A DNA stretch of 64,000 bases from a bacterium (GTDB lineage: Bacteria; Patescibacteriota; Gracilibacteria; Peribacterales; Peribacteraceae). The DNA is taken from contig JAKQEM010000032.1 in the NCBI GenBank assembly GCA_029558515.1, positions 3,987 through 67,986 on the forward strand. The letters are read 5' to 3'. Within the stretch, counting starts at the first letter, position 1. Each line of letters begins with the position of its first letter. Positions 1 through 64,000 of the stretch are shown here, piece after piece. The notes beneath the pieces are model-generated. The model made no database searches. It was not told the DNA's origin and was given only the letters and a program-made list of their open reading frames with translations. The position numbers and the translations under genes were made by a program.

Positions 1-943
1 ATCATCGGTCACAGGTTTCGATGACGCTCCTGCAATCAGTGACCGAAGTTTTCGCGCACGTCCGTTTTTCATTACCGCCGATGGGAGGTTCATGCTCATC
101 GATCCAGTTCTTTATTTGGATAAGATGATGGACGGCCCGCTGTTCACCCTGCTGCAGGCAGGAAGCGCCAAGGCTGAATATTTCTTTCAAGAATTCGGAT
201 ACGCATTTGAGGCTTCCATGAGGGAATATCTGAAGAGTTTTTATCCGACATCTACTCTCAGTGATCGCTTGAGCTGCCCGCTTCTCCGCGAACCAAAGGG
301 CGGCGAACGCGAGCCTTCGGAGGTGACGGACGGGTGTTTGGATTACGGGGACGAGATGATTCTTTTCGAGATGAAGGCAACCTTCTTGAGGCAAGAGAAG
401 ATCATCGGAAACGACAATGAGGAATACGTGCAAATGCTGCGGGAACGGTATGTGATGACATCCGAAGGTGAGGCGAAGGGTGTCACACAATTGGCAAACA
501 CGATCATGCGGATCGACTCCGGCGAATACACGCCAGTAGGCCGCGATTTCTCTATCGTTAAGAAAATCTATCCTGTGCTTCTAGTGCATGATGAACTGAT
601 CGATGCTCCGATGCATCCCTACTTTTTTGCCAATGAATTTGTGAAGGCATTGGAGCCGGATGAAACATTGCAGAATGGCTTCATGAAGAAAGGTCGTTTC
701 CTTGTCGCACCTGTTACACTTATGACCGTAGAGGATCTGGAAAACTTGGAATTCCTCATCAGAAGAAAAGGATTCTCCTTGAGAGATGCTTTGGCAAAAT
801 ATGCAGAGTTGTATCCTGATAGACGAGAGGGATTCCATAATGCATGTCTTGATGCGGGATACCAGCTCTATGCGACACAAGTCCTCGCCGAGAAGGGTTT
901 GGAAATTATCAGGAAAACCCGTGCGAAACTTTTCCCAAAATAA
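1..943 (+). CDS. Hypothetical protein with PD-(D/E)xK-like nuclease motif, 5'-truncated by window edge
   Basis: Frame is open from position 2 to the stop at 943; motif VTDGCLDYGDEMILFEMKA resembles D...ExK of restriction-like nucleases. Confidence 0.6.
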   Translation, partial: SSVTGFDDAPAISDRSFRARPFFITADGRFMLIDPVLYLDKMMDGPLFTLLQAGSAKAEYFFQEFGYAFEASMREYLKSFYPTSTLSDRLSCPLLREPKGGEREPSEVTDGCLDYGDEMILFEMKATFLRQEKIIGNDNEEYVQMLRERYVMTSEGEAKGVTQLANTIMRIDSGEYTPVGRDFSIVKKIYPVLLVHDELIDAPMHPYFFANEFVKALEPDETLQNGFMKKGRFLVAPVTLMTVEDLENLEFLIRRKGFSLRDALAKYAELYPDRREGFHNACLDAGYQLYATQVLAEKGLEIIRKTRAKLFPK

Positions 944-946
944 TCT

Positions 947-2266
947 ATGGAAAACCGAGTTATCGAAGGTAAATGGTGGATTGCTGGCACTGAGGATGAG
1001 GAATCCGGAAATTTAGTGTGTGATGAGAAAGGATGGAACTTAAAATTGAATGGAACCTTTCAGCAGCAACCCGATGAAGATTTGAAACACGCTTTATCGC
1101 AGCAGCGTCCTCGCTTTATTTCGCCGAGCACCGAAAATACGGTTCTAGGAATCACAAAAGATGGCAAACCAATCACGCTCGAATATTTTCCAGCCAAAAG
1201 CTCCAATCTTTTTCTTGTTGGACGAGGGTATAATTCCGAGGCTTATCTCATTCATAGATTTTTCGAGAATGCCCATTTTCCTGATCCAAAAGCGATAACA
1301 TTTAAGAGGGTGCTGGTGAAATTTCCCTTCCTCTATGAGTGGTTCGGGCAATCAATGGTGGACGTAGAAAGAGATCGAAATGAAGATGGTAGTGCGAAAG
1401 AAGTCAGATTTGTCTGCAAGCCCGGAACAAAAACTCCAATAGGCATCGTCGGTGATATGTCACTTGCACTCCGCGCATATGCAACGATGCCTTTCTTTCC
1501 GGCGAAAAACATTTCCATAACTCAGGAAGCGGAATTGGTCATTGAGAGTACAGGTGCGTCAGAGATTTCTCTGAAAGATATTCGAGCCACAATCGTTACC
1601 TTCAGGGATTTCCTAACAGTCGCTACAGGTCTGCACATCTCAGTCAAATCAATCGTAGGTATTACGGATAGCAACAAGGAGAATTTTCCTGATGGAAAAA
1701 CATATAATCCGGAAGTTTTGATACACGATAGGTTCTTTGAGAACGATGGAATACAGGCAGATGTTAAGCCAAACTCTATGAATTTCACCTTCGGTGAACT
1801 GGCGGGAAATGCCGATACAATTTTAAAAAATTGGTTTCAGGCCTCTCAAAAATTCAAGGACGTCTTCAACGTGTATTTCAGTACTTTAGCTGTTCCGAAT
1901 TTGAATCTCCGGAATAAATTCGCGAGTGTTATCGCTGCAATCGAAGGATTAATGAGGATCGGTGATCCTAGCCTGCGAACCGAGAGAAGTCTTTTCAAAA
2001 TCATCAATGCCTTACAGGATTTAATAAAGCCATATGGAATTCTCTTTACTACAAATGAGATTGAATTGATCGTGAATACTCGAAATAAGTTCGCTCATAT
2101 TGAACTGACAGATCCGACCAGACAGCCCTTGGATGATCACCAGCTCTACGATGCCACAGCAAAGCTATGTGCAATGCTGGAGATCGCAGTCTTATGCGAT
2201 TTAGGCTTCGACGCTCAAACATTGAGCAACATAGCTCGAAGAAAAATTGCAGAAGCTAAACGCTGA
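947..2266 (+). CDS. ApeA-like HEPN domain protein (putative anti-phage RNase)
   Basis: 439 aa; N-terminus GKWWIAG...SGNLV typical of ApeA N-terminal domain; C-terminal RxxxxH motif (TRNKFAH); low GC. Confidence 0.7.
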   Translation: MENRVIEGKWWIAGTEDEESGNLVCDEKGWNLKLNGTFQQQPDEDLKHALSQQRPRFISPSTENTVLGITKDGKPITLEYFPAKSSNLFLVGRGYNSEAYLIHRFFENAHFPDPKAITFKRVLVKFPFLYEWFGQSMVDVERDRNEDGSAKEVRFVCKPGTKTPIGIVGDMSLALRAYATMPFFPAKNISITQEAELVIESTGASEISLKDIRATIVTFRDFLTVATGLHISVKSIVGITDSNKENFPDGKTYNPEVLIHDRFFENDGIQADVKPNSMNFTFGELAGNADTILKNWFQASQKFKDVFNVYFSTLAVPNLNLRNKFASVIAAIEGLMRIGDPSLRTERSLFKIINALQDLIKPYGILFTTNEIELIVNTRNKFAHIELTDPTRQPLDDHQLYDATAKLCAMLEIAVLCDLGFDAQTLSNIARRKIAEAKR

Positions 2267-2887
2267 TCACTTATAATCCTGCACGCTCATCGAGTACGTT
2301 CCGATGGAGTTCGACTCGATGTAGTAGGTGCCAGCATTGTAGAAGACGCTCTCATCAGTGATCGGTCCCGTGCCGTTCATGATGATCTCGAAGCTGAAGC
2401 TGTTATCCGGCTTCTTAAGCCATGCCTGACAGAGGCTTCCTTTGCAATCGTAGACGATCTTAAATTTGTCACCCGTGATGGTGAACGGTTCCGACTTCTT
2501 CGCACCGTTTCCTTTGAAGACAAACACTTCCTGATAGGACTTTGCCGCAGCCGGAGCCTGAGCTGCCGCTCCTGCGTCTGACGGCTGCGCCGCCTGCTCT
2601 GGTCCCGAGAGTTGTGACCGATCCATCGTACCGACTGCCACACCCAAGAGGATAACCACTACGATGAATTTCACGCCGCCCGACAGGTGGAAATTGCCCT
2701 TCTTCTGAATAAATCCTATCGCCGGTGGTAGCAGGACAATGGATGCGGCGAGTAACGCCAAGCCAGTCACGGGCTGCTTCGCGAGCAACGAGACGGCAGG
2801 CAGGAGAAGGAAAATCCCTAGCGCCCAGCCAATGATGAGTCCAAGTGTGATTTTCTGGGGTGCCGATGGTGTTGTCTGGGAAGACAT
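2267..2887 (-). CDS. Membrane protein (about 3 TM segments) with C-terminal beta-rich extracellular domain
   Basis: 206 aa; hydrophobic N-terminal helices, Ala/Gln/Pro linker, beta-strand-rich C-terminus. Confidence 0.65.
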   Translation of the reverse strand: MSSQTTPSAPQKITLGLIIGWALGIFLLLPAVSLLAKQPVTGLALLAASIVLLPPAIGFIQKKGNFHLSGGVKFIVVVILLGVAVGTMDRSQLSGPEQAAQPSDAGAAAQAPAAAKSYQEVFVFKGNGAKKSEPFTITGDKFKIVYDCKGSLCQAWLKKPDNSFSFEIIMNGTGPITDESVFYNAGTYYIESNSIGTYSMSVQDYK

Positions 2888-2905
2888 GAAAGTGATTGGA
2901 AGGAA

Positions 2906-5194
2906 TTAAGCTGAGTTGGAGCGGATCTCCGCAATTATCGTTGCCATATTTTCTGCGGTCACCATCCGGAAAGCATTGGCTTTGCCGCAGGCCGAAGCCC
3001 ATATCTCTCCAATGTGTTCTTTGTAGGTGGTATCCGTCGAGCCAATGCGGTCTGCTCCTTTGTATTCCAATATCCACCACGCGCCCTTCGTGGTTCGCAC
3101 GATGAAATCCGGATAGAACCGTGCGGAGCGATATCCTTGGATGAAGAAGCCGTCCGAATCTTGCACGACGTTCCGCAGCCACCAATCGACGGCGTCGCAC
3201 GCGTCTAGCTGCTTTGCGAAGATCATCTCCTCGGCATTCAGTTCATCGCATCGGTCGAAAAGGTGTTTCTGGAAAGGCTCCTGCTGCGGTTGGAGGAGCG
3301 TCATGTCCATCGGCACACGCCACGATTCAGATGTGCTGGGCGTGATCCTGCCTTGCTCCAGCAGCCTCTTGAATGTTTCCTCAGCCTGCCCCGAGACGAG
3401 CGTATCCACCAGCCGCCGGAGACTGTCACGCAGCGAGAATTTCTGCATGAAAAGCGTCTCAAGCGAATACTTCTGGAGCAGCTTCTCCAGAACATCGGTC
3501 AGGAATGCGTTCATGTCGTTGATGGCGATAGCCTGTTCGCGCACGGTGCGCGAAATCCACCGGATCAATGCGTCCTTTGTCTCATCCTCCGAAAGCAGGA
3601 GCAGCTTAAGCCGCTGTTGTGCTTCAACGGTCACTGCATCTTCTTGGATATCTATCAATGTTGCCTGATTTTCCAGCTCCTCGAGGAACGAGAGCGGTAC
3701 CTCGCTGCCGTGGAGCGAGAAGTCTTCCGGGATGAGGTCATAGAAGTCGAGTGGCTGGCCGTCGATTGCGAGCAGCGGAAGGCTGAAGTTTTCTTTTGAA
3801 CATGCTCTGACTGCCTCATAGTCGGTTCGCTGCTCGGAGCCATCACTGCGAATCACGTCATGCTTCGAGTAACCGTTCTGCGAGAGTCCCTCTACCACCG
3901 CTTTCGCCGCGTCATCGAATCGTCGCGAGGAGGTAAAGACGTATGAGCGGTTGAGCGCCTCCTGCGATTTTCTCTTTGCATAGGGCAGGCGCAGGACTCT
4001 GCCGATGATCTGCTCCACCGAGAGCCGCGTCCCCATGTTCGATGCCGACACGAGCGCATAGGCGAACGAACAATCCCATCCTTCCTTCAGCGCATTACAA
4101 GTGATGATGTAGCGCACAGGACATTTTCTGCTTAGCAGATTGGTGTGAGCGCTCAATTCATCTTCTTTGCCTGTCTTGATGGCGATTTCTTCGCGGGGTA
4201 TCTGCAGTTCGTCCGTCAGGAAATCCACCAGCAAATGTACGTGCACTTTGTCCTCCCGTTCCTGCTCGATCTCCGCTTGGAGCAGAAGGAGAGGACGGAT
4301 GTACTCCTTCGTTTCCTTTTCGTTTTTTTTCGTGATCTGCTCAAGCTCATCGCGTTTTTCCTTTGCCCGACGCACCGCCTCCTGCCATTGGGTTATATTC
4401 TCAAGGTGAATCGGAATTTTCACCATCTCCTCCTGTTTGAGCTGGATAGCGGGAATACTCACGAGGATGTTACTTCCCTGCAGCGGCGTCGCCGTGAACT
4501 CGATGATGCAGGATGGCAGGAAACTTGCGATGACATCGACCGACAACTCCGTCTGAGCGTTGTGGCCCTCGTCCAGTATGACGAGCGGTCGGTGCATGCG
4601 AATGACATTCGCCAGAGACTGGATGACGAGGCCATCCTCTGTCTTGAAGAGGTTCCTATCCTCCACACCTCGGAAATGTTCCATGAGGGAGCCATTCTGT
4701 GCGTAGATTTTCAATCCCTCCGTGTCTTCCCGCCGGATGGACGCGAGAGTCGTGACGACAACGCAGACGTTTTCGGTCACGTCTGAGGGCTTGAGTGCCC
4801 GCGCTTCTACGATGTCCATGACCCGCACACGCGAAGAGAAGAAGTGATCCAGCGTTTCGCGATACGGATGAGTCCTGTTCCGCAGTTGCGCGAGGGTTTG
4901 CGAGCGTATGGCGTCGGTCGGTACCAGCCAGAGCACGAGTCCCGCTTCCTGCTTTTCCAATAGGTAGTGCTCGAAGGCAAGGGCGACTGCATGAGACGCA
5001 ATCAACGTCTTACCTCCGCCCGTCGGCACGCGAACGCAGACGAACGGCACCTTCGGATCTCCATGCAAATCGCGGTACTTTTCATGCGTTCTCCGGTAGA
5101 AAGCAATATCCGGATCACCCTGCGCACGAGATTCCGCGAGAAACTCGCGCAGTTCCTCGATGCAGTGCCGTTGATAGTTCTTGAGATCGAGCAT
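2906..5194 (-). CDS. res: Type III restriction enzyme Res subunit
   Basis: Walker A VPTGGGKT, DEGH box, EFTAT, ALKEGWDC, QIIGRVLR, C-terminal FYPDF...ILEYKG endonuclease; ATG 5194 lies 2 nt after the Mod stop. Confidence 0.9.
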   Translation of the reverse strand: MLDLKNYQRHCIEELREFLAESRAQGDPDIAFYRRTHEKYRDLHGDPKVPFVCVRVPTGGGKTLIASHAVALAFEHYLLEKQEAGLVLWLVPTDAIRSQTLAQLRNRTHPYRETLDHFFSSRVRVMDIVEARALKPSDVTENVCVVVTTLASIRREDTEGLKIYAQNGSLMEHFRGVEDRNLFKTEDGLVIQSLANVIRMHRPLVILDEGHNAQTELSVDVIASFLPSCIIEFTATPLQGSNILVSIPAIQLKQEEMVKIPIHLENITQWQEAVRRAKEKRDELEQITKKNEKETKEYIRPLLLLQAEIEQEREDKVHVHLLVDFLTDELQIPREEIAIKTGKEDELSAHTNLLSRKCPVRYIITCNALKEGWDCSFAYALVSASNMGTRLSVEQIIGRVLRLPYAKRKSQEALNRSYVFTSSRRFDDAAKAVVEGLSQNGYSKHDVIRSDGSEQRTDYEAVRACSKENFSLPLLAIDGQPLDFYDLIPEDFSLHGSEVPLSFLEELENQATLIDIQEDAVTVEAQQRLKLLLLSEDETKDALIRWISRTVREQAIAINDMNAFLTDVLEKLLQKYSLETLFMQKFSLRDSLRRLVDTLVSGQAEETFKRLLEQGRITPSTSESWRVPMDMTLLQPQQEPFQKHLFDRCDELNAEEMIFAKQLDACDAVDWWLRNVVQDSDGFFIQGYRSARFYPDFIVRTTKGAWWILEYKGADRIGSTDTTYKEHIGEIWASACGKANAFRMVTAENMATIIAEIRSNSA

Positions 5195-5196
5195 AG

Positions 5197-6801
5197 TCAA
5201 TAGACATTCACTTGGTAGGGAATCTGCTTGAATGTGATCCGCTCTTTTCGCAGCAGCGCATCGGAAAGGAGACAACGGTCGGCGTACACCACCCTCTGCC
5301 CCTCCGATTTCGCCAGTTTCCGCAACTGCTCACGCGTGAATGTGTTTTTGCCCCTTTCGGTGAAGAAGAGGAAGTAATCAATGTCGCCATTCGTCCCGAC
5401 GAATGGCTTCTTCACATTCTTCTCGTTCAGATCTTTTCGGGTTTCCGTGAAGAAAACATACCGCGCGAGATCCATGTACGTGACGGGCTCGGAGAGCTTT
5501 CCGTCCTTATCAAACAGCGTCGTATCGAGCCGCATGAACTGGAAGCCGCCGCCCAATCCTTCTTCCTCGCCTTCGTCGGATTCATAGCCGCCGATGACTT
5601 TCTTCAGCCGCTCAGCGGTGATGTTTTTGGCAATCTCATCTTCCATTTCCACGAGGATGAACCTGCGTTTTCCTTCATCCTCCCTGTTTACTTCCAAGAC
5701 CGCATGGCCTGTGGTTCCGGATCCGGCGAAGGAGTCCAGTACCACGGCTTCCTTGTCGTCCTTCGTCATCCACTTCACGATGCGCTTGATGAGGTCTACG
5801 GATTTCGGGGTATCGAAGACCTTCTTGCCGAACACCTGCTTCAGCTGGCTGGAGCCGTTCGGCTTCACATCTGTCCACAAATTACTGAGCAGTTTCGCGT
5901 TCGTCGGAGGAATGTAGTGTTCCGGCTTCTTAGTATCTGAAAGCCGCAACATGTCGAATTCCTCTCCTGTCTCCTCCACACGGGCGAGGTACCACGCATC
6001 GATGTTGTCCGGCGTCACTTCCTTCCGCTGTTTCTTCAAATCACTGAGAAGCTTCTCATAATTCCGGATGGCTTTCATACTTCGTGCTTCTCCCCACCGC
6101 CATTGCCCCTCCGGTGGCGTGATTCCGAAGAGCTTGTAGCGCATGGTCGGCCTGTCGGTTCCCCGCCAGTGATTATTCCACCCTCCCGGCTTTTCCTCCT
6201 CGAGTTCCATGTAAAGTTTCTGAAAACGAAGGCTTCGGGATTTGGAGTACACTACGACGGATTCATAGCCGTTATTGAGAGAATCGATTGTCTCGAATTG
6301 GGCTTGCACGTTCTTCACGCCGCGCCGGATGACGATGCTGTCCTTGAAGCACCCTTTGAAGATCTCGTTCATCATGCAAATCAAGTGGTGTTGTTCGTTG
6401 TAGTCGATGGAGATGAAGATCACGCCGTCCTCCGCGAGCAGATCCCACAGCAGTTTCAGGCGTGGATACATCATGCAGAGCCATTTGTCGTGGCGACTCA
6501 AGTCGTCGTCCTCTCCTCCCACGACCTTTCCGAGCCATGAGCGTATCTCGGGCGCGTTGACGGCATCGTTGTAGACCCAGTTCTCTGTTCCCGTGTTGTA
6601 GGGAGGATCGATGTAAATACACTTCACCTTGCCGACGTAGTAGGGCATGAGCGCTTTGAGTGCCTCCAGATTGTCCCCTTTGATAAGCAAATGTTCGGAA
6701 TCACCAAGGGACAGCTTGGTGTCCCGTTTCAGAAGCCGGAACGGGACATCTTTGTCGTGGTTGATAACCGCCTGTTTGCCGATCCAGTCAAGCGTAGGCA
6801 T
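5197..6801 (-). CDS. mod: Type III R-M adenine methyltransferase (Mod)
   Basis: GDNLEALK, IYIDPPYNTG, HDKWLCMMYPRL, VLDSFAGSGTTGHAV. Confidence 0.92.
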   Translation of the reverse strand: MPTLDWIGKQAVINHDKDVPFRLLKRDTKLSLGDSEHLLIKGDNLEALKALMPYYVGKVKCIYIDPPYNTGTENWVYNDAVNAPEIRSWLGKVVGGEDDDLSRHDKWLCMMYPRLKLLWDLLAEDGVIFISIDYNEQHHLICMMNEIFKGCFKDSIVIRRGVKNVQAQFETIDSLNNGYESVVVYSKSRSLRFQKLYMELEEEKPGGWNNHWRGTDRPTMRYKLFGITPPEGQWRWGEARSMKAIRNYEKLLSDLKKQRKEVTPDNIDAWYLARVEETGEEFDMLRLSDTKKPEHYIPPTNAKLLSNLWTDVKPNGSSQLKQVFGKKVFDTPKSVDLIKRIVKWMTKDDKEAVVLDSFAGSGTTGHAVLEVNREDEGKRRFILVEMEDEIAKNITAERLKKVIGGYESDEGEEEGLGGGFQFMRLDTTLFDKDGKLSEPVTYMDLARYVFFTETRKDLNEKNVKKPFVGTNGDIDYFLFFTERGKNTFTREQLRKLAKSEGQRVVYADRCLLSDALLRKERITFKQIPYQVNVY

Positions 6802-6858
6802 GGGCGGCGGGAAGTGGATGTTTCGCTGAATGCATCGCGCGAACAGTACCGCCTACCT

Positions 6859-6885
6859 TGACATGTATCAAGGTGATAAGTGTCA
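6859..6885. promoter_or_regulatory. Imperfect palindrome (putative operator) between divergent mod and HTH genes
   Basis: TGACA-TG-TATCA-AGG-TGATA-AG-TGTCA; overlaps a TTGACA hexamer at 6858-6863. Confidence 0.45.
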
Positions 6886-6933
6886 GCTTCCGCCCCTTAA
6901 AGGTGACACGTAGCCTGAAAGATCACAAGACTT

Positions 6934-7149
6934 ATGGAACGTCTACCCAAACTCATGGCTATGAGCGATGTCCGAGAATGTCTCGGCGGCCTCTCCCGGC
7001 AGCGCGTTCACGAACTCATTCGCAAGAAGAACCTGCAATACGAGGAGACGTCAGCCGGTCGCATTTTTCTGGCAAGCGAAATACTCCAGCTCAAAAAGGA
7101 GATGGAGAAACATCCCCGCTCCAAGGCCCGTCAAACCAAAGGCAGATAA
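6934..7149 (+). CDS. Small helix-turn-helix protein (excisionase/RDF-like)
   Basis: 71 aa; LMAMSDVRECLGGLSRQRVHELIRK...GRIFLASEI resembles HTH_17/Xis; convergent with the recombinase. Confidence 0.65.
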   Translation: MERLPKLMAMSDVRECLGGLSRQRVHELIRKKNLQYEETSAGRIFLASEILQLKKEMEKHPRSKARQTKGR

Positions 7150-7160
7150 TCCACCCGCCC

Positions 7161-8552
7161 TCACAGGGCGTTTTTGGCTTTTCCAGCGTCCTTCTGAAGG
7201 GTGATCTTCCCATCCGCCAGCGTGATCTTGTTCCGCAGGCAGTGGAGCAACTCCCGCTTCTCCTCGATCTTCCCGTTCTGAAGGAGATACTTTGCGTAGG
7301 CGCGGATCTCCACCCTCGGCATTTTTTCGCTGGTCTGCCTTCCCAAGACTCCTGTCGTAAATTTCTCGTAGCGTGACACTTCTTCCTGCAATTTTTTCTT
7401 CATGCCGATCTTGTCGAGATCGACCGTATCGATGATCGTCATGAGGCTTTCGAGTAATTCATCCTCCCGGATCGACGGCTGCTTGCAGTCATGGTCTTTC
7501 GCGTGGCAACAGCGGTAGTAGACATACTTCCTAATGCTCCCGTCTTTCATGCGCTTGTGCTTCTCTTCGGCGGTAACCCCGGATTCGCACCCACCGCAGA
7601 GCATCATCTTCGTGAAGGCGAATTCCTTGGTGCCCCATTGCTTCTTCGGTGCCATGTCGAGCACCTTCCCTGCCGCCTCGAAGAGATGCTGCGGGACGAG
7701 CGGCTCGTATGTCCCTTGGTACCAGTTCCCGCTTCCGACCGGATACTCGAATTTCCCCGTGTAGAAGGGGTTTCTGAGCATCCGGTAGATCATGCTGAGG
7801 GTCACGGTCCGTCCCAGTTTCGTCGTGAACCCGACTTCCTGCATCCAGCGGTGCAGATCGCGTCCTGACGCATGCTGGTAGGCCACCTTCTCAAACGCCT
7901 GGCGAACGAGCGGTCCACGCATCGGATCGGGAATGACCCTGTTCTTCTTGTCCTCCGGTCGCTTCTCCAGCGCATACCCGAGCGCCGGAATGCAGGGGCG
8001 ATGTCCCATTTCCGCCCTCGTTTTCATGCCTCGTTTGGTGTTGATCCCGCGGTTGTCATTCTCCAGCTTCGCCTGGCTGCAGAGAATCATGAGGAGGAAT
8101 TTCTCGTTCGGGTTGTTCGTGAACCGCTGCCCATGCGTGCGGATTTCGATCAGATGGCCTTGGTCCATCAGGTCCACGACCGTCCCCAGATCCCCGGCAT
8201 TTCTGCTCAGACGATCCGCCGCCCACGTCAGCACACCCGTGAACATTCCCTCGCGGATGTCGGTCAGAAGTTGCTTGAAGACGGGTCGTGCCCCCGATGC
8301 TTTCGCGGAATGACTCTCGCGCCGCACTTCCACGATCTCCAGTCCCTCGCGCTTCGCGAGTTCCAGCATCGACTTGATTTGCGAATCGATACTCAGCGCC
8401 TGCCGCTCGTCATCCTCGGAGGATTTTCGCGCGTACAGGCAGTACTTGATTGGCCCCGTCATCCGTTCTTCCGGCGGCGTGAGGTCAATGTGGGAGAGGG
8501 CGACGGGCTGTGCTTTCGGTGTGCGTTTTTGCGGGAGCGTGGCGGTTGCCAT
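7161..8552 (-). CDS. Large serine recombinase (resolvase + recombinase + Zn ribbon)
   Basis: YARKSS catalytic Ser, DRLSRN, LRNPFYTG, CGGC...YYRC; start placed at ATG 8552. Confidence 0.9.
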   Translation of the reverse strand: MATATLPQKRTPKAQPVALSHIDLTPPEERMTGPIKYCLYARKSSEDDERQALSIDSQIKSMLELAKREGLEIVEVRRESHSAKASGARPVFKQLLTDIREGMFTGVLTWAADRLSRNAGDLGTVVDLMDQGHLIEIRTHGQRFTNNPNEKFLLMILCSQAKLENDNRGINTKRGMKTRAEMGHRPCIPALGYALEKRPEDKKNRVIPDPMRGPLVRQAFEKVAYQHASGRDLHRWMQEVGFTTKLGRTVTLSMIYRMLRNPFYTGKFEYPVGSGNWYQGTYEPLVPQHLFEAAGKVLDMAPKKQWGTKEFAFTKMMLCGGCESGVTAEEKHKRMKDGSIRKYVYYRCCHAKDHDCKQPSIREDELLESLMTIIDTVDLDKIGMKKKLQEEVSRYEKFTTGVLGRQTSEKMPRVEIRAYAKYLLQNGKIEEKRELLHCLRNKITLADGKITLQKDAGKAKNAL

Positions 8553-8655
8553 GGGAATGGGAGAAGGAAATATACGACACAAGGGATGCCGCAGCTTCCT
8601 CCTCATATCTAGGCGAAAGACCCTTTCGGCTGCCCTCCAAACCCTTTCAAATTGC

Positions 8656-10170
8656 TCATTCGTCGATATCACCCCGTACATTGTCCCATCCGGTGACCCC
8701 ATCGGGTCCGAGGAAGTAGATCCCGAAGTGCGGGAATTTCTCCTCGAGCGCCTTGATGATGAGGAGCGAAAATGCGTCCGCCAGATCGTCGTACCGCTCG
8801 ATGCCGAAGTTCACGAGCTGGTTGATGAGATCCTCTGCCCCCTTTCTCGGGAAGAGCACCCGTCCCGACTGCACGGCGTGGGACGTGAGTGCGAGCCTGC
8901 CGCGTTTGTCTTGGCCTTTCACGGGCACGGCCTCGGCATCGTAACCGTCCTCCTTCAGAAGTTCGACGAGAGAGGATTGATAGCCCACGTCTTCGATATA
9001 GAGAACGGACTTGCTCCTGTCCCCCGTGGTGCTCACGAGATTCTTCGCGCACTCCAGCGTCTCGAGCGTCGTCATTCGCTGATTTACAGGGTTCGGGAGG
9101 ATATAGATCGTGAGCTTCTGATCGATGAAGTAGAGCCGCGCCGTCACCATCGCCGTATAGTCGGCGGTGTCGTTCTTGGAAATGGCGAGATCAATGCCCG
9201 TTGCGATTTTCTCAAGACGTACTTTCGACACTCCTTGGTCGGTGTAGTGTTCTACGGGGAACTCGTCGTAGTACTGAATCCACTCCGGATGAATGACGCG
9301 CTCCGTATCCGAAAGGATATGCAAAAGAAATTCCCGATGCCATGCCGCCTCGCTCCCGATGCGGGATTTTTCCTCTTGGATCGCATGCTCATCCGGATAT
9401 TTTCCCGGCCAGAGGATATTGCCCTGCGCGTCGAGCAGCGGATATTCGCGGTAGACACCGCCCATGGAGCCATCTGTGATATGCCGCTCGAATTTCTTGA
9501 GTAGGCAGTCTTCGTGCAGGAGATTCCCGATGATGAACGTTCGCGTCTTTGGTCCTCCCGCCGGAATCACCTCGCCCATGAGCCACTGGTACGTCTTGTC
9601 CCGGCCATCCTTCGTCTTCACGGATTGCAAATCCTCGATGTCGTCGCAGATGATGAGTTGCGGACGGTGCGGCCCGTGTCGGATGCCGCGCACGCTCGTC
9701 TCGGTCGAGGCCGCCGTGATACGCGCCCCGAGCAGCGGCAGCACGATGGACGAGGAATTCCACTCGTCTTCCCGCTCCTCGAACGGCCCCAGATCCTTCC
9801 GCAGCAGCTCATTGCGCTCGATTTCGTCCTTCAGGTTCTTGAGGTGCTGCCGCGCTTGGGACTGCGTCTGGCCGAGGATCAGGACAAACTTGATGCCGAG
9901 CTTTCCGAGGATCGCCCACAAGGGAAAGGATAGGCTGACAATGGTGGACTTGCCTGATCCTCGGAATGCGGTGATTGCGGTGAGCTTCTGTGATTCATCC
10001 TCCGTGAACCCAAAAATTTCCTTCTGAAACAGTGCCGTCGGACTCGACACGTAGTGTCCGAAGTAGATATGAAAGAAGTAGAAATGGCTCTCGCGCGTGA
10101 TACTGCGCCGCACCCGCTGGTCGCGTAGAATCGTCGTGCGAAGTTCCGGAGTGATATCCATGGTCTGCAT
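8656..10170 (-). CDS. Terminase large subunit-like protein, copy A
   Basis: Walker A AFRGSGKS, Walker B LIICDDIED, RNase H-like nuclease GIDLA...DYTA...YDDLADA. Confidence 0.85.
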   Translation of the reverse strand: MQTMDITPELRTTILRDQRVRRSITRESHFYFFHIYFGHYVSSPTALFQKEIFGFTEDESQKLTAITAFRGSGKSTIVSLSFPLWAILGKLGIKFVLILGQTQSQARQHLKNLKDEIERNELLRKDLGPFEEREDEWNSSSIVLPLLGARITAASTETSVRGIRHGPHRPQLIICDDIEDLQSVKTKDGRDKTYQWLMGEVIPAGGPKTRTFIIGNLLHEDCLLKKFERHITDGSMGGVYREYPLLDAQGNILWPGKYPDEHAIQEEKSRIGSEAAWHREFLLHILSDTERVIHPEWIQYYDEFPVEHYTDQGVSKVRLEKIATGIDLAISKNDTADYTAMVTARLYFIDQKLTIYILPNPVNQRMTTLETLECAKNLVSTTGDRSKSVLYIEDVGYQSSLVELLKEDGYDAEAVPVKGQDKRGRLALTSHAVQSGRVLFPRKGAEDLINQLVNFGIERYDDLADAFSLLIIKALEEKFPHFGIYFLGPDGVTGWDNVRGDIDE

Positions 10171-10188
10171 GGGGTGGGAGGGAAGAAA

Positions 10189-11754
10189 TTAGAATTCCAT
10201 ACCGAGAATGTCCTCGCCGCCGCCATCGCGGTCGCCGCTATGATCGGGGTACATGAATTTCTCCCATGCCGATTTGCCGTAGGATTTGGTCAATCCTTTG
10301 TTGAGTTCGCCGATGCTGATCGGTCTCCCGCGCCCCTTCATTTCCAGCATGGGCAAAATGAGGATGGCGAAGGCGTCCGCGAGGTCGTCATAGCGCTCAT
10401 TGCCGAATCCCACGAGCTGCTCGATCAGCCGCTCGCAGCCGGTCACAGGGAACTTCACGCGCCCGGCTTGGATCAGATGGGAGGCAAGCGCGAGGCGGCT
10501 CCGCTTGTCTTGACCCTTCGTAGGAACGCCCGTTGCGGGGAATCCGACGGCATCCAGTTGCTCGATGAGCCCGCGCTGGAAACCGACATCCTCAATGAAC
10601 AGATCCGTTTTTTCGCCGCCGCCGAGCACGAGCGATACGGATTTCGCGCGCTCAATTGTTTCGAGGAAGCTCAAGTGCTCATTGACGGGGTTCGGGAGAA
10701 TGTAGATTTCCATGTCCTCGCCATACCCGTACATCCGTCCCGACACCATCGCGGTATTATCCGCGCCGTCCTCCTTCGAGATCGCAGGATCGATGCCCGT
10801 GCCAATCGTGCGGAAGGGCAGCGTGTCCTCATCGGGAAATTCGCCGTAGTACGTGATCCACGACGGATGGATAAGCCTCTCCAAGTCGGGAATGATCCGC
10901 AGCATGTATTCGCGTTGCCATGCCGCCTCGCTTCCCACCCGTTGCCGCTCGGCTTCGATGGCGGCGAGCGTCGGGTACTTGCCCGGCCAGAGTCGCTTTC
11001 CTTGGGCATCCATGATCGGGTACTCACGGAACGCGCCCTGCATCGCGCCACTCGCGATCTCGCGCTGCAATCTGCGCAGCAGGCAGTCTTCGTGCAAGAG
11101 GTTTCCGACGAAGACGATACGCGTGAAACGGTCGCCCGCCGGAATCAGTTCGCCCTTCACCCAGCTGTAGGTCTTGTCCCTTCCTTCGCGGGTTTTCACC
11201 GACTGCAAGTCCTCGATGTCGTCGCAAATGATGAGGTCCGGGCGGTACTCCTTGTGCCGAAGTCCGCGCACCGACTGGTCGATACTGACTGCCATGATCT
11301 TTGCGCTGTAGTTGCTGATCACAAGGCAGGAGTTGCGCCATTCGTCCTCCTCTTCCCGGAACGGTCCGAGGTCACCTCGAAGCAGCGGATTATTCTCCAG
11401 TTCCTCCTTGATATTTTTCAGGTGTTGCCGCGCTTGGGCTTGCGTCTGTCCGACAAGGAGGATGAACTTCTTGCCCGGCTTTCCGAGGATCGACCAGAGG
11501 ACGTAGGACATGTTCATGATCGTCGACTTGGCGGAACCGCGGAACGCGGTGATAACGATCGTCTGCAATGCGCCACTTTCGGTCATCCGGAACATCTCCT
11601 TCTGGAACGCCGCCGTCCTGTACTTCACGTAATGGTGGAAGTAGCAGTGAAAGAAGAGGTCATGACGCTCCTGCGTCACGCGCCTCCGGATTTTTCTGTC
11701 ACGCAGCATCAGCTGCAGGAGCTTCTGCTCCGGGGAGGGGTTCTCCTTTTGCAT
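10189..11754 (-). CDS. Terminase large subunit-like protein, copy B
   Basis: AFRGSAKS, LIICDDIED, GIDPA...YDDLADA; colinear paralogue of copy A; start placed at ATG 11754. Confidence 0.85.
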   Translation of the reverse strand: MQKENPSPEQKLLQLMLRDRKIRRRVTQERHDLFFHCYFHHYVKYRTAAFQKEMFRMTESGALQTIVITAFRGSAKSTIMNMSYVLWSILGKPGKKFILLVGQTQAQARQHLKNIKEELENNPLLRGDLGPFREEEDEWRNSCLVISNYSAKIMAVSIDQSVRGLRHKEYRPDLIICDDIEDLQSVKTREGRDKTYSWVKGELIPAGDRFTRIVFVGNLLHEDCLLRRLQREIASGAMQGAFREYPIMDAQGKRLWPGKYPTLAAIEAERQRVGSEAAWQREYMLRIIPDLERLIHPSWITYYGEFPDEDTLPFRTIGTGIDPAISKEDGADNTAMVSGRMYGYGEDMEIYILPNPVNEHLSFLETIERAKSVSLVLGGGEKTDLFIEDVGFQRGLIEQLDAVGFPATGVPTKGQDKRSRLALASHLIQAGRVKFPVTGCERLIEQLVGFGNERYDDLADAFAILILPMLEMKGRGRPISIGELNKGLTKSYGKSAWEKFMYPDHSGDRDGGGEDILGMEF

Positions 11755-12202
11755 GGGAAGAGGGGGAAGAAAGTGAAAGATCCTCATCGGTAATGGAGGC
11801 AAGTCGCAGGGCTTCGGTGATGGCGGCTTCCTGCTCGGGCGTGAGCGCGTCGTTCTCCTGTTTGATCCGTGCCGTCACCTCGAGCTTAGAGTTGTAGTTG
11901 GGGTTTCTGTGCTTAAGCCAGTACGTAATAGCGCCGAGGTTGCCGTCGCGGATGAAGGTCAGAAGCTGGCTCTCGGCCATGTCGTTCACGAGCGCGGTGC
12001 CATGCTCGAGCGCTTCGTCTGCGGCCTTGGCGAACTCGGGATCCTCCTGTCGCCAGCGGTAGTATGTGGGGCGGCTGACACTTGTCTTCTCGCACGCGGC
12101 GGAAACGATGGGAATTTTCTTGAGCTGCTCGAGGAGCAGCGCCTGCTCTTGGACTCTCCGCGCCTCCACCGTGGCCTTGTGCTTGTCGTGGCGGTTGTTC
12201 AT
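11699..12202 (-). CDS. Terminase small subunit-like HTH protein
   Basis: IVSAACEKTSVSRPTYYRWRQEDPEF...AITYWLK; directly upstream of and overlapping TerL. Confidence 0.7.
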   Translation of the reverse strand: MNNRHDKHKATVEARRVQEQALLLEQLKKIPIVSAACEKTSVSRPTYYRWRQEDPEFAKAADEALEHGTALVNDMAESQLLTFIRDGNLGAITYWLKHRNPNYNSKLEVTARIKQENDALTPEQEAAITEALRLASITDEDLSLSSPSSHAKGEPLPGAEAPAADAA

Positions 12203-12972
12203 CGTTTAACGGGGGGATGGATAATGGCCGGGGCGATGCCCGTCGCTTTCTCGAAGCGTTCGCAGATGACACAGCAGTAATCGGGGGAAAGCTCGATGCC
12301 GATGCAACGGCGTTTCGTTTCCTCGCAGGCGATCATGGTTGATCCTGACCCGAGGAAAGGGTCATAGACGAACTCGCCGATCCGCGTGCCGTTGAGGACG
12401 AGGCGTCGCAGGAGCCCCACGGGCTTGCAGGTTGGATGGAGCGGGCTGCGGGCGGGCTTTGGATGCACGAGGACGCTTCTGTCGGCGGAGCGGATGCGTT
12501 CATGTGCGCCGTGCCAGCCGAAAGCAATCAACTCATGCTGAGGATGGTGGTCGAGCCGTCCGGCGATCGGCTGGGTTTTGACCCACACAAGCAACTGCGA
12601 GAGCCGGAACCCGGCGTCGGTCATCCCGTCGCGCAGCGCGAACACCATCCGGTCGGCGTTGAAGCAGTAGAGGATATTCTTGGGGCTCAGGTGCGTCTTC
12701 ACCGCCTCCAACCACATTGCGGTGAACTGGCGGTACTCGCTGTCGCTCTGCAGATGATCGTTCTTGATATCCGCATGCCGTTTTTTGTGCCCAGCGAATT
12801 TCTCCTTCGATGCGACGTAATCAATTCCATACGGAGGATCCGTCAGGATTTGGCGCACCTTCGCCTTGCCGATGATCTTCTTCACGAACGCGGCATCGGT
12901 GCTGTCGCCGCAACCGAGAACGTGATCTCCGAGCCGCAGGATCGTGCCCGTGGTGATATGAAGTTTCTTCAT
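12199..12972 (-). CDS. DNA methyltransferase (N4/N6 family)
   Basis: LTDPPYG, HPTCKP, YDPFLGSGST. Confidence 0.88.
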   Translation of the reverse strand: MKKLHITTGTILRLGDHVLGCGDSTDAAFVKKIIGKAKVRQILTDPPYGIDYVASKEKFAGHKKRHADIKNDHLQSDSEYRQFTAMWLEAVKTHLSPKNILYCFNADRMVFALRDGMTDAGFRLSQLLVWVKTQPIAGRLDHHPQHELIAFGWHGAHERIRSADRSVLVHPKPARSPLHPTCKPVGLLRRLVLNGTRIGEFVYDPFLGSGSTMIACEETKRRCIGIELSPDYCCVICERFEKATGIAPAIIHPPVKR

Positions 12973-14255
12973 GGGTGTTTGAGGGAAGGGGCAATGCAGA
13001 GCGCCTTCGCGCGCTCGACGATGAGGTCGCAGAAAATTGGCTCGACTTCACACAGGAACGCCCGACGCTTCATCTGATGGCATGCCGCGAGCGTCGAACC
13101 GCTCCCGGCGGTGGTATCAAGAACGATATCCCCGGGCTTCGTGCAGCGCCGGAGCGGCTTCTCATGCAGGGAAGGGGGTTTCTGCGTTGGGTGCTGGTAC
13201 TCGCTCGAGTGCAGCCGCTGGCACGCCCAAATCTGAAAGAGGTCGAAGAGATCGTCTATCTGCCGCTTGCCCGATCCCACCTCTTTATCCAGAATTTCGG
13301 AGAGGTTCACGTTCGTTGGATGGAGGTAGGGCTTGCCCACGGTGCCGTAAACCGCGATCTCCATGCATTTGTTAAACGCGATCTGAGGCGTGAGGGAGAA
13401 GTTGCCTTTCACCCACGCGCACAGGCGGCGGTGCGTAATTCCTAGCTCCCTATAGAGTTCCTGCACGATCCATACCCAGTTCTCATCGCACCACAAAAAG
13501 CAGTGGGCATCGTCGTGCGCGGCTGCGAGCGCGTTGCTGAGGATCGCCTTCAGGAACGCCCGGTATTCCTCCTCACCCTTGGCATCATTGGTCTTGCCGC
13601 CGTAGCGCATGACGCCGCCGAGTCCTTTGTCGTAGGAAAGTCCGATGTTAAAAGGAGGGTCAATGTAGAACATTGATGCCTTGTGCTTCCCCATGAGCGT
13701 GCGGATGGCGGCGGGGTCGGTGGCGTCGCCACACAAAAGTCTATGGGGTCCGAGTTCCCAGAGATCCCCGGGCTTCGTCTTGGGTTTCTTGATCTTCTCC
13801 AGTTCCTTCTCGACGTCGAAATCGTCATCCTCCGTTTCGAGGAGACCGTCCCACGCCGCCGCCAGTTCGTCGGAGGTGAAGCCGGCGTCAAGGAGGAGAT
13901 CCGAACCGAACTCTTTGAGCGCTTCCCAGTCCCACTCTCCGGTCGAGCGATTGAGCCGGAGGTTCAATTCCTTCTCCCGTTCGATACTCGGAATGTGGAC
14001 GTACACCACGGGCACCGTCTTCATCCCGAGCCGCTTTGCCGCTTCGAGTCGCATGTGCCCGCCGATGACGACGTTCTTGCGGCTGGGAGCGCCATTCACG
14101 ATCACGGGATCGACGAACCCGAACCGTGAGAGACTCTCCATCAGTGTTGCAAGCTGCCCCTCGTTCCACTTGCGGGGATTGTAGGTGGCGGGACGCAGCG
14201 ATCCGATCTGCTCCTGTACGATGGTGAGTGCGGAAGAATGTTTGCGCGGAGGCAT
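12969..14255 (-). CDS. ParB-like N-terminal domain + DNA methyltransferase fusion
   Basis: YNPRK...FGFVDPVIV...GGHMRLEAAK (ParB/Srx); YIDPPFN, HPTQKP, DTTAGSGST. Confidence 0.88.
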   Translation of the reverse strand: MPPRKHSSALTIVQEQIGSLRPATYNPRKWNEGQLATLMESLSRFGFVDPVIVNGAPSRKNVVIGGHMRLEAAKRLGMKTVPVVYVHIPSIEREKELNLRLNRSTGEWDWEALKEFGSDLLLDAGFTSDELAAAWDGLLETEDDDFDVEKELEKIKKPKTKPGDLWELGPHRLLCGDATDPAAIRTLMGKHKASMFYIDPPFNIGLSYDKGLGGVMRYGGKTNDAKGEEEYRAFLKAILSNALAAAHDDAHCFLWCDENWVWIVQELYRELGITHRRLCAWVKGNFSLTPQIAFNKCMEIAVYGTVGKPYLHPTNVNLSEILDKEVGSGKRQIDDLFDLFQIWACQRLHSSEYQHPTQKPPSLHEKPLRRCTKPGDIVLDTTAGSGSTLAACHQMKRRAFLCEVEPIFCDLIVERAKALCIAPSLKHP

Positions 14256-14338
14256 GGGGCGTTTGGAAAACTGCCCACGTTATATGGAAAAAATCGTGGC
14301 ACGGATGACGGCCCTCACAGGTGCCATTGTGCTCCCAC

Positions 14339-15478
14339 TTATTTTGTTTTCTTCCTCCTTTTTGGCTTCCTGTTCAAATTTCTCAGTTTATCAGAACACT
14401 CTTCTCTTCCGCAAGTCTCTTGGTTCGGTCTGTTCTTTCTGGGGATGAAGGCACGATGGCAGAAACGGCAATGCGGTCCTATCCAGCTTCCGACAATGTC
14501 TTGCACGGTCACGACTTCGCCCGTGATGAAGTACAGAAACCAGTTCAAAATCCATATCATGTGATTCGTGTCTTCGGCTTTCACAAGGGCGGTGTCATCG
14601 AGATTCCGCAAATACACCCTGCTGCTCTCACGAGAGATAGTTCCTTCATTCAAATGGCTCTGTTGCGCCAGCCAGAAGCGCCAATGTTGCACTTCCTGCA
14701 CGGTGAACGAATGTTTCTCCAACAATTGTCGCGCCTCTTTTTCCAAGCGCGGCTGCTCATGCAGCTTGTAATATGATTTCAACTCGCCCCTCAGCCCTTT
14801 TTTGTCTTTCTGGTAGTCGGGCAATAGTTTTTCATATTGCTCTGTCATCCGTCCGCTGGATATGTCCTTCAATCCCTCCACCTCAACGTACAGACGAAGA
14901 AAATCATTCAGCTCCGCCAATCTCTTTTTCATATGAGAGCGTATGGATCGTTTCTCCTTCGGGAAAGCGAGCGCTTCCTTTTCGTGCTTCAGGATAATTT
15001 TCACTGCCAGCATCTGGCGCTTGTCGTAGAGCAACTCGAAGTTTCCCTCGAGCAATTTCTTATTCGTGGTCCATCCGCCGACGTGCGGACGCGCTTTCCA
15101 TCGAAAATATTTCTTCGTCGAAGGAAAATCGTACTCATTCGCGTGCCAGCGGTCGAGCCAGTCACCACCCATCCACAGGGATTCCATGTCATACCATTTC
15201 TTGCGATCAATCTTCATCGGCTGAAATTTCTCGAAATCGTGAGGATAAATCCAAATCCACTGGTCGCGCCCTTGATGATGGGTATAGATGCGGGCGTACT
15301 CCACGATGCCAAGGAAGAGACGCAGCGCCGGATACAGCAGTTTCTGCTTGTGCCACTCTTGCAGGCGTTTTTCACTGATGCGCAGATTATTTTTGTCGCA
15401 GTAACTCACGAACGAACTCTTCGTCAGAAGTGTTGATTGGCGGAAAGCCGGTTGAGTGTCGGATGTTGGGAGTTTCAT
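14339..15478 (-). CDS. Hypothetical protein, possible N-terminal HTH and C-terminal Cys zinc finger
   Basis: 379 aa; C-terminal CRFC...TCGREEC followed by a basic tail. Confidence 0.6.
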   Translation of the reverse strand: MKLPTSDTQPAFRQSTLLTKSSFVSYCDKNNLRISEKRLQEWHKQKLLYPALRLFLGIVEYARIYTHHQGRDQWIWIYPHDFEKFQPMKIDRKKWYDMESLWMGGDWLDRWHANEYDFPSTKKYFRWKARPHVGGWTTNKKLLEGNFELLYDKRQMLAVKIILKHEKEALAFPKEKRSIRSHMKKRLAELNDFLRLYVEVEGLKDISSGRMTEQYEKLLPDYQKDKKGLRGELKSYYKLHEQPRLEKEARQLLEKHSFTVQEVQHWRFWLAQQSHLNEGTISRESSRVYLRNLDDTALVKAEDTNHMIWILNWFLYFITGEVVTVQDIVGSWIGPHCRFCHRAFIPRKNRPNQETCGREECSDKLRNLNRKPKRRKKTK

Positions 15479-15607
15479 GTGGGAAGCAGTATAGATGTCA
15501 TATATCCGTACGTGCCAATTGTGGCGAAATTCTGCATTTCACACGGGTTTTCAGTTCAATTCTCTGAAGATTTATGGTAAAATATATAAAGGAATTGTAA
15601 ATGCCCT

Positions 15608-18505
15608 ATGCCCACTCCACGATCGACTCCCGGCGATGACCCTATCAAGCAAGATCCTAAGGAGAATCCGGAATTTGAAGCGCCTGAAGAAGTCGTGGGA
15701 GGTCAGGGTATAGAAACGACGCGTGAGGATATTTCTTCCAGGGCAAAAGAAGCTGTGGAATTGCCAGCTGATCGCACAGTCCTTGATGTACCCATTGAAT
15801 TCTGCGCAGAGGGCAGACGAATCGAAACGCTGAATCGCGGCGGCGCGTATGTTGTGCGCGTGAATGCCGCTCGCTTCCGAAGCCGCGAGGAAGCCGAGCG
15901 GGCGGGTATCGTCCAAGCCGCTTACCTACGCTCATTGCGCGACCATTTACAGACAGAAACCGGCAAGGCATTCGAGGCGCTGCAATCTTTCGGCTCGGCT
16001 GCACACAGCGCGTTGCGCCTGAAAGGAGTAAAAACACTCTCGGAATGGGAAAAAGAGGAGGTATCGGCTCTCAGGCAGCCATCTCAGACGCCCCTCACGC
16101 TCGCGCAAGTATTTGACCGAAGCGTTGAGCGCTACATCCTGACGGGAGAGATGCCGCAGGATATTCCAAATGAAGTGCGCCGAGCGCTCGAAAAAATCCC
16201 CGGACGACAAGGCAAGAGCGCTCTTGATTTCATCGCGCAGGAAAGCCGCTCACTCCGGAGCAGCGCAAAACTCTACGAAGAACATATCGTTCCTCTCCGC
16301 GACAATCTGAAGGCGGAGGATGGCGAGAAACGTATGACCGAGCGCGATGACTACGTCCCGCCGAACTTCAAGGGTGAGCAGGAACCGCTCGATCCGGAGA
16401 GCGTGCGGTGGAGGGTCGAGCCGTTCGTCGGCGGTTATTATCGCCAGCAACTCTACCGGTACGATCCGGCTGCGCAGAGAATCGTTGCGGAGCCGACCGA
16501 GAAAACGGAGTTTACGCTCAACGATCCTCCCGAGGACATTGATGAATTGCCGCTCTATACGTTTCACGGTGTCTACGTCCCCGGCGAGGAGAATCGTATT
16601 CCGTTTCCAGAAAAGGGATTGCCTCTTCCGGATTCCCTGAATCCGAAGGAAGCATTCATACTTATGCGGAGTTCTGCGGGTGTTTTCTCTCTTGAAGAAA
16701 GGCAGCAGGGAACGGCGGCGGAACCGGTACAATATTCATTCAATTTTGTCCTCGCTCGGAGCAGCGATAACAGGATTGATGATGAACCGACTGACGCGGA
16801 TCTCCTCACTATCGATGGTCCGCTTGATGAAACCGCTGAAGAATTGATTGCAGGCCTGAAACAGAATGCCTTTCTGAATAAAGCGGATCGAGGGCGATCC
16901 CTCGTCTTTGCCACTCGCAAGCAATTTGTGTATCCGAAGGATGAGGAAATGTCATCGATGGATGAACGGTATCGGGCTGCCGGAATGAATTTGCATCATG
17001 AAATGGCGGATTTGAAGCTCGCCGACTGCCACTGGAGCAATATCCGCGCGTCCGATCTCGGGCGTAGGCTGGAGGTCCCCATGCGTACACCGAGCGGCTT
17101 TTTCGTGACCCGCCATCCCGATGTAGATTTTGCTCCTATTGGCGGTATTGGTCATGCATGGAGCGAGCGGTGGGACGAAACGTCACGGCAATGGATTCGC
17201 ATGGACGCTACCCCGCCGAAACAGGACGAGGATGAAGAGGAAGACGAGAATGACGAAGATCAGCCCGCTTCAGCTCCAGCGGCTGCGGGTGAAAGAGAGA
17301 CAAAGGTCGGCGTGAACGATGAAGAAAATGAGATAGAAGAAAGTGGTGTGCTCGAAATGAACGAACAGGAAATGGAGCGGCTCCTAGAACTCGTAACGCG
17401 CTCCGGCCCTTCGGCGGAGGAAGTAGCGGATGCGCTTTTCCGCGAGCGCACAAATGTTTCGGCGTCCGATTGGAAGAAGGTGGAAGGATTTGTCGAAACC
17501 GTGAACGCCGGCAAAGTACCGGAGGAGTCGCAGATTCCCGAAACACCGGACATGTTGCGGCATTTCCGCGACCGCATTACGGCTCCCAAGGGAACGCTCG
17601 AGCGAGAATGGCAAAAACTCTTCTGTCTTATCTGCACGCACCGCTTGGTCCACCGTCGCAAATTCCCCGGCAACGTCCGTCAGAGCGAAAGCACGACGGG
17701 ATTGGAAAACCCCGTCGATGCCTACATCGACATCATGGCCGACGAACCAGATCCGATGGGATTCGGGATCGATACGAGGAGGCCGGAGACCATCCTCGAC
17801 GTGAAGGCATTCGAGGAGGATTCCCTCGTCGATCTCACGTCGTCCATGAACGATACGGACGGCTACGGCAATGTGATGCGCGTCGAGCAGAAAAAAGTGG
17901 TGCTTTCGCTTCTCTATCATCTCATGGAACTGAACGCGGAATTGAACGATTCACGCGTCCGATCCCAACTGCGCACGCCACTCAAGATCCGATCCGAGGT
18001 CTACTCCATCCATGGCCAAGGCAAGAAGAACCAAGGCCAATTCGCGCGTCTCAAAGGGGCTGAAGAAGACATCACTGAAGCGGCGCTCGTGCATCTTGCG
18101 CGGGAACTCGATCAGACGACGCCCGGCGCGGGCGACTTCCTCAGCGCGTTACGCGCATACCGCGAAGGGTTGTCTCCGGAAACTCTGGAGCGTATTCGTT
18201 CGGGGGAACTGGTGAAAATGCTTACAATCTATTCCGATGGCAATCACTGGTGCAGCAACTGCGGCTCCGAATCCTGCAATGTGCAGATCCACGCGGAGCG
18301 TGTACGTGCCGCGCAGGAGGAAATTCGTGCCATCCGCGACCTCGGTATTATCGTGCAGGGAATCGGTTTCACGAAGAAAGCGGAGGCGATCAAGCTCATG
18401 TGCCAAGACCCGAAGGAACCCGGCGGTGCAGTTGTCGTCAATGACGTTTCCAGAGCCATTGCTGCCAGACACGCGATGCTGACAAAGCATTTGCAAAAAC
18501 TATAA
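15608..18505 (+). CDS. Transglutaminase-like (Cys-His-Asp) domain + C-terminal vWA domain protein
   Basis: LADCHWSN ... GHAWSE ... WIRMDATP triad; acidic linker; vWA MIDAS-like VDLTSSM, LTIYSDG, IIVQGIGF. Confidence 0.8.
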   Translation: MPTPRSTPGDDPIKQDPKENPEFEAPEEVVGGQGIETTREDISSRAKEAVELPADRTVLDVPIEFCAEGRRIETLNRGGAYVVRVNAARFRSREEAERAGIVQAAYLRSLRDHLQTETGKAFEALQSFGSAAHSALRLKGVKTLSEWEKEEVSALRQPSQTPLTLAQVFDRSVERYILTGEMPQDIPNEVRRALEKIPGRQGKSALDFIAQESRSLRSSAKLYEEHIVPLRDNLKAEDGEKRMTERDDYVPPNFKGEQEPLDPESVRWRVEPFVGGYYRQQLYRYDPAAQRIVAEPTEKTEFTLNDPPEDIDELPLYTFHGVYVPGEENRIPFPEKGLPLPDSLNPKEAFILMRSSAGVFSLEERQQGTAAEPVQYSFNFVLARSSDNRIDDEPTDADLLTIDGPLDETAEELIAGLKQNAFLNKADRGRSLVFATRKQFVYPKDEEMSSMDERYRAAGMNLHHEMADLKLADCHWSNIRASDLGRRLEVPMRTPSGFFVTRHPDVDFAPIGGIGHAWSERWDETSRQWIRMDATPPKQDEDEEEDENDEDQPASAPAAAGERETKVGVNDEENEIEESGVLEMNEQEMERLLELVTRSGPSAEEVADALFRERTNVSASDWKKVEGFVETVNAGKVPEESQIPETPDMLRHFRDRITAPKGTLEREWQKLFCLICTHRLVHRRKFPGNVRQSESTTGLENPVDAYIDIMADEPDPMGFGIDTRRPETILDVKAFEEDSLVDLTSSMNDTDGYGNVMRVEQKKVVLSLLYHLMELNAELNDSRVRSQLRTPLKIRSEVYSIHGQGKKNQGQFARLKGAEEDITEAALVHLARELDQTTPGAGDFLSALRAYREGLSPETLERIRSGELVKMLTIYSDGNHWCSNCGSESCNVQIHAERVRAAQEEIRAIRDLGIIVQGIGFTKKAEAIKLMCQDPKEPGGAVVVNDVSRAIAARHAMLTKHLQKL

Positions 18506-18518
18506 AATAGTGTATAAT
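18491..18518 (+). promoter_or_regulatory. Putative sigma70 promoter for the AAA-VR gene
   Basis: TTGCAA-N16-TATAAT ending 16 nt before ATG 18535. Confidence 0.45.
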
Positions 18519-18534
18519 TATTAGAAACTATCCT

Positions 18535-21339
18535 ATGCCTACCACGAAGCCAACCGGCCTCCCGCAAGATCCTCCCGAGAAGGGCGGTCGTGCGGAATCG
18601 AAGCAGGATGAACCCTCGCGCAACATCGGTCTTGTGCGCGAAGCAATGCGGCTTGGATTCGATTTGTCCTCCCTTCGCTTGGAGCAATTCGCTCCCGAGG
18701 AACCGGTTTCATCGAACGGGTCGCCGCTTGGCACGGAGGAGATCAGGCAGAGAGCGCTTGAAACGCTCCACCTTCTCGATGAATACAATCGCGTGAAATT
18801 GGAGCCGAGCAAGGCGTCCCAAGGGCAGGTCGATGACATGCTCGGTGATGTCGAAAGTCTGGATGATTTCATCGCCGCTCTCGACACCAGTAAAGAGAAA
18901 TCCAAGGCAAAAACAGAGGAACCCAAAGCAAGATTCCGAAGGGAAGAACTGGCCGGAAAAATCAGGGAACTTCTTTCCGAGCCGCAGGTGTATCAATTCC
19001 TGCAGCAATCACTTGCGAAGGAAGCCGAGCGCTTCAAAGCGGTACAGCCACTTCTTTCGCGGCTGCACAAGCTGCGCCAAGTACAGGACATCGCTTTCGA
19101 GCGCATCCATACGCTCTCCCTTGAGAGCAAACGCAGACATGGCAAGATCGTAGGATCCGTGCAGACAACTATCGAAAAACTCTCGCGCCTCAGCAAAGAG
19201 GCGGAGGAAGAGGAGCAACGCTTGGAGGAAGAAGCGACCCCCTTGGAAAAAGGATGGATCGCTTCGCAGCGCCTCCTCGAATATAAACAACAGATGAAGA
19301 CGGATCGCTTCGTCATGGCACCGAGCCGCCGCGCGATTCTCGATGAGATGATCGCCAAGCTCGGCAGCAAAGGACGGGTGCTTCTGCTCGGTTCCAACGG
19401 AACGGGAAAGACGGAGCTTGCGGCGAAGGCGTTGAAGCTCGTTTCCAACGGGTATCACCTCGTGCCATGGCAGGAGGCCACGACCGGACAGGACATCTTC
19501 GGGCGGCAAGAAATCCGCCGCCAGAACGGCCATGTAGAGAGCGGGCTGCGCCCTGGCCCCATGACCCGCGCCATCGAAGCAAAAGAAGGAGAACCGGCAG
19601 GCGTGCTCCATGATGAGTTAAACCTCGGGAGCCTCCGCACGATTTACCTCCTGAAGAAGCTCTGGAACAGCCGTCCCGGGCAGGAGGTGGATGTGCCCGT
19701 ACTCGATGAAAAGCGCAAATTGCCCCTGAACTATGCGGAGGTCTATACGGCAAACCCGAAGGATGAGCGCACGAGCAACCGCGAAGAGTTCGATGCGGGC
19801 ATCACGCGCGTTCTCGGCGGCATGAACGTGCCGTTTCTGAAACAGGATGAGCAGGAGCAGATCATTCTCGCCAAGCTCATCGACGAGAACGGTGTCCTGC
19901 ATCTTTCGAGGAGCGAAGCGCAGACGATCCGCGAGCTTGTAGCCAGCGCTGTCATGACGCAGCAATGCTTCGACCGTGCGTTCGCGGATTTGGGCGATGA
20001 AGCCCTCGGAGAAATCAAGAACATGACGGGCATTTCCGATTTGCGCCTCACAAAGAAATTTCTCGACCCGGGACGGCTCATGGAAATGTTCGATACCTAC
20101 GAGCAAAAGAGAGCTGAAGGCATGAGCGTCGCGGAATATCTTTCAGCAGAATTGAAGAAATTCCTCGCAGAGTTTGAGGTGGACGAAGAGAGAAACATCG
20201 CGCTCGCCATTCTGAAATTAAAGGGTGTTCTTACACCGGACAGCACGGCGACGGATCCCCATGTGCAAGTGATGACGAAGCCCGGCGAGAAGCCGTTCCT
20301 CCTCCCGTCCGAACTCGCATTCATCGTGTCTTGCGATGATGGGTTGGACGACTCCGACGTGGAATTCGATCAAAAGGAAGTGAGCGTTGAGGAAGTGATT
20401 GCCTCAGACGGGGCGGAGGTGCTGGATCTTCTCAATGCGCGAAATCCCACCGTCATTCAGGCTACCAAAATCAAGCGCATGCTGGAGATGCAGGGAACGT
20501 CGCAACAGGCCATTGACCGCGCCCGCCGGACGATGCTCGAAAAGTGCGGCGAGGGGCACTTCTTCGGCCCAGAAGAGCTGATGAAGGCATTCCCCGGACT
20601 CAAGCTCGCCCCGAAAGATCTGCCGCCCCTCCCTCCAGACGACGAGATCGAGCGCCATGCTGCCTTGGGACACACGCTCCGTCTACGCGTGAGCACCGCG
20701 CCAGACGGATCGAAGCTCACGATCCCGAAGATGCGCGAACTGCTGCAGGAAAGCTTCGCTCGTAACAACGACGGAGAGGTGCTCTATAGCCCCAATTCCG
20801 ACTGGAAGCTCGCCTCGACGTTCTACACGGACGAAGTGCCGGAGATGGCATGGGCGTTCACGTCCGATGAAGTCCTACCAGACTCCACAAGTAAGAACCA
20901 TCTGCAGCAGACTCAAGTACTTGCCGACTATGCTCGTTCCACGCTCTTCAAGAAAGGTCAGCTGCCGCGCGAGTACCAGGAGGCCATACGGGAGTTTGAA
21001 TCTCAGAAAGATGAGATCCAGCAATTGATGGGCAGCGACTGGAAGGCGGCAGCAGGACGTCTCGCGGGACTCAAGATCAACAAGCTTATGCGAGGCAACC
21101 CCGCAGAGACTGTGCAGGATCTCCTTGTTACTTTCCAAAACAATGATCCCAAGAGCCGAAAGCGCCTGCTTGAAAAAATGTGGACATGGACGGCAACCCA
21201 AAGCTCGGACGGCTGCCTCGTCTACGTCGGTAACTTCGGTCCGGGCGGCGTGAGCGTCGGCTTCTGGCGCCCGGACGACTCGGATGACGGTCTCGGGGTC
21301 GTCCTCGCTCGGAAGTTCCCTCGAACCTTGCGTACTTGA
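18535..21339 (+). CDS. DGR target 1: MoxR/AAA_5-type ATPase fused to a C-terminal variable (C-type-lectin-fold-like) domain
   Basis: Coiled coil; Walker A GSNGTGKT, Walker B VLHDELN, YTANP; the 3' end contains VR1. Confidence 0.88.
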   Translation: MPTTKPTGLPQDPPEKGGRAESKQDEPSRNIGLVREAMRLGFDLSSLRLEQFAPEEPVSSNGSPLGTEEIRQRALETLHLLDEYNRVKLEPSKASQGQVDDMLGDVESLDDFIAALDTSKEKSKAKTEEPKARFRREELAGKIRELLSEPQVYQFLQQSLAKEAERFKAVQPLLSRLHKLRQVQDIAFERIHTLSLESKRRHGKIVGSVQTTIEKLSRLSKEAEEEEQRLEEEATPLEKGWIASQRLLEYKQQMKTDRFVMAPSRRAILDEMIAKLGSKGRVLLLGSNGTGKTELAAKALKLVSNGYHLVPWQEATTGQDIFGRQEIRRQNGHVESGLRPGPMTRAIEAKEGEPAGVLHDELNLGSLRTIYLLKKLWNSRPGQEVDVPVLDEKRKLPLNYAEVYTANPKDERTSNREEFDAGITRVLGGMNVPFLKQDEQEQIILAKLIDENGVLHLSRSEAQTIRELVASAVMTQQCFDRAFADLGDEALGEIKNMTGISDLRLTKKFLDPGRLMEMFDTYEQKRAEGMSVAEYLSAELKKFLAEFEVDEERNIALAILKLKGVLTPDSTATDPHVQVMTKPGEKPFLLPSELAFIVSCDDGLDDSDVEFDQKEVSVEEVIASDGAEVLDLLNARNPTVIQATKIKRMLEMQGTSQQAIDRARRTMLEKCGEGHFFGPEELMKAFPGLKLAPKDLPPLPPDDEIERHAALGHTLRLRVSTAPDGSKLTIPKMRELLQESFARNNDGEVLYSPNSDWKLASTFYTDEVPEMAWAFTSDEVLPDSTSKNHLQQTQVLADYARSTLFKKGQLPREYQEAIREFESQKDEIQQLMGSDWKAAAGRLAGLKINKLMRGNPAETVQDLLVTFQNNDPKSRKRLLEKMWTWTATQSSDGCLVYVGNFGPGGVSVGFWRPDDSDDGLGVVLARKFPRTLRT
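21202..21318 (+). repeat. DGR variable repeat VR1
   Basis: 117 nt ungapped match to the TR; 17 mismatches at TR adenines, 10 at non-A positions. Confidence 0.92.
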
Positions 21340-21420
21340 ATGCTTGATCTTCCTCGAATCCTTTTTCCTTGACGCATCCGCTACTGACGAATTTTCACCT
21401 CCTATAGTCCTTCACTCCCG

Positions 21421-22443
21421 ATGCCCCGCGAAGCTCTCCACTCGTTCATCCGGCAACTCCAAGAAAGTACCGCCTACAGGGATCACGTCGGCGTGCGCAC
21501 CGTCGTGGATGAGACCGTCCGCAGGATTGCCGCTTTGCCGGAAGAAGGTGCCGGAGCATTGCTCAGAGAAGAAATTCATACGCTTCGAGATCAGCTCATT
21601 CCGCTCTTGCAGGGAACGAAGGCTCCGAAGAGGAAGGAGAAAAAAGGAGAAGCAGTCAGTCCCAAGGACGCGGAAGCGATCATGGGCAAAGACCGTTTCT
21701 TTGGCATCGAGGCTGTCCGCAAAGCCTTTCCTGGTATCACGCTCAAACCCGAGCACATTCCCTCTATTCCATTTTCCAAAGAAGATCTTGAGCGAGCGAA
21801 GGAACTCGGAGACAGCCTACGTCTGCGCATAGATAAGGCGCCCGGCAAAGGGAAACTCAACATGCAGAAAATGCAGGAATTGCTGCAGCCGGTCTTCGAT
21901 CAGAGCGGCGAAGGGAAGGTGCTCTACGATACCGATTGGTACGAGAACGAGGACTTCTTCACCGAAGCGCCGGAACTCTGCTGGGTCCTTACGTCTGACG
22001 GCGTCATTCCCGATTCCGAGGACAAAGATTACCTCGAACAGACGGAGCATATCGCGGAGTACCTCCGTGACACCGTGTACCAAGGCAAGAAGCTGCCGCA
22101 GCAGTACGCCGAGGCGATCAAGGAACTGGACGCACAAAAGGATGATATTCGCCAACTTATTGATGACGATAATTGGGAGAAGGCGGCAAAGAGACTTGCT
22201 GATCTCACACTCAATAAACTTACGCGCCGCATCCCCGTCGAAGTGCTGTACGACATGCTTGTGTCATTCCAGAACGGCGGCAAGCGCCATCTGGACGACA
22301 TGTACGATTGGACGTGCGTCCGTAGCTCGGACGGCGGCCTCGTCGACGTCGGTGCCTTCGTTCCGGGCGGCGTGCACGTCGACCACTGGCGCCCGCGCAG
22401 CTCGAATGACGCTCTCGGGGTCGTCCTCGCTCGGAAGTTCTGA
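21421..22443 (+). CDS. DGR target 2: stand-alone paralogue of the target 1 C-terminal domain
   Basis: 340 aa; shares FFG.E...AFPG..L, LG..LRLR..., GxVLY, VxPDS..K..L.QT with target 1; ends in VR2. Confidence 0.88.
   Translation: MPREALHSFIRQLQESTAYRDHVGVRTVVDETVRRIAALPEEGAGALLREEIHTLRDQLIPLLQGTKAPKRKEKKGEAVSPKDAEAIMGKDRFFGIEAVRKAFPGITLKPEHIPSIPFSKEDLERAKELGDSLRLRIDKAPGKGKLNMQKMQELLQPVFDQSGEGKVLYDTDWYENEDFFTEAPELCWVLTSDGVIPDSEDKDYLEQTEHIAEYLRDTVYQGKKLPQQYAEAIKELDAQKDDIRQLIDDDNWEKAAKRLADLTLNKLTRRIPVEVLYDMLVSFQNGGKRHLDDMYDWTCVRSSDGGLVDVGAFVPGGVHVDHWRPRSSNDALGVVLARKF
22324..22440 (+). repeat. DGR variable repeat VR2
   Basis: 117 nt ungapped match to the TR; 17 mismatches at TR adenines, 11 at non-A positions. 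Confidence 0.92.
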
Positions 22444-22842
22444 GCCTTGCGACCTTGAAGGCTTGAGCCTGATCGAGTCCTTTTTCCTTGAAGCATCCGT
22501 TACAGGCGATTTTTGCACTGGATGCCACTGCAATTTGCATCATAGGATGCGATTGCGGCCCGTTCTTGCAGTCGGGGTTACGGCTCCGGCTCACGGTCCG
22601 CCTCATCTTTGCAGCCACTGAAGCGGTCAGCGTAGGTGGGAACCCGCCGGAATACCGTGTCTCCACGGAGCACAGTAGTGAGCGGGCTTAGATGCAGAAG
22701 GAACTTCTTGCTCATTCTCAGACTCGGTATCGTCCCGTTCTGCGGGACGGTTGCGGGCGAATCAAATTCAGGGGAAAGAGGCTATAGGCCGCAAGGCAGT
22801 AAACCTCGATCCCCGGTGTTCCGGACGGGAATGGGCAGCAAT

Positions 22843-22959
22843 AGCTCGGATGGCAACCTCGTCAACGTCGGCAACTTCGATCGTGACGGCGTGAACGTCA
22901 ACAACGATCAACCTGACAACTCGAATGGCAACCTCGGGGTCGTCCTCGCTCGGAACTTC
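22843..22959 (+). ncRNA. DGR template repeat (TR)
   Basis: Intergenic, AAC-rich copy of the VRs (agc tcg gat ggc aac ctc gtc aac ... cgg aac ttc) located between the targets and avd/RT. Confidence 0.9.
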
Positions 22960-22966
22960 CTTCATG

Positions 22967-23007
22967 GTAACCCAAGGGGCTCCCGTCTCAAGAGTCCCTT
23001 AGGTTAC
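22967..23007. other. Long hairpin 3' of the TR, overlapping the avd stop codon
   Basis: GTAACC-c-AAGGGG-CTC ... GAG-TCCCTT-a-GGTTAC. Confidence 0.6.
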
Positions 23008-23354
23008 GCATCGCGCGTCGACTTGATCCACCCGCCGAGCATGCGTCCGACTTCGTCAACCATCTCCTCGATTTGCGCATACTTCTTGAGATCGATTGCC
23101 TTCACATCCTTGGCGAGGCGCAGAAAAACGCGAAGGACGTTGAGCTTGAGGCTGACGCGTTCGAGCGGCTCCAACTTCTGCGGCTTGCGCATCTGGCTCG
23201 CGAGCAGAATCCCCTCGAGCACTTCGAGCATGAGAGCTTCGCAGCGGGGCCAGAGCGCGATGCGATCCTGCTTGGATACGGCAGCCCGCAGCTCATAGAG
23301 CTTCTTTGTCAGATCGTATGCCCGCTTGAAGATTGGAATATCGAGTTCTTCCAT
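23004..23354 (-). CDS. avd: DGR accessory variability determinant (Avd, four-helix bundle)
   Basis: 116 aa; IPIFKRAYDL...LRVFLRLA...EVGRMLGGWIK; located between TR and RT. Confidence 0.88.
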   Translation of the reverse strand: MEELDIPIFKRAYDLTKKLYELRAAVSKQDRIALWPRCEALMLEVLEGILLASQMRKPQKLEPLERVSLKLNVLRVFLRLAKDVKAIDLKKYAQIEEMVDEVGRMLGGWIKSTRDA

Positions 23355-23367
23355 GACGACATGAAAT

Positions 23368-24417
23368 ATGAAAGTGCACAAGCATATCTTCGACCGGCTC
23401 ATCACGCCAGAGCACCTGTTCCGTTCTTGGGAGGAATTCCGGAAGGGTAAGGGGTCGCGGAAAGACGTGCAGGAGTTCGAGTGGAAACTCGAGCAGAATA
23501 TTCTGTCTCTCAGCCGTGATTTACGAGACAGGACATACAGGCATGGTCCGTACTCGGCGTTCACCATATGCGATCCCAAGCAGCGTCGCATCCATAAGGC
23601 AACCGTTCATGACCGCGTTCTGCACCACGCCATATTCTCTCTGCTTAATCCCATCTTCGAGCCGACGTTTATAGCGCATTCTTTTTCTTGTCGTGCGGGA
23701 AAGGGAACGCATAAAGCCGTGACAGCACTCGAGAAGTGGTTGCGGCAAGTCAGTCGCAACTGTCGGTATCCCTGCTTCGCTTTGAAGTGTGACATTCACC
23801 AGTTTTTTGCTTCCGTCGATCACAAGATCCTTCTCTCTATCCTGAACCGGAAGGTGAAGGACGCGGATATCATGCGCTTGCTCACGGAAGTCGTGGGGAG
23901 TTTTAGCAGTACAGAATTGGAAAACGAGAGGCCAAGAGGAATCCCCATCGGCAATCTTACGTCGCAGCTCTTTGCGAATGTATATCTGAATGAGTTTGAT
24001 CAGTTCATGAAGCATTCGCTGCGCATCCGCCATTATATCCGTTACACCGATGACTTCGTGATCGTGGATACTGACAGAGACCGGCTCGAGGCGTTGATCC
24101 CGATCATAGGCAAATATCTCAGCGAAGAACTACGGCTGAACCTCCATCCTCGCAAAATCATCCTTCGTAAATTCGGTCAGGGCATCGATTTCCTCGGTTA
24201 TGTCATTCTCCCACACCATCGGGCATTGCGTACACGGACGAAACGGCGCATGTTCCGTAAGCTGAAGTCGCGGGTGGACAGTTTCAAGACGGGTGCGGGC
24301 AGTGAATCTTCGGTGGAATGTTCCCTTCAGTCCTATCTCGGAGTTCTCTCACATGCGAATGCTCTCTGCTTGAGCGATCAACTGCAGAATCAATGCTGGT
24401 TCTGGCTGCGGGACTGA
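23368..24417 (+). CDS. DGR reverse transcriptase
   Basis: PKQRRI...DRVLHHA, KCDIHQFFASVDH, GIPIGNLTSQ (DGR-type SQ), YIRYTDDF, GIDFLGY. Confidence 0.95.
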   Translation: MKVHKHIFDRLITPEHLFRSWEEFRKGKGSRKDVQEFEWKLEQNILSLSRDLRDRTYRHGPYSAFTICDPKQRRIHKATVHDRVLHHAIFSLLNPIFEPTFIAHSFSCRAGKGTHKAVTALEKWLRQVSRNCRYPCFALKCDIHQFFASVDHKILLSILNRKVKDADIMRLLTEVVGSFSSTELENERPRGIPIGNLTSQLFANVYLNEFDQFMKHSLRIRHYIRYTDDFVIVDTDRDRLEALIPIIGKYLSEELRLNLHPRKIILRKFGQGIDFLGYVILPHHRALRTRTKRRMFRKLKSRVDSFKTGAGSESSVECSLQSYLGVLSHANALCLSDQLQNQCWFWLRD

Positions 24418-24431
24418 ATAAAATTGGGTGC

Positions 24432-25133
24432 ATGAATCTGGAACAGGCAATACAAACGCTGCAATCCGTCCTCCGGAAGGAGCAGCCTTCCCGCTTCAGC
24501 AGCTCATGGGTCTACGCCCATGCGCCCCGCGTCTACTTCTACATCTGGCGCAACGTTCGCACGGAGCTGGGTGATGTTGACTGGGATCTGGTAACGAGCA
24601 AATTGGAGAAGCCATTCCAGAGGCTCTGGCATCCCCGGCGCAGGTGCAGAAAATCACCCTATCGGGACACCCATGAAATGCGAACCGCTCTCGGTGAGCA
24701 TTGGGAAAAGCGTTATGTCTTCCTCCATGCCCCGACGGAAGTCGAATGGAGAGAGCGCGATTGGATTGCCGCTATCCTCGCCCGGTTATCGCAGAAGGGA
24801 AACCTATGTGCGCAGGAGGAACTCCTCGAACTCCTGCATTTCATGGTCGATCACTGGATGGAACGCCGTCCGGAGTTGAGGAAGTGGAGGGTTCATCCGA
24901 GCGATCTTGATCACACCTTGAAGCAGTGCGTTCGTTGCTACCGGTACACCGGCTCGTTCGCCATCTATCTCCTCATCACGCTCATGAAAGCCGGAAGAGG
25001 CTTGCCGTACATTCGATGGTCATCACTGGATGCCACGATCCTCGATAGCGATCTGCGTCGGATCGATAGTGTCGTGCAGGATCCGGAGACGGGAGAGTTG
25101 TGCATGGCGGAACTGCACGCCTATCACGTCTGA
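24432..25133 (+). CDS. Hypothetical protein directly after the RT; C-terminal half sigma-region-2-like
   Basis: 233 aa starting 14 nt after the RT stop; LSQKGNLCAQEELL...CVRCYRYTGSFAIYL. Confidence 0.65.
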   Translation: MNLEQAIQTLQSVLRKEQPSRFSSSWVYAHAPRVYFYIWRNVRTELGDVDWDLVTSKLEKPFQRLWHPRRRCRKSPYRDTHEMRTALGEHWEKRYVFLHAPTEVEWRERDWIAAILARLSQKGNLCAQEELLELLHFMVDHWMERRPELRKWRVHPSDLDHTLKQCVRCYRYTGSFAIYLLITLMKAGRGLPYIRWSSLDATILDSDLRRIDSVVQDPETGELCMAELHAYHV

Positions 25134-25190
25134 AACAAATCAGGTGCCATTTTCTTTTATCAGGCAAGCGATGGTCGTATCATCCGTCGC

Positions 25191-25421
25191 ATGGCATATC
25201 GGCGATATCGCAGGCGCAGGCAGTACACGTTCAAGCAAGAGCTGGGCAGCCGGTTGTACTATCTGATTCTTCTGCTCCTTGTGATAGGGTCCTACAAAAT
25301 CTGGGGGCTGCAAGTGTTCGATGAAATCTGGATTCTGATTCTTGGTGCAGTGAGTTACAAACTCGTCGGATTCATCCTTCGATCCACGGGTATCTGGCGT
25401 CCCGTTCGTCCTCGGTGGTGA
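25191..25421 (+). CDS. Small membrane protein
   Basis: 76 aa; Arg-rich N-terminus followed by two hydrophobic helices. Confidence 0.5.
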   Translation: MAYRRYRRRRQYTFKQELGSRLYYLILLLLVIGSYKIWGLQVFDEIWILILGAVSYKLVGFILRSTGIWRPVRPRW

Positions 25422-25576
25422 ATGCATTGAAAATGGCTTATATAAGCCAAAATATTCATTTTGTCTAGTTCCGAGACACACCCCCAAAGTACTGTCTCAA
25501 ATGTCTCAAATGACCCACCGACCCGCTTGCCTAGACCCCTCTAAAACGACCCCCTCGAAAACCCCTTCAAAACTCC

Positions 25577-27100
25577 TCACGGATCAGGAATAAGAGTTGT
25601 CAGACCCCGTCGTTCTGCCACATCATTTTGCACAGGTTCAAGGTTCTTAATCGCTTCATACACAAGCGAAAGTTTAGGGGTTCGCTTATTTTCTAAAACA
25701 TCAAAGGGAATTCCATCGGGTAATGCTAGTCGTTGTAAGCGGTTTTGGTCTTCCACATCAGCTTTTTCCCAGAGTTCGCTTGCATGTTTCATGTAGTGCC
25801 TACAATAAGCCAGAACCTTCTCCGCTTTGTATTCCGTCCATTCATGATCATTGCGAGTTGTAGTGGCCTCGTTAATTTGTTCGGTTTTACGATTAAACAC
25901 TTCCTCCCAACTTGAATATAAGGCGGGGTTATTCCTACTCAATTTCATCATTTCCATTGCTTCAAGGCGTTCCTCTTTTAAGGTCGTAAGTTCATTAGCC
26001 GCTTCAATACTAATTCTACTTAGTTCAGAAAATTCATTTTCCCATGCATCAATCGCAATTGCTTCAAATAAAGCCAATAAGCCCTCTTCGGGGCATATTT
26101 CTTTGAGGAAGCCTTTAAACAACGTGTGCATGTCGTCGGCCTTCATTCGGAATTTGCAGCCAATGATTCCGCAGTCGTAATAGTGGTGTTTCTATTTTTT
26201 CATTTTGCCCGTAGAGCCATAGCCTCTTAATGGCACATTATGGGTTGGGCAGATTACAAATCTGCGAAGCGGTACGGCAGGATTTAGCTTTCTTCGGCGG
26301 CGAACCAAGCGATCTTCCTTGCCTTTGTTTAATGTTCTTTGAAGCGTATGCCATTCATCGGCAGTAAGAGGGCTTTCCCATTTAGCAGCGATCAGCCTAC
26401 CCCCTGTCCATTTTTCACGATTGAGGCCGCCGTATACGGGGCTACGGAGTAGTTTAAGCCATGATTGCGGCGATACGGTATTCCGTATGCGTATTTTTTT
26501 CTTTCTATCATGCGGGTCATGTTTTACGCTTTCCCTCATTAAAAATCCTTTTTCTGCCAATTCTTTTGCTACATCGGTTGGCGTGTAGATACCCGATAAC
26601 TGCTTACGTAGGCCATAGCAAAGTAATGACCATTGTTTTTCATCAGGGTCGGGCGCAAGTGTGGGTTTGTATATAGGCTTGCCGTCAGGCGCATAACCTA
26701 CCTGCTTTTTGATGTTAATAAATCCTGTTGGCGCAGGTCTGCACCAATACCCTTCGGCAGTCAGGCTTATTTCTGCACCAATGGTATTAATGGTGCGAAT
26801 GCGATTATCGTAACGCGCACGGGAGGCCAATATGCCCTCCATAAACTCTCCGCTTGGGCTGTCATCAATCATTTCTCTTGCCGATTCCAAACGTATGCCA
26901 CTCCGCTTCAACATTTCTTTGAACTCGTAATACTCCCTCATGCCGCCACGCGAAAATCTATCAATTCTATTAATGATCACTACCTGAACGTTCTATTTAT
27001 TTTTAACGCAGAATTCTAAGGCTTCTTTAAATTCCACTCTTGCTTTGATGGGCGGGGGATATGGTTATCCCTCGGCAAGTTGGGTCGCTCAAAGAGTACC
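25577..27100 (-). pseudogene. Large serine recombinase pseudogene
   Basis: Single frame ...EFCVKNK*NVQVVIINRIDRFSRG ... GKMKK*KHHYYDC...; internal TAG stops and a decayed N-terminus. Confidence 0.8.
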
Positions 27101-27130
27101 ACTTTTGCTAATTTCCAGCCAATCACACAA

Positions 27131-28372
27131 TTACTCCATAGCTTCTATTACTTCCCCTGTTCCCGTTTTAATGATGCTACTGCCACTGGCAGATTTGATC
27201 ACAGCACTACCGCTACCGATTTTCGTTGTCATAAATTCCACCTCATTTTTATTAATTTGTAGTGCTTTTGATTGGTCTGCGTTTACTGCTGCAATGTAAA
27301 AAAACTGCGAAGATTCCCCAAGCAAATACAATTTACTGCCAGTACCTATTTCCATAAGGGCAGGATGACTCGTTAATAGTTGAACTTCTCTCGGTTGCCC
27401 GCCTCCAATCATATAAGGGATGCGAGGGAAGATAGTTTGACCAAATAAAATTACAGAAACGAATATTGGAACCATTACTGTCTGAATAACGTAGGCTGCA
27501 AAATCGGGCTTAATGGTTTTTATTGGTTTGTGCAGCTCATCTTGGATAATAGAAACTAAAATATGTGTTCCTGCAACAGAGCTGAAAAACCAAGCAAAGA
27601 ATGTTCCTTGGCTTAGTTTTGTTTCATGGAACGAATCAAAATCAAAAATATCTATTCTGATTTTATTATAAGCATAGGTAAACAAAGCCGCGATAAATGC
27701 ATATAGGATTGCCTCGGTACATCTACGGATAAATAAGTGAATCGGCTTTTGGACGGATGTTTTTTCTTCTTTTGGTTTCTCCTCACTTGCAGCAACTTTT
27801 GGCTTCTCACTTTTTGGCGTTGACCGTTTTGAAAGGAATTTAAGGATTGTTGCCAATAGATAGAAAAAGCAAACGATCAATATTATCCATATTGATAGGC
27901 TTGCTGTCATTTTTAGCACAAAGCCCATTCCTCCTAACTCATCCAAAAATTTAAGATAAGGGGAAGATAGGTCGTATTTCCCTAAGCCGTCATATCGTAG
28001 TTTATCGGTAGAATATTTATTGGTTAATGCGGCAGCATTAAAAAGCTGGACGAATACGCTACTAATGAAATGTGACCAAAAAATAACTGTAATGCCAATT
28101 TTCACTCTTTCCCAACCACCATTGCTACTAAATGGAATATAGGTTTCCTTATTCCCAACATGCCAAGCCATCCATAAAATTATGGATAAAGGTATAAGAC
28201 ATAAAATTCCTGCAATTAAATATCTGGCATTTATGATGTCAAAACTGACAATCCCAAATCTTGCTAAAAAGGCATTAACAGTAAGAAATCCTAAAACATA
28301 CAATAGCGCTGCAAAGATGATTCCTAGCTGCGAAATATCCTTTAACCTTTCTAGGGTTAATTTCTTATCCAT
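27131..28372 (-). CDS. Multi-pass membrane hypothetical protein (low GC)
   Basis: 413 aa with many hydrophobic segments. Confidence 0.7.
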   Translation of the reverse strand: MDKKLTLERLKDISQLGIIFAALLYVLGFLTVNAFLARFGIVSFDIINARYLIAGILCLIPLSIILWMAWHVGNKETYIPFSSNGGWERVKIGITVIFWSHFISSVFVQLFNAAALTNKYSTDKLRYDGLGKYDLSSPYLKFLDELGGMGFVLKMTASLSIWIILIVCFFYLLATILKFLSKRSTPKSEKPKVAASEEKPKEEKTSVQKPIHLFIRRCTEAILYAFIAALFTYAYNKIRIDIFDFDSFHETKLSQGTFFAWFFSSVAGTHILVSIIQDELHKPIKTIKPDFAAYVIQTVMVPIFVSVILFGQTIFPRIPYMIGGGQPREVQLLTSHPALMEIGTGSKLYLLGESSQFFYIAAVNADQSKALQINKNEVEFMTTKIGSGSAVIKSASGSSIIKTGTGEVIEAME

Positions 28373-28697
28373 ATTGCCATTGTAGCCCTTATTGATAGAG
28401 CTTGCTTATAGCAAACTACTACGATGGTTCTACTAAACATTAGTAAGTAAATTCCTCTCTAAATCCATGTTCCTTTCAACAATAGGAAGATGTTTGAGTA
28501 CCTTATACCAATCAATCATTGCCTCTATGGTAGAGTTCGTAATAACGGCTCTACGGGCTGCCAACATTAGCATGTGCAAAGCGTTGCCTTAGGGTGACCT
28601 AAGGGGGCACCTTGTCTCCGAAGGTTGCTATAGATATAGATCCAAATCTTTCATAGCCTCACTACTTATCTAAGCTGACGAATGTATAGTTATTTGC

Positions 28698-29552
28698 ATG
28701 GATAGAAAAAATTTCAATGCGCACATTATAAGTCGATGCATAACTCAATTAAGATCTTCAAACGAAGTGGAGGTATGCGAGGGAATAATCCTAGCTGCAT
28801 ATCTCGTTGAGCAATCTTTCAAAACGGCACTCAGAGAAATCAATCCATTATTGATTTTTGAAACTGCAGGAGTCACATCTGAAAAGATTGCTAAGCTAAT
28901 AAATGGCAATTTATCTGCAATTGAGCTTCTCAAGCTCAAGACAATTCCGGCGCGCAAGCTGATTACTTTAATATGCGAATTCAAGACTGAATTAAAAATC
29001 GGCGAGAAAAATTTTCTCGAATTATTCGACGTAAGAAATGCGATTATTCATTCAACTGATGACGTTCCAGCATCAGATAACTCAGTGGAGACGGCGGTTT
29101 CAGCACTGAAGACAGCGCGGAATTTAATTGGAATTTGCACAAATATTCCTAGTAATCAAATTAACCCTCTAACATCAAGAGATTTTGAAAAACTCCAAGC
29201 AGAAAGAAGGGCTGCAAGAGAGACTTTGATTAAAGGCAAGATCAGAGAACATCAGGTAATTTATAATCAATTAAGCAGAGATGAAATTCAGCGCAAGATC
29301 AAAGAAAATAAGCCAAGAGAAGATAGCATGACTTGGATTGAGACCACAGTTAGATGCCCCGCCTGCGGAGAAGATTCATTCGATGCAATCACATCTGTAG
29401 ATGTCGATGTTAGCGATGGTCAAACAACAATGGATGCAGGGTCTTCTTGGTTCTGTCGTGTTTGTGGCTTGGATTTGACCGACTATGAAACCGATCTCGC
29501 ATATACAGCTTTGAACTTCCCTGCTGATCAGCAACATGAGCATTCCCAGTGA
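28698..29552 (+). CDS. HEPN-like protein with C-terminal zinc ribbon
   Basis: LVEQSFK...VRNAIIH (E...RxxxxH); CPAC...CRVC. Confidence 0.65.
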   Translation: MDRKNFNAHIISRCITQLRSSNEVEVCEGIILAAYLVEQSFKTALREINPLLIFETAGVTSEKIAKLINGNLSAIELLKLKTIPARKLITLICEFKTELKIGEKNFLELFDVRNAIIHSTDDVPASDNSVETAVSALKTARNLIGICTNIPSNQINPLTSRDFEKLQAERRAARETLIKGKIREHQVIYNQLSRDEIQRKIKENKPREDSMTWIETTVRCPACGEDSFDAITSVDVDVSDGQTTMDAGSSWFCRVCGLDLTDYETDLAYTALNFPADQQHEHSQ

Positions 29553-29653
29553 ATTCTAAGTTCAGAATGAATATACCCGCTTCGCAGAACATGAAGAAAA
29601 TCCAAAACATACCAACAAATCGCGCATGAAAAGGGCAAGCGGAAAGTCACTAC

Positions 29654-30367
29654 CTAAAGCCTTTGGAGGATGTCGAAAGCACTATTGCCGTTTCGGCGAT
29701 GGGTATCTGCTCTCAATCGCTCTCCGAATGCTTGTTTTGCTTTCGCCGTATACAATCGCGCATCGCTTACGGATTGGGCGAACTTTGGTCCGCGGAATAC
29801 ATCGTATTCATCGCCATCCTGCCATTCAGTATTGTGGAGATACCCGTACGCATGGAAAAGTATTTCTTCATTTGAAGATATTCTGCTTTTGACAAGCTCG
29901 CGTATTGCTTCTCGGTATTCAAGGACCTGGACGCTTGGGTGCTTCTTTGAGTGCCATTCGCCACCCCAGAAAGCTTCGAGCATTCCATCCTCACCTGAGG
30001 GGCGATACTTGATGTCTCCCCACTGTTTCAATTCTACGAGACTTAGGCTCGGATACTCTCCGGGTAATCGCTTTGAATAAGGTTTCATTTTTCCGCAGAG
30101 CACCGCATCAATGCGTCCTTTTGTTCTTAGGCAATACTCCAGGACGACAATCCTTCCCCTCGTCGCATATCCCAATGCAAGTACTTCCGCGAGAGCGGGA
30201 AGTGAGTTCTTCCATGAACGATACAGAGAATCCTCAGCGTCCCTCCGGTAAATATCTTTGTGCGTTCCTGAAAGCTGATCTGCCAGCAGTTCGCCATCTT
30301 CCCGTCGGGCGATCGGAATGAATTCCGTCACGGGAGCCGCATAGTAATACAGGTCATGTTGATTCAT
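29654..30367 (-). CDS. Stand-alone nuclease-like domain resembling the N-terminus of DUF2075 proteins
   Basis: SWKNSL, LEY...RIDAVL, LVELKQW, HPSVQVLEY, YLHN. Confidence 0.65.
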   Translation of the reverse strand: MNQHDLYYYAAPVTEFIPIARREDGELLADQLSGTHKDIYRRDAEDSLYRSWKNSLPALAEVLALGYATRGRIVVLEYCLRTKGRIDAVLCGKMKPYSKRLPGEYPSLSLVELKQWGDIKYRPSGEDGMLEAFWGGEWHSKKHPSVQVLEYREAIRELVKSRISSNEEILFHAYGYLHNTEWQDGDEYDVFRGPKFAQSVSDARLYTAKAKQAFGERLRADTHRRNGNSAFDILQRL

Positions 30368-30719
30368 GGGGTTCGAGAGTTTATCACAGCATGGATTTGA
30401 TCAAATGCCAGAAGGCTAAGTACTGTTCGGGATTGTTCGGATTACTAACCACGACACCGAAAGGTAGACCCCCTCGAAAACCGACCTTGGGAATGCTCTC
30501 TGGGACTCATAGGTGGGGTGTGTAACGGTGCTGCTCTGCCATAAACCACGCGCTCGCTGCGCTGCTTGGGTACATGGCAAGCCAACATCAATGTGTGGGG
30601 TGCATGGCAAGCCGCCTTGTTCTACCGGGGCATGGTACTGCTCCGGCCTCGCTCGTGGTCTTTGTCCTCGCTGTGCTCGAACTCCGACCATCTGCTTGAG
30701 TAGCCGAGGCGAGAAGAGA

Positions 30720-31217
30720 TCACTCTTCCGTCCCCCCGTCGTTGGCTACGTCGATCCGCACTGCGGAAAAATCTTTCTCCAGTGAGAGGACGATCAAAAT
30801 ACCTTCGTCGGATTTTTCAAAGAAGAGCGATTTTTCCTGCGCATCCTCCTCCCATTGGCTCATGTCCATCACCTGGGCAATGATCTCCTCTTCCGTCGAC
30901 TCCCATCCCGCACTCTGCAATCCCCGGATGTACGCCAAGACTTGCTCCTTATTCGTCTGCCCGAATGACACCGACCACATCGTGTTCCCCGCGATGGTGA
31001 CGGCCCCGCCGTCCGTAATCTCCGCACCGGTGAATTGCGGTACGGCGGCGGGAAGGGTGGCGGGCCATTCCCCGCTGCCCGATCCTTCTTCTTCCGCGAC
31101 GGGGGGAGCGATATCGGTGTCGTCGGCGGATGAGGGGACATCCGTCTGCGGCGCGCAGCCTCCCATGAGAAGCAAAAAAGCGGCAAAGAACACCGTACCG
31201 ATCAATGAATGCTTCAT
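30720..31217 (-). CDS. Putative lipoprotein
   Basis: Signal peptide ending LLMGGC; acidic mature domain. Confidence 0.7.
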   Translation of the reverse strand: MKHSLIGTVFFAAFLLLMGGCAPQTDVPSSADDTDIAPPVAEEEGSGSGEWPATLPAAVPQFTGAEITDGGAVTIAGNTMWSVSFGQTNKEQVLAYIRGLQSAGWESTEEEIIAQVMDMSQWEEDAQEKSLFFEKSDEGILIVLSLEKDFSAVRIDVANDGGTEE

Positions 31218-31462
31218 GGAAAAAGAGGGAAAATGGGAGTAGAAATGCGCGTCCGGCGGATGAAGGACGATGCAGACAGTGCTGATGGACGATCATCCTA
31301 CCATTGCGCGGAAAATGCAAATTTCACTGCGTCCTTGGACGACATGCATTGCGAGTCCGGCGCTGCATCCAATTAGATGGTTGCATCGTCCATAGCGCGT
31401 TGTACCGATGGATCACTGTGCCGGAGAGGCTTGTGTGAATTCCCCGTGGGGCTGCCAACGCA

Positions 31463-31657
31463 TCATTCCTCAAATGAGAAAAGTTCATCGATGCTCACAC
31501 CCAAAGTTGCGGCGACAGTATGTGCAAGGAGAAGGGAAGGATTGTATTTCCCCTGCTCCAAAAACACGATCGTCTCGCGACGCACCCCGACGACTTTCGC
31601 CAACTGTTCCTGCGTCATGCCTTTCCCTGTCCTGAGCTCACGGATGCGGTTATGCAT
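31463..31657 (-). CDS. XRE-family HTH regulator
   Basis: [42 protein letters not shown]. Confidence 0.9.
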
Positions 31658-32036
31658 GGAGAGAACGGCGACGAAGGATCGAAACAAGAGCGGAATAGAG
31701 CAACATGATGCCGCACGTCGAGTAGGCGAGCACGGAAGCAATGACGGCAAAATGGATGTTGCGTTCCTGATAGGCATACAGCACAAACATGCACAGCACG
31801 GCACCGAGACTGAAAATTTGGACTGTCCAGCGCGCGGCAGTGCCGCTTAGCGCATCATCACGCTCATCGGCAATCACCTCTCTGACGCGGCGGCGCAGGA
31901 AGAAAAGCACAAGAATCGCAACGATGATGGCAACAACGGGCCAGAAGTACTCCTGGCGCACAACGGACGATGAAACGAACGCAGCGAGCAGCATGACGAT
32001 GATGATGCGGGCAACGGTGTACTGCTTGAGAGACAT
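31650..32036 (-). CDS. DUF2178-like membrane protein
   Basis: 4 TM segments with a VIADERD motif; overlaps the XRE gene, a common pairing. Confidence 0.75.
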
Positions 32037-32214
32037 GGGAGATGGGGAAGATGCCCGTATGTTATATATTTCTAACACTACGGTCAAGAGCATTCGGGAG
32101 GGGCTCACAAATCAACGCCCATTTGGCAATGTACAATCTCTCGCGCCAGAAATTTGGCACCTTTTGGAGGGAGTCTGCGGGGCATAGGCACGGCAGAGTG
32201 CGTGCCATGCACAA

Positions 32215-32236
32215 GAAAAAAGCGACCGAAGCCGCT
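32215..32236 (-). terminator. Intrinsic terminator
   Basis: Minus strand AGCGGC-TTCG-GTCGCT followed by TTTTTT. Confidence 0.75.
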
Positions 32237-32266
32237 CTTTCCTTTGAGTTGGGAATGGAGAACTGC

Positions 32267-32305
32267 TTAGCAGCAGCCACCACAGCAACCGTCGCCACCG
32301 ATCAT
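32267..32305 (-). CDS. 12-aa Cys-rich micro-ORF MIGGDGCCGGCC
   Basis: Has its own promoter, a pyrimidine-rich leader and a terminator. Confidence 0.5.
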   Translation of the reverse strand: MIGGDGCCGGCC

Positions 32306-32334
32306 AGGAAAGGGAGAAAGGAAGTAGGATCGCA

Positions 32335-32387
32335 ATGATAGCAGATGCCCCTTCCCATGTCTAGCACTCTCAGAGGAAGAGTGAAAA
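32335..32387 (-). promoter_or_regulatory. sigma70 promoter overlapped by a CIRCE-like (HrcA) operator
   Basis: Minus strand TAGACA-N17-TATCAT with extended -10 TG; plus strand CTAGCACTC-N9-GAGTGAAAA at 32361-32387 (consensus TTAGCACTC-N9-GAGTGCTAA). Confidence 0.65.
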
Positions 32388-32448
32388 TTCTGTCTCATTC
32401 ACCCACCCGGCGGGAATGTGGCGCGTGGGGAGAGAGGGGTGAGGGAAA

Positions 32449-33276
32449 TCAGAAAGACTGCTTCCTCCCCAGTGCGTCGCGATGATACTGTCCGAATTCC
32501 GTCGTGCTGCGAACGGTTGCATTGTCCAGCACCGGCCCTTCCACGCATAACCGGATACCCGAAGGATCCACCGTGCAATTGCCGCACAGCCCGTAGCCGC
32601 ACTTCATGTACCGCTCGAAGGAAAGCTGCGCGGGGACGGCGTGCGCGTGCGCGAGATCGGAAACAGCCAGAAGCATGCGCTCGGGGCCGCAGGCGAGAAT
32701 AATGGTGGATGGTGAGTGGTGAGTGGTGAGGAACTGCGCAAGTACTTCAACGTTATATCCTGCGTGTCCCTCTGATCCGTCATCCGTGGCGATGTGGAGC
32801 GTCGTGCGTGGCAGTGCGGAGAGCTCCTCGATGTACAGCAAATGATCTTTGCTCCGCGCCCCCACGATGATATCGAGCGTGCAGCCGTCTTTCAGTGCTT
32901 CGTGCGCCGCAAAATACATGGGTGCCGCGCCGTACCCTCCCGCAACCAACATAAGATGCTGCTTCTTTTTCCATGTGTAGTGCGTTCCGAACGGCCCGCG
33001 CAAACCGATCAGATCGCCTTTTTTGCACTTCGCCAATTCCTTCGTCATATCCCCCACCGCAAAGAACGTCACACGCAGATGCTTCCCATCATCGAAGGCA
33101 ACGCTCATCGGAATCTCATCGACGCCCGGCAGCCACAGCATCACGAATTGTCCGGGCAACGCCCCCAGCGACCCGTCGAACGTGAACGTCTGCACCATAT
33201 CGGTCTCGCGTTTGGTTTCTAGGATCCGATACGTTTTGGGCAGCCGGGATTGGAGGGGAATGTTCTGCACAGGCAT
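32449..33276 (-). CDS. pyrK: Dihydroorotate dehydrogenase electron-transfer subunit
   Basis: PGQFVML, RGPFG, VAGGYGAAP, ACGPE, MKCGYGLCGNC...CVEGPV. Confidence 0.92.
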   Translation of the reverse strand: MPVQNIPLQSRLPKTYRILETKRETDMVQTFTFDGSLGALPGQFVMLWLPGVDEIPMSVAFDDGKHLRVTFFAVGDMTKELAKCKKGDLIGLRGPFGTHYTWKKKQHLMLVAGGYGAAPMYFAAHEALKDGCTLDIIVGARSKDHLLYIEELSALPRTTLHIATDDGSEGHAGYNVEVLAQFLTTHHSPSTIILACGPERMLLAVSDLAHAHAVPAQLSFERYMKCGYGLCGNCTVDPSGIRLCVEGPVLDNATVRSTTEFGQYHRDALGRKQSF

Positions 33277-33308
33277 AGAACGACAGAAGTATAGTGTGGA
33301 AACCAAGA

Positions 33309-33343
33309 AAATGATAAATGCAAAATGCTAAATGCTAAATGGT
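33309..33343. repeat. Heptamer tandem repeat (AAATGNW)x5, left arm of cassette 1
   Basis: AAATGAT AAATGCA AAATGCT AAATGCT AAATGGT. Confidence 0.75.
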
Positions 33344-33378
33344 ATGTTACAGAGCAGATCAGCCACCATACTGTGTGC

Positions 33379-33726
33379 ATGAATCCAATACGCGATCAAT
33401 CGTACACGTTCGCCATCCATATCGTACAATTCTGCACCAAACTGCAAGAGCAAAAGGAATATGTCCTCAGCAAACAATTATTACGCTCCGGCACGAGCAT
33501 AGGTGCAAATATCGAAGAGGCTCAAAAAGCCCAAACCAAGAAGGACTTTACATACAAGTGTTCTATCTCATTAAAAGAAGCTTACGAAAGCAGATATTGG
33601 CTGCGACTGCTTTGTGATAGCGGTATTGTTACCTCACACACTACAGCATCACTCCTTGAAGAAATCGACCAAATCATTCGAATCCTTTCTGCGATCGTCA
33701 AAACAGCAAGCACTCAGACGGAATGA
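33379..33726 (+). CDS. Four-helix-bundle protein (23S rRNA IVS-protein family), antisense within the pyr cluster
   Basis: LSKQLLRSGTSIGANIEEAQ...SLKEAYESRYWLRLL. Confidence 0.9.
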   Translation: MNPIRDQSYTFAIHIVQFCTKLQEQKEYVLSKQLLRSGTSIGANIEEAQKAQTKKDFTYKCSISLKEAYESRYWLRLLCDSGIVTSHTTASLLEEIDQIIRILSAIVKTASTQTE

Positions 33727-34708
33727 TCCTGTACCCAACATTGTATCTCTCAAATGACATTTTGCATTTCCCATTCTGCATTCGTCTATGCATGGAACCC
33801 GTCAATTCCGCAATGTCCTTCACTCCCTCAGCCTCACACCACTCCCTCATTTCATCGCAGACTTTCCGGAAGACATCCTGCCCCCGCGCCCACACCGCCG
33901 TGCCGATGCCGATGAGAGACGCACCCGCGAGCAGCAGTTCGATGGCATCCTCGCCCGTATGCACCCCGCCCGTCCCGATGATCGGCAGCTTCCCCTCCGT
34001 GATGGCATAGACGTCCGCGATGCACCGCACCGCGAGCGGCTTGATGGCAGGCCCCGAGATACCGCCGACTCTGTTCGCCAGAATCGGCATGCGGCTCTTC
34101 AGATCGATTGCCATGCCGGGGCCGGCGGTATTGATGACCGTGAAGCCGTCGGCACCCGCCTCGGCACAGGAACGAGCCACTTCCGCGATGGAGAGGGCAT
34201 TGGGAGAGAGTTTGATGAAAACGGGGGTCTTGCCGGACACCTGCTTCACGGCACGCGTGACCGATGCCGCATCCGCCGGACTGCAGGCGAAGGGCTTGCC
34301 GAATTCATCTTCCACGTTGGGGCAGCTGATGTTCACCTCCAGGAAATCGGGCTTCAGGGGCAGCAACGCTTCTGCGGTGAGCGCATAGTGTTCGACGGAT
34401 TCCGCAATGATATTGAGGATGAGGGGAACGGGTTGATCCGCCATGTACGACTCGATCTCCTGCCGCGCCTTCTCCGGCCCCGCATCCGGCACTCCGACGG
34501 CATTGAGCGTCCAGTGATCCGTCGAAATGATGGTGGGATTGCGGTGCCCCCGGTGCTCGTGCAGCCAGATCGACTTCGTCGTGATGGCACCCGCTCCGCC
34601 CACGGTCGCCACACGCCGCCACGAAGATGCGGTGATACCCAGAATGCCCGAAGCAAGGACGGTGGGGTTGGGGAAGGAGACGCCGAGGAGGGATTGAGTC
34701 AAATTCAC
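33698..34708 (-). CDS. pyrD: Dihydroorotate dehydrogenase (family 1B)
   Basis: LASGI, ITTKS, EVNISCPN, IKLSPN, GGISGPAIKP; GTG start at 34708; C-terminus runs through the repeat arm. Confidence 0.92.
   Translation of the reverse strand: MNLTQSLLGVSFPNPTVLASGILGITASSWRRVATVGGAGAITTKSIWLHEHRGHRNPTIISTDHWTLNAVGVPDAGPEKARQEIESYMADQPVPLILNIIAESVEHYALTAEALLPLKPDFLEVNISCPNVEDEFGKPFACSPADAASVTRAVKQVSGKTPVFIKLSPNALSIAEVARSCAEAGADGFTVINTAGPGMAIDLKSRMPILANRVGGISGPAIKPLAVRCIADVYAITEGKLPIIGTGGVHTGEDAIELLLAGASLIGIGTAVWARGQDVFRKVCDEMREWCEAEGVKDIAELTGSMHRRMQNGKCKMSFERYNVGYRIIPSECLLF
33758..33785. repeat. Heptamer tandem repeat (CATTYNN)x4, inverted right arm of cassette 1
   Basis: CATTTTG CATTTCC CATTCTG CATTCGT. 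Confidence 0.7.
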
Positions 34709-34710
34709 GA

Positions 34711-34742
34711 ATAACAGAATATCAGAGTAACAGAGTAACAGG
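34711..34742. repeat. Octamer tandem repeat (RTAACAGA-like)x4, left arm of cassette 2
   Basis: ATAACAGA ATATCAGA GTAACAGA GTAACAGG. Confidence 0.75.
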
Positions 34743-34870
34743 GAGTATTTGTTCCATGAGGAAAAAGAACGTCGATATATCGCTCGTACAAGCGCAATTT
34801 GAAACAATCACATCATAAAGAAATTCCCAAATCTCTTTTCCCTATAGCACATCAGATGGACAATTCACCA

Positions 34871-35236
34871 ATGCAACATTTTACAGATCTCAAAGTATGG
34901 ACCATCGGCATGGATCTTGCCTGTGAAATTTACAAACTCACACGAAAACTGCCCAAGGAAGAACTCTATGGCATCACATCGCAACTACGAAGAAGTTCAA
35001 CCAGCATTCTCGCAAATATTGCAGAGGGATTTGGTCGCTACACTTTTCGAGACAAAGCTGCAAAATACACCATCTCAAGAGGTGAATGTTCGGAAGTCGA
35101 AGCATTTCTTTTGATTATCGTCGCAATCGGATACGTATCCGAAAAGGACATTCAACAAGCGCGAGCTCGCATCCGACATGAACGCCAAATGCTTTCCGGT
35201 TTGATTGCCGCATGCAAACGCCACGGAGACGGCTGA
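34871..35236 (+). CDS. Four-helix-bundle protein (23S rRNA IVS-protein family), antisense within the pyr cluster
   Basis: FTDLKVW...LPKEELYGITSQLRRSSTSILANIAEGFGR...ISRGECSEV. Confidence 0.9.
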   Translation: MQHFTDLKVWTIGMDLACEIYKLTRKLPKEELYGITSQLRRSSTSILANIAEGFGRYTFRDKAAKYTISRGECSEVEAFLLIIVAIGYVSEKDIQQARARIRHERQMLSGLIAACKRHGDG

Positions 35237-35245
35237 TCCTGTTCC

Positions 35246-35303
35246 TCCGTTATTCCGTTACTCCCTTATTCCGTTACTCCGTTACTCCGTTACTCCTCGT
35301 TAC
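35246..35303. repeat. Octamer tandem repeat (TCCGTTAY)x6+, inverted right arm of cassette 2
   Basis: TCCGTTAT TCCGTTAC TCCCTTAT TCCGTTAC TCCGTTAC TCCGTTAC; reverse complement GTAACGGA matches the left arm GTAACAGA. Confidence 0.8.
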
Positions 35304-35307
35304 GCCT

Positions 35308-36993
35308 TTATTCCCCAACAATCGCCTGCATGAACGCAGCGAACAGCGGATGCGGCTTGTGCGGTCTGCTCTTGAACTCCGGGTGGAACTGGCAGCCGAG
35401 CATGAAGGGATGATCCTTCACCTCCACGATCTCCATGAGATGCGTCTGCGGGTTTTCCCCGGAGAAGATGAGTCCCTTCTTTTCCAATCGATCTTTGAAC
35501 GCATTGTTGAATTCGTAGCGATGGCGATGACGCTCGGAAATCGTATCGCTTCGATAGGCATCGTGTGCCTTCGTCCGCCGACGTAACGCACAATCGTACG
35601 CCCCCAACCGCAGCGTCCCGCCCTTCTCCCGTCCCTTATGCTGCCCGGGGAGAAAATGTACGACGTACTTGGATGGAGCGAGCTTCTCCTCTTCATCGAA
35701 TTCTTCACTCGTCAACGCATCATCCTTCAGCACGGCGCGCGCAAACTCGATCGCCAGAATCTGCGCCCCCAGACACAAACCCAAATACGGCACTTTTTCC
35801 GTCCGCGCATAGTGCGCCGCAGCGATTTTTCCCTCGATCCCCCGGTTGCCGAATCCTCCGGGCACCACCAAGCCGTCCGCGCTCTTGAGCACCGCCCACG
35901 TTTCCTCATCATTCTTCTCCAACTTCTCGCTGTCGACCCAGAGCAACTCCGCCCTGGCTCCGTGAAAAACAGCGGCGGATTTGACCGATTCGATGACGCT
36001 CAAATAGGCATCCTCCAAGTGAGTGTACTTGCCGACGAGCGCGACCTTGACCGGACGTTCCGCCTTTGCGTTGCGCTCGCGACCCTGCTCCCATTCGCTC
36101 ATATCCGGCTGCAGATTTCCCAACCCCAGCTTCCGTCCGATGATGGCGGCAATGTCGTACTGTTGCAGGGAGAGGGGCACGTCGTAGATGGAGTGCAGTG
36201 TCAGCGAGGGAATGACCGCCTCACGCGAGACGTCGCAAAACCTGCTGATTTTATCCAGCAGTACATCGGGAATCTTGTGATCCGCGCGCGCCAGAATCAT
36301 ATCCGGCTGCACGCCGATGCGCCGGAGTTCCCGCACGGAGAGCTGCGTGGGTTTGGTCTTCAGTTCTTTGCTCCCCTTCAAGTACGGCAGCAGCGTGAGA
36401 TGCACGTGGAACAGCCGTTCGGGTCCCAGGTCCGCTCGCATCTGTCGCAGAGCTTCCAAGAAAGGTTCCCCCTCGATGTCCCCGACCGTGCCGCCGATCT
36501 CCACCAACATGATATCCGCGTTTGATTTGAACGCCGCGGACTGAATGGACTCCTTGATGGCGTCGGTAATGTGCGGCACCACCTGAATGGTCCCGCCGAG
36601 AAACTCGCCTTTGCGTTCGCGCGCCAGCACATGCGTGTAGATCTTCCCGGTCGTCATCGTGCTCAACTTGCTCATGGGCTCGTCGATGAACCGTTCATAG
36701 TGTCCCAAATCCAAATCCGTCTCAGCGCCGTCATCCGTCACAAAGACTTCGCCGTGCTGAAAGGGACTCATCGTCCCGGGATCCACATTCAAGTACGGGT
36801 CGAGCTTCTGCACGAACACCTTGAGCCCGCACGCCTTCAAAATCGCCCCGATGGACGCCGCGGCGATGCCTTTCCCCAAACTGGAGCAGACGCCTCCCGT
36901 CACCACGATGAACTTCGCATGGCTCGAAAGGCCGCCGTTGCTCCCTCCGGTGGAAGGATGTGGCTGCGACGGCGTGTTCCTGGATGCAATCAT
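35308..36993 (-). CDS. pyrG: CTP synthase
   Basis: TGGVCSSLGKG, DPYLNVDPGTMSPFQHGEV, KTKPTQ, GLCLG, RHRHRYE, QFHPEF; start uncertain (36993 or 37038). Confidence 0.96.
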   Translation of the reverse strand: MIASRNTPSQPHPSTGGSNGGLSSHAKFIVVTGGVCSSLGKGIAAASIGAILKACGLKVFVQKLDPYLNVDPGTMSPFQHGEVFVTDDGAETDLDLGHYERFIDEPMSKLSTMTTGKIYTHVLARERKGEFLGGTIQVVPHITDAIKESIQSAAFKSNADIMLVEIGGTVGDIEGEPFLEALRQMRADLGPERLFHVHLTLLPYLKGSKELKTKPTQLSVRELRRIGVQPDMILARADHKIPDVLLDKISRFCDVSREAVIPSLTLHSIYDVPLSLQQYDIAAIIGRKLGLGNLQPDMSEWEQGRERNAKAERPVKVALVGKYTHLEDAYLSVIESVKSAAVFHGARAELLWVDSEKLEKNDEETWAVLKSADGLVVPGGFGNRGIEGKIAAAHYARTEKVPYLGLCLGAQILAIEFARAVLKDDALTSEEFDEEEKLAPSKYVVHFLPGQHKGREKGGTLRLGAYDCALRRRTKAHDAYRSDTISERHRHRYEFNNAFKDRLEKKGLIFSGENPQTHLMEIVEVKDHPFMLGCQFHPEFKSRPHKPHPLFAAFMQAIVGE

Positions 36994-37138
36994 ACGAAGA
37001 AAACCGGGCAAGTTCCGGGGGAAGCCCGTGAGCATCATACTCGTTGAAATGGCAAAGACAAGAAAGAATATAAGAGAATATATCTACTATTGAGCAACTC
37101 GCTCATTACTCTATACTGCATGACTTCCCATTCTTCCC

Positions 37139-38533
37139 ATGTCTGGACTCATTGAAAAAATCGAAGTGATCATTACGGACCCTCGTCTTACGCAAATTGC
37201 CAATATTGATCTGGAAGCACTGACAAAAAGAAACAGTGATCCACTTTCACCATTGCAAAAACAATTCCGCACCTGTTGTCTTGGCATCGTGGGAGCAAAA
37301 GACGATCCACAAAATACGGAAGAGCTTCCAGGGCACTTCCCCGATTTCCAAGTCGTGCTGGAAAGGCATCGCCAATCCATTAAGCTGATCCTTCTGCACA
37401 CTCCATCCGACGCATTCCCTAAAGGGAAAATTACGGAAGGAAAACGCAGACAGTTGGGCGCAGCCATTCGCGATATGCTCTTTGCTCAAACACATCTCAA
37501 GTATGAAGATCGCACAACAATAATACATCAAATGCTGCGTGATGCAGATGCCCTGTCTCCAACGTATGCCATCATCGATAACACCCGAATACAACTCGAT
37601 CGAATCACCTGTTTCGGCGGACATCGTGTGGGACAAGACGAATACTTTTTCTCAAAGAATCTTGGCAAAGAACTCGGGCTTGCATACATGGAAGTAATCA
37701 CCGGAGGGGGCCCCGGCATCATGCGTGGCATCATGCGGGGAAATGTCAAAGGTCTGCGTATGCAAGACACGGACGGCAAGCAAATTGGAATGACATGTCC
37801 TGAAATCATTACGGCTGAACCTCCCAATAGTTGGCTAAACAGATTAATTATTCTTCCGGATATCGAAAGCAGGTTGGAAGCATTCCTGCGAACGCAAAAC
37901 GGAATCATTTTTCTCCCAGGTGGCATCGGCACATTGGAAGAATTTATGACCGTTCTCGCCGTAAAAACTGATGCGAGTAACAGCGAACAAGAACTGCCGT
38001 TGCTTCTGGCAGGCCCAAGAGAATCCATGAATTGGATTGTCGCAGTAGAGGAATTTATGCAAACGGTGTTTGGGAAAGATGTGAAAGATCTCTATAACAC
38101 CATTACGGGAGACCCGGAAGCAATCACAAATTGGATGAGAGAAAAAATGCCTGCCGTGCACCAAGCAAGAAATTTAAAAAATGACGATCGTCTGTGGAAT
38201 AACAGTTTGCATATACCGAAGGCACTGCACATTCCATTCGAGCCGACCCACAAAAATGTCAGTGAGTTACATTTGGAAAGCGGACAATCTCTCTCCACGC
38301 TCGCATTGGAGATACGAAACATGCTAAAGGCCATTGTCTTTGCGCAAGTAGTAGAAGGCGGTTCGACATACATACAAGAGCATGGAAAATACATCGTAAC
38401 CGGTGAACGAAAAATTCTTCAAGCCATTGATACACTATTCAAAAAGTTCGCATCCGACGGAAGAATGTTTATGGGACAAACGGAGCCTTGCTACACACTG
38501 CAGTCATCAGAAATCAATCACCCCGCCCGATAA
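37139..38533 (+). CDS. ppnN: PpnN/YgdH-like nucleotide 5'-monophosphate nucleosidase (LOG family)
   Basis: CFGGH, TGGGPGIM, IITAEPPN, PDIESRLEAF, PGGIGTLEE; low GC. Confidence 0.75.
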   Translation: MSGLIEKIEVIITDPRLTQIANIDLEALTKRNSDPLSPLQKQFRTCCLGIVGAKDDPQNTEELPGHFPDFQVVLERHRQSIKLILLHTPSDAFPKGKITEGKRRQLGAAIRDMLFAQTHLKYEDRTTIIHQMLRDADALSPTYAIIDNTRIQLDRITCFGGHRVGQDEYFFSKNLGKELGLAYMEVITGGGPGIMRGIMRGNVKGLRMQDTDGKQIGMTCPEIITAEPPNSWLNRLIILPDIESRLEAFLRTQNGIIFLPGGIGTLEEFMTVLAVKTDASNSEQELPLLLAGPRESMNWIVAVEEFMQTVFGKDVKDLYNTITGDPEAITNWMREKMPAVHQARNLKNDDRLWNNSLHIPKALHIPFEPTHKNVSELHLESGQSLSTLALEIRNMLKAIVFAQVVEGGSTYIQEHGKYIVTGERKILQAIDTLFKKFASDGRMFMGQTEPCYTLQSSEINHPAR

Positions 38534-39657
38534 TTCCCCCCGCTGTCCACGATGTTGATGGTATGCGGGTGGCTCTCCTGCATGGAAGCGGGCGTGATGC
38601 GGATGAAACGGGATGTCTGATGGAACTCGGTGAGCGTCTGTGATCCGAGGTAGTAGAACGAGGACCGCAGGCTCCCCGCGCACTGGAAGAGGAAATCGCC
38701 GACTGCACCCTTGGAGGCGACCAAGCCTTCCACGCCCTCCGCAATCAACTTGCTCGCTTCCGTCCTCATGCTCTGCCCGTAGCGTTCCGCCCCGCCCTTC
38801 TGCATGGCTCCGATCGAACCCATGCCACGATACTGCTTGAATTCTCTGCCATCGACGGACACCGCTTCACCGGGAGATTCCGTATGCCCCGCCAGCATCG
38901 ATCCGAGCATCACGGCGGATGCGCCCGTCGCGAGCGCCTTGGCCATATCGCCCATCTGGCGGATGCCGCCGTCCGCGACGAAGGTCACCTTTGATTTCTC
39001 GCAAGCCCGCGCCACCTCTAAAAGAGCCGTCAATTGCGGTACGCCCATCCCCGTGATGATGCGCGTCGTACAGATGCTTCCCGGTCCCACCCCCACCCGC
39101 AGCACATCGGCTCCCGCATCCATAAGGTACTTCGCGCCGTCCGCCGTGGCGACGTTCCCCGCCATGAGAACGACGTTCTCCCCGTATTCCTTCTTGATGA
39201 AGCGCACCGCGTCGGCGATGTAGGAGGAATGACCGTGACCGGAATCCACCACGATCATATCGACTGCCGCATCGACCAGTGCGCGCACGCGCTCCTTCAT
39301 ATCCGCCCCCGCGCCGATGGCCGCCGCAACGAGCAGACGGCCGTCTGCATCCTTGCTCGCCAAGACCGCATCGATCACCGCGGCCTTTTTCACCGCTCTG
39401 ATCATCTCCGCTTGTTTCTCAATCTGCAGATTGCGGTGAATGACGCCCAGACCGCCCGCCTGCGCCATGGCATTGGCCATCTCGACTTCCGTCACCGTAT
39501 CCATCGGCGAAGAGAGGATCGGAAGCTTCAGGACAATCCGCGGATGCAAATGCGTCGTGAGATCGACCTGCTCGCGCGGGAACGTCGACTCGTTTGGGAG
39601 CAGCAAGACGTCATCGAACGTTAATCCTTCAGCAATGATGTTTTGGGAGTGAATCAT
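38518..39657 (-). CDS. guaB: IMP dehydrogenase (no CBS domains)
   Basis: LTFDDVLL, SPMDTVT, GPGSICTTR, ADGGI, YRGMGS. Confidence 0.92.
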   Translation of the reverse strand: MIHSQNIIAEGLTFDDVLLLPNESTFPREQVDLTTHLHPRIVLKLPILSSPMDTVTEVEMANAMAQAGGLGVIHRNLQIEKQAEMIRAVKKAAVIDAVLASKDADGRLLVAAAIGAGADMKERVRALVDAAVDMIVVDSGHGHSSYIADAVRFIKKEYGENVVLMAGNVATADGAKYLMDAGADVLRVGVGPGSICTTRIITGMGVPQLTALLEVARACEKSKVTFVADGGIRQMGDMAKALATGASAVMLGSMLAGHTESPGEAVSVDGREFKQYRGMGSIGAMQKGGAERYGQSMRTEASKLIAEGVEGLVASKGAVGDFLFQCAGSLRSSFYYLGSQTLTEFHQTSRFIRITPASMQESHPHTINIVDSGGNYRAG

Positions 39658-39661
39658 GGAA

Positions 39662-40675
39662 TCAGAGGTACAAATTCTTCCCGATTTCCGTAGGCACGAA
39701 ACTGGCTTCGAACGCCCAGCGAATGGTCTGATCGATTTCTTCTTCCGTCAGAATGGCATGTGTGCGCAGCAGGTCGATCTCCTTGGTGAGATTGGTCTTG
39801 AGCATGGAGGGGTTGTCGGTATTCACGCAGAACTTCACCCCGGCGTCGTAGAGCGCGCGGATCACTTCTTTGAGATGCCCCCCGTCCTTGATGAATCCGA
39901 CGGAGAGATTCGACGTGGGACACAGGCACATCGTCAGGTTTTTCTTCCGCACCTTCTCCATGACCTTGGGATTGCTGTAGGCGCGGAAACCGTGATTGAG
40001 ACGATCGAGCGGCAGGACATCGAGTACATGATCCATCTCCTCCGCCGTGCCGTCCTCTCCCGTGTGCACCGTCGTCTTGATGCCGGCGTCCCGCGCTTCG
40101 GCGTAGAGATCCGCGTAGTCATCGTAGCGAAATCCATCGGCGACCGGACCGGCGATATCGATGCCGACCACGCCGCGACTCCGGTACTTGATGGCCTTGC
40201 GCACCACCACGGCGTTCTGCTCCTTGCTGAGACGGCGATCCAGCAGCACGATGAGTCCCGCTCGCACCTTCGGAAATTCCGCCAGCGCGCGCTCCATGCC
40301 GCGCAATGCCGCGAGGATGATCTGATCCAGATCACGCTCCCCGCCACGATTGCGAAACATCGGGTTGAAGGAAGGTTCCAGCACGGTGATATTGCTGACG
40401 CGATACGCGCCGGAAATCACCTCGTAGAGCGTACGCTCCATGGAGACCGGCGAGGATTGAATGAGCTCCGTGAGGTGGAAGAGCTTGTGATAGTCCTCCC
40501 AAGTCACTTTCTCCTTATTCAGCGTGACCAGATCAAAGAACTCCCAGTAATCTTTGGACGGAAGCTTGATCCCTTGTTCGTGAGCGATGCTCCATAGAAT
40601 ATGCGGCTCCACGCTCTGTCCGAGGTGGAAATGCAGCTCCGCGAGTTCTTTGGTGGGTCTGGTGGAGGTAACCAT
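39662..40675 (-). CDS. add: Adenosine/adenine deaminase family protein
   Basis: ELHFH, TVHTGE, RLNHG, CPTSN, NTDNP. Confidence 0.85.
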   Translation of the reverse strand: MVTSTRPTKELAELHFHLGQSVEPHILWSIAHEQGIKLPSKDYWEFFDLVTLNKEKVTWEDYHKLFHLTELIQSSPVSMERTLYEVISGAYRVSNITVLEPSFNPMFRNRGGERDLDQIILAALRGMERALAEFPKVRAGLIVLLDRRLSKEQNAVVVRKAIKYRSRGVVGIDIAGPVADGFRYDDYADLYAEARDAGIKTTVHTGEDGTAEEMDHVLDVLPLDRLNHGFRAYSNPKVMEKVRKKNLTMCLCPTSNLSVGFIKDGGHLKEVIRALYDAGVKFCVNTDNPSMLKTNLTKEIDLLRTHAILTEEEIDQTIRWAFEASFVPTEIGKNLYL

Positions 40676-40684
40676 GTGGTATTC

Positions 40685-42220
40685 TTACCCCACTGGGAGA
40701 GTGGTGGCAAGTGATTCATTAGGATGTGTATGGGTCACATGCATCGCTGCATCCCGTTCGGCAGCACTATATGCAGCTTGTCCGGCAAGAGTAGGATATA
40801 GTTTTGTTATACATGCCATACATAATTCCTCTGGCTTCCGATCCAACATTTTTGGTACTGCGCTATGCGGAAGAAACTTCACAGAATCCACACCCAAATC
40901 TTTTGCAAGTGCATCCAATATTTCATCTGGTAACACACCATCATCCAATCCATCACCGGAATGATATTTCCTCACAAGAAGCTCGCGTACAGTGGGAAAA
41001 TCTATACCATAAAAACATGGTGCAATAATTGGAGGGCATGCAAGTCGTAAATGAATCTCCGTTGCACCCGCTTCCTTAAGTTGCTCTGCAAGAACTTCCA
41101 TGGTTAATCCACGAACAAGGCTATCTTCAAAAAGAATCATTGCTCTTCCTTTTACGGCAGCCAACACATTCCTATCAATGGCATATTTCAATTTTGCCTT
41201 GATTCTTCGATCCTGTAGAGGAGCAGTAAATGTGCGTCCAACGGTACGGTCCCTGCTGATGATATCCAAACGAGGGATGTGACGTTGGGCTGCATAGCCA
41301 TTTCCGCCGATCCTGGAAGATTCCGGCACAACCACCAAATAATCCGAATCAGGACGATCCTTATCCAATGCACCAAGAATACGACCGCCTTCATAGCGCC
41401 CATCTGCAATGCTCGCCCCTTCAAAATCTGAACGATGACTATCAAAGTAAATACCACGGAACATGCAGTGTTTCCTTTCCGGCTGCCATATTTTATGATT
41501 TGTAACATTGCCATTGGGAGAAATCACAACAGCTTCTCCAGGAGGTATATGCGTGAAACGACGAGGTAAACCAATATCCTTAAATGCAGAATTCTCCGAT
41601 GCAATATAATGAATACCTTCGTGTTCAGTCCTGACAAGAGATTGATGAGCATACTTATTGCGTGCGCAAACAACCGTACCATCTTGCATCATCATAATGA
41701 CATTGCAGGACCCATCCAATACACCAAGTGATCCAATAACTTCGGCGAAATCCACACGATTATGAACAAGCTGTACATTCAATGCACGCATCAATGTAAG
41801 TCCAACAATTTCCGTATCTCCATTTCTGGAAGGATGGTACCCTTCGTCCAATAAGAAACGACGCTGCTCAGCGTAATCCGGAATGTTACCATTGAAAACA
41901 AGTGCAAATTGTTGAAGGGCACCTTGCTGAAGACCATAAACGTACGGATGCAAATACTCCTCATCAAGTTGTTTGTTGGTAGCATACCGAGTATGCGCAA
42001 CGGCAGAAGAAGCCATGAAACCATCCAAACGACAACGCACTGCCATGGACATGTCATCAATTTTCCCAAATCCCCTTACAGATTCGATTTCCCCCCCGGA
42101 TCGTGTTCCTGCAAACCCATACCCCAAACCACCACGATGTTCCACACCTTTGGTAAGTTTAACGAGTGTGGGAATGACATTCCCCCCGGTAGAATGGACC
42201 ATTGCAGTTATACCGCACAT
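40685..42220 (-). CDS. purF: Amidophosphoribosyltransferase
   Basis: N-terminal MCGI, HRG, HTRYAT, NGNI, VPES, EDSLVRG, PCFYGID; low GC. Confidence 0.88.
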   Translation of the reverse strand: MCGITAMVHSTGGNVIPTLVKLTKGVEHRGGLGYGFAGTRSGGEIESVRGFGKIDDMSMAVRCRLDGFMASSAVAHTRYATNKQLDEEYLHPYVYGLQQGALQQFALVFNGNIPDYAEQRRFLLDEGYHPSRNGDTEIVGLTLMRALNVQLVHNRVDFAEVIGSLGVLDGSCNVIMMMQDGTVVCARNKYAHQSLVRTEHEGIHYIASENSAFKDIGLPRRFTHIPPGEAVVISPNGNVTNHKIWQPERKHCMFRGIYFDSHRSDFEGASIADGRYEGGRILGALDKDRPDSDYLVVVPESSRIGGNGYAAQRHIPRLDIISRDRTVGRTFTAPLQDRRIKAKLKYAIDRNVLAAVKGRAMILFEDSLVRGLTMEVLAEQLKEAGATEIHLRLACPPIIAPCFYGIDFPTVRELLVRKYHSGDGLDDGVLPDEILDALAKDLGVDSVKFLPHSAVPKMLDRKPEELCMACITKLYPTLAGQAAYSAAERDAAMHVTHTHPNESLATTLPVG

Positions 42221-42539
42221 AGGACGACAGACAATACTGTGTTCCGATGATATTGTCACCCGAAAAAAGCCACCGGTCTCCCCGAGCGTTCAAAACACAA
42301 TCAAACGCGTTTTCCAGCCATTTTCTGCTGCAACAATTGCTTCAGATGCAACGGCAAGTTCGCAACGTCGCCGGCATAGCCAATACGCTCCGCGATGTAC
42401 GCACCGACGGAGCGGCCGAGTGCGCGCTGCACATCATAGAGGGGCTTACCATACTGTTTTTACTATTGTCCATGTTCAAAGGGCGATTATAGACGAATCT
42501 TTCATTCCAATAGCGAATGAATTCGCTGCTTTGCCGTCT

Positions 42540-42569
42540 GTTAACCGGCGATTTAAATCGCCGGTTAAC
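42540..42569. repeat. Perfect 30-bp palindrome (REP-like or terminator) downstream of hppA
   Basis: GTTAACCGGCGATTT|AAATCGCCGGTTAAC. Confidence 0.8.
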
Positions 42570-42601
42570 GTGGCGAATATGAACAAATTTCAAAGAAAGA
42601 A

Positions 42602-44689
42602 TCACCCGATCCACCCCGTCGCGCTGTAGAGCGCCACCGTGAGCACGGCCACGATCGACATCAGTTTGACGAGGATATTGATGGACGGACCCGAGGTATC
42701 CTTGAAGGGATCGCCCACGGTATCGCCCACCACCGCCGCCTTGTGCGTCTCGCTCCCTTTGCCGCCAAACGCCCCGGCTTCGATGAACTTCTTGGCGTTG
42801 TCCCATGCGCCGCCGCTGTTTGCCATGGAGATGGCCAGCAGCACGCCGGACAGAAGTGATCCCGCCAGGAGGCCGCCCAGTGCTTCCGTTCCCAGGAGCA
42901 ATCCGACAAGAACCGGCGATAGAACGGCCAGGATGCCGGGAAGAATCATCTCACGAATGGCAGCGGCCGTGGCGATGCTGACGCACGTCGCGGGGTCACC
43001 CTCCGCCGTTCCCGCCATCAGACCTTTGATCTCACGGAATTGTCTGCGAACTTCCTCAATCATGGCAAATGCCGCGCGCCCCACCGCGTTCATGGTAAGA
43101 GCGGAGAAGACGAAAGGCAGCACGCCGCCCAGCAGCAGTCCGATGAGCGTGAGAGGGTTCATGAGGTTGATGGCGCTGAGGCCCGTGGCGGTGGAATAGG
43201 CCGAGAAGAGCGCGAGCGCGGTGAGAGCCGCCGACCCGATGGCAAAGCCCTTGCCGATGGCGGCGGTCGTATTGCCCGCGGCATCCAGTTCGTCGGTACG
43301 GGCGCGGACTTCCTTGGGCAGGTGCGCCATTTCCGCGATACCGCCGGCGTTATCCGCCACGGGGCCGTACGCATCGATGGCCAAGCTGATCCCGAGTGTG
43401 GAGAGCATCCCCACCGCACTGATCGCGATGCCGTAGAGACCGGCCTGCATGAATGCGATGCCGATGGCGATGCACAGCACGATGACGGGCAGGGCCGTCG
43501 ACAGATAGCCGAGTGCAAGCCCGCCGATGATGGCGGTGGCGGCACCCGTCTGCGCTGAAGCCGCGAGCTTCTTCACGGGACCGTAGTGCCCGGACGTGTA
43601 GTACTCGGTGAGGAGCCCCACGACGACGCCTGCGACCAATCCAGAGATCAGCGCGAGGAACACGCCCCACGCGAGCTCCGCCGGGAGCATGGCGCGCGTC
43701 AGATAATACGCCGCAACAATGACGAGGACGGAGGCGAGGAAGAGACCGTTCTTGAGCACCCCGTGCACGTTTGCTTCATTCTTGCCCGTGCGCACCACGA
43801 ACGTGCCGATGACACTGGCGACGATGCCCACGGCAGAGATGAGCAGAGGGAAGAGCACGGCGGATTGCACGGCAATCGCGCCGCCCGCGACGGTGAGACC
43901 GATGAGCATGGAGGCGACAATGGACCCGACGTAACTTTCGAAGAGGTCGGCACCCATGCCGGCCACGTCACCGACGTTGTCACCGACGTTATCGGCAATG
44001 ACGGCGGGATTGCGCGGGTCATCCTCCGGAATACCGGCCTCCACCTTGCCGACCAGATCCGCACCCACGTCCGCGGCCTTGGTGTAAATGCCGCCGCCCA
44101 CGCGGGCAAAGAGCGCCACGGACGATGCGCCGAAGCTGAATCCTGCCAACGCTTGAATTGCTGCGACCAGCGGAATATCCAGCGCCGCGACGAGCAGCAG
44201 CAGCAACGCCGTCAAACCAAACAGTCCCAAACCCACGACGGAGAGCCCCATGGTCGCGCCGCTGAGGAACGCGATGCGCAAAGCTTTGCCCAGCCCCGTA
44301 CGCGCGGCCTCCGTCGTACGAACGTTGGCGGCGGTCGCGGTACGCATACCGATGAATCCTGCGGCAATGGAGCACAGTGCACCGAGGAAGAAGCTGCCCG
44401 CCGTGAGCGGCAATCGCGACGCCCCGCTGCCGGGACCCCCCAGTCCGAGATCGATGAAGAGGTAGAGAATGACGATCACCGCGACTGAGAAGATACCGAT
44501 GACACCGTACTCCTTGCGCAAAAAGGCCATGGCGCCGGTGCGAATCTTGGCGGCGAGTGCGATCATCTCCGGCATTCCCGGCGGCTGCTTATTGATGATC
44601 ATGGAAAAAATGCCAGCGGCGATCAGCGCAAGCACACCGGAAGCGGCGACCCAACCGAGGGCAGCCAAAGAGAGAGTGAGAGCATCCAT
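42602..44689 (-). CDS. hppA: Membrane-bound pyrophosphatase, K+-dependent type
   Basis: GGGIYTKAADVGADLVGKVEAGIPEDDPRNP, DNVGDNVGD, GNTTAA (Ala variant indicates K+ dependence), GDTVGDPFKDTSGP. Confidence 0.95.
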   Translation of the reverse strand: MDALTLSLAALGWVAASGVLALIAAGIFSMIINKQPPGMPEMIALAAKIRTGAMAFLRKEYGVIGIFSVAVIVILYLFIDLGLGGPGSGASRLPLTAGSFFLGALCSIAAGFIGMRTATAANVRTTEAARTGLGKALRIAFLSGATMGLSVVGLGLFGLTALLLLLVAALDIPLVAAIQALAGFSFGASSVALFARVGGGIYTKAADVGADLVGKVEAGIPEDDPRNPAVIADNVGDNVGDVAGMGADLFESYVGSIVASMLIGLTVAGGAIAVQSAVLFPLLISAVGIVASVIGTFVVRTGKNEANVHGVLKNGLFLASVLVIVAAYYLTRAMLPAELAWGVFLALISGLVAGVVVGLLTEYYTSGHYGPVKKLAASAQTGAATAIIGGLALGYLSTALPVIVLCIAIGIAFMQAGLYGIAISAVGMLSTLGISLAIDAYGPVADNAGGIAEMAHLPKEVRARTDELDAAGNTTAAIGKGFAIGSAALTALALFSAYSTATGLSAINLMNPLTLIGLLLGGVLPFVFSALTMNAVGRAAFAMIEEVRRQFREIKGLMAGTAEGDPATCVSIATAAAIREMILPGILAVLSPVLVGLLLGTEALGGLLAGSLLSGVLLAISMANSGGAWDNAKKFIEAGAFGGKGSETHKAAVVGDTVGDPFKDTSGPSINILVKLMSIVAVLTVALYSATGWIG

Positions 44690-44719
44690 GAGAACAAGAA
44701 AAGGAAGAAACAAATAAAA

Positions 44720-45070
44720 TCAAGCTTTCGGCTTTGATGCGGATGGAAGTACGGACTTCTTCACTGTTTTTTTCGCCTTCTTCACGCCTTTCTTCATCAT
44801 ATCTTTCAAATCTTTCTGCAGCTTCTTCGCATTCGTATTCACGTACGTCTTGGCCTTCTGCATGTTGTCCTGCACCGCATCGCTCTTCACGAATTCCTGA
44901 ATTTCCTTCCCGACCTGCCGACCGTCTTTCTGTAAATGCTTGGCAAGAATCTTGCCGGCGGCTTCGGCGTCCTTCGCTTTGGTGAGTTCTTCACGGAGTT
45001 TTGTGTTGCTGAAAACATAACCGGCCATCGCGCCGCCCAGTGTTCCGAGAAGGAGAGAGAGTTTTCGCAT
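44720..45070 (-). CDS. Hypothetical membrane-anchored helical protein (YtxH-like)
   Basis: MRKLSLLLGTLGGAMAGYVF followed by Lys-rich helices. Confidence 0.65.
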   Translation of the reverse strand: MRKLSLLLGTLGGAMAGYVFSNTKLREELTKAKDAEAAGKILAKHLQKDGRQVGKEIQEFVKSDAVQDNMQKAKTYVNTNAKKLQKDLKDMMKKGVKKAKKTVKKSVLPSASKPKA

Positions 45071-45162
45071 AGCATCATGGGGGGAAAGATAGTCGCCATT
45101 GTACGCATGCGAAGGGTGAAATGCGAGGAGAATGATTCGCTCTACATCGTGCATCGCATCAC

Positions 45163-45260
45163 TCCTCCACCCCCCGTCCCCTCCTTTACAGAGGAGGGGT
45201 GACAGATATCAATATAGTTCCCCCCTTCCTCCACTGGAGGAAGGGGAAGGGGGATGGAGG
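45163..45260. repeat. Nested inverted-repeat element downstream of uvrC
   Basis: Hairpins CCCCTCCT/AGGAGGGG and CCCCTTCCTCCA/TGGAGGAAGGGG inside an outer CCTCCA...TGGAGG pair. Confidence 0.65.
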
Positions 45261-45266
45261 AAAAAA

Positions 45267-47729
45267 TCAAAGCATCTCCCGCACTCCCCGCATCTGCTCC
45301 TCCGAGAGGATCTTCCGCAATACCGCATCCGGTGCTCTCTTCACCGCATCGACGGACCCGAATTCCTGCAACAGTTTCTGCCGTGTCAGAGGCCCGATGG
45401 ACGGAATGCGATCGAGCGCGGAGGCTGTGAGCGTCTTCGACGCGCGTTTGGTCCGGTGGCGATTGGCGAAACGATGCGCTTCATCCCGCAATCGCATCAG
45501 AAGAAATTTCGCCTGACTGTCTTTGGAAAAGAGAATCGGTACAGGTCGTCTTGGCACGAACACTTCCTCCTCCCGCTTGGCCAGTCCGATCACAGGAATT
45601 GTAAGATCAAACTTCTTCAAGACATCGACCACCGTGGAGAGCTGCCCCTTGCCGCCGTCGATGACGAGGAGATCGGGAGCAGTCGAAAGAGAGACATCGG
45701 GTTTATGCTGTGCCGTATCGTACACCAATACCGGTCGCTCGACGCCGTCGGGATGATCCTTGCGGTAGCGTTCCCAACGCTCCTGGAACACGGCGGGGGG
45801 TTTGAGCACATGTCGGAAACCCATCGTTTCGTAATAACGCTCGATTCCCTCGGGGATCGCGTGGACGTACACTTTTCCCTTCTTCACGGATTGCAGCAAC
45901 TTGCGAATGAGCACACTCGCCAAATGATTGCCCCGATACGGTTCATCGACCCAGACAGAAGCGAGTTCCAACAACTTTCCCGCATGCTCCCGGAGCCGGA
46001 CAAATCCGGCGATCTCTTCCTCATGCCGCGCCACGAGAAATGTCTTGTAGTCCAGATCGGACCCGCTGAGATCGTCCTCCCGCTCAATGATCGTCCGGAT
46101 CGTCTCCGCCTCGGATTTCCTCGCTTTTCCAAACACAATGCCTCCCTCCTGCCACTGCTTCTCCTCAAACGCCAGACCGCCGACCAGGTGCCGCAGACGC
46201 CGCGTCAGCACTTCTTGGAGCGCACGATAGTCATCGATAGCCCCGCGCTGCATGGAGCGAATGGTGAAGGAACGATACTGATCGCTCTGCGCTTTGCCAT
46301 GGAGAAAAACTGACATGCTGCCGACCGTCTCCGTCCCGCCCAAGTGCGAGATGTCGTAGCCTTCGATGCGCCGAGGCGGCGCGGGAAGATCCAATGTGCG
46401 GGCAAGTTCACTGAGCGCCTCCGTGAGATTCCGTTCCTCCGCCTCCCAACCGGCTTCGTACTGCTTGGCCTTCTCCTGCGCGTTCTTCTCCGCCAGCTGC
46501 AGCAGCTGCGACTTATTCCCGCGTTCGGGAATGCGCACCGAGACGTTGCGCCCGTGACGCTGACTGAGGAATTGCTCCACCGTCGTGCGACCGGGAAAAT
46601 CCTCCGCCACCAGAATGATCTCCGGCAGGTCCGCGACATCACGGTACAATTGCGGCAGAAATTGCTCCAACACCTCGGCAGGAGATTCCGCACGACCGGA
46701 GAGTGCAAAACTCTCCTCATCGATCAACTTCCCCTCGCGCTTGCGCATCAACACGACTTGAACTTTTCCGCTCAGAAGAGCCATTCCTATCACATCCACA
46801 TTCTCCCCCGACGTATCCGACACAATTTGTTTCCCCTTGAGTTCCTCCACCGACCGCAGCATGTCCCGCAGATCCTTCGCACGCTCGAAGCGCTTCGCGG
46901 CGGCCGCCTCCATCATCTGCGCCTTCGCCCGGGCGATAACCGGATCGTAGTTCCCGCGGAAAAACCCCATCACCGCATCGATGCGGGTGCGATACTCCTC
47001 CCGTGAGACGGCACCCGCGCACAGCCCGCAACACCGTCCGATTTGGTAGTCCAAACACGGCTGCAATTTCTCCGTTTGATGCGCGGCCGCGCCGTCACCT
47101 TCCCGACGATTCAGCGCATCCAGAGATTGCTTGCATGCGAGAAACGGGAAGATGAGGTGCAGCATGTCGATGGACTGCCGCGTGTGATACGCGCTCACAT
47201 ACGGGCCGAAGTACTTCGCGTTCGCATTCCTCATCTGGCGCACCACCGCGACGCGCGGAAAGGGATCCTCCGTCGTCACCTCCACGTACACGTAATTCTT
47301 GTCATCCTTCATCAGCACGTTGTACTTGGGACGCATTTCTTTGATGAGATTGGTTTCCAGCACCAGCGCCTCCAACTCGGAATTGACCACCGTCACATCG
47401 AAATCCGCGATCTGCCGCAGCATCGATTGCTTCCACGGACCCTGTCCTTTCGCCGCGTCCTTCGCAACGTAACTGCGCAAGCGATTCCGCAGATTCTTCG
47501 CCTTGCCTATGTAGAGCACCGTTCCCGCCTGATCTTTCCACCGGTACACACCCGGACCCGCGGAAGCACGCGCCACCCGCTTCCGCAGGGAAGGAAGGTG
47601 GGGATTGTCCGAACCGATCTTGGCGGAGGCTGCGTTGCTAGTCACAAGGACAGAATACCGCGTTTCCCTCCCCGACTCACCCCGGTCCGCTCTCTTCTCC
47701 ATCGAAACACTCTGAGATGCAACCGTCAC
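45267..47729 (-). CDS. uvrC: Excinuclease ABC subunit C with an inserted GNAT domain
   Basis: GVYRW...LYIGKAKNLRNRL, RIEGYDISH, DGGKGQL, LRDEAHRFA, HhH; exact start uncertain. Confidence 0.92.
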   Translation of the reverse strand: MTVASQSVSMEKRADRGESGRETRYSVLVTSNAASAKIGSDNPHLPSLRKRVARASAGPGVYRWKDQAGTVLYIGKAKNLRNRLRSYVAKDAAKGQGPWKQSMLRQIADFDVTVVNSELEALVLETNLIKEMRPKYNVLMKDDKNYVYVEVTTEDPFPRVAVVRQMRNANAKYFGPYVSAYHTRQSIDMLHLIFPFLACKQSLDALNRREGDGAAAHQTEKLQPCLDYQIGRCCGLCAGAVSREEYRTRIDAVMGFFRGNYDPVIARAKAQMMEAAAAKRFERAKDLRDMLRSVEELKGKQIVSDTSGENVDVIGMALLSGKVQVVLMRKREGKLIDEESFALSGRAESPAEVLEQFLPQLYRDVADLPEIILVAEDFPGRTTVEQFLSQRHGRNVSVRIPERGNKSQLLQLAEKNAQEKAKQYEAGWEAEERNLTEALSELARTLDLPAPPRRIEGYDISHLGGTETVGSMSVFLHGKAQSDQYRSFTIRSMQRGAIDDYRALQEVLTRRLRHLVGGLAFEEKQWQEGGIVFGKARKSEAETIRTIIEREDDLSGSDLDYKTFLVARHEEEIAGFVRLREHAGKLLELASVWVDEPYRGNHLASVLIRKLLQSVKKGKVYVHAIPEGIERYYETMGFRHVLKPPAVFQERWERYRKDHPDGVERPVLVYDTAQHKPDVSLSTAPDLLVIDGGKGQLSTVVDVLKKFDLTIPVIGLAKREEEVFVPRRPVPILFSKDSQAKFLLMRLRDEAHRFANRHRTKRASKTLTASALDRIPSIGPLTRQKLLQEFGSVDAVKRAPDAVLRKILSEEQMRGVREML

Positions 47730-48610
47730 TGCACGTCGCCCGTTCCGTCTCTTCCATCAATTGTACCGCGCGTTGCACCGGCACCGGCCTGCTTCACGGG
47801 AGAAATCCCCAGTGCCATGGCAATGAGACGCTGTTCCACCACCGCAGGCAGATCTCCGTAAAGATCACGATACTCTGCACTATCCAAATCATGCAACGCA
47901 TGCAACTTGGCAGGCATATCGATGGAACGTATGCCCGGAGGAAGATCAAAGCGAACCAAGCTGACTTTGTTTACAACACACTGGATAGGCACTCGCCTTT
48001 CCCTCTCCAATGCCGGAACATCATAGCATAGCAATTTACCAGTAGTATCAAGCGACAGAAACCGTGCCTGCATCCATCCAAGGTCCTCGAATAAATATTG
48101 CTGAACGTTTGAGTCGGTGAAATCGCATAATGGTCGTTCCTGTTGATCCACTGGTTGTGCGGAAAATTGCTGCAATACCTCCTCCCGCGTCGGCAGGGGA
48201 CCACATTCGAGCATTGCAAGCGTTGTATCCAACTCTTCTCTTCCACCCGGCGTCAATAAATCACGTGTATTTGCGGAATTCTTCTGAATCAAATTACGAA
48301 TTTGGAGAGAAGCAAGTCCTTGAACGGTATCAATAATAGGCGCGCCGTCAGTCGGCCTCTCTCGCGATAGATCCCCGGCCGCAGAACGGATCAGAAACTG
48401 AGCGTACTTCTGATTCTTCGCCAGCAAAAAAGGATATAAATAAATAACGTTCACATCATCATGCTGAAAATACGACACAATCGCATGTACCCAATACTTC
48501 CGCCCCGCCACCACATAGGGTGCATAGACTATATCTCCCTTCCGACAAATGGGAGAGACCTGCCGTTCCGCATCCGGTTCGGTACCCAAAGGCTTTGGTG
48601 CATTTGACAT
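47726..48610 (-). CDS. Hypothetical protein, tandem paralogue 1
   Basis: 294 aa; colinear with 48638-49525. Confidence 0.75.
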   Translation of the reverse strand: MSNAPKPLGTEPDAERQVSPICRKGDIVYAPYVVAGRKYWVHAIVSYFQHDDVNVIYLYPFLLAKNQKYAQFLIRSAAGDLSRERPTDGAPIIDTVQGLASLQIRNLIQKNSANTRDLLTPGGREELDTTLAMLECGPLPTREEVLQQFSAQPVDQQERPLCDFTDSNVQQYLFEDLGWMQARFLSLDTTGKLLCYDVPALERERRVPIQCVVNKVSLVRFDLPPGIRSIDMPAKLHALHDLDSAEYRDLYGDLPAVVEQRLIAMALGISPVKQAGAGATRGTIDGRDGTGDVQ

Positions 48611-48637
48611 AGGACGGCCACCCTACCCCTATTTCTT

Positions 48638-49525
48638 TTAGTATGTCAACTCCCCCCTGCCACCCGCTCCGCCTCTTCCATCGATTGTGCCGCACGTTGC
48701 ACCGGCATCTGCCTGCCCAACGGGAAGAATCCCCAGTAGAGTGGCGATGAGACTCCGTTCCACCACTTGAGGCAGATCTCCGGAAAGATCAGCATATCGC
48801 TTCAAGGTCAAATCACGAAATGCACCCCATTGAGCGGACGTATCGATGGAACGTGTACCCGGAGGAAGATCAAAGCGAATGCCTGTTATGCTTCCTGACG
48901 CGTATCTTGTGGGTACGCTCCTTGTCCGCTCCATTGCCGGAACATAATATTGCAGACTTGCACTATTTCGTTCGTAGGGCTGAGCCCAGGCACGCAACCA
49001 TGCGCCTTCATAGTAGAGATAATAGATTTTCTCCGGGTCGATAAAATCGTCTAATGGTCGGTTTTCATGATACACTCGTGGTGCAGAAAATTGCCGCAAT
49101 ACCTCCGCCCGCGTCGGCAGCGGACCACATTCGAGCATTTTATGCAATTCAGCCAACTTTTGTCTTCCATCCGACGTCAATAAATCACGTGTATTGGCGG
49201 CATTCTTCTCAATCAAAAGACGAATTTGAAGAGAGGCAAATCCATCAAAGGTATCAATGACAGGCTTGCCGTCAGTCGGCCTCTCCCGCGAAAGATCCCC
49301 GGCCGCAGCAGAAATCAGCAGCGGAGTGTGTTGCTGCGAGTGCGACAGAAAAGAAGGGTAGAGAGTAACTTTACCATCTCTGCAAACATGCGACGCAGTC
49401 GCATGAACCCAATACTTCTGCTCCGCCACCTCGTAGGGTGCATAGACCATATCTCCTTCTTGAATGGGAGGGACCTGCCGTTCCGCATTTGGTTCGATAC
49501 ACAAAGGATTTGGTGCATTTGACAT
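48638..49525 (-). CDS. Hypothetical protein, tandem paralogue 2
   Basis: 295 aa; shares MSNAP, AAGDLSRERPTDG, ANTRDLLT, MLECGPLPTR and RFDLPPG with paralogue 1. Confidence 0.75.
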   Translation of the reverse strand: MSNAPNPLCIEPNAERQVPPIQEGDMVYAPYEVAEQKYWVHATASHVCRDGKVTLYPSFLSHSQQHTPLLISAAAGDLSRERPTDGKPVIDTFDGFASLQIRLLIEKNAANTRDLLTSDGRQKLAELHKMLECGPLPTRAEVLRQFSAPRVYHENRPLDDFIDPEKIYYLYYEGAWLRAWAQPYERNSASLQYYVPAMERTRSVPTRYASGSITGIRFDLPPGTRSIDTSAQWGAFRDLTLKRYADLSGDLPQVVERSLIATLLGILPVGQADAGATCGTIDGRGGAGGRGELTY

Positions 49526-49665
49526 AGGACAGTCACCCTACCCCCGTTTCTCACGATGTCAACTCCCCCTGTCACCCTGTCACCCACTCCCCATAGGAAG
49601 AGTGTGTCTTGCCGAAAGATCCACCCCCGTTTTGCGTCTCAGCAATCATCTTCCCCCCACTGCTG

Positions 49666-49851
49666 ATGTCATACGGCGCACTCCTCTTCACCATCGTCCT
49701 CTCCCTGAGCACTCCCGTTGTTCCATCCGCCGAGGCAAGGAAACCCGTCATCTGCCGGATACAGCAAACCGGCTGCCACTGGGATCATCCGCCGTATCTG
49801 AGCAAGCGTGTGAGCATCCTGCGCTGCAGGAAGGTCCGGGTCTGCCGATAG
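49666..49851 (+). CDS. Small secreted cationic peptide with 4 Cys
   Basis: 61 aa; hydrophobic N-terminus ending AEA, then an R/K-rich mature part with 4 Cys. Confidence 0.45.
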   Translation: MSYGALLFTIVLSLSTPVVPSAEARKPVICRIQQTGCHWDHPPYLSKRVSILRCRKVRVCR

Positions 49852-49885
49852 GAAAACATGCCACCAAAGCGTGTCATCTGCTACC

Positions 49886-50721
49886 ATGGTACCGATTTCC
49901 AGTGACGAATCCCTAATCCCCAATCCCCAATCCCCAATCCCCTCGTCTCCGCCATCGTCCTCAATACCCGTGAAGCCGCGCGCACGGTGCGCTGCGTGCA
50001 GGCGCTTCTGATGCAAACCATCGCGCAGGAGCTGGAAATCATCATCGTCGACAATCACTCGCAGGATGATTCCATCGGCATTCTCCGCAATCGTTTCGGA
50101 CAGTATCCGCACATCCGCATCGTCGAAAATGAACGCAATCGAGGATTCGGCCAGGGCAATGCGGCGGGCATTCGTCATGCGACGGGCACGTACCTGCTGA
50201 TCATCAACCCTGATGTCACGCTGCCACACAACGGCCTGGAACAGATGACGCACGCGATGGAGGCAGACCCGTCCATCGGCTTGCTCGGTCCGCAACTGCG
50301 GTTTGAAGACGGCACGATCCGCCGCTCCTTCCGATCCTTCCCCCGGCTGTCTGACGTGTTCATCAAGCGGACCATTCTGCGTTTTTTCCTCCGGAAACGG
50401 CTGGATCACTATCTAAGCACATCCATCGACCCCTCGCAGGTGCAGGATGTGGACTGGCTTGCGGGCGGCTGCATCCTGATGCAACGAACATTTTTCAACG
50501 AACTGGGCGGTTTCGACCGAAGATTCTTCCTGTTTTTTGAGGATACGGACCTCTGCAGGCGCATCTGGAACGCAGGAAAGCGCGTCGTTTACTATCCCAC
50601 GGTACGGGCCGCGGACGGCAAACAGCGCCTCAGCGAGGGCGGATGTTTCTCGATCTTCACCAAAAAAACCGTGCGCATCCATCTCTGCAGCGCAGTGCGG
50701 TATTTTTGGAAGTGGAGATAG
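49886..50721 (+). CDS. Glycosyltransferase family 2 (rhamnosyltransferase-like); ATG 49886 is out of frame as assembled
   Basis: LVSAIVLN, IIIVDNHSQD, NRGFGQGN, INPD, FDRRFFLFFEDTDLC. Confidence 0.85.
49908..49942. repeat. Heptamer tract (AATCCCY)x5 inside the 5' end of the glycosyltransferase gene
   Basis: AATCCCT followed by 4x AATCCCC. Confidence 0.9.
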
Positions 50722-50732
50722 AGTCGCCATGA

Positions 50733-50840
50733 TTCGTTACTCGTTTGTACGCCTGCCCTGAGCTTGTCGAATGGGTTATTCGTTTGTTTGCATACAAAAT
50801 CAGCACAGAAACAAAAAACGAAGAACCGACAACAAAGAAC
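50733..50840. repeat. Degenerate TTCGTT/AACGAA repeat arms containing a CCCTGAGCTTGTCGAATGGG REP-like motif
   Basis: Seen in the intergenic region between GT2 and rplY. Confidence 0.5.
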
Positions 50841-50918
50841 GCACCCCTCCCTCTCTTTCTCGTTGACCTCTGCCGGAACCTCCTCTACCCTGCGATCCCG
50901 ATTTCCGCCTGTTTTCCC

Positions 50919-51602
50919 ATGGAAGCACTTTCTCTCACCGTCTCCGCCCGCTCCGCCGATGCCTCCGCAGCGCTCCTGCGACGCGAGGGACAGATCCCGG
51001 GCATCATCTACGGCAATACGGACAATACGCTCATCGCCGTGAACGAGGTGGACTTGAAGCGCGCCTACGTGAAGGCGGGCGAGAGCACGCTGGTCGAGAT
51101 CGCACTGGAAGGAAAGACATTGCCCGTCCTGTTCCACGCACTGCAATTCGATCCGGTATCGGACCGCATGACGCACGTCGACTTCTTCGCCGTGAACATG
51201 AAGGAAGAGGTGGAAGCGGACGTGCTGATCCGCCTGGAAGGCGAAGCGCCTGCCGTCAAAGATCTGGGTGCCATTCTCGTCACGCCGCTCGATACGGTCA
51301 CCGTTCGCGCGCTGCCCGCCCATCTCCCGCATGACCTGGTGGTGCATCTGTCGGGACTCACGGAATTCGACGGCACACTCACCGTCGCAGACATCGTCGT
51401 CCCGGAAGGCGTCACCATCTTGAATGACCCCACGGACGTGCTCGTGATCGCACAGGAACCGCGCGAGGAGGAAGTGGTGGAAGCACCGGTCGCCGCGGAA
51501 GGAACGGAAGGAGCCCCGGCGGCGGAAGGAGCCCCTGCAGCGGAAGGCGGAACCCCCGCCGCGGAAGGAGCAACGGCGGCAAAAGGAGAAAAGAAGGAAT
51601 GA
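50919..51602 (+). CDS. rplY: 50S ribosomal protein L25 (Ctc form)
   Basis: LRREGQIPGIIYG, QFDPVSDRMTHVDF, acidic Ala-rich tail. Confidence 0.93.
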   Translation: MEALSLTVSARSADASAALLRREGQIPGIIYGNTDNTLIAVNEVDLKRAYVKAGESTLVEIALEGKTLPVLFHALQFDPVSDRMTHVDFFAVNMKEEVEADVLIRLEGEAPAVKDLGAILVTPLDTVTVRALPAHLPHDLVVHLSGLTEFDGTLTVADIVVPEGVTILNDPTDVLVIAQEPREEEVVEAPVAAEGTEGAPAAEGAPAAEGGTPAAEGATAAKGEKKE

Positions 51603-51606
51603 CGTA

Positions 51607-51712
51607 TTGTTTGTGTTGTTCGTTGTTCGTTATTGATCGTTCGATTCTGCTTTCAGAAACCTCTTTCATCAACCGTAAACGAGCAACGAACAAACGATAA
51701 ACGAACACGAAA
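51607..51712. repeat. Inverted degenerate heptamer arms (TTGTTCG)n ... (AACGAAC)n between convergent genes
   Basis: Left ttgtttgtgttgttcgttgttcgttattg; right aaacgagcaacgaacaaacgataaacgaacacgaaa. Confidence 0.7.
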
Positions 51713-51719
51713 TCCGTTC

Positions 51720-52904
51720 CTACTCCACCCAAAGGAGCATGCTCTTCAGGTAATCCGTCTCCGGATGAAACACGTTCACGGGATGATCCAAAGCGGCACG
51801 ATGCCGGTGGAGGATGCGCGCGGTGCGTCCCGCTTGGCGCGCGGCATGAAAGATAACCATCTGGAAGAGCGCGGCGTCCATCTGGTAGGAGCACGAACAC
51901 GTGAGGAGCAATCCCCCTTCCGGCAAAAGCATCTGCATCCCCAGACGATTGAGATCCGTATAGGCGCGCTTGGCCTGATCCAAATCGGTGCTGCGCTTGG
52001 CGAAGGCGGGAGGATCCAGAATGATGAAGTCGTAGTCGCGGCGCGGAGGATTCCGGAGGAAATCGAAGACGTCCCGTGCATGAATGCCGAGCTTCCCCGA
52101 CTCAATGCCATTCATCGCCGCATGCTCCCTCGCCTGCGCCAGCGCATCCTCATCATAGTCGACCGCATCGGCGTACAGCGCCCCGCCTTTGAGGGCGTTC
52201 ATCGCAAAGCCACCGACATAGCTGAAGCAATCCAGGACGGTACGACCGCTCCCGAGCTCCCGCACGAATGAGCGCATCTCACGTTGATCCAGAAAGAGTC
52301 CGGTTTTCTGTCCCCCCTGCAGCGCAATACGATAGGAAAGCCCCCGTTCCACAACGGTCAAATTCGTATCGCCTTCGCCACGCAGCCATCCTTCCCTGTT
52401 TGCCAACCCTTCCTTTTTGCGCGCGGGCCCCGCCGATTTTTCGAAGATGCCCGCAGGATGGAGTGCTTCCATGAGCAGATCCGCGATCCACTCGCGCAGA
52501 CGATCCATGCCGAGCGTGGTGAGTTGCACGACGAGCGTATCGCCATAGCGGTCCACGATGAGACCGGGAATGGCATCCCCTTCCGCATTGATCAGACGGA
52601 AGGCCGTGGTGTCATCGGCACCGAAGAACCGGGAGCGCAGTGCGATGGCTCGTTCGATGGCGTGCCGCAGGAGTCGCAGCGGGTCGCCCTGCTGAAACGC
52701 AATCGCCCGGGCGCAGATGTACGCACCCGTATTGAGCGTGGCGTAGCAGAGAAAACTGCCGTCGTGCGCGCGCACGTCGACGATCGATCCGTTCTCCACG
52801 TCGGGAAAAGCGGCGACGGCATTCTTGAAAATCGCATGATGACGATTTTTGAGGTGAATCTCACGCTCGGGTTTCAGCCGGAGGATGGGATAGGAAGACG
52901 CCAT
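51720..52904 (-). CDS. rlmI: RlmI-like SAM-dependent rRNA methyltransferase
   Basis: PUA-like N-terminus, NAEGDAIPGLIVDRY, GQKTGLFLDQR, ILDPPAF, TCSCS. Confidence 0.88.
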   Translation of the reverse strand: MASSYPILRLKPEREIHLKNRHHAIFKNAVAAFPDVENGSIVDVRAHDGSFLCYATLNTGAYICARAIAFQQGDPLRLLRHAIERAIALRSRFFGADDTTAFRLINAEGDAIPGLIVDRYGDTLVVQLTTLGMDRLREWIADLLMEALHPAGIFEKSAGPARKKEGLANREGWLRGEGDTNLTVVERGLSYRIALQGGQKTGLFLDQREMRSFVRELGSGRTVLDCFSYVGGFAMNALKGGALYADAVDYDEDALAQAREHAAMNGIESGKLGIHARDVFDFLRNPPRRDYDFIILDPPAFAKRSTDLDQAKRAYTDLNRLGMQMLLPEGGLLLTCSCSYQMDAALFQMVIFHAARQAGRTARILHRHRAALDHPVNVFHPETDYLKSMLLWVE

Positions 52905-52953
52905 GGACGCGTGACTATAGCGCAGAGCCTGCGGGTTTGCTACGCTTCGCATC

Positions 52954-54354
52954 ATGCCTCCACACACACCCCCGTCCCCCGTCAACGATCTGCCCGCCGC
53001 TCCCGCTTTTCTCAAGCTCATCGGGCCGAGCTTCATTATTTTGGGGCTGGGGCTCGGCAGCGGCGAAGTCATCATGTGGCCGTACCTTTCCAGCAATTTC
53101 GGTCTCGGGATCGTCTGGGGCATGCTCGTCGGCATCACGATGCAGTTTTTCATCAACATGGAAGTGGAGCGTTACGCATTGATTCATGGCGAAAGCGTGT
53201 TCGTCGGATTCAAGAAACTATGGAAGTGGTTGCCGATTTGGTTTCTGCTGACGACGTTCTTCGCGTGGGTATGGCCGGGGATCGGGCTGGCCGGTGCCAC
53301 GTTGCTCGCACAAGCACTCGGCATCGAACGGGTGTGGTTACTGGGAGTGGCGTTGTTTGTGGGCATCGGCGCCATCCTGACGCTGGGCTCCGTCGTGTAC
53401 AAAACCGTCGAACGCCTGCAGATGATTCTGATCGGCGTCGGCGTTCCGTTCATCATCGGACTCACGGCCTACCTCACCACGCTGCCGGATCTCGGAGCGA
53501 TGCTCGCGGGCTTGATCGGGCGGGGGACGGATTATTCCTTCCTTCCCGAGGGAATCATCATGGGAACGTTTCTGGGGGCCCTCGCCTACGCGGGTGCCGG
53601 GGGCAACTTAAACCTCGCGCAGTCCCTCTACGTACGAGACAAAGGCTACGGCATGGGCGCGTATGCCGATCGCATTACGAGTGTGATGACGGGAGGCGGT
53701 GCGGCGCAGAAGATCAAACTGACCGGCACGACGTTCCCCGTGACCGCGGAAAACGTCTCGCGCTTCCGCACTTGGTGGAAAGCGGTCAATCTCGAACATG
53801 CGCTGGTGTTCTGGGCATTGGGTCTTTTCACCATGCTCACGCTCACGATGCTCGCGTACGTCACCACGTTCGGATCAGCCGATAATGCCGAGGGAATGCA
53901 ATTCCTCTTCAATGAAGCCGCCGCCATCGCCCTGCGAACCCTGCCGATCTTCGGCGTCCTCTTCCTGATCGTCACCGGCATCATGCTCACGGCAACGCAG
54001 CTGACCGTGCTGGATTCCACCAGCCGCATCATGACGGAGAACGTGCTCCTGCTGTATACGGGCGATCGTTCCTTCAACGTCTCACGCCTTTACTACGTTA
54101 TCTTGTGGGTGCAAATTCTCTTCGGCATTCTCGTCTTCAGCCTGGGCTTCACGCAGCCGCGGCAACTCATCACGCTCGGCGCCATCATCAACGCCTTCAC
54201 GATGTTCAGCTACACGGGCATCTTGCTGTACCTGAATAATCACCTCCTCGCCAAAGAACTCCGCCCGAGCATCTGGCGCAACATCGCTCTCCTCTTCACC
54301 TTCCTCTTCTTCGGGACGTTCTCGGTGCTGACGATTATGGAATACATGATGTAA
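52954..54354 (+). CDS. Nramp-like (APC superfamily) transporter
   Basis: IGPSFIILGLGLGSGEVIMWP; about 11 TM segments. Confidence 0.8.
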   Translation: MPPHTPPSPVNDLPAAPAFLKLIGPSFIILGLGLGSGEVIMWPYLSSNFGLGIVWGMLVGITMQFFINMEVERYALIHGESVFVGFKKLWKWLPIWFLLTTFFAWVWPGIGLAGATLLAQALGIERVWLLGVALFVGIGAILTLGSVVYKTVERLQMILIGVGVPFIIGLTAYLTTLPDLGAMLAGLIGRGTDYSFLPEGIIMGTFLGALAYAGAGGNLNLAQSLYVRDKGYGMGAYADRITSVMTGGGAAQKIKLTGTTFPVTAENVSRFRTWWKAVNLEHALVFWALGLFTMLTLTMLAYVTTFGSADNAEGMQFLFNEAAAIALRTLPIFGVLFLIVTGIMLTATQLTVLDSTSRIMTENVLLLYTGDRSFNVSRLYYVILWVQILFGILVFSLGFTQPRQLITLGAIINAFTMFSYTGILLYLNNHLLAKELRPSIWRNIALLFTFLFFGTFSVLTIMEYMM

Positions 54355-54373
54355 TCGGGTACCATGTTCCCCC

Positions 54374-54892
54374 ATGGATGACGAAACCCCCCTGTTTCGG
54401 GAAAAATTCCGCATCACATCGGCGCGTCGGCCGGGATGGGATTATGCCGATGTCGGATACTATTTCGTGACGATCAACACCAAAAATCGACACCCGTGGT
54501 TCGGAGAAATACAACATCAACGGATGTGTCTCTCTGAAACGGGATCACTGGTATGGCAATGCTGGAATGCCATCCCGCAACACCATCCACACATTGTCTT
54601 GGACCGGTTCATCGTCATGCCGGATCACCTTCATGGCATCATTCGGCTCAATCGTACCGCCACTCTGCAACGGCAACCCAACGACATCATCCCCTGGCAA
54701 CGTGGGGTCCTGGGTGCGGTGGTCAACCACTTCAAAGGGGCATGCTCGCGCTTCATCCGCCCGATACATCCCGACTTCGCTTGGCAATCTCGCTTCCACG
54801 ACATCATCATCCGCGATAACCATGCCCTCGGAAATATGCGCCGGTACATCGATGAAAACCCCCTGCGCTGGGGAGGTAAAGACGCCCTATAG
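54374..54892 (+). CDS. REP-associated tyrosine transposase (RAYT, HUH Y1 family)
   Basis: YFVTINT, VMPDHLHGII, WQSRFHDIIIR...YIDENP. Confidence 0.88.
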   Translation: MDDETPLFREKFRITSARRPGWDYADVGYYFVTINTKNRHPWFGEIQHQRMCLSETGSLVWQCWNAIPQHHPHIVLDRFIVMPDHLHGIIRLNRTATLQRQPNDIIPWQRGVLGAVVNHFKGACSRFIRPIHPDFAWQSRFHDIIIRDNHALGNMRRYIDENPLRWGGKDAL

Positions 54893-54945
54893 GGCGTCTC
54901 TACTACGGGCGTCTCTACGGGCGTCTCTACTACGGGCGTCTCTAC
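54876..54945. repeat. REP-like palindrome plus tandem GGGCGTCTCTAC x4
   Basis: GTAAAGACGCCC-TATA-GGGCGTCTCTAC followed by three more half-sites. Confidence 0.85.
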
Positions 54946-54948
54946 GAT

Positions 54949-56022
54949 TCACCGCAACGTCTCCACGTCCACCACCCGATCGTATCGTCTTCCATTCCAG
55001 AGCAGGGTGGGAATCTTGATGGTGCGGATGTCTTCTTCCGCGATGCGGCGCTGCTCCGCGATGCTCTCGGCGATCTCCGGTGAAGCGGCAAGATCGGCAA
55101 TCCGAGCGATCTGCTCCGCTGTGTATCCGATCTCACGGAGCATCGCTTGCAATCGGTCCTCCGCCTGCGCACGGTTGAAGATGAGGGAGAATTGTGTTTG
55201 AAGATCGATGGCATCATCCGTGGGAACCGTGAAGATTTGCTCCAGCAGTTGCCAATCGCCCGGAGGAACGGCGGCGCCATCCGCAAGCGTGACACGCTTG
55301 GCTGCCTCGATGTACGACGCCATCAACAGGGAGTGCGGAAACTTGTAGCCGCCATTCGGCAGCGGAATCGGATACAGAAGATACGTGACGTTCGCACGGT
55401 CCATGAGCGTGGCTTCAAGCATGTTGTGCGTCAATTTCTTACAGAACTGACAACTTGGATCGACGATTTCCAGCGCGTACGGTTTGGACGGATCCTCCGG
55501 GCGGAAGAAAGATGCCGATGGCGGCAAAAAATCTTGCGCGTTCCAGACGCGCAGACGATCGGGAATGAGCGACACCGCCGTGCCGAAGCGGACGAACGGA
55601 CCGATCACCCACTCGCCGACGCGCCCTTCGGCAACGGCCTGTCTGATGCCGAGCGTCTCCTGATCCACTCCGCACGCCTCACCGCCCAGCGTGCACGATT
55701 CCACGTTGCGCGGATCACACGTGCCGTAGACCCAGTAATTCAGACCGCCGTTTGCGACGTAGACGAGACTCCAGATGCTTAAGCCGACGAAAGCGAATGA
55801 AATCCAATCCAACCAGCGATCCAGAAATTTCGCCAGTCGCGGCATGCGGAAAATCAACTTGGAGAGCAGACGCCCGCGCATCTCATCGCCGAAACTGATG
55901 TCGCATGGTTGAAAAGAAATGCGCTTCCAGGTGCAGTGCCACGCGGCTTTGGCAAGCGGCCGATACGCCGCGGAGAAGATGCTGAGGACGGCGAAGACGA
56001 TGAAAGCGGCGATGCAGAACAT
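54949..56022 (-). CDS. Membrane-anchored DsbA/thioredoxin-fold protein
   Basis: N-terminal TM segments with Cys, DPSCQFC (CxxC), C-terminal IPTL cis-Pro motif. Confidence 0.75.
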   Translation of the reverse strand: MFCIAAFIVFAVLSIFSAAYRPLAKAAWHCTWKRISFQPCDISFGDEMRGRLLSKLIFRMPRLAKFLDRWLDWISFAFVGLSIWSLVYVANGGLNYWVYGTCDPRNVESCTLGGEACGVDQETLGIRQAVAEGRVGEWVIGPFVRFGTAVSLIPDRLRVWNAQDFLPPSASFFRPEDPSKPYALEIVDPSCQFCKKLTHNMLEATLMDRANVTYLLYPIPLPNGGYKFPHSLLMASYIEAAKRVTLADGAAVPPGDWQLLEQIFTVPTDDAIDLQTQFSLIFNRAQAEDRLQAMLREIGYTAEQIARIADLAASPEIAESIAEQRRIAEEDIRTIKIPTLLWNGRRYDRVVDVETLR

Positions 56023-56025
56023 ATG

Positions 56026-56064
56026 AGGGAGTAGGTTGTAGGGTGTAGGGAGTAGGGAGTAGGA
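56026..56064. repeat. Heptamer tandem repeat (GGGAGTA-like)
   Basis: ggggagta ggttgta gggtgta gggagta gggagta. Confidence 0.7.
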
Positions 56065-56078
56065 CGATGAAGATGCGG

Positions 56079-57287
56079 TCAGATGGCTCGTACTATCGTT
56101 TCGAGAGTTGTCACAAATCTATCCACATCCGCCATCGTGTTATGCAGACCGATGGAAGCGCGCAGGAGCGGCGGCAGGTGACGGTTGTGCTGCAGCTCGT
56201 AGTGGCAGCAGAAGTGACCGCTGCGACACATGACGTTCTTTTCATCCAAGTAAAGCGCCAAACGGTGCGCGTCGATGCCGTCGACGTACAGGCTGAGAAT
56301 ACTCCCCGGTTTCCCATTGACGACCGTGACCGCGGGGATCGCCGAGACACGATCGAACAAAGCCTGCGCCAGCGCGTGCTCACTGCCCGCGATGTGCTGC
56401 TTTCGCAACCAGGCGGCAGCTTCCCGCAAGCCGATGATCCCGCTCCAGTTCTGCAGACCCGGCTCCAATCTGGCGTGTTCGTCCGCGCCGGTGAAGAGTC
56501 CGAATGAATCGTGCTCCACCGACTCAACGGTGCCACCTCCCAGAAAGAACGGCTGCAGACTACGGAGAAGTGACCTCCGGATGACGATGAAGCCGACGCT
56601 GGGTCCGTACATTTTATGGCCCGATCCGAACGCCGCATCGAAATCGACACCGCGTAACGCCGCCGGATCGTGTCCGCAACTCTGCGCGGCATCGAGGAGC
56701 AGAATCCCTCCGTGTGCATGGACATCGTCCGCAAGCGTATCTGCATTCGGCAACGTGCGTCCATCGATATTGGATGCGTTATTCACGAGGACAATCGTCT
56801 TCTGCAGTTGCGACTGCTTGTACTCCAGACTGCCGTCCTCACTGCGCGGCAGCACCAAGCGCTCCTTCCCGTTGCGCTGCGCCCACGTCATGCTGGGAAG
56901 AAACACGGAATTATGTTCGATGGTAGAGGTGACGATGCGATCGTAGGGGTCGACGGGCAATTGGTGGAGCACCAGATTGATGCCGTAGGTGGTATTGAGC
57001 GTGAAGGCGACGGCGTACTCCTTCTCCGATTTACCGCAGAGCTGAAGAATTTCCGTACGCGCTCCCTGCACGCGTTCATCCACCCACTTGCCCCACTTGT
57101 ACCGCACGCGACCGCCGCAGGCATTGTGATGCAACACGTATTCCTGCTCCGCATCAACGACCAAACGGATGCGCGGCGTTTGGCACGCACTGTCCATGTA
57201 GCAGACATCCGCAGGAAGATGGGAGAATACCGGGAGACGATTGCTGCTATCTGCAACCGATGCGGGGCGCTTGCTGAAGAACGTCAT
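56079..57287 (-). CDS. Class V PLP aminotransferase / SufS-like cysteine desulfurase
   Basis: YMDSA, EHNS, LDAAQS, SGHKMYGP, RSGHFCC, LRASIGLHN. Confidence 0.85.
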   Translation of the reverse strand: MTFFSKRPASVADSSNRLPVFSHLPADVCYMDSACQTPRIRLVVDAEQEYVLHHNACGGRVRYKWGKWVDERVQGARTEILQLCGKSEKEYAVAFTLNTTYGINLVLHQLPVDPYDRIVTSTIEHNSVFLPSMTWAQRNGKERLVLPRSEDGSLEYKQSQLQKTIVLVNNASNIDGRTLPNADTLADDVHAHGGILLLDAAQSCGHDPAALRGVDFDAAFGSGHKMYGPSVGFIVIRRSLLRSLQPFFLGGGTVESVEHDSFGLFTGADEHARLEPGLQNWSGIIGLREAAAWLRKQHIAGSEHALAQALFDRVSAIPAVTVVNGKPGSILSLYVDGIDAHRLALYLDEKNVMCRSGHFCCHYELQHNRHLPPLLRASIGLHNTMADVDRFVTTLETIVRAI

Positions 57288-57459
57288 AGGTGCGGGAAGT
57301 GTACAGGAGCTGACCACATTTCGAACGTATTTTTCTTGCGTTTCACGGATGACTGACGGCCACCCTTGTCCGCCGCGGCAAAGGCGTCATTCCCCCTCGG
57401 CACTCTCGGCGCAAGTAATGAGACTGCGCGCAGATCTCCCCTCTTTCTCACGATCATGC

Positions 57460-57488
57460 TTGCATTCCCCTGATTATCACTCTATACT
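57460..57488 (+). promoter_or_regulatory. sigma70 promoter for hsp20
   Basis: TTGCAT-N17-TATACT. Confidence 0.55.
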
Positions 57489-57523
57489 ACCGATTGATAA
57501 TTTACTTCTTTCCCCCCATTCCT

Positions 57524-57961
57524 ATGAACCAAATGGTTCCCTGGCGAAGGAAGTCCGTCGTCCCGCGGCCCTTCGACGAACTGTTCTGGGACCCCTTCAT
57601 GGCCTTCGCAGATATGGACAGACGCTCGAGTGCGTTTGTGCCTGCCACCGACATCGCCGAGACCGAGAAGGACATCATCGTCACGGCGGATGCCCCCGGC
57701 TACGATCCCAAGCAGATCGAAGTGAGCTTGGAGAACGGACTGCTCACCATCAGCGGAAAAATGCAGGAAGAAGCGGAGGAGAAGGGCAAGCGTTGGCGCC
57801 GCCGCGAGACGGCATCGGGGAACTTCCTGGTGCAGTTCTCCATGCCGCAGGGCGTGGATGAGGAGAAAGTGACGTGTCGCACGAAGAACGGCCGCCTCAC
57901 GGTGACGATCCCCAAATCCGCCAAATCCCAGAAACGCACGCTGCAGGTGGAGGAGGAGTGA
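57524..57961 (+). CDS. Hsp20 small heat-shock protein
   Basis: PATDIAE, DAPG, GLLTISG, KNGRLTVTIPK. Confidence 0.92.
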   Translation: MNQMVPWRRKSVVPRPFDELFWDPFMAFADMDRRSSAFVPATDIAETEKDIIVTADAPGYDPKQIEVSLENGLLTISGKMQEEAEEKGKRWRRRETASGNFLVQFSMPQGVDEEKVTCRTKNGRLTVTIPKSAKSQKRTLQVEEE

Positions 57962-57965
57962 GGAG

Positions 57966-57993
57966 TGGTATTGGGTATGGGGTATGGGGTGTC
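57966..57993. repeat. Heptamer tandem repeat (GGGTATG-like)
   Basis: ggtattg ggtatgg ggtatgg ggtgtc between convergent hsp20 and proS. Confidence 0.6.
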
Positions 57994-58013
57994 GGTTGAC
58001 GGCACCCCCTCTT

Positions 58014-59441
58014 TTAGTACGCCTTCGCATAGAGCGCATACTCGGTGGCGGGAGCGCCGGATTGCGGATCGGTCTTCCCCTTCGCATTGGCTCGATCCCC
58101 CAGGAGACGAATCGTCGCCTTGGTCGCGTCCTTGATCTGCGTGGCTGTTTCCAGCGTGCCGTCCCACGGCATCCACACAAACCCGCCCTCCCCTTCCAGC
58201 AACTTTGAACACTGCGTCATGTCATCGGCGATGTGCGTGTGCGCTTCCAAATGTGCGATCGCCTGCTGCAACAACGTTTCCTGAATGGACGTCAGAAGGG
58301 ACTGCACGAATGCTCCCGTGCATGAAGCCAAAGGAACGGCAATTTTCTCGGCCGTATCTCGACGCACGAACGTCGCCTGCCGTTTCTCCAAATCCTTCGG
58401 ACCCAATTCGATGCGCAGCGGCACGCCCTTCACCTCCCACTCGTTGAACTTGAATCCCGGTGATTTCTCCGCACGATCATCGATCTTCAGGCGGATGCCC
58501 CCGAGAGATGCGCAGAGCGTGCGTGCCGCCGTCAGTACCGCTTCCCGCTCCGCATCGGTCTTGTAAATGGGCACGATGACCGCTTGTATCGGGGCAATGC
58601 GCGGGGGGATGCGCAGACCCTTCTCATCGCCATGCACCACGATGAGCGTGCCGATGATACGCGTAGAGAGGCCCCAACTCGTCATCCAAGGGCGCTGCTG
58701 CTTTCCTTCCGCATCAAGGAACGACACGCCGTACGCCTCGGAAAACCCCTGCCCCAGATTGTGCGACGTCCCCGCCTGAATCGCCTTACCGTCGCGCGCG
58801 AGCGCTTCCGTGGAGAGTGTGTACAGAGCGCCTGCGAATTTCTCGTGCTCCGGCTTGCGTCCGGTGAGGACGGGAATCGCGAGCATCTCCCGATCGAAAT
58901 CCGCATACATCTGCAATGCAGCGTTCACCATCGTATCGGCATCCTCTTTCGAAATATGACAGGTGTGCCCCTCCTGCCAGAGAAATTCCAACGTTCGCAG
59001 GAAAGGCCGCGTGCGCATTTCCCATCGAACGACATTGGCCCATTGGTTGATCTTGAGCGGCAGATCGCGGTGACTCTGTACCCACTTCGCAAAGGTGGTG
59101 TAGATGATCGTCTCACTGGTGGGACGGACGTACAGCTTTTCACTGAGTTCCTTGCCGCCGCCGTGAGTCACCACCGCGCACTCCGGAGCAAACCCTTCGA
59201 TGTGATCCTTCTCCCTCTGCAGGATCGACTCCGGGATGAAGAGAGGAAAGTAGACATTGTCGACTCCCAGCTCCTTGATGCGTCGATCCAAATCACGCTG
59301 AATCGCTTCCCACAGAGCGTACCCGTAAGGTTTGAAAATGATGCACCCGCGCACCTCCGCGTGCTCGGCAAGACCCGCCTGCTCGATGACGTCTAAGTAC
59401 CACTGTGGAAAATCGGTCTTTTGATCTGCGATGCGAGCCAC
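58014..59441 (-). CDS. proS: Prolyl-tRNA synthetase (archaeal/eukaryotic type)
   Basis: RPTSET, QWANVVRWE, FLRTLEFLWQEGH, QAGTSHNLGQ, C-terminal AKAY. Confidence 0.95.
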   Translation of the reverse strand: MARIADQKTDFPQWYLDVIEQAGLAEHAEVRGCIIFKPYGYALWEAIQRDLDRRIKELGVDNVYFPLFIPESILQREKDHIEGFAPECAVVTHGGGKELSEKLYVRPTSETIIYTTFAKWVQSHRDLPLKINQWANVVRWEMRTRPFLRTLEFLWQEGHTCHISKEDADTMVNAALQMYADFDREMLAIPVLTGRKPEHEKFAGALYTLSTEALARDGKAIQAGTSHNLGQGFSEAYGVSFLDAEGKQQRPWMTSWGLSTRIIGTLIVVHGDEKGLRIPPRIAPIQAVIVPIYKTDAEREAVLTAARTLCASLGGIRLKIDDRAEKSPGFKFNEWEVKGVPLRIELGPKDLEKRQATFVRRDTAEKIAVPLASCTGAFVQSLLTSIQETLLQQAIAHLEAHTHIADDMTQCSKLLEGEGGFVWMPWDGTLETATQIKDATKATIRLLGDRANAKGKTDPQSGAPATEYALYAKAY

Positions 59442-59470
59442 GGCAAAGAGGGGGGAAATTCCCCCATACT

Positions 59471-59893
59471 CTACACTGTCATTCTGCTCAGTGCGATGCC
59501 TGCATACGTGATGACGGTTCCGAAGACGATCCCCGCAAGAACTTCCTTCAGCGAATGACCGATACGCGTGCGCAGGTGCGTGAAATGCTGCAGCTTGTTA
59601 AGCATCTCCGCCTGCAGGCCGACTTCCCTCCGCAAGCTGATGGCGTCGTACCAGACAACCGCCGCCAGCGTGAAGGCGAGGGCGAAATCCACGGAGTCAA
59701 AGCCGCGGGACCGCTCGACCACGATGAGCAATGACGTCACAAACGCGGAATGAGAGCTGGGCATGCCGCCCGTGCGGAAGATGCCATTGTGCCACGTGCC
59801 CGTCCGTCTATGCTCCGTCAGCATTTTCGCGATCTCCGAGAGGAGCATCACGAGCACGGGAATCAGGAAGGGGTAGGTGCGGAGGAGGGACAT
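59471..59893 (-). CDS. Divergent PAP2 family protein (DUF212)
   Basis: GGMPSSHSA, VWYDAISLRREVG, GHSLKEVLAG. Confidence 0.88.
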   Translation of the reverse strand: MSLLRTYPFLIPVLVMLLSEIAKMLTEHRRTGTWHNGIFRTGGMPSSHSAFVTSLLIVVERSRGFDSVDFALAFTLAAVVWYDAISLRREVGLQAEMLNKLQHFTHLRTRIGHSLKEVLAGIVFGTVITYAGIALSRMTV

Positions 59894-60003
59894 GGGATTG
59901 GGGATTGGAGATTGGGAATTTGGGATTTGTTGTTTGTACCTCGTTGTTCGTTATTTCGTTCCTTCATTCGTCCTACTCCCTACCACCTACTCCCTACCAC
60001 CTC
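59894..60003. repeat. Three adjacent heptamer tracts (GGGATTG; TTGTTCG; CCTACTC/CCTACCA)
   Basis: Seen directly in the intergenic sequence. Confidence 0.75.
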
Positions 60004-60004
60004 A

Positions 60005-60550
60005 TCAATACAACTGTCGCTCGATTCGTATAACGATTCCTTCCTTCGATTCCGTCTTGTACGCGCGGCCTTTCAGGAGGTTGCCGAGCATGGCGTCGAT
60101 GTCCGCAGCGCGCAGTGTCACCGTGAACATTCTTCCCATGGCATGGAGGGTCAGTGTCGTGGTGCCGTCCTCGCCACGCGACTCGCCGATTGTCAATTCT
60201 TCGTCACTTAAGCCCGACTCCGCCAGCACCTTGTACTTGATGCCATCGATGAACAAACCGTCCCGATGAAATGCCACCTTGTGCGCGGGAGAGTGCACAT
60301 TCGGCGGAAGGGCATCCTGCAAAACTGCGGCCTTCGCGACCAAAGCGGCGGATGACGTGACCTTTTTCGGTGCCGACGGCTTGACGGCAGGAACGGCGTT
60401 CGATGTCCCGAGCTCCGGTTTACGAACGGTCTTCACAGGTTTCTTCGGTTTCTGCGGTTGTTTCGTAGCTGGCTTCTTCTTACGAAAATCCCCGAACGCC
60501 TTCAGCATTCTGGAGGTGATGCTGCGCTTTGGTCGATGGGAAGACGGCAT
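60005..60550 (-). CDS. Hypothetical protein (basic, disordered N-terminus)
   Basis: Lys/Pro-rich N-terminus and globular C-terminus. Confidence 0.6.
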   Translation of the reverse strand: MPSSHRPKRSITSRMLKAFGDFRKKKPATKQPQKPKKPVKTVRKPELGTSNAVPAVKPSAPKKVTSSAALVAKAAVLQDALPPNVHSPAHKVAFHRDGLFIDGIKYKVLAESGLSDEELTIGESRGEDGTTTLTLHAMGRMFTVTLRAADIDAMLGNLLKGRAYKTESKEGIVIRIERQLY

Positions 60551-60604
60551 AGAGACGAAGGATACCTGGTAACGTATCACTGATGACGCATCATTCAAAT
60601 CATC

Positions 60605-63600
60605 CTACGCCGCCGTAGCGGGAGCGGTCTGCGTCGCGGAAGCAGGTGCAGCCGGACGTGCGGGAGTGACGGCGGGGGCCGGCGGCAGCGTTGCTTGGAT
60701 GAGTGCCCACATCGTGTCGAATGACAACAGATGTACGTTGTTCCCGATCACTTCGTAGGAAGCGTCTCGGTGTTGATCGATGCTCTCAAACGCGACATCA
60801 TTGGGATTGCCGTCCACCAGAGCCAAGCGCATCGCGGCGATCGTCTGAATGATCTGCTCCGGAGAAGCCGGCGTGCCCGATTGCACGCGACTCACGAGAT
60901 CACGCACGACGGTGAGTGCCCGTTCGGCATAGGCGCCGCGGGCAATCGCTCGCAGATTTTCCTCACTCTGCCAGTTGCCCCCGAGCACACTGCTCCAGTT
61001 GGAGTAATCGGCTGCGAGGATTTTGGTCTCGCAGGCGGCCAGTTCATGACGAACGGCAAGGAGTAATTTCCAGGGGGCTTGCTGTGCAAAGACAGTCGGG
61101 TGGCCGGAGAGCGATGCGATATCCGTCGCTTGCATCGTTTCAAACCGTACGGAGATTTCATCAATTTCCTTCTGTTTTTCCGCCCAGGAACGCAGATCTT
61201 CTTTGGCCGATTCCGGATGGGAAAGATCCACTCGATGCGTGAGCGTGCACTGTTTCGCATAGAGTTCCGCCTTCCGTAACACGACGGGGTCGACCAGTGT
61301 GAAATGCCCACGCGTTGCTTCTCTCAGGTAGGTCAGTGCGGATGTGGCGAAGTAACCGAGCTCGTCTTGCATGCGTGTTTTGACACGCATTTGGATGTCT
61401 GCCGGTGGCAGTTTTTGATCCGCTTCTGACAGCTCTTCTTTCGTGAACGGAGGCAACACCATTCTTGCCGTTTGGCGATAGTAAGCGCGGTACCCTTCCA
61501 TGCGCGCGCCTTCGTTCGCTTCATCAAAGGTATCTGACATATCCGGTGCGGCATACGCAACAGCGGGGTCCGGTATGCCGGCAAGCAAGAGATTGCGCGC
61601 GTACTTGGCGGGATTGGCAGCAAGACCCTGACCCCAAGTGGCAAATTGCCCCGGAGCTGTTTGACCGATGTGCTGCAGAATTTGCCCGGCGGTTTCCTGC
61701 TCCAATTCCTTCTCCGTCTTCAGCATGTAGGTGGTGCCTTCTTCAATGTTCTCGCGAATCGGCTGTCCCACTGCATTGGAAGCAATCATTGCGACGCCGA
61801 CTGGCATCAACGGAGAGTAGAGCAGTCCCGTGCCGACCGTGTTGAATGTTTGTCCTCCAACCAATCCCGGTCCGCCAATGAATCCTTTTGCAGAAAGCTC
61901 CCGCTCCAATTGTGCTTTTTTTGCCGGATCCGTTTCCCCTTCAATTTCACTGAGCAGGCGCGGGCGTTCATTTGCAAAGTAATTATATGCTTCCGTACCT
62001 ACCAAGAGAGTATCCAGCACGACGGTCCCTTTGACGAGTCCGGCAACCTTGGCGAGTGGAGCGGGAACGGGGATGCGCCCGACGATGTTTTTGGCAGCAG
62101 AGACAACACCGTTCTTGGCAGATCCAAGAGCTCGAGTAAATCGTTTCAAACCAGGGATACTATTCCAGATCATTCGTGTATTTGCGACTATATCTCGAGC
62201 AAGTTGGTTTTTCGTGAAATACTCCGCCGCATCTATCACTTCCTTATCCAGCGGCGGCACATGCATTTTCAGTGCTCTAAAAAGTTCTTCCCATACAGCC
62301 TTTCCCCCCTGTGATTTACAACATTCTTCCAAATATTTGAGTAGTTTAGGCTCTGTCTCAATAGCTCTAAATATTTTAGTAAATCTCGCAGCATTATCCT
62401 GATATTGAGCAGTGGTAGTCCAATGGAGTATTCTTGTCTTCAACCAATCCTTTCCTGAATTCGCCATTGCAGGTTGAATTTTCCCAGGAGAAAATTTTTC
62501 CATCCATGTGTAATATCTGTGGATTGCATATGGTGTCACAACTGCGGCAGTAATAGCTGTCTTGGGATTTTCCGAGATTGCCGATTTGATCGCTGATCCG
62601 GCTTCTACCGCCGAACCGGCAATGACGCCCAATACACCTTTGCCCGCTTCGGAAAGCACGCTTCCCAGTATTTCTTGCGCTTGCTCCAGTGCCGCCGGAT
62701 CTAGATTTTCCCATTCTTTCGAAAATTCCTCCATGCCCGAAGCGGTGAATTTTCCCGCGATGCGCTGCATCATGTCATACTTCTTCGGCTTCAGTCCGAT
62801 GATACTTCCACCGTATTCGCGCCGGGTGACGTATTTCAGAACGGCAGCTTGCATCAGTACCACGCCCGCGGGGTTGCCATCCTCGATCATTTTGCGATAC
62901 AAGTACAAACGCAGCACTTCATCCACCGTCATCCAGTCTTGCATGTAGGCGGTGACAACATTCAAATTATGTTCCATGTTGGATTCCGACCACACGTCCG
63001 GATCCAAAAATACTTTGTGGAAAAAAGGCAACATGCAAGTGGCCGTTTCGCGGGTCGCTGCTTCCTCTGTGACGAATCGGTAGAGTGCTTGTTCCTCCGC
63101 GGGAGCATCCGTATTCGGCGCGCCGTACGCCCGCAACAAAATTCCTCCTTGATGCAATGCCAATCGCACCAAACTCTCCGTGGTGATCGAGGCTTTCTCC
63201 TCTTCCGTCATGGGAATGTTGTCTTCCATGAAAGTGCGCAGTTGCATTTTCAGATCTTCACTGAGATCAGAAAGCGTACCCAAATTCTTGAGATCCATGA
63301 GCGCACTGCGATTTTCATACGCTCGCTGCAAAATATCAGCCGCCTGTTCCGCATGCGTATAGACAAACGCCACTTGCTTAATGAAGGGAACAAACGGCAT
63401 GGCATCCACCTTGGCCGTCGCGGCTTCAAAGGTCAGACCATCGCGCTTCATCATGCGATCAATGAGTTTTGGTTTTTGCGTCGTGCAGAACGTACGCAGG
63501 AGCTCCGTCGCTTGCCTGTTATCTTCCGCCGTTCTCTCATGTTCTTCTCCGACCGCAAATGCGCGCGTGCCGGAAACGATGTCCGCCACCGTAAGCGTGG

Positions 63601-64000
63601 CATTCGCAGGATGCTGCATGATGCCGTAAATGGTTCTCTGTTTGTCAGTGTTGACAAGTGCCCAATCCGGTGACGGGCAGAAGCGTGCAAGGCCGCTCGC
63701 AATCGCATATTCCGTGCCGGTTTCCACGGCTTCCGCTCCGACTTCCCGAGTGCGGTCCACGACGGCGGGCGGAACGGGTGCTGCCGTCGGCGCATCGCCG
63801 GCGGTTGGTTGCGTGAGGTACGCTTTCATTTTTTCTTCCAATTCCTCCCTCTTTTGTTTGAGTTCCGCAAACTCTTTCTCCGTGAAGTTTCCTACGTTTT
63901 TCAATTGTTCCTGTACGTTTGCCCATTCTTTTTGCAGTTTGCGCAATCCCATTTTTTCCACTTGTTTCAAGATTGCCTTACCGCCAACGTACGCCGCCAC
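60605..64000 (-). CDS. Large hypothetical protein, 5'-truncated by window edge
   Basis: More than 1131 aa of open frame; no recognisable motif; Ala/Pro-rich ends and some Gly-rich hydrophobic segments. Confidence 0.75.
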   Translation of the reverse strand: MAAYVGGKAILKQVEKMGLRKLQKEWANVQEQLKNVGNFTEKEFAELKQKREELEEKMKAYLTQPTAGDAPTAAPVPPAVVDRTREVGAEAVETGTEYAIASGLARFCPSPDWALVNTDKQRTIYGIMQHPANATLTVADIVSGTRAFAVGEEHERTAEDNRQATELLRTFCTTQKPKLIDRMMKRDGLTFEAATAKVDAMPFVPFIKQVAFVYTHAEQAADILQRAYENRSALMDLKNLGTLSDLSEDLKMQLRTFMEDNIPMTEEEKASITTESLVRLALHQGGILLRAYGAPNTDAPAEEQALYRFVTEEAATRETATCMLPFFHKVFLDPDVWSESNMEHNLNVVTAYMQDWMTVDEVLRLYLYRKMIEDGNPAGVVLMQAAVLKYVTRREYGGSIIGLKPKKYDMMQRIAGKFTASGMEEFSKEWENLDPAALEQAQEILGSVLSEAGKGVLGVIAGSAVEAGSAIKSAISENPKTAITAAVVTPYAIHRYYTWMEKFSPGKIQPAMANSGKDWLKTRILHWTTTAQYQDNAARFTKIFRAIETEPKLLKYLEECCKSQGGKAVWEELFRALKMHVPPLDKEVIDAAEYFTKNQLARDIVANTRMIWNSIPGLKRFTRALGSAKNGVVSAAKNIVGRIPVPAPLAKVAGLVKGTVVLDTLLVGTEAYNYFANERPRLLSEIEGETDPAKKAQLERELSAKGFIGGPGLVGGQTFNTVGTGLLYSPLMPVGVAMIASNAVGQPIRENIEEGTTYMLKTEKELEQETAGQILQHIGQTAPGQFATWGQGLAANPAKYARNLLLAGIPDPAVAYAAPDMSDTFDEANEGARMEGYRAYYRQTARMVLPPFTKEELSEADQKLPPADIQMRVKTRMQDELGYFATSALTYLREATRGHFTLVDPVVLRKAELYAKQCTLTHRVDLSHPESAKEDLRSWAEKQKEIDEISVRFETMQATDIASLSGHPTVFAQQAPWKLLLAVRHELAACETKILAADYSNWSSVLGGNWQSEENLRAIARGAYAERALTVVRDLVSRVQSGTPASPEQIIQTIAAMRLALVDGNPNDVAFESIDQHRDASYEVIGNNVHLLSFDTMWALIQATLPPAPAVTPARPAAPASATQTAPATAA

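Follow-up and report, generated by a model that had tools for sequence, protein, structure and literature searches.

A duplicated DGR cassette in a Peribacteria genome diversifies the tip of a MoxR-clade ATPase encoded beside a transglutaminase-like vWA protein

Introduction

DGRs of CPR bacteria whose targets are fused to AAA or Midasin-like modules have been described (Wu et al., 2018, PMC5758913; Paul et al., 2017, as cited in Dore et al., 2024, PMC10907252), and the locus presented here raises the question of what such a hypervariable ATPase might act upon, and with which partner. The locus lies within a 64,000-nucleotide stretch of DNA (hereafter the window) from the 1.3 Mb genome of a Peribacteria (CPR) bacterium, a 49-contig assembly with 0.42% contamination. 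An initial annotation interpreted the locus as a candidate hypervariable intracellular sensor-effector system with an uncharacterized mechanism. The sensor-effector interpretation is plausible, but its novelty is smaller than was claimed, since AAA-fused CPR targets and DGR-diversified MoxR-vWA conflict systems, the latter including rare transglutaminase-like peptidase effectors, had already been reported (Kaur et al., 2020, PMC7159879; Dore et al., 2024). The gene order MoxR/DUF58/transglutaminase is likewise described as a widespread theme (PMC6803598). Cross-cassette templating, a duplicated island of ~22 kb and a conserved non-coding element upstream of the TR are new relative to the initial annotation.

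Organization of the locus

The features of the locus are listed in Table 1. ORF1, ORF2 and ORF3 are separated by gaps of 29 nt (ORF1-ORF2) and 81 nt (ORF2-ORF3) and are followed by the TR, a minus-strand avd and a DGR-type RT, so that the ORF coordinates and repeat positions confirm the proposed arrangement of three co-oriented genes directly 5′ of a TR-avd-RT array. The end originally assigned to the system, 25133, includes an unrelated overlapping ORF (24318-25133), and the block with a paralogous counterpart stops at 24408.

Table 1. Coordinates of the features of the locus and of the adjoining island, counted from the first nucleotide of the window.
Feature	Position	Strand	Details
ORF1	15608-18505	+	965 aa; upstream-most of three co-oriented genes
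Transglutaminase-like core of ORF1	16829-17212	+	~aa 408-535; C474, H516, D533
Asp/Glu-rich disordered linker of ORF1	17228-17362	+	aa 541-585; pLDDT < 50 at 541-576
vWA/MIDAS domain of ORF1	17456-18502	+	aa 617-965
ORF2	18535-21339	+	934 aa
AAA+ module of ORF2	19300-20235	+	aa 256-567; Walker A G286-T293, Walker B D360-E361
C-terminal variable-protein domain of ORF2	20497-21336	+	aa 655-934
VR1	21201-21318	+	3′ end of ORF2
Conserved element 3′ of VR1	21323-21395	+	copy at 22442-22514, 3′ of VR2
ORF3	21421-22443	+	340 aa
VR2	22323-22440	+	3′ end of ORF3
Conserved non-coding region upstream of TR	22541-22841	+	88-93% identity between cassettes
TR, type I (TR_A)	22842-22959	+	28 adenines, 27 in codon positions 1 and 2
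Hairpin between TR and avd stop codon	22967-23007	+	fold z -1.82
avd	23004-23354	-	116 aa; bAvd PF22296 E 9.1e-16
DGR reverse transcriptase	23368-24417	+	349 aa; RVT_1 E 1.2e-18, PADLOC RT E 4.4e-55
Rest of duplicated island	2269-15478	-	Pfam, PHROGs; collinear copy elsewhere
Island, N6_N4 methylase	5197-6801	-	Pfam
Island, serine integrase	7161-8702	-	phrog_95 integrase E 6.1e-60
Island, two terminase-large-subunit-like paralogues	8656-10170, 10189-11802	-	phrog_38 E 3.1e-70
Island, other genes		-	206-aa gene, ResIII helicase, 167-aa HTH protein
Island, other genes		-	methylase, ParB-methylase, 379-aa gene without known function

The RT is intact, has a 77%-identical paralogue on another contig and bears what we take to be a DGR-typical motif. 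The avd gene, on whose strand the initial annotation was silent, is divergent from the RT gene, the start codons lying 13 nt apart, and its strand and spacing are the same in seven related loci. The locus therefore contains the RT adjoining a TR and the accessory Avd that characterize a DGR. The elements 3′ of VR1 and VR2 form a direct repeat with 81% identity, and they are 92% identical between cassettes against a background of ~70%; no significant hairpin was found in the DNA downstream of VR1 and VR2 (z-scores of 0.73 and -0.24). The region upstream of the TR contains blocks that are invariant in six loci, as well as helices with compensatory changes, and probably represents the 5′ portion of the DGR RNA. 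The hairpin that follows the TR keeps its pairs across loci with changes on both sides. An Rfam search over 21000-25500 found nothing.

As the initial annotation stated, ORF1-3 lack an evident signal peptide or transmembrane segment: the maximal 19-residue Kyte-Doolittle value is below 1.0 in each protein and the N-termini are hydrophilic, which supports a predicted cytoplasmic location. This bears on the usual proposal for DGR targets of CPR bacteria, in which variable proteins are exported or displayed and attach the episymbiotic cell to its host. Such a role would suit an organism with so small a genome and accords with the host interaction ascribed to CPR/DPANN DGRs in PMC10907252, but it is very improbable here, given the hydropathy of all three proteins and the intact Walker motifs of ORF2, an AAA+ protein that needs cytoplasmic ATP.

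Adenine-specific diversification and templating between cassettes

A second cassette, 75% identical to that of the window, is located on another contig and contains its own TR (TR_B). VR1 differs from TR_B by 18 mismatches, 16 of them at adenines, whereas its comparison with the window's own TR yields 28 mismatches, 11 of which lie at non-adenines. For VR2, 16 of the 17 mismatches to TR_B fall at adenines, as do 18/19 in a further comparison with TR_B; in the opposite direction, the window's TR (TR_A) differs from VR2 of the other-contig cassette by 17 mismatches, 15 at adenines. Measured against the correct TR, the adenine bias has a hypergeometric p of 1e-9 to 3e-13, which is the TR/VR relationship of a DGR, and the same pattern of adenine-site mismatches occurs in the related loci L008-L012 and L018. 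These comparisons indicate that the VRs of the window were templated by TR_B of the second cassette rather than by the window's own TR, and that the latter in turn templated one VR (VR2) of the other-contig cassette. Since the target-recognition sequences are common to both cassettes, all four VRs are open to rewriting from either TR.

Diversification is also observed between populations. Comparison with a 96%-identical ORF2 from another sample shows 40 residue differences, of which 14 lie inside the 32-residue VR; for a 94%-identical ORF3, the VR, also of 32 residues, holds 13 of the 20 differences; the differences between ORF1 and a near-identical protein are evenly spread. In a between-sample comparison of VR2 based on the contigs of four runs, in which uncovered parts of runs X2-X4 were not counted as evidence, eight of the 10 listed differences are at adenines of the window's TR, and a ninth is at a position that is adenine only in TR_B. 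The DGR rewrites ~17 codons at the C-terminal tips of ORF2 and ORF3, which allows for some 1e16 peptides. In another sample, the same ORF2 and ORF3 contain type-I residues at the diagnostic codons; therefore, the TR type switches between strains.

The apparent templating in trans could instead reflect misassembly at repeats, or a past recombination that replaced a TR. The fragmented assembly, the breaks at VR1, VR2 and the TR in Logan contigs of the likely source sample, and the identical 3′ core that the repeats have in common would all allow this. However, a type-II VR1 is present on both ORF2 bodies among the listed contigs, so that a foreign-type VR stands beside a type-I TR under any re-joining, and the TR type at ORF2 and ORF3 differs between strains. 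In addition, identity between the cassettes is only ~70% in the flanks upstream of VR1, which leaves no long conversion tract and also led us to reject gene conversion between the cassettes as the source of the foreign-type VRs. We therefore regard an artefact or a replaced TR as quite unlikely, and retrohoming in trans as the better account. The two blocks are not strain variants of one locus, as they are only 72-75% identical and lie on different large contigs of an assembly with little contamination.

The diversified ATPase and its partner

ORF2 consists of a helical N-terminal region, a MoxR-clade AAA+ module, an acidic disordered linker and the C-terminal VR-bearing domain. The AAA_5 model matches it with 37.5 bits (cut-off 22), and both Walker motifs are invariant; together with the position of VR1, this agrees with its annotation as an AAA_5/MoxR ATPase carrying VR1 at the C-terminus. 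ORF3 had been proposed to be a free paralogue of that C-terminal domain carrying VR2, and its residues 89-340 indeed align with residues 672-928 of ORF2 at ~50% identity, downstream of an 88-aa N-terminal part of its own. The ORF3 family comprises 65 clusters from several CPR groups, in which Pfam families are absent except for AAA_5 in a single AAA-fused form (P0244). Sequence comparison of the VR domain with Pfam and PDB yielded no match (13 VR-domain sequences gave only chance-level Pfam matches at E up to 10), and look-ups of ORF3 and the ORF2 tail in the ESM Atlas returned only unnamed CPR clusters, together with Lcl_C, which was discarded as a relative because its score (0.75) was too weak for use. 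With regard to a possible C-type-lectin fold of this domain, the FGE-sulfatase model PF03781 has no match in the genome. PF07603 matches only an unrelated gene on a different contig.

In ORF1, N-terminal beta/helical domains are followed by a transglutaminase-like core, an acidic disordered linker, a helical region and a vWA/MIDAS domain. The window's ORF1 reaches no Pfam transglutaminase or vWA model in a Pfam scan, PF01841 remaining unmatched at E up to 1; the same model matches 15 of 22 aligned relatives (best E 1.5e-9) and is present in 12 of 32 clusters in a precomputed table. In the 22-sequence alignment, C474, H516 and D533 are invariant and occur in that order, and the core resembles TgpA (6g49) with a Foldseek E of 1.8e-7. 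The MIDAS residues D742-x-T744-x-S746, T837 and D877 of the vWA fold are also invariant. The calls of a Cys-His-Asp transglutaminase-like domain and a vWA domain are thus supported. A profile search of the ORF1 family against PDB sequences gave nothing meaningful (best E among the ORF1 and VR-domain searches, 0.26 and 0.31), and the matches listed for ORF1 by VIA were all vWA, hence uninformative on the transglutaminase part.

Linkage of the two genes was the first of three refuting tests that the initial annotation had named, and the locus passes it. In 12/12 related loci with downstream sequence (L007-L014, L016-L018 and L031; L015 alone ends too early), an AAA gene lies directly 3′ of the ORF1 homologue. 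Identity to the window's ORF1 drops to 29-31% across these loci. The RT and a minus-strand avd follow in all seven loci with enough sequence to show them. Relatives of ORF1 occur in 18/301 genomes of the class and in 1/40 other genomes of the same family.

Together, ORF1 and ORF2 resemble a MoxR-vWA couple such as NorQ/NorD, CbbQ/CbbO or Midasin. Their best structural matches are the maturation factors NorQ/NorD, CbbQ and Rea1-MIDAS, at a sequence identity of only 12-18%. Complex prediction for the ORF2 AAA module (255-600) and the ORF1 vWA domain (660-965) scored 0.00 in both runs, which speaks neither for nor against contact. These matches, as well as the frequent proximity of MoxR, DUF58 and transglutaminase genes (PMC6803598), would fit an ordinary chaperone or remodelling machine of the NorQD, CbbQO or MoxR-DUF58-transglutaminase type, which would be no immune sensor and whose substrate range would be widened by the DGR, for example for maturing or cross-linking variable cell-envelope or symbiosis proteins. 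Against this, the module is missing from 39/40 other genomes of the family and is located on a mobile island. NorQ/NorD, CbbQ/CbbO and Rea1 (Midasin) are moreover fixed-substrate factors without a hypervariable domain, thiol enzyme or retroelement, and we know of no housekeeping maturation system that needs ~1e16 variants. We consider such a machine an unlikely explanation.

A duplicated mobile island

The cassette is cargo of a ~22 kb island with integrase and terminase-like genes (Table 1), and the island has a collinear copy on another contig (72-75% nucleotide identity). In L008, L010 and L011 the cassette is flanked by relatives of island genes; in L009 none of these genes lies within 10 kb of it. 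No capsid, portal or tail gene was recognized with PHROGs among 25 scanned proteins, and there is no tRNA gene at the island ends within the window.

The module might serve the island rather than the host, in counter-defence, exclusion of competitors or take-over of helper-phage or host proteins, with the hypervariable ATPase tracking changing targets to the benefit of the element. The serine integrase, the two terminase-like genes, the HTH protein and the methylases of the block, its occurrence as a whole in two copies, the neighbourhoods of the three related loci and the patchy distribution all agree with this, and the island context also fits such a function. The missing virion genes and the surroundings of L009 argue against it. 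Mobile islands commonly carry host-protective systems, and the context therefore does not discriminate. Service to the element is, in our judgement, improbable.

A possible sensor-effector module

The host sensor-effector interpretation begins with ORF1, which would be co-transcribed upstream of ORF2. The hypervariable tip would bind a changing cytoplasmic ligand, such as a phage or other invader protein. The ATPase ring would transmit this binding by acting on the MIDAS protein, so that the thiol peptidase or cross-linker of ORF1 is released or activated, and ORF3 would supply a second specificity. That an active DGR cassette on the ~22 kb integrative island diversifies a MoxR ATPase tip coupled through the vWA domain to the ORF1 thiol enzyme is a proposition to which we give about even weight. 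Several observations count against a sensor-effector: PADLOC defence models match neither ORF1 nor ORF3, and ORF2 only weakly (E 0.011 and 0.042); the window's ORF1 falls below the Pfam models for both of its domains; the VR domain is without sequence matches, and residues 876-934 of the AF2 model of ORF2, including the VR, have pLDDT < 50; and PMC10907252 points out that host interaction, not conflict, may be the role of some CPR/DPANN DGRs. The VMAP family is absent among Pfam matches of ORF1-3 and their neighbours, so that in these scans the locus shows no such third component and does not match the VMAP ternary conflict system of Kaur et al. (2020).

The closest parallels are nevertheless the DGR-associated VMAP-type systems of cyanobacteria and gammaproteobacteria (Kaur et al., 2020; Dore et al., 2024). 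In these, too, one neighbourhood encodes a DGR-diversified ligand-binding domain alongside a MoxR-clade ATPase, a vWA protein and an effector of the peptidase type; their targets are cytoplasmic, and trans templating between DGR loci of one genome is reported. They differ in that the variable domain is on the vWA protein or a separate sensor instead of being fused to the ATPase, the effector is on the VMAP protein instead of being a thiol enzyme fused to the vWA protein, and the hosts are multicellular instead of a small-genome CPR bacterium. The AAA/Midasin-like CPR targets (‘UVR4’ of Wu et al., 2018; Paul et al., 2017, via PMC10907252) share the CPR host and a VR at the C-terminus of a P-loop/Midasin-like AAA protein, and L010, one of the related loci, belongs to a groundwater Peribacteria genome like those surveyed. 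The passages on these targets in PMC5758913 and PMC10907252 say nothing of a conserved transglutaminase-vWA partner or a free paralogue, nor of an avd on the minus strand, carriage on a mobile island or a pair of cassettes that template each other; the present loci may already be catalogued in Paul et al. (2017) or in survey supplements. In MoxR/DUF58/transglutaminase (TgpA-like) operons, a MoxR ATPase is also encoded with a vWA-like and a Cys/His/Asp transglutaminase-like protein (PMC6803598). The ORF1 core matches the periplasmic domain of TgpA, the solved fragment, whereas ORF1 itself is predicted to be cytoplasmic. In the Bifidobacterium operon described in PMC6803598, the transglutaminase Tgm is a polytopic membrane protein with a gene of its own, apart from that of the vWA-like protein, and there is no DGR; ORF1 is soluble and unites both domains.

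Implications

More speculatively, and with considerable doubt, CPR DGR targets with an AAA-borne variable tip might form half of a split Midasin-like machine, to be completed by an acidic-linker MIDAS protein with a thiol peptidase or cross-linker; the whole would be a mobile, protein-level ‘anticipatory immune receptor’ with templates pooled between cassettes. If true, the DGR would write the receptor, each receptor gene being rewritable from either of two scaffold flavours, and ATP-driven remodelling would fire the enzyme. AAA-fused targets are reportedly the commonest kind of CPR DGR target, and neither a partner nor an output has so far been attributed to them. A partner gene in which catalytic and MIDAS residues are recognizable, and which is conserved down to 29-31% identity, provides concrete sites for mutation (C474, E361 and D742) and links CPR DGRs to the MoxR-vWA conflict systems of multicellular bacteria. 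The reciprocal TR use by two complete cassettes and the strain-level change of TR type indicate that DGR cassettes within one genome can act as a shared pool, and the mobile-island context suggests a route by which such modules spread.

Organization and protein products of the cassette

The closely spaced genes ORF1, ORF2 and ORF3 all lie upstream of the DGR core, and a repeat search identified three copies of an approximately 120-nt unit in the window, namely the variable repeats VR1 and VR2 and the template repeat TR (see the table below). The start codons of the divergent avd and RT genes are 13 nt apart, an arrangement kept in 7 related loci; this spacing implies either that each promoter lies inside the other gene or that the TR RNA runs antisense through avd. 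The initial annotation had extended the region to position 25133, an end that was abandoned because the 271-aa ORF located there falls outside the cassette and the block of paralogy with another contig stops at 24408. This ORF overlaps the 3′-end of RT by 100 nt, and a 45%-identical relative adjoins methylase and helicase genes in the related locus L011; a truncated serine recombinase gene lies beyond it, and the G+C content falls to 40% at 26–30 kb of the window, beyond both RT and the ORF. Elsewhere in the window, two free-standing 23S_rRNA_IVP genes (Avd-like four-helix bundle) stand among pyrimidine-synthesis genes, far from any RT, and a UvrC homologue carries a GNAT acetyltransferase domain (aa 560–645) inserted between its UvrC domains.

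Positions of the cassette elements and of other features in the window
Feature	Position	Strand	Size or match
ApeA-like protein with HEPN domain	947–2266	+	ApeA_NTD1 E 2.1e-31
ResIII helicase	2906–5275	-	
N6_N4 methylase	5197–6801	-	
Terminase-large-subunit-like genes	8656–10170, 10189–11802	-	
ORF1	15608–18505	+	965 aa
ORF2	18535–21339	+	934 aa
VR1	3′ end of ORF2	+	copy of ~120-nt unit
ORF3	21421–22443	+	340 aa
VR2	3′ end of ORF3	+	copy of ~120-nt unit
Conserved non-coding region	22541–22841		
TR (non-coding)	22842–22959	+	copy of ~120-nt unit
Region 3′ of TR, with hairpin	22960–23007		
avd	23354 down to 23004	-	bAvd E 9.1e-16
RT	23368–24417	+	RVT_1 E 1.2e-18; PADLOC RT E 4.4e-55
ORF beyond RT	24318–25133	+	271 aa
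Truncated serine recombinase	26192–26980	-	
23S_rRNA_IVP genes	33325–33726, 34799–35236	+	
UvrC homologue	45267–47729	-	

ORF1 itself had no match in Pfam, NCBIfam or PADLOC; PF01841 was matched by 15 of the 22 aligned members of its family, and the family alignment shows C474, H516 and D533, as well as the MIDAS set D742-x-T744-x-S746, T837 and D877, to be invariant. The predicted model of ORF1 (pLDDT 77.1) gave Foldseek matches to TgpA (E 1.8e-7) and the NorD vWA domain (E 2.8e-8), and residues 541–585 form a disordered Asp/Glu-rich stretch N-terminal to the MIDAS part. The family comprises 32 clusters, those with names being from Peribacteria or Peregrinibacteria, and an exhaustive search yielded 136 representatives with E values of 0.001 or below. 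Weak transglutaminase-core matches in four genomes of the same class (G022, G114, G117 and G213) are broken by TGA codons only (3–11 each), as expected if these lineages read TGA as a residue. ORF2 matches AAA_5 above the curated cut-off, and the Walker A and B motifs of its family are invariant (15 sequences). Residues 89–340 of ORF3 are about 50% identical to residues 672–928 of ORF2; the family of this VR-bearing domain (65 clusters, several CPR groups) occurs mostly as a free protein of ~320 aa and sometimes fused to an AAA ATPase. The domain itself had no match among Pfam families or PDB sequences from which a fold could be named. Neither a hydrophobic segment nor a signal-like N-terminus was found in any of the three proteins, bearing out the earlier view that they lack signal peptides and TM segments, and it is very improbable that the variable proteins serve in surface attachment.

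Linkage across related loci

Two scans of reference genomes, together with the genome's own paralogue, provided 13 related loci. An AAA homologue lies directly after the ORF1 homologue in all 12 loci with downstream sequence, so the supposed coupling of the TG-vWA gene to the AAA-VR gene extends to related genomes, and this across ORF1 identities to the window's protein down to 29–31%. Farther downstream, all 7 loci with enough sequence contain RT and a minus-strand avd, and the number of free VR-domain genes per locus is one in most, two in L011 and zero in L018. One of these loci, L017, is a 2.2 kb contig with an ORF1 end and an AAA start at 62–68% identity, binned in a Kiritimatiellia genome, which is probably a binning error.

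Diversification and reciprocal templating

Of the 28 adenines in TR, 27 occupy codon position 1 or 2, and 8–9 codons are AAC, a content that makes about 1e16 peptides possible. Nearly all differences between VRs and their own TR in the related loci L008–L012 and L018 are at adenines, and differences between VR2 and contigs of other samples fall chiefly at TR-adenine positions. Compared with a 96%-identical protein from another sample, ORF2 shows 40 residue differences, 14 inside the 32-residue VR, and 13 of the 20 differences between ORF3 and a 94%-identical protein lie in the VR; differences between ORF1 and its 90%-identical relatives are distributed along the whole protein.

The source genome (1.31 Mb in 49 contigs, 99.3% complete, 0.42% contamination) carries a second cassette on another contig, with 75% DNA identity to the first, and no third RT was found in this genome. 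The TRs of the two cassettes (type I in the window, type II in the second) differ at 14 positions. Three VRs match the type-II TR, namely the window's VR1 and VR2 and the second cassette's VR1 (2, 1 and 1 non-adenine mismatches, respectively); these three show 11–12 non-adenine differences from the type-I TR, and VR2 of the second cassette matches the type-I TR (2 non-adenine mismatches). A long gene-conversion tract between the cassettes was ruled out, since they share only ~70% identity immediately 5′ of VR1. VR1 is of type II in the ORF2 bodies of both cassettes, so that joining the contigs differently at the repeats would still leave at least one cassette inconsistent with its own TR. At the codons diagnostic of TR type (P903R, W911A and R912Q; P315R and W323D), the same ORF2 and ORF3 from the other sample compared above have the residues of type I, indicating that the template type changes between strains. 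Templating in trans was reported earlier for incomplete loci of one gammaproteobacterium (PMC10907252), whereas here it is reciprocal and involves two complete cassettes, for which no report was found in the literature searched. A further contig of the genome (L019) contains a 560-aa open frame with an Lcl_C domain (PF07603, E 1.1e-32), a domain type that occurs in some DGR targets.

The non-coding region upstream of TR is 88–93% identical between the cassettes and contains blocks invariant in six loci, including a 36-nt block complementary to both TR flanks; pairing in its other helices is kept via compensatory changes, and the hairpin 3′ of TR also covaries. The region probably belongs to the DGR RNA, and it occupies the place upstream of TR where avd sits in the standard DGR layout.

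Proposed function and mobile context

The ATPase ring would act on the MIDAS protein, as the analogous NorQ/NorD, CbbQ/CbbO and Midasin systems suggest. It is rather unlikely that the module is instead a chaperone with a broadened substrate range. Under the conflict reading, which draws on an analogy with the DGR-linked MoxR-vWA systems of PMC7159879 and PMC10907252, sensing would fall to the variable tip, with the thiol enzyme providing the output. Such DGR-plus-MoxR-vWA systems are already published, as are AAA-fused CPR DGR targets (PMC5758913); the literature searched contained no mention of CPR AAA targets with a conserved transglutaminase-vWA partner, and Paul et al. (2017) or supplements may list the present loci.

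The paralogy with the other contig spans positions 2269–24408. Besides the cassette, the duplicated block contains a ResIII helicase, an N6_N4 methylase, a large serine integrase, an HTH protein, two further methylases (one ParB-fused), a 379-aa gene without assigned family and two terminase-large-subunit-like paralogues (phrog_38, E 3.1e-70). The helicase and N6_N4 methylase genes overlap as a type III restriction-modification-like pair; the terminase-like genes are adjacent and about 56% identical, beside the integrase and the 167-aa HTH protein; and the ApeA-like gene lies just beyond the left end of the block. No capsid or portal gene was recognized among the 25 proteins scanned, and the block could be a prophage island that is satellite-like or degraded. 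That the module's function serves the island itself is a minority possibility. Relatives of ORF1 were detected in 18 of the 301 genomes taken from the class, and 1 of 40 further genomes from the organism's own family had such a relative; this patchy distribution, together with the island context, indicates that the module is accessory cargo of a mobile island.

What the first reader, a model, noticed from the sequence alone, without database searches (positions are those of the whole stretch)
21202..22959. The adjacent TR does not look like the template that made these VRs
Seen over 117 nt: VR1 and VR2 differ from each other at 16 sites, 15 of which fall on TR adenines, so both were made by A-mutagenesis. 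Both VRs also share 10 identical differences from the local TR at non-A bases: GAT/GAC, GGC/GGT, CGT/CCG, GAT/TGG, CCT/CCG, GGC/GAC, AAC/NNT and AAC/AAG (the last may simply be IMH vs IMH*). Known: retrohoming copies non-A bases faithfully and should erase such differences. Inference: either the TR/avd/RT module was recently swapped in from a related DGR, or a second TR acts in trans while this TR serves remote targets. Predicted cognate core: GACGGCAACCTCGTCAACGTCGGTAACTTCGATCCG...AACAACTGG...CCGAACAACTCGAATGACAATCTCGGGGTC.
Basis: partly seen in the sequence, partly recalled or inferred. Interest (0 to 1): 0.75.

Follow-up and report, generated by a model that had tools for sequence, protein, structure and literature searches.

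The report
DGR template mismatched to its variable repeats
An intact mutagenic retroelement in a Peribacteria-like (candidate phyla radiation) bacterium carries a template repeat of one version while both of its variable repeats were last written from another version, and both versions recur among close relatives.

Summary
Over 117 nt, VR1 (21202-21318) and VR2 (22324-22440) differ at 16 sites, 15 on TR adenines. Both share 10 identical differences from the TR (22843-22959) at non-adenine bases. The locus is a complete CPR-type DGR: two paralogous targets, TR, inverted avd, RT. The resident TR is not decayed. VRs of four orthologues, including the closest two (P0001 98%, P0004 93% identical outside the VR), fit it at 37 of 37 codons under adenine-only change, whereas the window's own VRs clash at 3-4 codons. 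The window's VR scaffold (Pro/Trp/Asp in place of Arg/Asp/Gly) recurs in more distant relatives. On a tree of the non-VR part the two scaffolds swap at least 4 times among 14 proteins, and one origin is rejected. RT divergence follows the target body, not the scaffold. So the short TR turns over, not the whole module. I favour TR exchange between related strains with the VRs not yet rewritten. A second TR acting in trans, or a strain-chimeric assembly, remain open. No second TR lies in the window, and the genome itself could not be searched.

The parts
18535..21339 (+). Target gene 1 (934 aa): AAA_5 NTPase region plus a C-terminal ~290-aa domain paralogous to target 2; VR1 at its 3' end
   Evidence: ORF list. 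Pfam AAA_5, E 2.9e-9, residues 282-383. 47% identity to target 2 over residues 640-928. Orthologue representative P0199: 82%, 935 aa.
21202..21318 (+). VR1, 117 nt aligned to the TR, Pro/Trp/Asp scaffold
   Evidence: 27 mismatches to the TR, 17 at A and 10 at non-A.
21292..21318 (+). IMH of VR1: 23 nt identical to the TR, then G where the TR has C
21421..22443 (+). Target gene 2 (340 aa, no Pfam family); VR2 at its 3' end
   Evidence: 78 homologues, those named being Candidatus Peribacteria / Peregrinibacteria and other CPR.
22324..22440 (+). VR2, 117 nt aligned to the TR, Pro/Trp/Asp scaffold
   Evidence: 28 mismatches to the TR, 17 at A and 11 at non-A.
22414..22440 (+). IMH of VR2
22441..22514 (+). 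Conserved 3' flank shared with VR1's flank (21319-21395); includes a terminator-like stem-loop plus T run at 22460-22489
   Evidence: VR1 and VR2 regions 82% identical over 194 nt including these flanks. Alignment. Terminator-like site. The folds are not better than shuffles.
22843..22959 (+). Template repeat, non-coding, Arg/Asp/Gly scaffold, 28 A, ten Asn codons in the VR frame ahead of the IMH* block
   Evidence: Fits the VRs of P0001, P0004, P0012 and P0015 at 37 of 37 codons.
22933..22959 (+). IMH* of the TR: same 23 nt, then C in place of G
22964..23010 (+). Stem-loop directly 3' of the TR, at the 3' end of the convergent avd gene
   Evidence: Fold of 22933-23040: -19.1 kcal/mol, z = -1.83, 8 of 200 shuffles as good. 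Function not tested.
23004..23354 (-). avd accessory gene (116 aa), on the opposite strand
   Evidence: Pfam bAvd, E 2.1e-16, profile positions 4-106 of 107.
23368..24417 (+). DGR reverse transcriptase (349 aa), full length
   Evidence: Pfam RVT_1, E 1.2e-18. Same length as most homologues, best 85% identical. IGNLTSQ and YTDD are read directly from the sequence.

Best explanation
This is a complete, apparently functional CPR-type diversity-generating retroelement, laid out target1-VR1, target2-VR2, TR, inverted avd, RT. It is caught in a discordant state. Both VRs were last rewritten by adenine-mutagenic retrohoming from a TR of one scaffold haplotype (Pro14/Trp22/Asp29, with Asn-type codons at positions 23 and 25). 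The resident TR is a different but equally functional haplotype (Arg14/Asp22/Gln23/Asp25/Gly29). The two haplotypes circulate among closely related Peribacteria-like strains. The ~120-nt TR segment is exchanged between them by homologous recombination, faster than the target body or the RT diverges. The resident DGR has not rewritten either VR since the exchange. Shown: the mismatch, the intactness of the parts, the fit of the resident TR to relatives' VRs, and the repeated switching on the tree. Inferred: recombination as the mechanism, and the order of events.
For: The two VRs are identical at 88 of 89 non-A sites although their genes are old paralogues (47% protein identity), so one template wrote both. 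10 of 11 non-A changes fall on the TR lineage. The resident TR is not decayed. P0001, P0004, P0012 and P0015 have 0 of 37 VR codons incompatible with it; P0011 and P0016 have 1, in the IMH block. The window's VR1 and VR2 have 3 and 4. The window's scaffold is real: P0003, P0005 and P0006 have 0 of 37 incompatible with it and 3-4 with the resident TR. Arg14 always goes with Asp or Gly at codon 22, and Pro14 with Trp or Cys. That holds in 14 of 14 close relatives; it takes five nucleotide differences. The ML tree of the non-VR part needs 4 scaffold changes among 14 rows, and starred branches force 3-4. This is no more clustered than shuffled labels (76 and 82 of 500 shuffles as low). The AU test rejects one clade of the 6 Pro-type rows, p = 3.4e-7. 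RT identity follows target-body identity, not scaffold. RTs P0081 (Pro-type contig) and P0085 (Arg-type contig) are 90% identical, as are their targets, while P0081 and P0082 (both Pro-type) are 88%. RT and avd are full length. The DGR lies in an island with recombinases and defence genes. Precedent: two TR types of 81% identity within Treponema denticola (PMC4891356, passages).
Against: No DNA of any relative could be read, so every relative's TR type is inferred from its VR protein sequence, and no recombination tract has been seen. In the window's own small clade the two nearest relatives are Arg-type, like the resident TR. On parsimony the window's VRs, not its TR, are the odd ones, which needs an extra event or a trans template. 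An intact DGR with a perfectly matching 23-nt IMH has left both VRs untouched up to the last marker, one base before the IMH. GC content shows no step between VR2 and the TR. Contigs were linked to RTs only by equal contig lengths, plus one pair of NCBI locus tags. No RT above 85% identity was found, although the target has 93-98% relatives, which I cannot explain. The same picture would arise from assembly mixing of two co-occurring strains.
Confidence: 0.4

Rival explanations
1. Strain-chimeric assembly. Two co-occurring strains about 98% alike carry Pro-type TR and VRs, and Arg-type TR and VRs, respectively. The assembler took the Pro-type path at both VR bubbles and the Arg-type path at the TR bubble 400 nt further on.
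For: The window appears to come from an uncultured CPR lineage: every homologue that a source names is from a MAG or a metagenome. A 98%-identical relative with an Arg-type VR exists (P0001). VRs and divergent TRs form exactly the kind of bubbles that assemblers resolve independently (established knowledge, not tested here).
Against: Both VRs, 1.1 kb apart, are of one type and only the TR is of the other. The switching of scaffolds across independent assemblies shows that the underlying exchange is biological, even if this contig is mixed. No reads could be examined.
Confidence: 0.25
2. A second, Pro-type TR elsewhere in the genome is used in trans by the same RT/Avd. Each VR then shows whichever template wrote it last.
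For: [quoted passage not shown] Two templates per genome would explain at least 4 switches among 14 relatives without repeated transfers. It would also explain why the window's VRs differ from a TR that looks ancestral for its clade.
Against: No second TR-like sequence lies in the 64-kb window on either strand (blastn, word 7, E up to 10). Two VRs in one genome both show the same type. I found no report of a two-TR DGR in CPR in the searches. The rest of the genome was not available: the IMH scan of genome contigs gave 14 hits, all chance, none a DGR repeat.
Confidence: 0.2
3. The whole TR/avd/RT module was recently swapped in from a related DGR.
For: The DGR lies in an island with serine recombinases. 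The best RT homologue is only 85% identical, although the target has 93-98% relatives. P0004's contig runs about 11 kb downstream of the target, yet no close RT from it appears.
Against: RT-to-RT and target-to-target identities to three linked relatives agree (77-78% versus 75-78%). Scaffold type is not tracked by RT similarity. There is no composition step at the VR2/TR boundary. The missing close RTs may be due only to short contigs.
Confidence: 0.08
4. The DGR is dead and the TR drifted, or the non-A differences are errors of a low-fidelity RT. These are the usual readings of non-A-to-N differences.
For: Wu et al. report non-A-to-N differences in 86 of 372 DGRs, up to 11 in one target and frequent in CPR, and suggest lower fidelity (PMC5758913, passages). 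A crAss-like phage TR-VR pair with 10 such differences was read as decay (PMC12386605, passage).
Against: All 10 differences are identical in two independently diversified VRs, so they are not random errors. The TR's non-A bases are a conserved haplotype that fits four relatives' VRs at 37 of 37 codons, so they are not drift. The TR keeps 28 A and its Asn codons. RT and avd are intact. 10 of 11 changes on one lineage gives P = 1.3e-4.
Confidence: 0.04

Closest known systems
CPR DGRs of architecture TG-TR-(AVD)-RT (type B3 in Wu et al. 2018, Supplementary Table S1; e.g. Candidatus Peregrinibacteria bacterium GW2011_GWF2_33_10 and a Woesebacteria DGR)
   Same: Target gene(s) with a C-terminal VR, a non-coding TR just downstream, avd on the opposite strand, then the RT. 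CPR host. Short VR of about 110-117 nt (supplement rows seen; window).
   Different: The window has two tandem paralogous targets. Its TR differs from both VRs at 10-11 non-adenine sites. The listed Peregrinibacteria row appears to show 1 such difference, though I did not see the column headers.
Treponema denticola DGR with strain-specific TR variants (Nimkulrat et al. 2016, PMC4891356)
   Same: Two main TR types (81% identical) coexist within one species-level group, and each defines a different diversification spectrum (passages).
   Different: There the TR type mostly follows the strain phylogeny and is explained by gains and losses of the DGR. Here the scaffold type is scattered on the target tree, and one genome holds a TR of one type with VRs of the other.
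Thiohalocapsa sp. PB-PSB1 DGR loci diversified in trans (Dore et al. 2024, PMC10907252)
   Same: [quoted passage not shown]
   Different: Those loci lack their own intact TR or RT. Here an intact TR, avd and RT sit 400 nt from the mismatched VR, and no alternative TR has been found.
DGRs with many non-A-to-N TR-VR differences (Wu et al. 2018; 7 clusters below 75% adenine bias in Roux et al. 2021, PMC8144416; zeta crAss-like phage TR3-VR3, PMC12386605)
   Same: 61-63% adenine bias and 10-11 non-A differences place this pair in that rare class (passages).
   Different: Those cases were read as RT infidelity or decay. Here the differences are shared by two VRs, and each state is a haplotype found in relatives, which excludes both readings.
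Bordetella phage BPP-1 DGR (prototype)
   Same: Adenine-specific differences between copies, a GC-rich IMH at the 3' end of the VR and an IMH* on the TR, Avd plus RT (window; prototype features recalled and as described in PMC3240598, abstract, and PMC5758913, passages).
   Different: avd is inverted and lies between the TR and the RT. IMH and IMH* differ at only one base within the aligned 27 nt. The target is a cellular NTPase-type protein, not a phage tail fibre.

Membership tests
Diversity-generating retroelement (DGR) | Reverse transcriptase of the DGR type next to the repeats | tested here: met
   Pfam RVT_1, E 1.2e-18. 349 aa, like its homologues, among them A3D88_04415, which lies two locus tags from a target homologue, A3D88_04405. 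IGNLTSQ and YTDD are present in the sequence. That IGxxxSQ marks DGR RTs is recalled, not tested here.
Diversity-generating retroelement (DGR) | A non-coding TR and a VR at the 3' end of a protein-coding gene, as imperfect repeats | tested here: met
   TR 22843-22959 lies between genes. VR1 and VR2 are the last 39 codons of ORFs 18535-21339 and 21421-22443.
Diversity-generating retroelement (DGR) | Variation confined to positions of TR adenines | tested here: met
   15 of 16 VR1-VR2 differences are on TR adenines, p = 1.7e-10.
Diversity-generating retroelement (DGR) | TR and VR identical at non-adenine positions (the resident TR is the template of these VRs) | tested here: not met
   10 (VR1) and 11 (VR2) non-A mismatches, adenine bias 63% and 61%. 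This is below the 75% used by Roux et al. (PMC8144416, passages). The failure concerns the pairing of this TR with these VRs, not the nature of the element.
Diversity-generating retroelement (DGR) | IMH at the 3' end of the VR and IMH* at the 3' end of the TR | tested here: met
   A 23-nt identical GC-rich block in all three copies, followed by G (both VRs) versus C (TR).
Diversity-generating retroelement (DGR) | Accessory variability determinant (Avd) | tested here: met
   Pfam bAvd, E 2.1e-16, nearly full profile.
Diversity-generating retroelement (DGR) | Ongoing mutagenic retrohoming (VR heterogeneity in the population, cDNA) | not testable with these tools
C-type lectin fold VR (CLec) target proteins | The VR lies in a C-type-lectin / FGE-sulfatase-like fold | tested here: inconclusive
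   No Pfam family on target 2 or on the C-terminal domain of target 1. A profile search of PDB sequences gave only E 0.44-0.45 chance-level hits. Wu et al. class the VR of a Peregrinibacteria DGR with the same architecture as CLec1.
DGR served by a remote or second TR in trans | A second TR that matches the VRs at all non-adenine sites | tested here: inconclusive
   None in the 64-kb window. The genome contigs IMH scan gave 14 chance hits and neither the source genome nor a relative. Nothing in phages or plasmids. The rest of the genome was not searched.

The most novel reading that the evidence does not exclude
These Peribacteria-like DGRs run on two alternative master templates that share one IMH. 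The templates are either two TRs per genome or a TR cassette that is swapped at high rate within the population. One and the same VR is therefore periodically re-scaffolded: fixed Pro/Trp versus fixed Arg with a diversified Asp, and different sets of diversified codons. This would add a second, coarser level of programmed variation on top of adenine mutagenesis. It would also explain part of the 'non-A-to-N' differences that surveys of CPR DGRs have put down to a sloppy RT.
Probability: 0.2. Interest if true: 0.7.

Novelty: new member of a known kind. Interest (0 to 1): 0.45.

Why it matters
The TR is usually treated as the invariant master copy of a DGR, and non-adenine TR-VR differences are usually put down to RT errors or decay. 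Here both readings can be excluded from sequence alone, because two VRs share every difference and each state is a haplotype used by relatives. If the contig is not chimeric, the template itself turns over faster than the genes around it. That turnover changes which residues of the ligand-binding surface are fixed and which are diversified. There is also a practical point. Pipelines that demand at least 75% adenine bias would miss or mis-pair this DGR. And 'cognate TR' assignments in metagenome assemblies of strain mixtures need read-level checks.

Tried and rejected
1. Second TR in the window: blastn of the TR, VR1 and VR2 against the window (word 7, E up to 10) found only the three known copies.

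2. Source genome or relatives in genome contigs: a 20-nt IMH scan gave 14 loci, each with one match. None had further similarity to the TR, the VRs or the 11-kb DGR region. None had an Asn-codon-rich or VR-like context; 9 of them are one conserved Variovorax/betaproteobacterial gene.

3. TR translations of relatives: the spurious ORF 22636-23298 that spans the TR in the VR frame was searched in the protein collection. It gave 475 word candidates, none at E <= 1e-3.

I dropped it. A wider tally of 102 VRs in register showed Trp22 also with Ser, Ala or Val at codon 14. The Arg/Asp and Pro/Trp linkage is therefore a haplotype feature, not a structural necessity.

6. PDB by sequence profile: only chance-level hits.

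7. Rfam over the whole window: 0 matches.

8. Phage and plasmid collections with 22300-23000, distant mode: no match.

9. Hairpins 3' of the VRs: folds no better than shuffles, z = +0.34 and -0.58.

10. Composition step at a possible swap boundary: none between VR2 and the TR.

11. Paralogy of the upstream ORF 15608-18505 with target 1: none.

12. One literature search was badly framed and returned only nuclear-receptor papers.

Rows dropped: P0008 and P0009 (VR shortened or truncated) from the codon test. P0002, P0008 and P0009 from the trees.

Full report
WHAT IS THERE

The region is a complete diversity-generating retroelement. Its parts, all but avd on the + strand, are:
- Target 1, 18535-21339, 934 aa, with a Pfam AAA_5 NTPase region.
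- Target 2, 21421-22443, 340 aa, no Pfam family.
- A non-coding template repeat (TR), 22843-22959.
- avd on the minus strand, 23004-23354 (Pfam bAvd, E 2.1e-16).
- A 349-aa reverse transcriptase, 23368-24417 (Pfam RVT_1, E 1.2e-18).

Target 2 is a paralogue of the last ~290 residues of target 1, at 47% identity. The 23-nt block CTCGGGGTCGTCCTCGCTCGGAA closes all three repeats and occurs nowhere else in the window. It is followed by G in both VRs and by C in the TR, the usual IMH/IMH* arrangement.

The homologues of target 2 and of the RT that carry a source name are from Candidatus Peribacteria, Peregrinibacteria and other CPR bacteria. The order target-TR-(avd)-RT is an architecture that Wu et al. 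list for CPR DGRs, including a Peregrinibacteria one (PMC5758913, supplementary table rows).

The DGR sits in the left, island-like part of the window, among an ApeA/HEPN protein, a ResIII helicase, two DNA methylases and serine recombinases. Housekeeping genes start near 32 kb.

THE OBSERVATION

It holds exactly. Over 117 aligned nucleotides the TR has 28 adenines.
- VR1 and VR2 differ at 16 sites, 15 of them on TR adenines (Fisher p = 1.7e-10).
- At the 89 non-adenine sites the two VRs agree at 88.
- At 10 of those sites both carry the same base, different from the TR.

Only 61-63% of TR-VR mismatches face adenines. That is below the 75% that nearly all DGRs reach in the survey of Roux et al. 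(PMC8144416, passages). The DNA upstream of the two VRs is unalignable (34% ungapped identity), so their perfect agreement at non-adenine sites means one template rewrote both. That template was not the resident TR as it stands.

WHY IT IS NEITHER DECAY NOR A SLOPPY RT

These are the readings given in the literature for such differences:
- Wu et al.: 86 of 372 DGRs have a non-A-to-N difference, at most 11 in one target, frequent in CPR, 'suggesting less fidelity'.
- A crAss-like phage pair with 10 such differences was read as past function followed by random change (PMC12386605).

Here random RT errors cannot give the same base at 10 of 10 sites in two independently diversified VRs.

Drift of a dead TR is excluded by the relatives. 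I asked, codon by codon over the 37 codons ahead of the Lys/Asn-Phe end, whether each relative's VR can be reached from the resident TR by changing adenines only.
- P0001 (98% identical to target 2 outside the VR), P0004 (93%), P0012 and P0015: 0 incompatible codons.
- P0011 and P0016: 1, in the IMH block.
- The window's own VR1 and VR2: 3 and 4 (codon 14 Arg/Pro, 22 Asp/Trp, 25, 29 Gly/Asp).

The mirror test used the window's VR scaffold. P0003, P0005 and P0006 have 0 incompatible codons with it, but 3-4 with the resident TR. The representative orthologue of target 1 (P0199, 82%) also has an Arg-type VR.

So the resident TR is a conserved, working haplotype. It is the one that serves the orthologous VRs in the nearest relatives. 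The window's VRs carry a second working haplotype. RT and avd are full length, and the TR keeps its in-frame Asn codons.

THE TWO SCAFFOLDS SWITCH REPEATEDLY

Arg14 goes with Asp or Gly at codon 22, and Pro14 with Trp (once Cys). This holds in 14 of 14 close relatives and involves five nucleotide differences.

I built an ML tree of the non-VR part: 20 rows, with P0002, P0008 and P0009 left out.
- The Pro/Arg label needs 4 changes among the 14 labelled rows, and well-supported branches force 3-4.
- The labels are no more clustered than shuffled ones (76 and 82 of 500 shuffles as low).
- The AU test rejects a single clade of the six Pro-type rows (p = 3.4e-7). The labels come from the VR, which was excluded from the tree, but I named the group after seeing the tree.
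- The window's protein sits with two Arg-type proteins in a 100/99-supported trio.

Other sites vary too: Asp at codon 29 in Arg-type P0010, Asn at codon 25 in P0014, Ser/Ala in the IMH block. There is thus a small network of TR haplotypes rather than just two. In the wider family, a fixed Trp22 and a diversified Asp/Gly22 both occur with several residues at codon 14 (102 VRs in register).

WHAT MOVES: THE TR OR THE MODULE

Four relatives' targets and RTs could be linked: by equal contig lengths, and for one by adjacent NCBI locus tags A3D88_04405 and A3D88_04415.
- The window's RT is 77-78% identical to three of them, where its target body is 75-78% identical. For the fourth the figures are 70% and 61%.
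- P0081 (contig with a Pro-type VR) and P0085 (contig with an Arg-type VR) are 90% identical, exactly like their targets.
- The two Pro-type contigs' RTs are 88% identical.

The RT therefore follows the target body, and the scaffold type follows neither. This speaks for turnover of the short TR alone, not of the TR/avd/RT module. It rests on few linked genomes.

One thing stays unexplained. The best RT homologue is only 85% identical, although the target has 93-98% relatives. P0004's contig should also extend ~11 kb downstream of the target.

HOW IT MOST LIKELY CAME ABOUT

Three scenarios remain.

(a) TR exchange by homologous recombination between co-circulating strains, with the resident DGR not having rewritten either VR since. 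I favour this (0.4). It needs no unseen element and fits the scattered scaffold types and the RT/target congruence. Within-species TR types are also known in Treponema denticola (PMC4891356). Against it: the nearest relatives are Arg-type like the resident TR. The window's VRs then look like the derived state, which costs an extra event.

(b) A strain-chimeric assembly (0.25).

(c) A second, Pro-type TR used in trans (0.2), as reported for Thiohalocapsa (PMC10907252). The window holds none. The rest of the genome could not be searched. The IMH scan of genome contigs gave only 14 chance hits. Phage and plasmid collections gave nothing.

A whole-module swap (0.08) and decay or RT infidelity (0.04) are unlikely, for the reasons above.

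In every scenario the mechanism that made the VRs is ordinary DGR retrohoming. TR RNA is reverse-transcribed with random bases opposite adenines, and the cDNA replaces the VR up to the IMH. This step is inferred from the family, not shown here.

NOVELTY AND SCORE

The element is a new member of a known kind, a CPR DGR of a listed architecture. Several things are already in print:
- Multiple non-A differences in CPR DGRs.
- TR variants within a species.
- Trans-acting TRs.

In my searches I did not find a case where shared non-A differences are traced to a second functional TR haplotype that alternates with the resident one among close relatives. Those searches cover only the open-access library, and I read passages, not whole papers.

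Interest is 0.45: a neat, testable point about how DGR templates evolve and about mis-pairing in surveys, tempered by the open possibility of an assembly artefact.

Noticed in passing
window 947-14255: Defence/mobile island upstream of the DGR. It holds an ApeA N-terminal domain plus Apea-like HEPN protein (947-2266), a ResIII/DEAD helicase (2906-5275), a large serine recombinase (7161-8702), and two N6_N4 DNA methylases, one with a ParB_N domain (12199-14255).
   Followed up: partly
window 25400-28000 and 26192-26980: GC falls from ~0.55 to 0.36-0.46 just downstream of the DGR. A 262-aa ORF there matches only the C-terminal half of the Resolvase N-terminal domain profile (positions 68-133 of 145). 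This may be a truncated recombinase at an island border.
   Followed up: no
window 15608-18505: A 965-aa ORF with no Pfam family ends 30 nt before target 1 on the same strand. It is not a paralogue of target 1. It may be an operon partner of the NTPase target.
   Followed up: partly
window 24435-25133: A 232-aa ORF directly downstream of the RT on the same strand, with only a weak sub-threshold ZapD match (E 0.0022). Whether it is a DGR accessory gene is unknown.
   Followed up: no
window 22636-23298: A 220-aa ORF runs through the TR in the VR reading frame and on through the antisense of avd. It has no homologue in the protein collection and is probably spurious, but a gene caller could prefer it to avd.
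   Followed up: yes
window 45267-47729: The UvrC homologue (820 aa) carries a GNAT acetyltransferase domain (residues ~560-640) between its RNase H-like parts. This is an unusual insertion or fusion.
   Followed up: no
relatives P0008 and P0009: P0008 has a Pro-type VR lacking 10 codons between the Asp-Gly after Pro14 and the Ser at codon 27. It is an in-frame VR length variant of the kind Wu et al. link to slippage on AAC repeats. P0009 ends inside its VR, probably at a contig end.
   Followed up: no
window 22964-23010: A strong stem-loop lies immediately 3' of the TR, where the convergent avd gene ends (z = -1.83). It could be a bidirectional terminator or part of the DGR RNA.
   Followed up: partly

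Follow-up and report, generated by a model that had tools for sequence, protein, structure and literature searches.

A conserved Gly/Cys micro-gene with a CIRCE-like operator in Candidatus Peribacteria: a probable heat-shock unit whose peptide may work through thiols

The class I heat-shock regulon, in which the repressor HrcA acts on the CIRCE operator, is typified by the groESL and dnaK operons of Bacillus subtilis; in the established model, HrcA is deprived of GroEL when unfolded proteins tie up the chaperonin. The locus described here resembles this system in the form of CIRCE, in the overlap of the operator with a sigma-70-type promoter, in the presence of hrcA and in the location of the other sites of the genome at chaperone genes. 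It departs from it in that the target is a 12-codon gene for a Gly/Cys peptide rather than a gene for a chaperone or a protease, in that the operator lies on the -35 box rather than in the -10/start region, and in that about a fifth of the homologues of the micro-gene have another operator instead.

As for the peptide, three groups of described molecules or genes come close to it. The shortest accepted metallothioneins consist of 26 residues with 7 Cys, and CXC is the commonest metallothionein arrangement; the family-8 copper metallothioneins of fungi (Neurospora crassa, Agaricus bisporus) have precisely this size and Cys content and a CXC pattern (accessible part of PMC4755600). Like them, the micro-peptides are very small and very Cys-rich, with CxC pairs spaced by Gly/Ser and often a Lys near the end, and the combination of small size and high Cys content in CxC/CC motifs that marks metallothioneins is thus also found here. 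Unlike them, the micro-peptides are bacterial, comprise 8-31 residues with 2-6 Cys and a conserved hydrophobic residue 2, appear to be under the control of stress repressors rather than metal sensors, have no demonstrated sequence homology with metallothioneins and are at most putative metal binders. Unannotated, Cys-codon-rich and lineage-conserved short ORFs are also found in mycobacteria, i.e. the leaderless polycysteine ORFs (10.1101/834739), from which, as far as the accessible part of that paper describes them, the micro-genes differ by having a leader, their own terminator, no fixed downstream gene, a conserved peptide N-terminus and no link with cysteine metabolism. Finally, designed catalytic Cys-Xaa-Cys peptides (10.64898/2026.01.27.701630) are likewise encoded and of about ten residues, the CxC pair being their active part; according to the accessible part of that report they are engineered peptides with targeting to the ER of yeast, whereas the micro-peptides are natural, carry no targeting signal and have an activity that is putative.

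The window, a stretch of 64,000 nucleotides, is contig C35 of a Candidatus Peribacteria assembly of 1.31 Mb (55.8% GC, 99.3% complete). The micro-gene is found on the minus strand between pyrD (33698-34807) and pyrK (32449-33306), which lie upstream of it, and a gene for a DUF2178 membrane protein (31650-32108), which lies downstream, all three on the same strand. Its features are the following.

32387-32213, minus strand: whole micro-gene unit, with operator, promoter, leader, ORF and terminator in that order
32361..32387, minus strand: CIRCE-like operator (arms of 9 nt, spacer of exactly 9 nt); the promoter-proximal arm overlaps the -35 box
32358..32363, minus strand: -35 hexamer from the promoter scan, fused with the end of the operator; the same fusion of arm and -35 box is found in homologues
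32335..32343, minus strand: extended -10, i.e. TG, one base and the hexamer (32335-32340), 17 nt past the -35 box
32306..32328, minus strand: predicted 5' leader of about 23 nt, from a start site placed about 7 nt past the -10; unpaired in the centroid structure
32267..32305, minus strand: micro-ORF with ATG at 32305, 12 codons and TAA, encoding a Gly/Cys-rich peptide
32213..32244, minus strand: intrinsic terminator, a GC-rich hairpin with a four-base UUCG loop, pairing of A-tract with U-tract and a run of six U

All of these elements, re-found here on the minus strand, had been placed correctly by the first-pass annotation, and its description of the locus as a complete, independent transcription unit holds, a promoter and a terminator of its own being present. 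The promoter scores 10/12 with TG in a promoter scan that returned three promoter-like sites in 1.5 kb, where 0.7 were expected. The predicted 117-nt RNA folds with a minimum free energy of -38.5 kcal/mol (z = -2.78 versus shuffles) and leaves the leader and the start codon unpaired. The terminator has a core of 6 bp, which becomes a stem of 14 bp in the fold because the A-tract pairs with the U-tract. A hairpin followed by a T run lies downstream of 52/55 homologous genes, at a median distance of 46 nt past the stop codon; the three genes missed by this simple terminator rule include that of the window itself, whose hairpin, passed over by a simple terminator scan of the region as well, was seen by RNA folding. 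The DUF2178 gene has a promoter-like site of its own at 32059-32087, and its position next to the micro-gene is not conserved in other genomes.

The leader, in which pyrimidines make up 92% of the 25 nt before the ATG, is conserved in its pyrimidine richness among the homologues and resembles the leaders of the heat-shock genes of the genome. Leaders of this type are not restricted to such genes: genome-wide, at least 72% pyrimidine is found before the first ATG in 25% of 395 long ORFs versus 5.4% of random positions, in agreement with the earlier remark that the leader looks like those of real genes here. The frequency of G falls to 0.14-0.18 between -12 and -3 of the long ORFs of the genome, and no purine-rich ribosome-binding signal is therefore visible. 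These figures suggest that initiation in Peribacteria may not depend on a Shine-Dalgarno sequence, and the micro-gene locus would illustrate well how translation can start behind a leader poor in purines and rich in pyrimidines. Pyrimidine-rich, G-poor leaders are exemplified by those of hsp20 (57501-57522) and of the micro-gene (32306-32330).

The operator was scored against the CIRCE consensus of the literature, which it matches at 15/18 arm positions, and at 16/18 when compared with the variant of this genome. Of the CIRCE-like repeat reported earlier, the exact 9-nt spacer stands, whereas the repeat itself turns out to be a weak, degenerate copy, because its arms pair at only 6/9 positions. 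The genome does encode HrcA (PF01628 at 73.5 bits, above the cut-off), so that the proposal of a micro-ORF under a CIRCE operator in an hrcA-bearing genome, for which a look for hrcA had been recommended, agrees with what was found. In a genome-wide scan, six sites reach at least 15/18; the sixth is that of the micro-gene, while the other five precede groES-groEL, dnaK, two Clp/Hsp100 ATPase genes and hsp20, the last of these sites lying inside the window at 57474-57500. Since about 0.45 sites at this level are expected by chance in 1.31 Mb (hand arithmetic), the CIRCE of the micro-gene, taken alone, could be a chance occurrence. That it is not one follows from its conservation in the same place in 33/50 homologous genes of the family sample, in which it scores 15-18/18 and starts 68-86 nt before the ATG. 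The remaining operators in these 50 genes comprise one CIRCE at 14/18 and 11 examples of another palindrome, and five genes have neither. In the window, the operator overlaps the -35 box, a placement where bound repressor would block the promoter. A different layout, fixed and compact, is seen at four of the five chaperone-gene CIRCE sites (57474-57500 in the window; G000 C8:54577, C8:74207 and C43:69518): the 9-nt spacer of the operator houses the -10 hexamer, and 16-17 nt upstream there is a strong -35 box.

The distribution of the micro-gene was followed with searches of increasing breadth. When 40 relatives were searched at the DNA level, four of them, besides the genome itself, matched at E < 0.01; two belong to the same genus and two to different genera of the family. 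The best match, in a same-genus genome, runs from the operator through the terminator, and its ORF specifies an identical peptide despite 4 synonymous changes; a compensatory change is present in the terminator stem of the same-genus homologue. In 401 genomes of the class, a narrow start pattern was found 66 times, in 61 of the genomes, against 12 control matches (own count); on inspection of all 66, mini-genes were seen in 6/17 cases within the family and in 0/49 in other families of the class. With a sequence-only model built on the leader and the first five codons and run over 151 genomes of the family, 49/67 inspected matches held a Gly/Cys mini-gene. Homologous units are present in at least 48/151 genomes of the family and at least 32 of 84 sampled genera, a census that rests on a composition filter and is a lower bound, 875 weaker model matches lying outside it. 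Finally, an exact pattern composed of operator arm, -35 box and ORF start, applied to one genome each of 185,579 species, retrieved 18 loci, all titled Peribacteria, Peregrinibacteria or Patescibacteria, and 18/18 encode such a Gly/Cys peptide followed by a terminator. Judged by these searches, the micro-gene is real and conserved across one family of tiny-genome groundwater bacteria.

In 14/28 homologous loci (Pfam-supported count), the upstream neighbour is pyrK or pyrD, as in the window, and this neighbourhood reads as inherited synteny. On the other side the genes are diverse, including RelA/SpoT (three times), an HtrA-like protease, a protein with HMA and DsbD_2 domains, a methyltransferase, DUF4215, GT20 and DUF2178, and in four Pfam-supported loci the downstream gene is convergent (GIY-YIG twice, GT2 and GATase).

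The data set on which the description of the peptides is based consists of 55 distinct gene sequences encoding 50 distinct peptides. Their length ranges from 8 to 31 residues with a median of about 12, and Gly and Cys account for 47% and 24% of the residues; ORF length varies fourfold while the amino-acid composition is kept. The N-terminus is M-(I/F/L)-G-G in 37/50 peptides, residue 2 being Phe or Ile in 40/50. Cys residues number from 2 to 6 per peptide, with only two in 19/50, and are arranged as CxC or CC in 47/50; CxC is found in 38/50, in the specific form CGC in 27/50, and is absent from 12/50, including the peptide of the window with its two CC pairs. The genes use every one of the four Gly codons and the two Cys codons, and TAA is the stop codon in 31/36 genes of the first set.

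Several features of these genes bear on selection. In seven independent pairs of the same length, substitutions at codon positions 1/2/3 amount to 8/4/24. Three pairs with identical peptides differ by 1, 4 and 5 changes, 10 in total and all synonymous, and one of these pairs differs at 17/30 positions of the leader and at 15/20 positions past the stop codon. Because of the codon-position pattern, the exclusively synonymous changes between genes for identical peptides and the diverged flanks, the ORF is regarded as being under coding selection. By these measures the micro-ORF is under purifying selection at the level of the peptide, the pattern being the one predicted by selection on a peptide and not on RNA shape. 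The earlier proposal that the short ORF is a conserved coding gene is thus upheld by the homologues and by the codon-position pattern, and the loss of ATG, frame or Cys codons at homologous loci, named in advance as the outcome that would speak against it, is not what is seen: all three are kept. By contrast, the CCGGCC motif singled out in the window's peptide is not a conserved feature; conservation is limited to the M-(I/F)-G-G start, the richness in Gly and Cys, and the CxC/CC pairs.

In 11/50 family genes, i.e. about a fifth, CIRCE is replaced by a 9-2-9 palindrome located between the -35 and -10 boxes. In five genomes, the palindrome with up to two mismatches occurs 18 times, versus one control match; with three mismatches there are 34 matches versus 29 in the control, and only sites with up to two mismatches are counted because the three-mismatch level is not above control. 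Beyond the mini-genes, ten other Peribacteraceae genomes contain 11 such sites. The targets are four nitroreductase genes, two fused ABC exporters, one MFS transporter, one uvrA, one ABC ATPase and one MarR-family gene, the last divergent from an M28 peptidase gene and a candidate for the regulator that binds the palindrome; sites with three mismatches add a third ABC exporter and a second uvrA. For one copy with 1 mismatch (G015:C3:14052), the ORF scan found no gene start nearby. The company of nitroreductases, exporters, UvrA and MarR points to chemical stress, caused by electrophiles or xenobiotics, rather than heat, as the common denominator. The palindrome-type genomes tested keep hrcA (5/5) as well as CIRCE before dnaK (5/5), with 15-16/18 identity to the dnaK site of this genome. 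Since both are kept, it appears that the micro-gene changed regulon while the HrcA system stayed in place, which makes it an example of one gene moving between two stress regulons.

Taken together, the locus is best read as a monocistronic class I heat-shock (HrcA/CIRCE) micro-gene for a Gly/Cys peptide that would work through thiols, a reading, as to both regulation and function, to which we assign a probability of about 0.6. HrcA bound to the operator would block RNA polymerase at the -35 box; upon accumulation of unfolded proteins that occupy GroEL, HrcA repression would be relieved and the unit transcribed into an RNA of about 115 nt, which would then be translated into the Gly/Cys peptide. 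Made on the ribosome at low cost, the latter may serve as a sacrificial or buffering thiol, either by trapping thiophilic metals or electrophiles or by maintaining the thiols of proteins in the reduced state, and in some lineages the micro-gene would have moved from HrcA control to that of the other palindromic operator. The function through thiols, which we infer from composition and regulon company, is the least certain step of this scheme. A sacrificial or buffering thiol is favoured because of the CxC/CC pairs, because genes for glutathione synthesis (gshA, gshB and GCS2) were not found in the 99.3%-complete genome, and because the second regulon is of the reactive-chemical type. Several observations weigh on the other side. 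With just two Cys, as in 19/50 peptides, a single chain can probably not form a metal site; Phe or Ile at residue 2 in 40/50 is unlike metallothioneins; neither CIRCE nor the 9-2-9 palindrome is a known metal-sensor site; and the family peptides carry no export signal, which, like the two-Cys members, counts against both scavenging and redox catalysis. As for control by HrcA, the degeneracy of the window's operator, its overlap with the -35 box where four chaperone promoters have the -10 in the spacer, and the 5/50 homologues with neither operator are to be set against it. A broader proposal, which is tentative and somewhat doubtful, is that Peribacteria may make their protective thiol on the ribosome, i.e. 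that peptides of 8-31 residues, switched by HrcA or by a xenobiotic-responsive repressor, could be the smallest natural metallothionein-like or CxC redox peptides and a stand-in for a low-molecular-weight thiol.

The main rival to scavenging by the peptide is catalysis: the CxC pair, often CGC, could form a minimal thiol-disulfide oxidoreductase or isomerase that aids protein refolding or repair. The frequency of CxC (38/50) and CGC (27/50) fits such a role, as does the fact that all other CIRCE targets of the genome are chaperones, the micro-gene being in that case one more member of a regulon of folding helpers. Furthermore, designed, encoded Cys-Xaa-Cys peptides rescue the loss of protein disulfide isomerase in yeast (accessible part of 10.64898/2026.01.27.701630), and Peribacteria encode many large, very cysteine-rich extracellular proteins (accessible part of PMC4736985). 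However, peptides without an export signal would stay in a reducing cytoplasm, where disulfide isomerization is unexpected, and the 12/50 peptides without CxC, that of the window with its two CC pairs among them, would lack the catalytic motif; redox catalysis is therefore considered unlikely, if worth keeping in mind. The Cys-rich composition, together with the shortness, conservation and own promoter of the gene and its presence in two copies in some genomes, would also be compatible with a RiPP-like precursor that a maturase encoded elsewhere turns into a modified peptide or a cofactor. This idea, already put forward in the first-pass annotation, finds no counterpart in the flanks of the 28 loci examined, where no conserved neighbouring modifying enzyme, maturase or transporter was found; the peptides show no leader/core organization, with members down to 8 residues, and the five longer ones scanned match no family, which makes a RiPP-like precursor quite unlikely.

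The two other alternatives place the function in the RNA rather than in a finished peptide. A stress-induced small RNA of about 115 nt, either with an incidental ORF or with a dual function, would account for the own promoter and terminator and for a fold more stable than shuffles (z = -2.78). The fold energy, however, is mostly that of the terminator, the ORF ranges from 8 to 31 codons at constant composition, and Rfam yields no match in the window at the gathering score, the best E-value in the region being 0.36. Substitutions with a period of three, and synonymous-only changes in the identical-peptide pairs, are likewise not those of a small RNA; in particular, the 8/4/24 pattern contradicts the earlier suggestion of a pure sRNA, and an RNA-level function of either kind is very unlikely, though a second role of the RNA beside the coding one is conceivable. 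The succession of a run of Cys codons and a terminator recalls, instead, a sensory leader ORF, in which ribosome pausing at Cys/Gly codons would determine whether the terminator is passed and the next gene transcribed; polycysteine short ORFs do act as cysteine-responsive attenuators in mycobacteria (accessible part of 10.1101/834739). Such a role is largely refuted by the convergent neighbours, and is to be regarded as highly improbable: the downstream genes vary between genomes and are convergent in four cases, no cysteine-metabolism gene is found among the neighbours, the DUF2178 gene of the window has its own promoter-like site, and the fold offers no pairing that would rival the terminator. 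A leader precedes the ORF, which is not so in mycobacteria, and codon sensing leaves the conserved N-terminal residues unexplained. A polycysteine attenuator, the published system that comes nearest, was accordingly rejected as a candidate, the genes having their own terminator in 52/55 cases and variable, in four cases convergent, genes downstream.

The favoured assignment to a thiol-active heat-shock peptide has no precedent in the resources consulted. Five members of 24-31 residues have no counterpart in Pfam or NCBIfam, metallothionein families included, even at E up to 10; the same five longer members are absent from about 15 billion predicted proteins on exact look-up, and the ESM Atlas returned no usable match. 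A HMMER search with a 31-residue member against 1.84 billion representatives produced one match, a repetitive protein of 1182 residues, which was taken as a composition match and set aside. In the literature on CIRCE/HrcA small ORFs, polycysteine ORFs, thiols of the candidate phyla radiation and metallothioneins of HrcA regulons, supplements aside, a description of the family was not found, and where the accessible part of the Peribacteria genome paper (PMC4736985) speaks of cysteine-rich proteins, these are large and extracellular. The micro-gene is thus listed in no annotation, family model or paper found; gene callers drop ORFs of such length. It is nonetheless present in at least 32 genera, as part of one of the few recognizable regulons in a never-cultured lineage of the candidate phyla radiation. 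If the peptide does work through thiols, a reduced genome would have swapped the biosynthetic pathway of a thiol buffer for a gene of 39 bases, metallothionein-like or catalytic peptides would be known at a smaller size than hitherto, and the designed CxC catalysts would have a natural counterpart.

Copy number varies within the family. The genome of the window holds a single copy, and a scan of this genome for Gly/Cys short ORFs disclosed no other with a pyrimidine leader; a second short frame rich in Gly, Cys and His (G000 C38:89813-89828, minus strand; 17-22 codons) is present without such a leader, and possibly lies inside a longer gene. In some genomes of the family the micro-gene is present twice: G468 has a tandem pair separated by 130 nt, of which the first alone has CIRCE, and G307 has two copies at a distance of 4 kb, both with CIRCE. 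In G304, a member of a different family of this class, in-frame TGA codons break up a DnaJ-like stretch rich in Gly and Phe, in keeping with the reading of TGA as sense in families of the class other than that of the window.

Follow-up and report, generated by a model that had tools for sequence, protein, structure and literature searches.

Four-helix-bundle genes between inverted tandem-repeat arms at two pyr operon junctions resemble rRNA intervening sequences

Two genes of the PF05635 four-helix-bundle (4HB) family, one each at the pyrD|pyrK and pyrG|pyrD junctions, interrupt the pyr operon of a Peribacteria-like (CPR) bacterium, and each is enclosed by inverted tandem arrays of a short repeat. 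The whole stretch of DNA analysed, referred to here as the window, is 64 kb long. Together with a survey of 4HB genes in other bacteria, the two cassettes lead us to assign a probability of roughly 0.5 to their being transposase-free selfish elements of the intervening sequence (IVS) type, in which the arms would form a stem in the host transcript and the protein would probably recognise its own repeats.

Results

Two cassettes in the pyr operon

The three pyr genes all lie on the minus strand. Upstream of cassette 2 is pyrG, encoding CTP synthase (35308..37038; Pfam CTP_synth_N, E 2.7e-117), followed by pyrD (33698..34708; Pfam DHO_dh, E 2.2e-67), which starts with the GTG at 34708, directly beside the left arm of cassette 2. 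Downstream of cassette 1 is a pyrK-like gene (32449..33276, ATG at 33276; Pfam DHODB_Fe-S_bind and NAD_binding_1), the product of which is the dihydroorotate dehydrogenase electron-transfer subunit and has 64-71% identity to PyrK of the surveyed loci L007, L011, L013 and L018. The 4HB genes at both junctions are on the plus strand, as claimed in an earlier note on this DNA. The 4HB-1 gene in cassette 1 (33379..33726; product p1, 115 aa) has its start set by profile alignment, and the MQHF start of the 4HB-2 gene in cassette 2 (34871..35236; product p2, 121 aa) is backed by an identical 121-aa database protein.

Both products are members of PF05635/TIGR02436, with Pfam scores of 93 bits (E 1.7e-26) for p1 and 117.3 bits (E 4.5e-34) for p2 against a cut-off of 33.8 bits, and TIGR02436 scores of 105.4 and 112.1 bits against a cut-off of 24; they are only ~30% identical to each other. 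The 4HB motif Q..R...S...N..E is present, with Q38, S45, N49 and E52 invariant in an alignment that includes p1 and p2; the motif quoted for the family in the available part of PMC3936711 is GxxRxxxSxxxNxxE. The closest PDB relatives, 2RLD for p1 (E 7.6e-26) and 2GSC for p2 (E 5.2e-17), each have five chains per entry. A tblastn search found no third armed 4HB gene in the window, a profile search added only the armless Avd of a DGR, and p1, p2 and this Avd match no defence-system model in PADLOC.

Cassette 1 is 477 nt long and cassette 2 606 nt, and each has a repeat unit of its own. The left arm of cassette 1 (33309..33341) consists of about five AAATGNW units (TRF period 7, 4.7 copies). Its right arm (33758..33785), located by pattern search, has four CATTYNN units inverted with respect to the left (inverted score 15), with a degeneracy (33758-33783) too great for TRF detection. 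Four consecutive CATTYNN units occur in the 64 kb only in these two arms, on opposite strands, and 100 shuffles produced no match. In cassette 2 the left arm (34709..34741; TRF period 8, 4.1 copies) contains four GARTAACA units that form inverted pairs with the right arm (35241..35314), a run of seven to eight TCCGTTAY units (TRF 35241-35296, period 8, 7.0 copies) in which a final degenerate copy at 35298-35314 overlaps the pyrG stop codon. The copy numbers in the earlier note stand for cassette 1 (five and four) and for the left arm of cassette 2 (four), and its count of six for the remaining arm is revised to seven to eight.

The low GC content ascribed to the cassettes is also seen, at 0.36-0.46 inside them against 0.60-0.66 in the pyr genes. 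An AT-rich spacer of 129 nt on the plus strand (34742..34870, GC 0.36) separates the left arm of cassette 2 from the 4HB-2 start and is a possible promoter region for the antisense gene; an orthologue of cassette 2 in L007 has an arm-to-gene spacing of 128 nt, as in the window. The promoter scan called no promoter-like site within this spacer, and the promoter/terminator scan gave four promoter-like sites against 2.1 expected and one terminator-like site against 2.8 expected. In the ORF listing the 4HB gene is the single ORF of each cassette, neither has a transposase, and inspection of the sequence showed no target-site duplications at the arm borders; a transposon, insertion sequence or MITE was rejected on these grounds.

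The pyr junctions in related Peribacteria

The earlier note had proposed comparing relatives for empty pyr junctions, and junctions that are either empty or differently occupied were found. The pyrD|pyrK junction is empty and compact in L007, L011 and L018 and is occupied by a different 4HB type in L013, and the pyrG|pyrD junction contains the cassette 2 orthologue in L007 but lacks one in L013; cassettes are gained or lost among related genomes. In L007, PyrD ends a few codons past a conserved MH, with its stop 3 nt before the pyrK ATG. The pyrD ORF of the window runs on for ~30 codons beyond the conserved end (near 33790), crossing the cassette 1 right arm before it stops at 33698. Judged from these junctions, insertion is the derived state at the pyr junctions. 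This variation backs the claim that the cassettes are mobile and target operon junctions, as do the short spacing between cassette neighbours and the similar gene-plus-arm sets in different phyla described below.

Pairing of the arms in RNA

In minimum-energy folds of the minus strand, which corresponds to the pyr mRNA, the terminal inverted arms of both cassettes pair with each other in an enclosing stem of the IVS type. The arm-arm duplex of cassette 1 is predicted at -32.7 kcal/mol in the pyr sense and -25.9 on the other strand, and that of cassette 2 at -48.4 and -32.9, the pyr-sense strand having G-U pairs where the other would have A-C; shuffled partners average -17.9 and -22.4 kcal/mol respectively. 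Folds and duplex energies agree with the proposal that the arms can pair in the pyr mRNA, by G-U pairing in cassette 2, and looping-out or excision of the 4HB gene from the RNA is only predicted. Whole-cassette fold z-scores are modest, -2.70 for cassette 2 and just -0.89 for cassette 1, the latter counting against the IVS-type reading. Between 32000 and 37500, Rfam matched no known RNA family with E values of up to 1 allowed.

For the family as a whole, duplexes of entire 200-nt flanks favour the sense strand in 31 cassettes and the antisense strand in 29, so the pyr-sense advantage of the window cassettes is not a family rule, and a general RNA strand asymmetry of arm pairing was rejected. 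A weak wobble-type bias favours the strand antisense to the 4HB gene (28 vs 14 cassettes, p 0.044) independently of host orientation, and counts against the IVS-type reading in that a host-mRNA model predicts no such bias.

Flanks of 4HB genes across the family

A profile search for the PF05635 4HB family returned 46,373 clusters at 50% identity. The survey of flanks comprised 86 loci and the window (87 sources) from Peribacteria, Saccharibacteria, Bacteroidota, cyanobacterial plasmids (6 of 37 plasmid records) and others. Inverted arms, called at a score of at least 12, flank 60 of 93 evaluable 4HB genes but, among other ORFs of this DNA, just 3 of 218 (Fisher 4e-36), the three being a GIY-YIG gene with a non-tandem inverted repeat, a TrmB-like gene and a PaaX/Cas2-like gene. 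Neither of the patterns that the earlier note had named as telling against it, 4HB genes elsewhere lacking arms or arbitrary genes being armed equally often, is seen in these counts. TRF arrays lie on at least one side of 79 of the 93 4HB genes and on both sides of 49, and array density is 3.39/kb beside 4HB genes and 0.229/kb elsewhere, a 15-fold enrichment. The arrays are mostly heptamers (period 7 in 98 of 149 arm arrays) with a median of 4.5 copies, the right arm begins a median of 7.5 nt past the 4HB stop codon, and in 53 cases against 3 it is the purine-rich strand that enters the cassette in the 5' to 3' direction. Counting against the IVS-type reading, 33 of the 93 genes are under the inverted-arm threshold, 14 have no TRF array at all, and at L003 the arrays around the 4HB gene are direct, not inverted.

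The 4HB ORF is lower in GC than its host in 88 of 93 cases, the span from neighbour to neighbour has a median of 504 nt, and the flanking genes are co-oriented at 70 of 91 cassettes. Within these 70, 62 cassettes share the strand of their neighbours and only 8 are antisense; the antisense orientation described in the earlier note is a local feature and not a rule, and it was rejected as a defining trait. An Rfam search of all 87 sources gave no rRNA match. An informal look at these loci showed no recombinase or reverse transcriptase (RT) linked to the cassettes, and no trace of a movement mechanism, whether recombinase, target duplication or other, was seen, which again counts against the IVS-type reading.

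The repeat unit follows the protein

The repeat unit follows protein similarity, not host taxon. The more similar two proteins are, the more 6-mers their arms tend to share (rho 0.238, reached in 0 of 2000 permutations). Similar proteins from different taxa have arms in common, with a mean overlap of 0.169 (80 pairs), against 0.030 for dissimilar proteins from the same taxon (146 pairs), the taxon labels of MAG loci being possibly imprecise; for six pairs of cassettes at the same locus, arm sharing is 0-0.13. All seven p1-like cassettes with arms have A-rich units of the AAAT/TAAA type. Arm complementarity is maintained despite the differences in unit between cassettes. The idea that each protein has its own repeat unit, for which the earlier note had proposed a genome-wide test, holds for the window and generalises across the survey.

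Both the window and the surveyed loci also contain solo arrays and inverted array pairs that are gene-less. At least five arrays in the window have no 4HB gene, and GGGATTG / AATCCCC heptamer arrays are present there; such arrays are therefore not exclusive to 4HB genes. The survey includes 113 arrays outside arm zones, so arrays could be primary and the 4HB gene a passenger, a point against the IVS-type reading. The unit of the local 4HB cassette is found in 27 of 106 gene-less pairs or solo arrays, against 3.3% for the arms of other loci.

Comparison with known systems

According to the available part of PMC4990558, the Coxiella IVS is 428-444 nt long with a PF05635 ORF, a 28-bp stem of terminal inverted repeats and a GC content below that of the genome, and is cut by RNase III; the PF05635 protein is a pentameric toroid, and the function of the rRNA-IVS ORF has been open since the 1990s. 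The description of the cassettes as IVS-like fits, since size, PF05635 ORF, terminal inverted arms and low GC all match. Like the rRNA IVSs of Coxiella, Leptospira and CPR bacteria, they encode a PF05635 ('S23p') protein, are of similar size with a stem of ~30 bp, have a GC content below that of the host and lack a transposase, and insertion is tolerated where cut RNA may stay in pieces (PMC4990558 and PMC11270868, in the parts available). Unlike those IVSs, they occupy stop/start junctions of protein operons and not a 16S/23S rRNA helix, the neighbours in the window being pyrK, pyrD and pyrG, and each of their arms repeats in tandem a short unit specific to the cassette. The window 4HB genes are also antisense to the host transcript, whereas the available text of PMC4990558 shows the ORF as lying on the IVS RNA and does not contain the word 'antisense'; the earlier note's remark that genes of this family are antisense within rRNA IVSs is not confirmed. 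RNase III cutting is a feature of the Coxiella IVS and would extend to the window cassettes by analogy only.

STRRs are intergenic heptamer arrays, a class defined in cyanobacteria. Cassette 1, with a period of 7, has intergenic tandem arrays of this type, and cassette 2 has a period of 8; the host here is a CPR bacterium, whereas the STRR class is cyanobacterial. Rehm et al. 2015 (PMC4692102, in the part available) report GGGAATC / GGGGAYT heptamer repeats in Xanthomonas and Nostoc as tandem 7-mers, typically of ~4 units, that lie between aligned ORFs at conserved, stable and mostly transcribed loci. A Xanthomonas genome contains 70-75 inverted pairs in convergent arrangement; the paper also finds an excess of heptamer arrays between the genes of many bacteria and gives their function as unknown. 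The GGGATTG / AATCCCC arrays of the window belong to this type. The arms described here are likewise mostly tandem 7-mers, usually between co-oriented genes, but they bracket one gene family and vary with it. That paper accounts for the arrays by G-quadruplex formation, and its main text, as available, contains neither 'helix bundle' nor 'S23'. Many arm units are not G-rich (AAATGCT, GAATACT, AGTAATT) and have no G-runs, so that a quadruplex cannot be the general explanation and was rejected as such.

In REPIN/REP and RAYT systems a small gene lies between inverted cognate repeats, gene-less hairpin copies are dispersed, and the repeat follows the clade of the gene; the RAYT is an HUH-type enzyme and the REP arms are single palindromes. 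The 4HB cassettes are similar in having a gene between inverted cognate repeats, gene-less copies and a unit that follows the protein. They differ in that their arms are tandem arrays, not single palindromes, and that their mobility is something we infer; to our knowledge, no catalytic fold is recognised in the 4HB protein.

According to the available part of bioRxiv 10.1101/2023.10.23.563531, Avd is a pentamer, forms a positively charged barrel and acts together with nucleic acid and a reverse transcriptase. The 4HB proteins share its fold superfamily. Against the NF033474 equivalog cut-off of 80, p1 gives a weak Avd-model match (25.5 bits) and p2 no match, and unlike a DGR Avd they have neither an RT nor a TR/VR pair beside them. 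The window does contain a complete DGR, RT included, 10 kb from the cassettes, and the Avd of that DGR (23004-23354, 80.3 bits) has no repeat arms.

Zhang & Ye found 18 '23S_rRNA_IVP' genes within cas loci, one example lying between cmr3 and cmr2 (PMC3936711), and a later survey places the 23S_rRNA_IVP domain among adaptation-module associations (PMC10910872). In L003 a 4HB gene lies between cas6 and cas4 with AAAAGCT/AAAAGCC arrays on its flanks. The available parts of both reports interpret the position as a functional link to CRISPR, whereas a cassette model would have insertion into operon junctions generally. In a literature search that covered subscription journals thinly, no paper was seen to connect tandem or heptamer repeats such as STRR with PF05635, S23p or four-helix-bundle proteins.

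Discussion

Under the IVS-type reading, a selfish cassette would sit at the stop/start junction of an mRNA operon, its arms being inverted tandem arrays (~32 nt) in which a unit of 6 to 8 bases, particular to that cassette, is repeated ~4 to 5 times. Transcribed as part of the host RNA, the two arms would pair to a stem of ~30 bp with the 4HB gene looped out, and RNase III would probably cut this stem, by analogy with rRNA IVSs. The cut would be harmless only between cistrons or in rRNA surface helices, where the RNA can stay fragmented. The 4HB protein, an Avd relative whose solved relatives are pentameric, would recognise its own repeat units, and this recognition may serve the upkeep or spread of the cassette.

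The alternative that survives best, itself unlikely, is a host-serving regulatory module in which the arrays would set the stability or translation of neighbouring cistrons and the 4HB protein would be a domesticated RNA-binding regulator or chaperone, encoded within its own binding site, so that protein and repeat co-evolve with no movement. The pyrG stop and the pyrD start each adjoin an arm of cassette 2, and pairing would therefore bring stop and start together. Such a module would also suit the co-orientation of most cassettes with their operon, the local unit shared by many arrays at other junctions, and the conserved, stable and mostly transcribed loci of the heptamer arrays in the available part of PMC4692102. 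It is harder to reconcile with the empty, tight junctions of related genomes, such as that of L007, with unrelated cassette types at one junction in different genomes, and with one gene-plus-arm type in different phyla. Nor does it sit well with a 4HB GC content almost always under that of the host, with an insertion that shifted the pyrD stop codon and added ~30 unrelated codons, or with contexts as unrelated as pyr, cas, secretion, conjugation and partition genes.

We consider it rather improbable that the cassettes are DNA-level elements moved in trans, by an HUH/RAYT-like or other recombinase or by an RT with an Avd-like protein, with the arrays as folded ssDNA or cruciform sites and the RNA stem incidental. 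The strong arm polarity, which stem formation alone would not need, is in its favour, as are gene-less pairs that look like non-autonomous copies, the homology of 4HB proteins to Avd, which the DGR reverse transcriptase needs (bioRxiv 10.1101/2023.10.23.563531, part available), and the complete DGR nearby. That DGR's own Avd is armless, however, and p1 and p2 fall under the Avd cut-off; the informal look showed no linked recombinase or RT, inspection showed no target-site duplications, and transition mismatches in the arms are biased (70 vs 41 sites), where a pure DNA duplex predicts no bias. That the arrays are functionless slippage by-products, ordinary simple intergenic repeats that happen to surround 4HB genes, is very improbable: heptamer arrays are common between bacterial genes (PMC4692102, part available) and the window has several with no 4HB gene, but slippage leaves the enrichment beside 4HB genes, the inverted complementarity, the consistent polarity and the tracking of the protein by the unit across phyla unaccounted for.

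Returning to the IVS-type reading, a wider form of it is tentative and, on balance, doubtful: PF05635 genes with cognate arms might constitute a very large, cross-phylum, transposase-free mobile class and be the source of heptamer arrays, of ORF-bearing rRNA IVSs and of the reported 'CRISPR association'. Cassettes would then lie behind the STRRs of cyanobacteria, the GGGAATC repeats of Xanthomonas and the solo arrays of the window, and the pentamer would recognise some five consecutive units of its own repeat. Recruitment of a reverse transcriptase or other host enzyme in the manner of Avd might copy the excised stem-loop RNA, and the copies would enter new stop/start junctions.

The occurrence of the armed 4HB design across many bacterial phyla suggests an overlooked kind of mobile cassette. 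A 4HB gene in the loop of a hairpin made of its own repeats, the tracking of protein by repeat and the existence of gene-less hairpins tie together three separate puzzles: the role of the rRNA-IVS ORF, the intergenic heptamer arrays that number in the hundreds in some bacteria, and the purpose of the 4HB family. A 4HB domain within a cas or other operon need not mean a functional link to it, and CPR genomes, with their tightly coupled biosynthetic operons, tolerate such insertions.

Cassettes in the pyr operon

The genes pyrG (35308-37038), pyrD (33698-34708) and pyrK (32449-33276), assigned from Pfam matches and the ORF listing, follow one another in this order on the minus strand, and two ORFs for proteins of the four-helix-bundle family (4HB; PF05635/TIGR02436) are interposed on the plus strand: 4HB-1 at 33379-33726 (PF05635 E 1.7e-26; TIGR02436 105.4 bits, cut-off 24) and 4HB-2 at 34871-35236 (PF05635 E 4.5e-34; TIGR02436 112.1 bits, cut-off 24). 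The two proteins share only ~30% identity; the best named relatives of 4HB-2 originate from Candidatus Peribacteraceae/Peregrinibacteria, which makes a CPR bacterium of this group the most likely source of the window. The nearest solved structures, 2RLD and 2GSC (XCC0516), both have five chains in their deposited entries.

Each gene is bracketed by arms, inverted tandem arrays of a short unit, with which it forms a cassette. In cassette 1, Tandem Repeats Finder (TRF) reports the left arm at 33309-33341 (period 7, 4.7 copies) and misses the right arm at 33758-33783 (+), which is too degenerate and was recovered by a search for CATTYNN x4; across all 64 kb this pattern matches only there and, on the opposite strand, in the left arm, and it appears in none of 100 shuffles. 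TRF places the arms of cassette 2 at 34709-34741 (period 8, 4.1 copies), abutting the GTG start of pyrD, and at 35241-35296 (period 8, 7.0 copies), where an extra degenerate unit up to 35314 overlaps the pyrG stop codon. GC content falls from 0.60-0.66 in the pyr genes to 0.36-0.46 within the cassettes. Comparison with L007, a related locus whose PyrD ends a few codons past a conserved MH, indicates that the ancestral pyrD stop has been lost and that ~30 C-terminal codons (33698-33790) have been added, encoded by the cassette 1 right arm and, read antisense, the 3' end of 4HB-1. Two sigma-70-like promoter matches directed at pyrK lie within the cassette 1 left arm (33288-33338, minus strand); the total number of promoter-like matches in the region scanned is not above that in shuffles (4 vs 2.1, sd 1.5).

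When the pyr-sense RNA is folded to minimum energy, both cassettes pair arm to arm, with z-scores of -0.89 for cassette 1 and -2.70 for cassette 2. The arm-arm duplexes are stronger in the pyr sense than in the 4HB sense (-32.7 vs -25.9 kcal/mol for cassette 1, -48.4 vs -32.9 kcal/mol for cassette 2); with shuffled partners the values are about -14 to -22 kcal/mol. Every left unit of cassette 2 has an A at the position of a G in the complement of every right unit, a difference that produces G-U pairing in the pyr mRNA but A-C mismatching in the opposite strand. The description given in an earlier note on this DNA, including the G-U pairing of cassette 2, is thereby confirmed.

Variable occupancy of the pyr junctions

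Four of the fetched loci carry the same pyr operon (L007, L011, L013 and L018). The earlier note had suggested looking for empty pyr junctions in relatives, and the pyrD-pyrK junction is empty in two of them: in L007 the pyrD stop lies 3 nt from the pyrK ATG, without cassette 1, and in L011 the interval is 40 nt. L007 retains a cassette 2 orthologue (60% identity) between pyrG and pyrD with GTAACAGA units in both arms. In L011 a 4HB cassette adjoins pyrD and is separated from pyrG by three ABC-transporter genes, and an inverted AGAATAAT pair without a gene, of the same unit as the cassette beside pyrD, lies on the pyrG side. The pyrD-pyrK junction of L013 holds a 4HB gene resembling 4HB-2, not 4HB-1, with GAATACT units, and its pyrG-pyrD junction has no 4HB gene; that junction (4360-4590) contains a small repeat element of another kind, made up of several GTCATCCTGAGC-like motif copies that lie in either orientation. 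L018 has a short run of a GGGCAGW-like unit, identified by eye, between pyrD and pyrK, and between pyrD and pyrG a truncated gene of the 4HB-2 type, a 597-aa membrane protein and a cassette of the 4HB-1 type on the pyr strand. Relatives thus differ in which pyr junctions are occupied, and two different cassette types have taken the same junction.

Inverted arms as a feature of the family

A tblastn search of plasmids with 4HB-2 returned 37 records, chiefly from Nostoc, Calothrix and other cyanobacteria, and inverted tandem 6- to 8-mers bracket the 4HB gene in five of the six that were fetched; in the sixth (L003) the arrays on either side, AAAAGCT/AAAAGCC, are direct, and another, inverted array lies upstream. 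L003 is a Pseudanabaena plasmid locus (1300-2100, 2546-2722) in which the 4HB gene lies between cas6 and cas4, the direct arrays are long (AAAAGCT x ~14, AAAAGCC x ~10), and extra inverted arrays of the same unit occur nearby; 18 such genes within cas loci were reported by Zhang and Ye, who suggested a functional link (PMC3936711). A scan of species-representative genomes with a 16-sequence profile matched more than 600 stretches, with 581 confirmed among the matches listed. The best 80 of these 581 come from Peribacteria, Saccharibacteria and other CPR groups, Bacteroidota, Omnitrophota, Acidobacteriota, Planctomycetes, Myxococcales and others. When every ORF of the resulting 86 loci and of the window was searched with a profile, 100 family members were identified, with more than one in 11 loci and in the window.

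Seven of these genes had flanks below 200 nt or proteins below 100 aa and were excluded. Ungapped inverted matches between the flanks scoring at least 12 were found for 60 of the 93 remaining genes and for only 3 of 218 control ORFs (ORFs of other kinds in the same DNA, 90 aa or longer and separated by more than 400 nt from every 4HB gene; Fisher 4e-36), so that the architecture described in the earlier note is largely borne out; a third of the 4HB genes have no detectable arms. The best-scoring control, a 107-aa GIY-YIG ORF in a Chryseobacterium genome (L074, 4640-5160), lies within a TCCTGAAAGGATCT-like non-tandem inverted repeat and may represent a further type of small junction cassette. 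TRF arrays lie on at least one side of 79 of the 93 genes, on both sides of 49 and on neither side of 14, at a density of 3.39/kb in the 220-nt zones beside 4HB genes vs 0.229/kb elsewhere. The 149 arm arrays have periods of 7 (98), 6 (24), 8 (23) or 9 (4), a median of 4.5 copies (interquartile range 4.0-5.2) and a median length of 32 nt; the right arm begins a median of 7.5 nt past the 4HB stop codon, and the left arm ends a median of 33.5 nt ahead of the start. Read on the 4HB sense strand, 53 cassettes have a purine-rich upstream arm, 3 have a pyrimidine-rich one and 4 are ties, and by the symmetry of the arms the purine-rich arm is the 5' arm whichever strand is read.

Neighbouring genes, called by a simple longest-ORF rule, were available on both sides of 91 cassettes, 70 of which lie between co-oriented genes. 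Only 8 of these 70 are antisense and 62 share the neighbours' strand; antisense placement, which the earlier note regarded as characteristic, is therefore a trait of the Peribacteria pyr locus and not of the class. Its view that junctions are targeted is largely supported, given the variable pyr occupancy and a median neighbour-to-neighbour distance of 504 nt. For 88 of the 93 genes, the GC content of the 4HB ORF lies below that of the DNA outside the arms (mean difference -0.076). No rRNA gene was detected at Rfam gathering thresholds in the 86 loci or the window, and the family comprises 46,373 clusters at 50% identity (E up to 0.001), so rRNA-borne members occupy a minority niche.

Repeat units follow the protein

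Among the 60 armed cassettes, protein similarity correlates with the sharing of arm 6-mers (Spearman 0.238; reached by 0 of 2000 permutations). With hosts labelled from record titles and pairs with unlabelled records excluded, mean arm overlap is 0.169 for similar proteins from different taxa (80 pairs), 0.178 for similar proteins from the same taxon (109 pairs) and 0.030 for dissimilar proteins from the same taxon (146 pairs). A TTAAGG/TTGAGG hexamer type is common to Chryseobacterium, Balneolaceae and a Myxococcales MAG, and a GTAACTAG unit type to Omnitrophota, Planctomycetales and Woesebacteria records. All seven armed cassettes of the 4HB-1 type have A-rich AAAT/TAAA-type units, including the one beside pyrG in L018, with AAATGAC arms; the six pairs of cassettes from the same locus, the window's two among them, share 0-0.13 of their arm 6-mers. 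The proposal that each protein has its own cognate repeat thus largely holds, across taxa as well. Units thus differ from one cassette to the next while the arms of any one cassette stay complementary, a pattern that amounts to covariation of both arms.

Arrays without a 4HB gene

Gene junctions of the window also carry arrays without a 4HB gene: AATCCCC at 49908-49942, AGGGAGT at 56026-56063, GGAGTGA/GGTATGG at 57949-57990 (GGTATGG at 57967-57990), and GGGATTG at 59894-59927 followed after a 51-nt spacer by CCTACCA at 59979-60002. The arrays at 49908 and 59894 are mutually inverted 10 kb apart, as are those at 56026 and 59979, 3.9 kb apart. In L048, from a Peribacteria relative, GGGATTG-type arms flank a 4HB gene, so genes matching the window's solitary arrays may lie outside it. 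At 49886-49990, (AATCCCC)x5 directly precedes a gene for a family-2 glycosyltransferase whose Pfam match begins at profile position 15 of the listed ORF, which places the true start upstream, in or before the array. The ATG at 49886 is out of frame, and a change in heptamer copy number would restore the frame; judged from reading the sequence, this could be a phase-variable start.

All sources together contain 113 arrays outside arm zones. In 106 cases the locus also has arm arrays, and 27 of these 106 have 25% or more of their 6-mers in common with the local 4HB arms, compared with 3.3% against the arms of other loci. Adjacent pairs number 28, about 14 of them, by reading, inverted around a 10-80 nt spacer; such pairs are cassettes without a gene.

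Retroelement in a possible mobile/defence island

The left half of the window (92-31000) resembles a mobile/defence island, with an ApeA-like HEPN protein, a ResIII helicase with DNA methylases, a ParB-methylase fusion, two serine recombinases, an AAA_5 protein and a complete diversity-generating retroelement (18535-24417). The latter has a candidate template repeat (22796-22959) and variable repeats at 21155-21318 and 22277-22440, in the 3' ends of the ORFs 18535-21339 and 21421-22443, which differ from the template mainly at template adenines. Its accessory protein Avd (23004-23354, minus strand; NF033474 80.3 bits, cut-off 80), of the same fold superfamily as the 4HB proteins, has no repeat arms, and its gene and that of the reverse transcriptase (23368-24417) are divergent across 13 nt, an unusual arrangement.

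Discussion

The closest described counterparts of the window cassettes are the ORF-bearing intervening sequences (IVSs) of rRNA. In Coxiella the IVS is 428-444 nt long with a PF05635 ORF inside, has inverted repeats at its borders that pair into a 28-bp stem, is excised by RNase III and is lower in GC than the genome; the study describing it cites an old suggestion that the role of the ORF is in mobility (PMC4990558). A PF05635 domain, termed functionally uncharacterized, is likewise found in rRNA insertions of CPR bacteria (PMC11270868). From this likeness, the window cassettes are most likely IVS-type elements at mRNA stop/start junctions, where a cut without religation would be tolerated for the same reason as in rRNA surface helices. 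We infer that the arms would be cleaved in RNA, that the protein would bind its repeat and that cassettes would spread; no trace of a movement mechanism was seen at the window cassettes or in the 86 loci.

Whole-flank folding has no general strand preference (31 vs 29). Where the arms differ by transitions, the mismatches lean to G-U in the strand opposite the 4HB coding strand (70 vs 41 sites; 28 vs 14 by cassette, p 0.044), independently of host orientation, a bias that a host-mRNA model does not predict. The strict purine polarity of the arms, superfluous for a stem, may reflect a constraint at the level of DNA or protein.

In the literature searched, which lay largely outside subscription journals, we found no paper tying the 4HB family to tandem or heptamer repeats; the family-wide arm signature appears to be unreported, though a prior description may exist elsewhere. 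Rehm et al. described GGGAATC and GGGGAYT arrays, with 70-75 inverted pairs per Xanthomonas genome, and attributed them to G-quadruplexes (PMC4692102); neither 'helix bundle' nor 'S23' occurs in their main text.

Solved 4HB relatives are pentameric toroids (PMC4990558), and Avd binds nucleic acid together with its reverse transcriptase (bioRxiv 10.1101/2023.10.23.563531). Taken with the median of 4.5 units per arm, these properties make it an attractive idea that a pentamer may read about five units of its own repeat.
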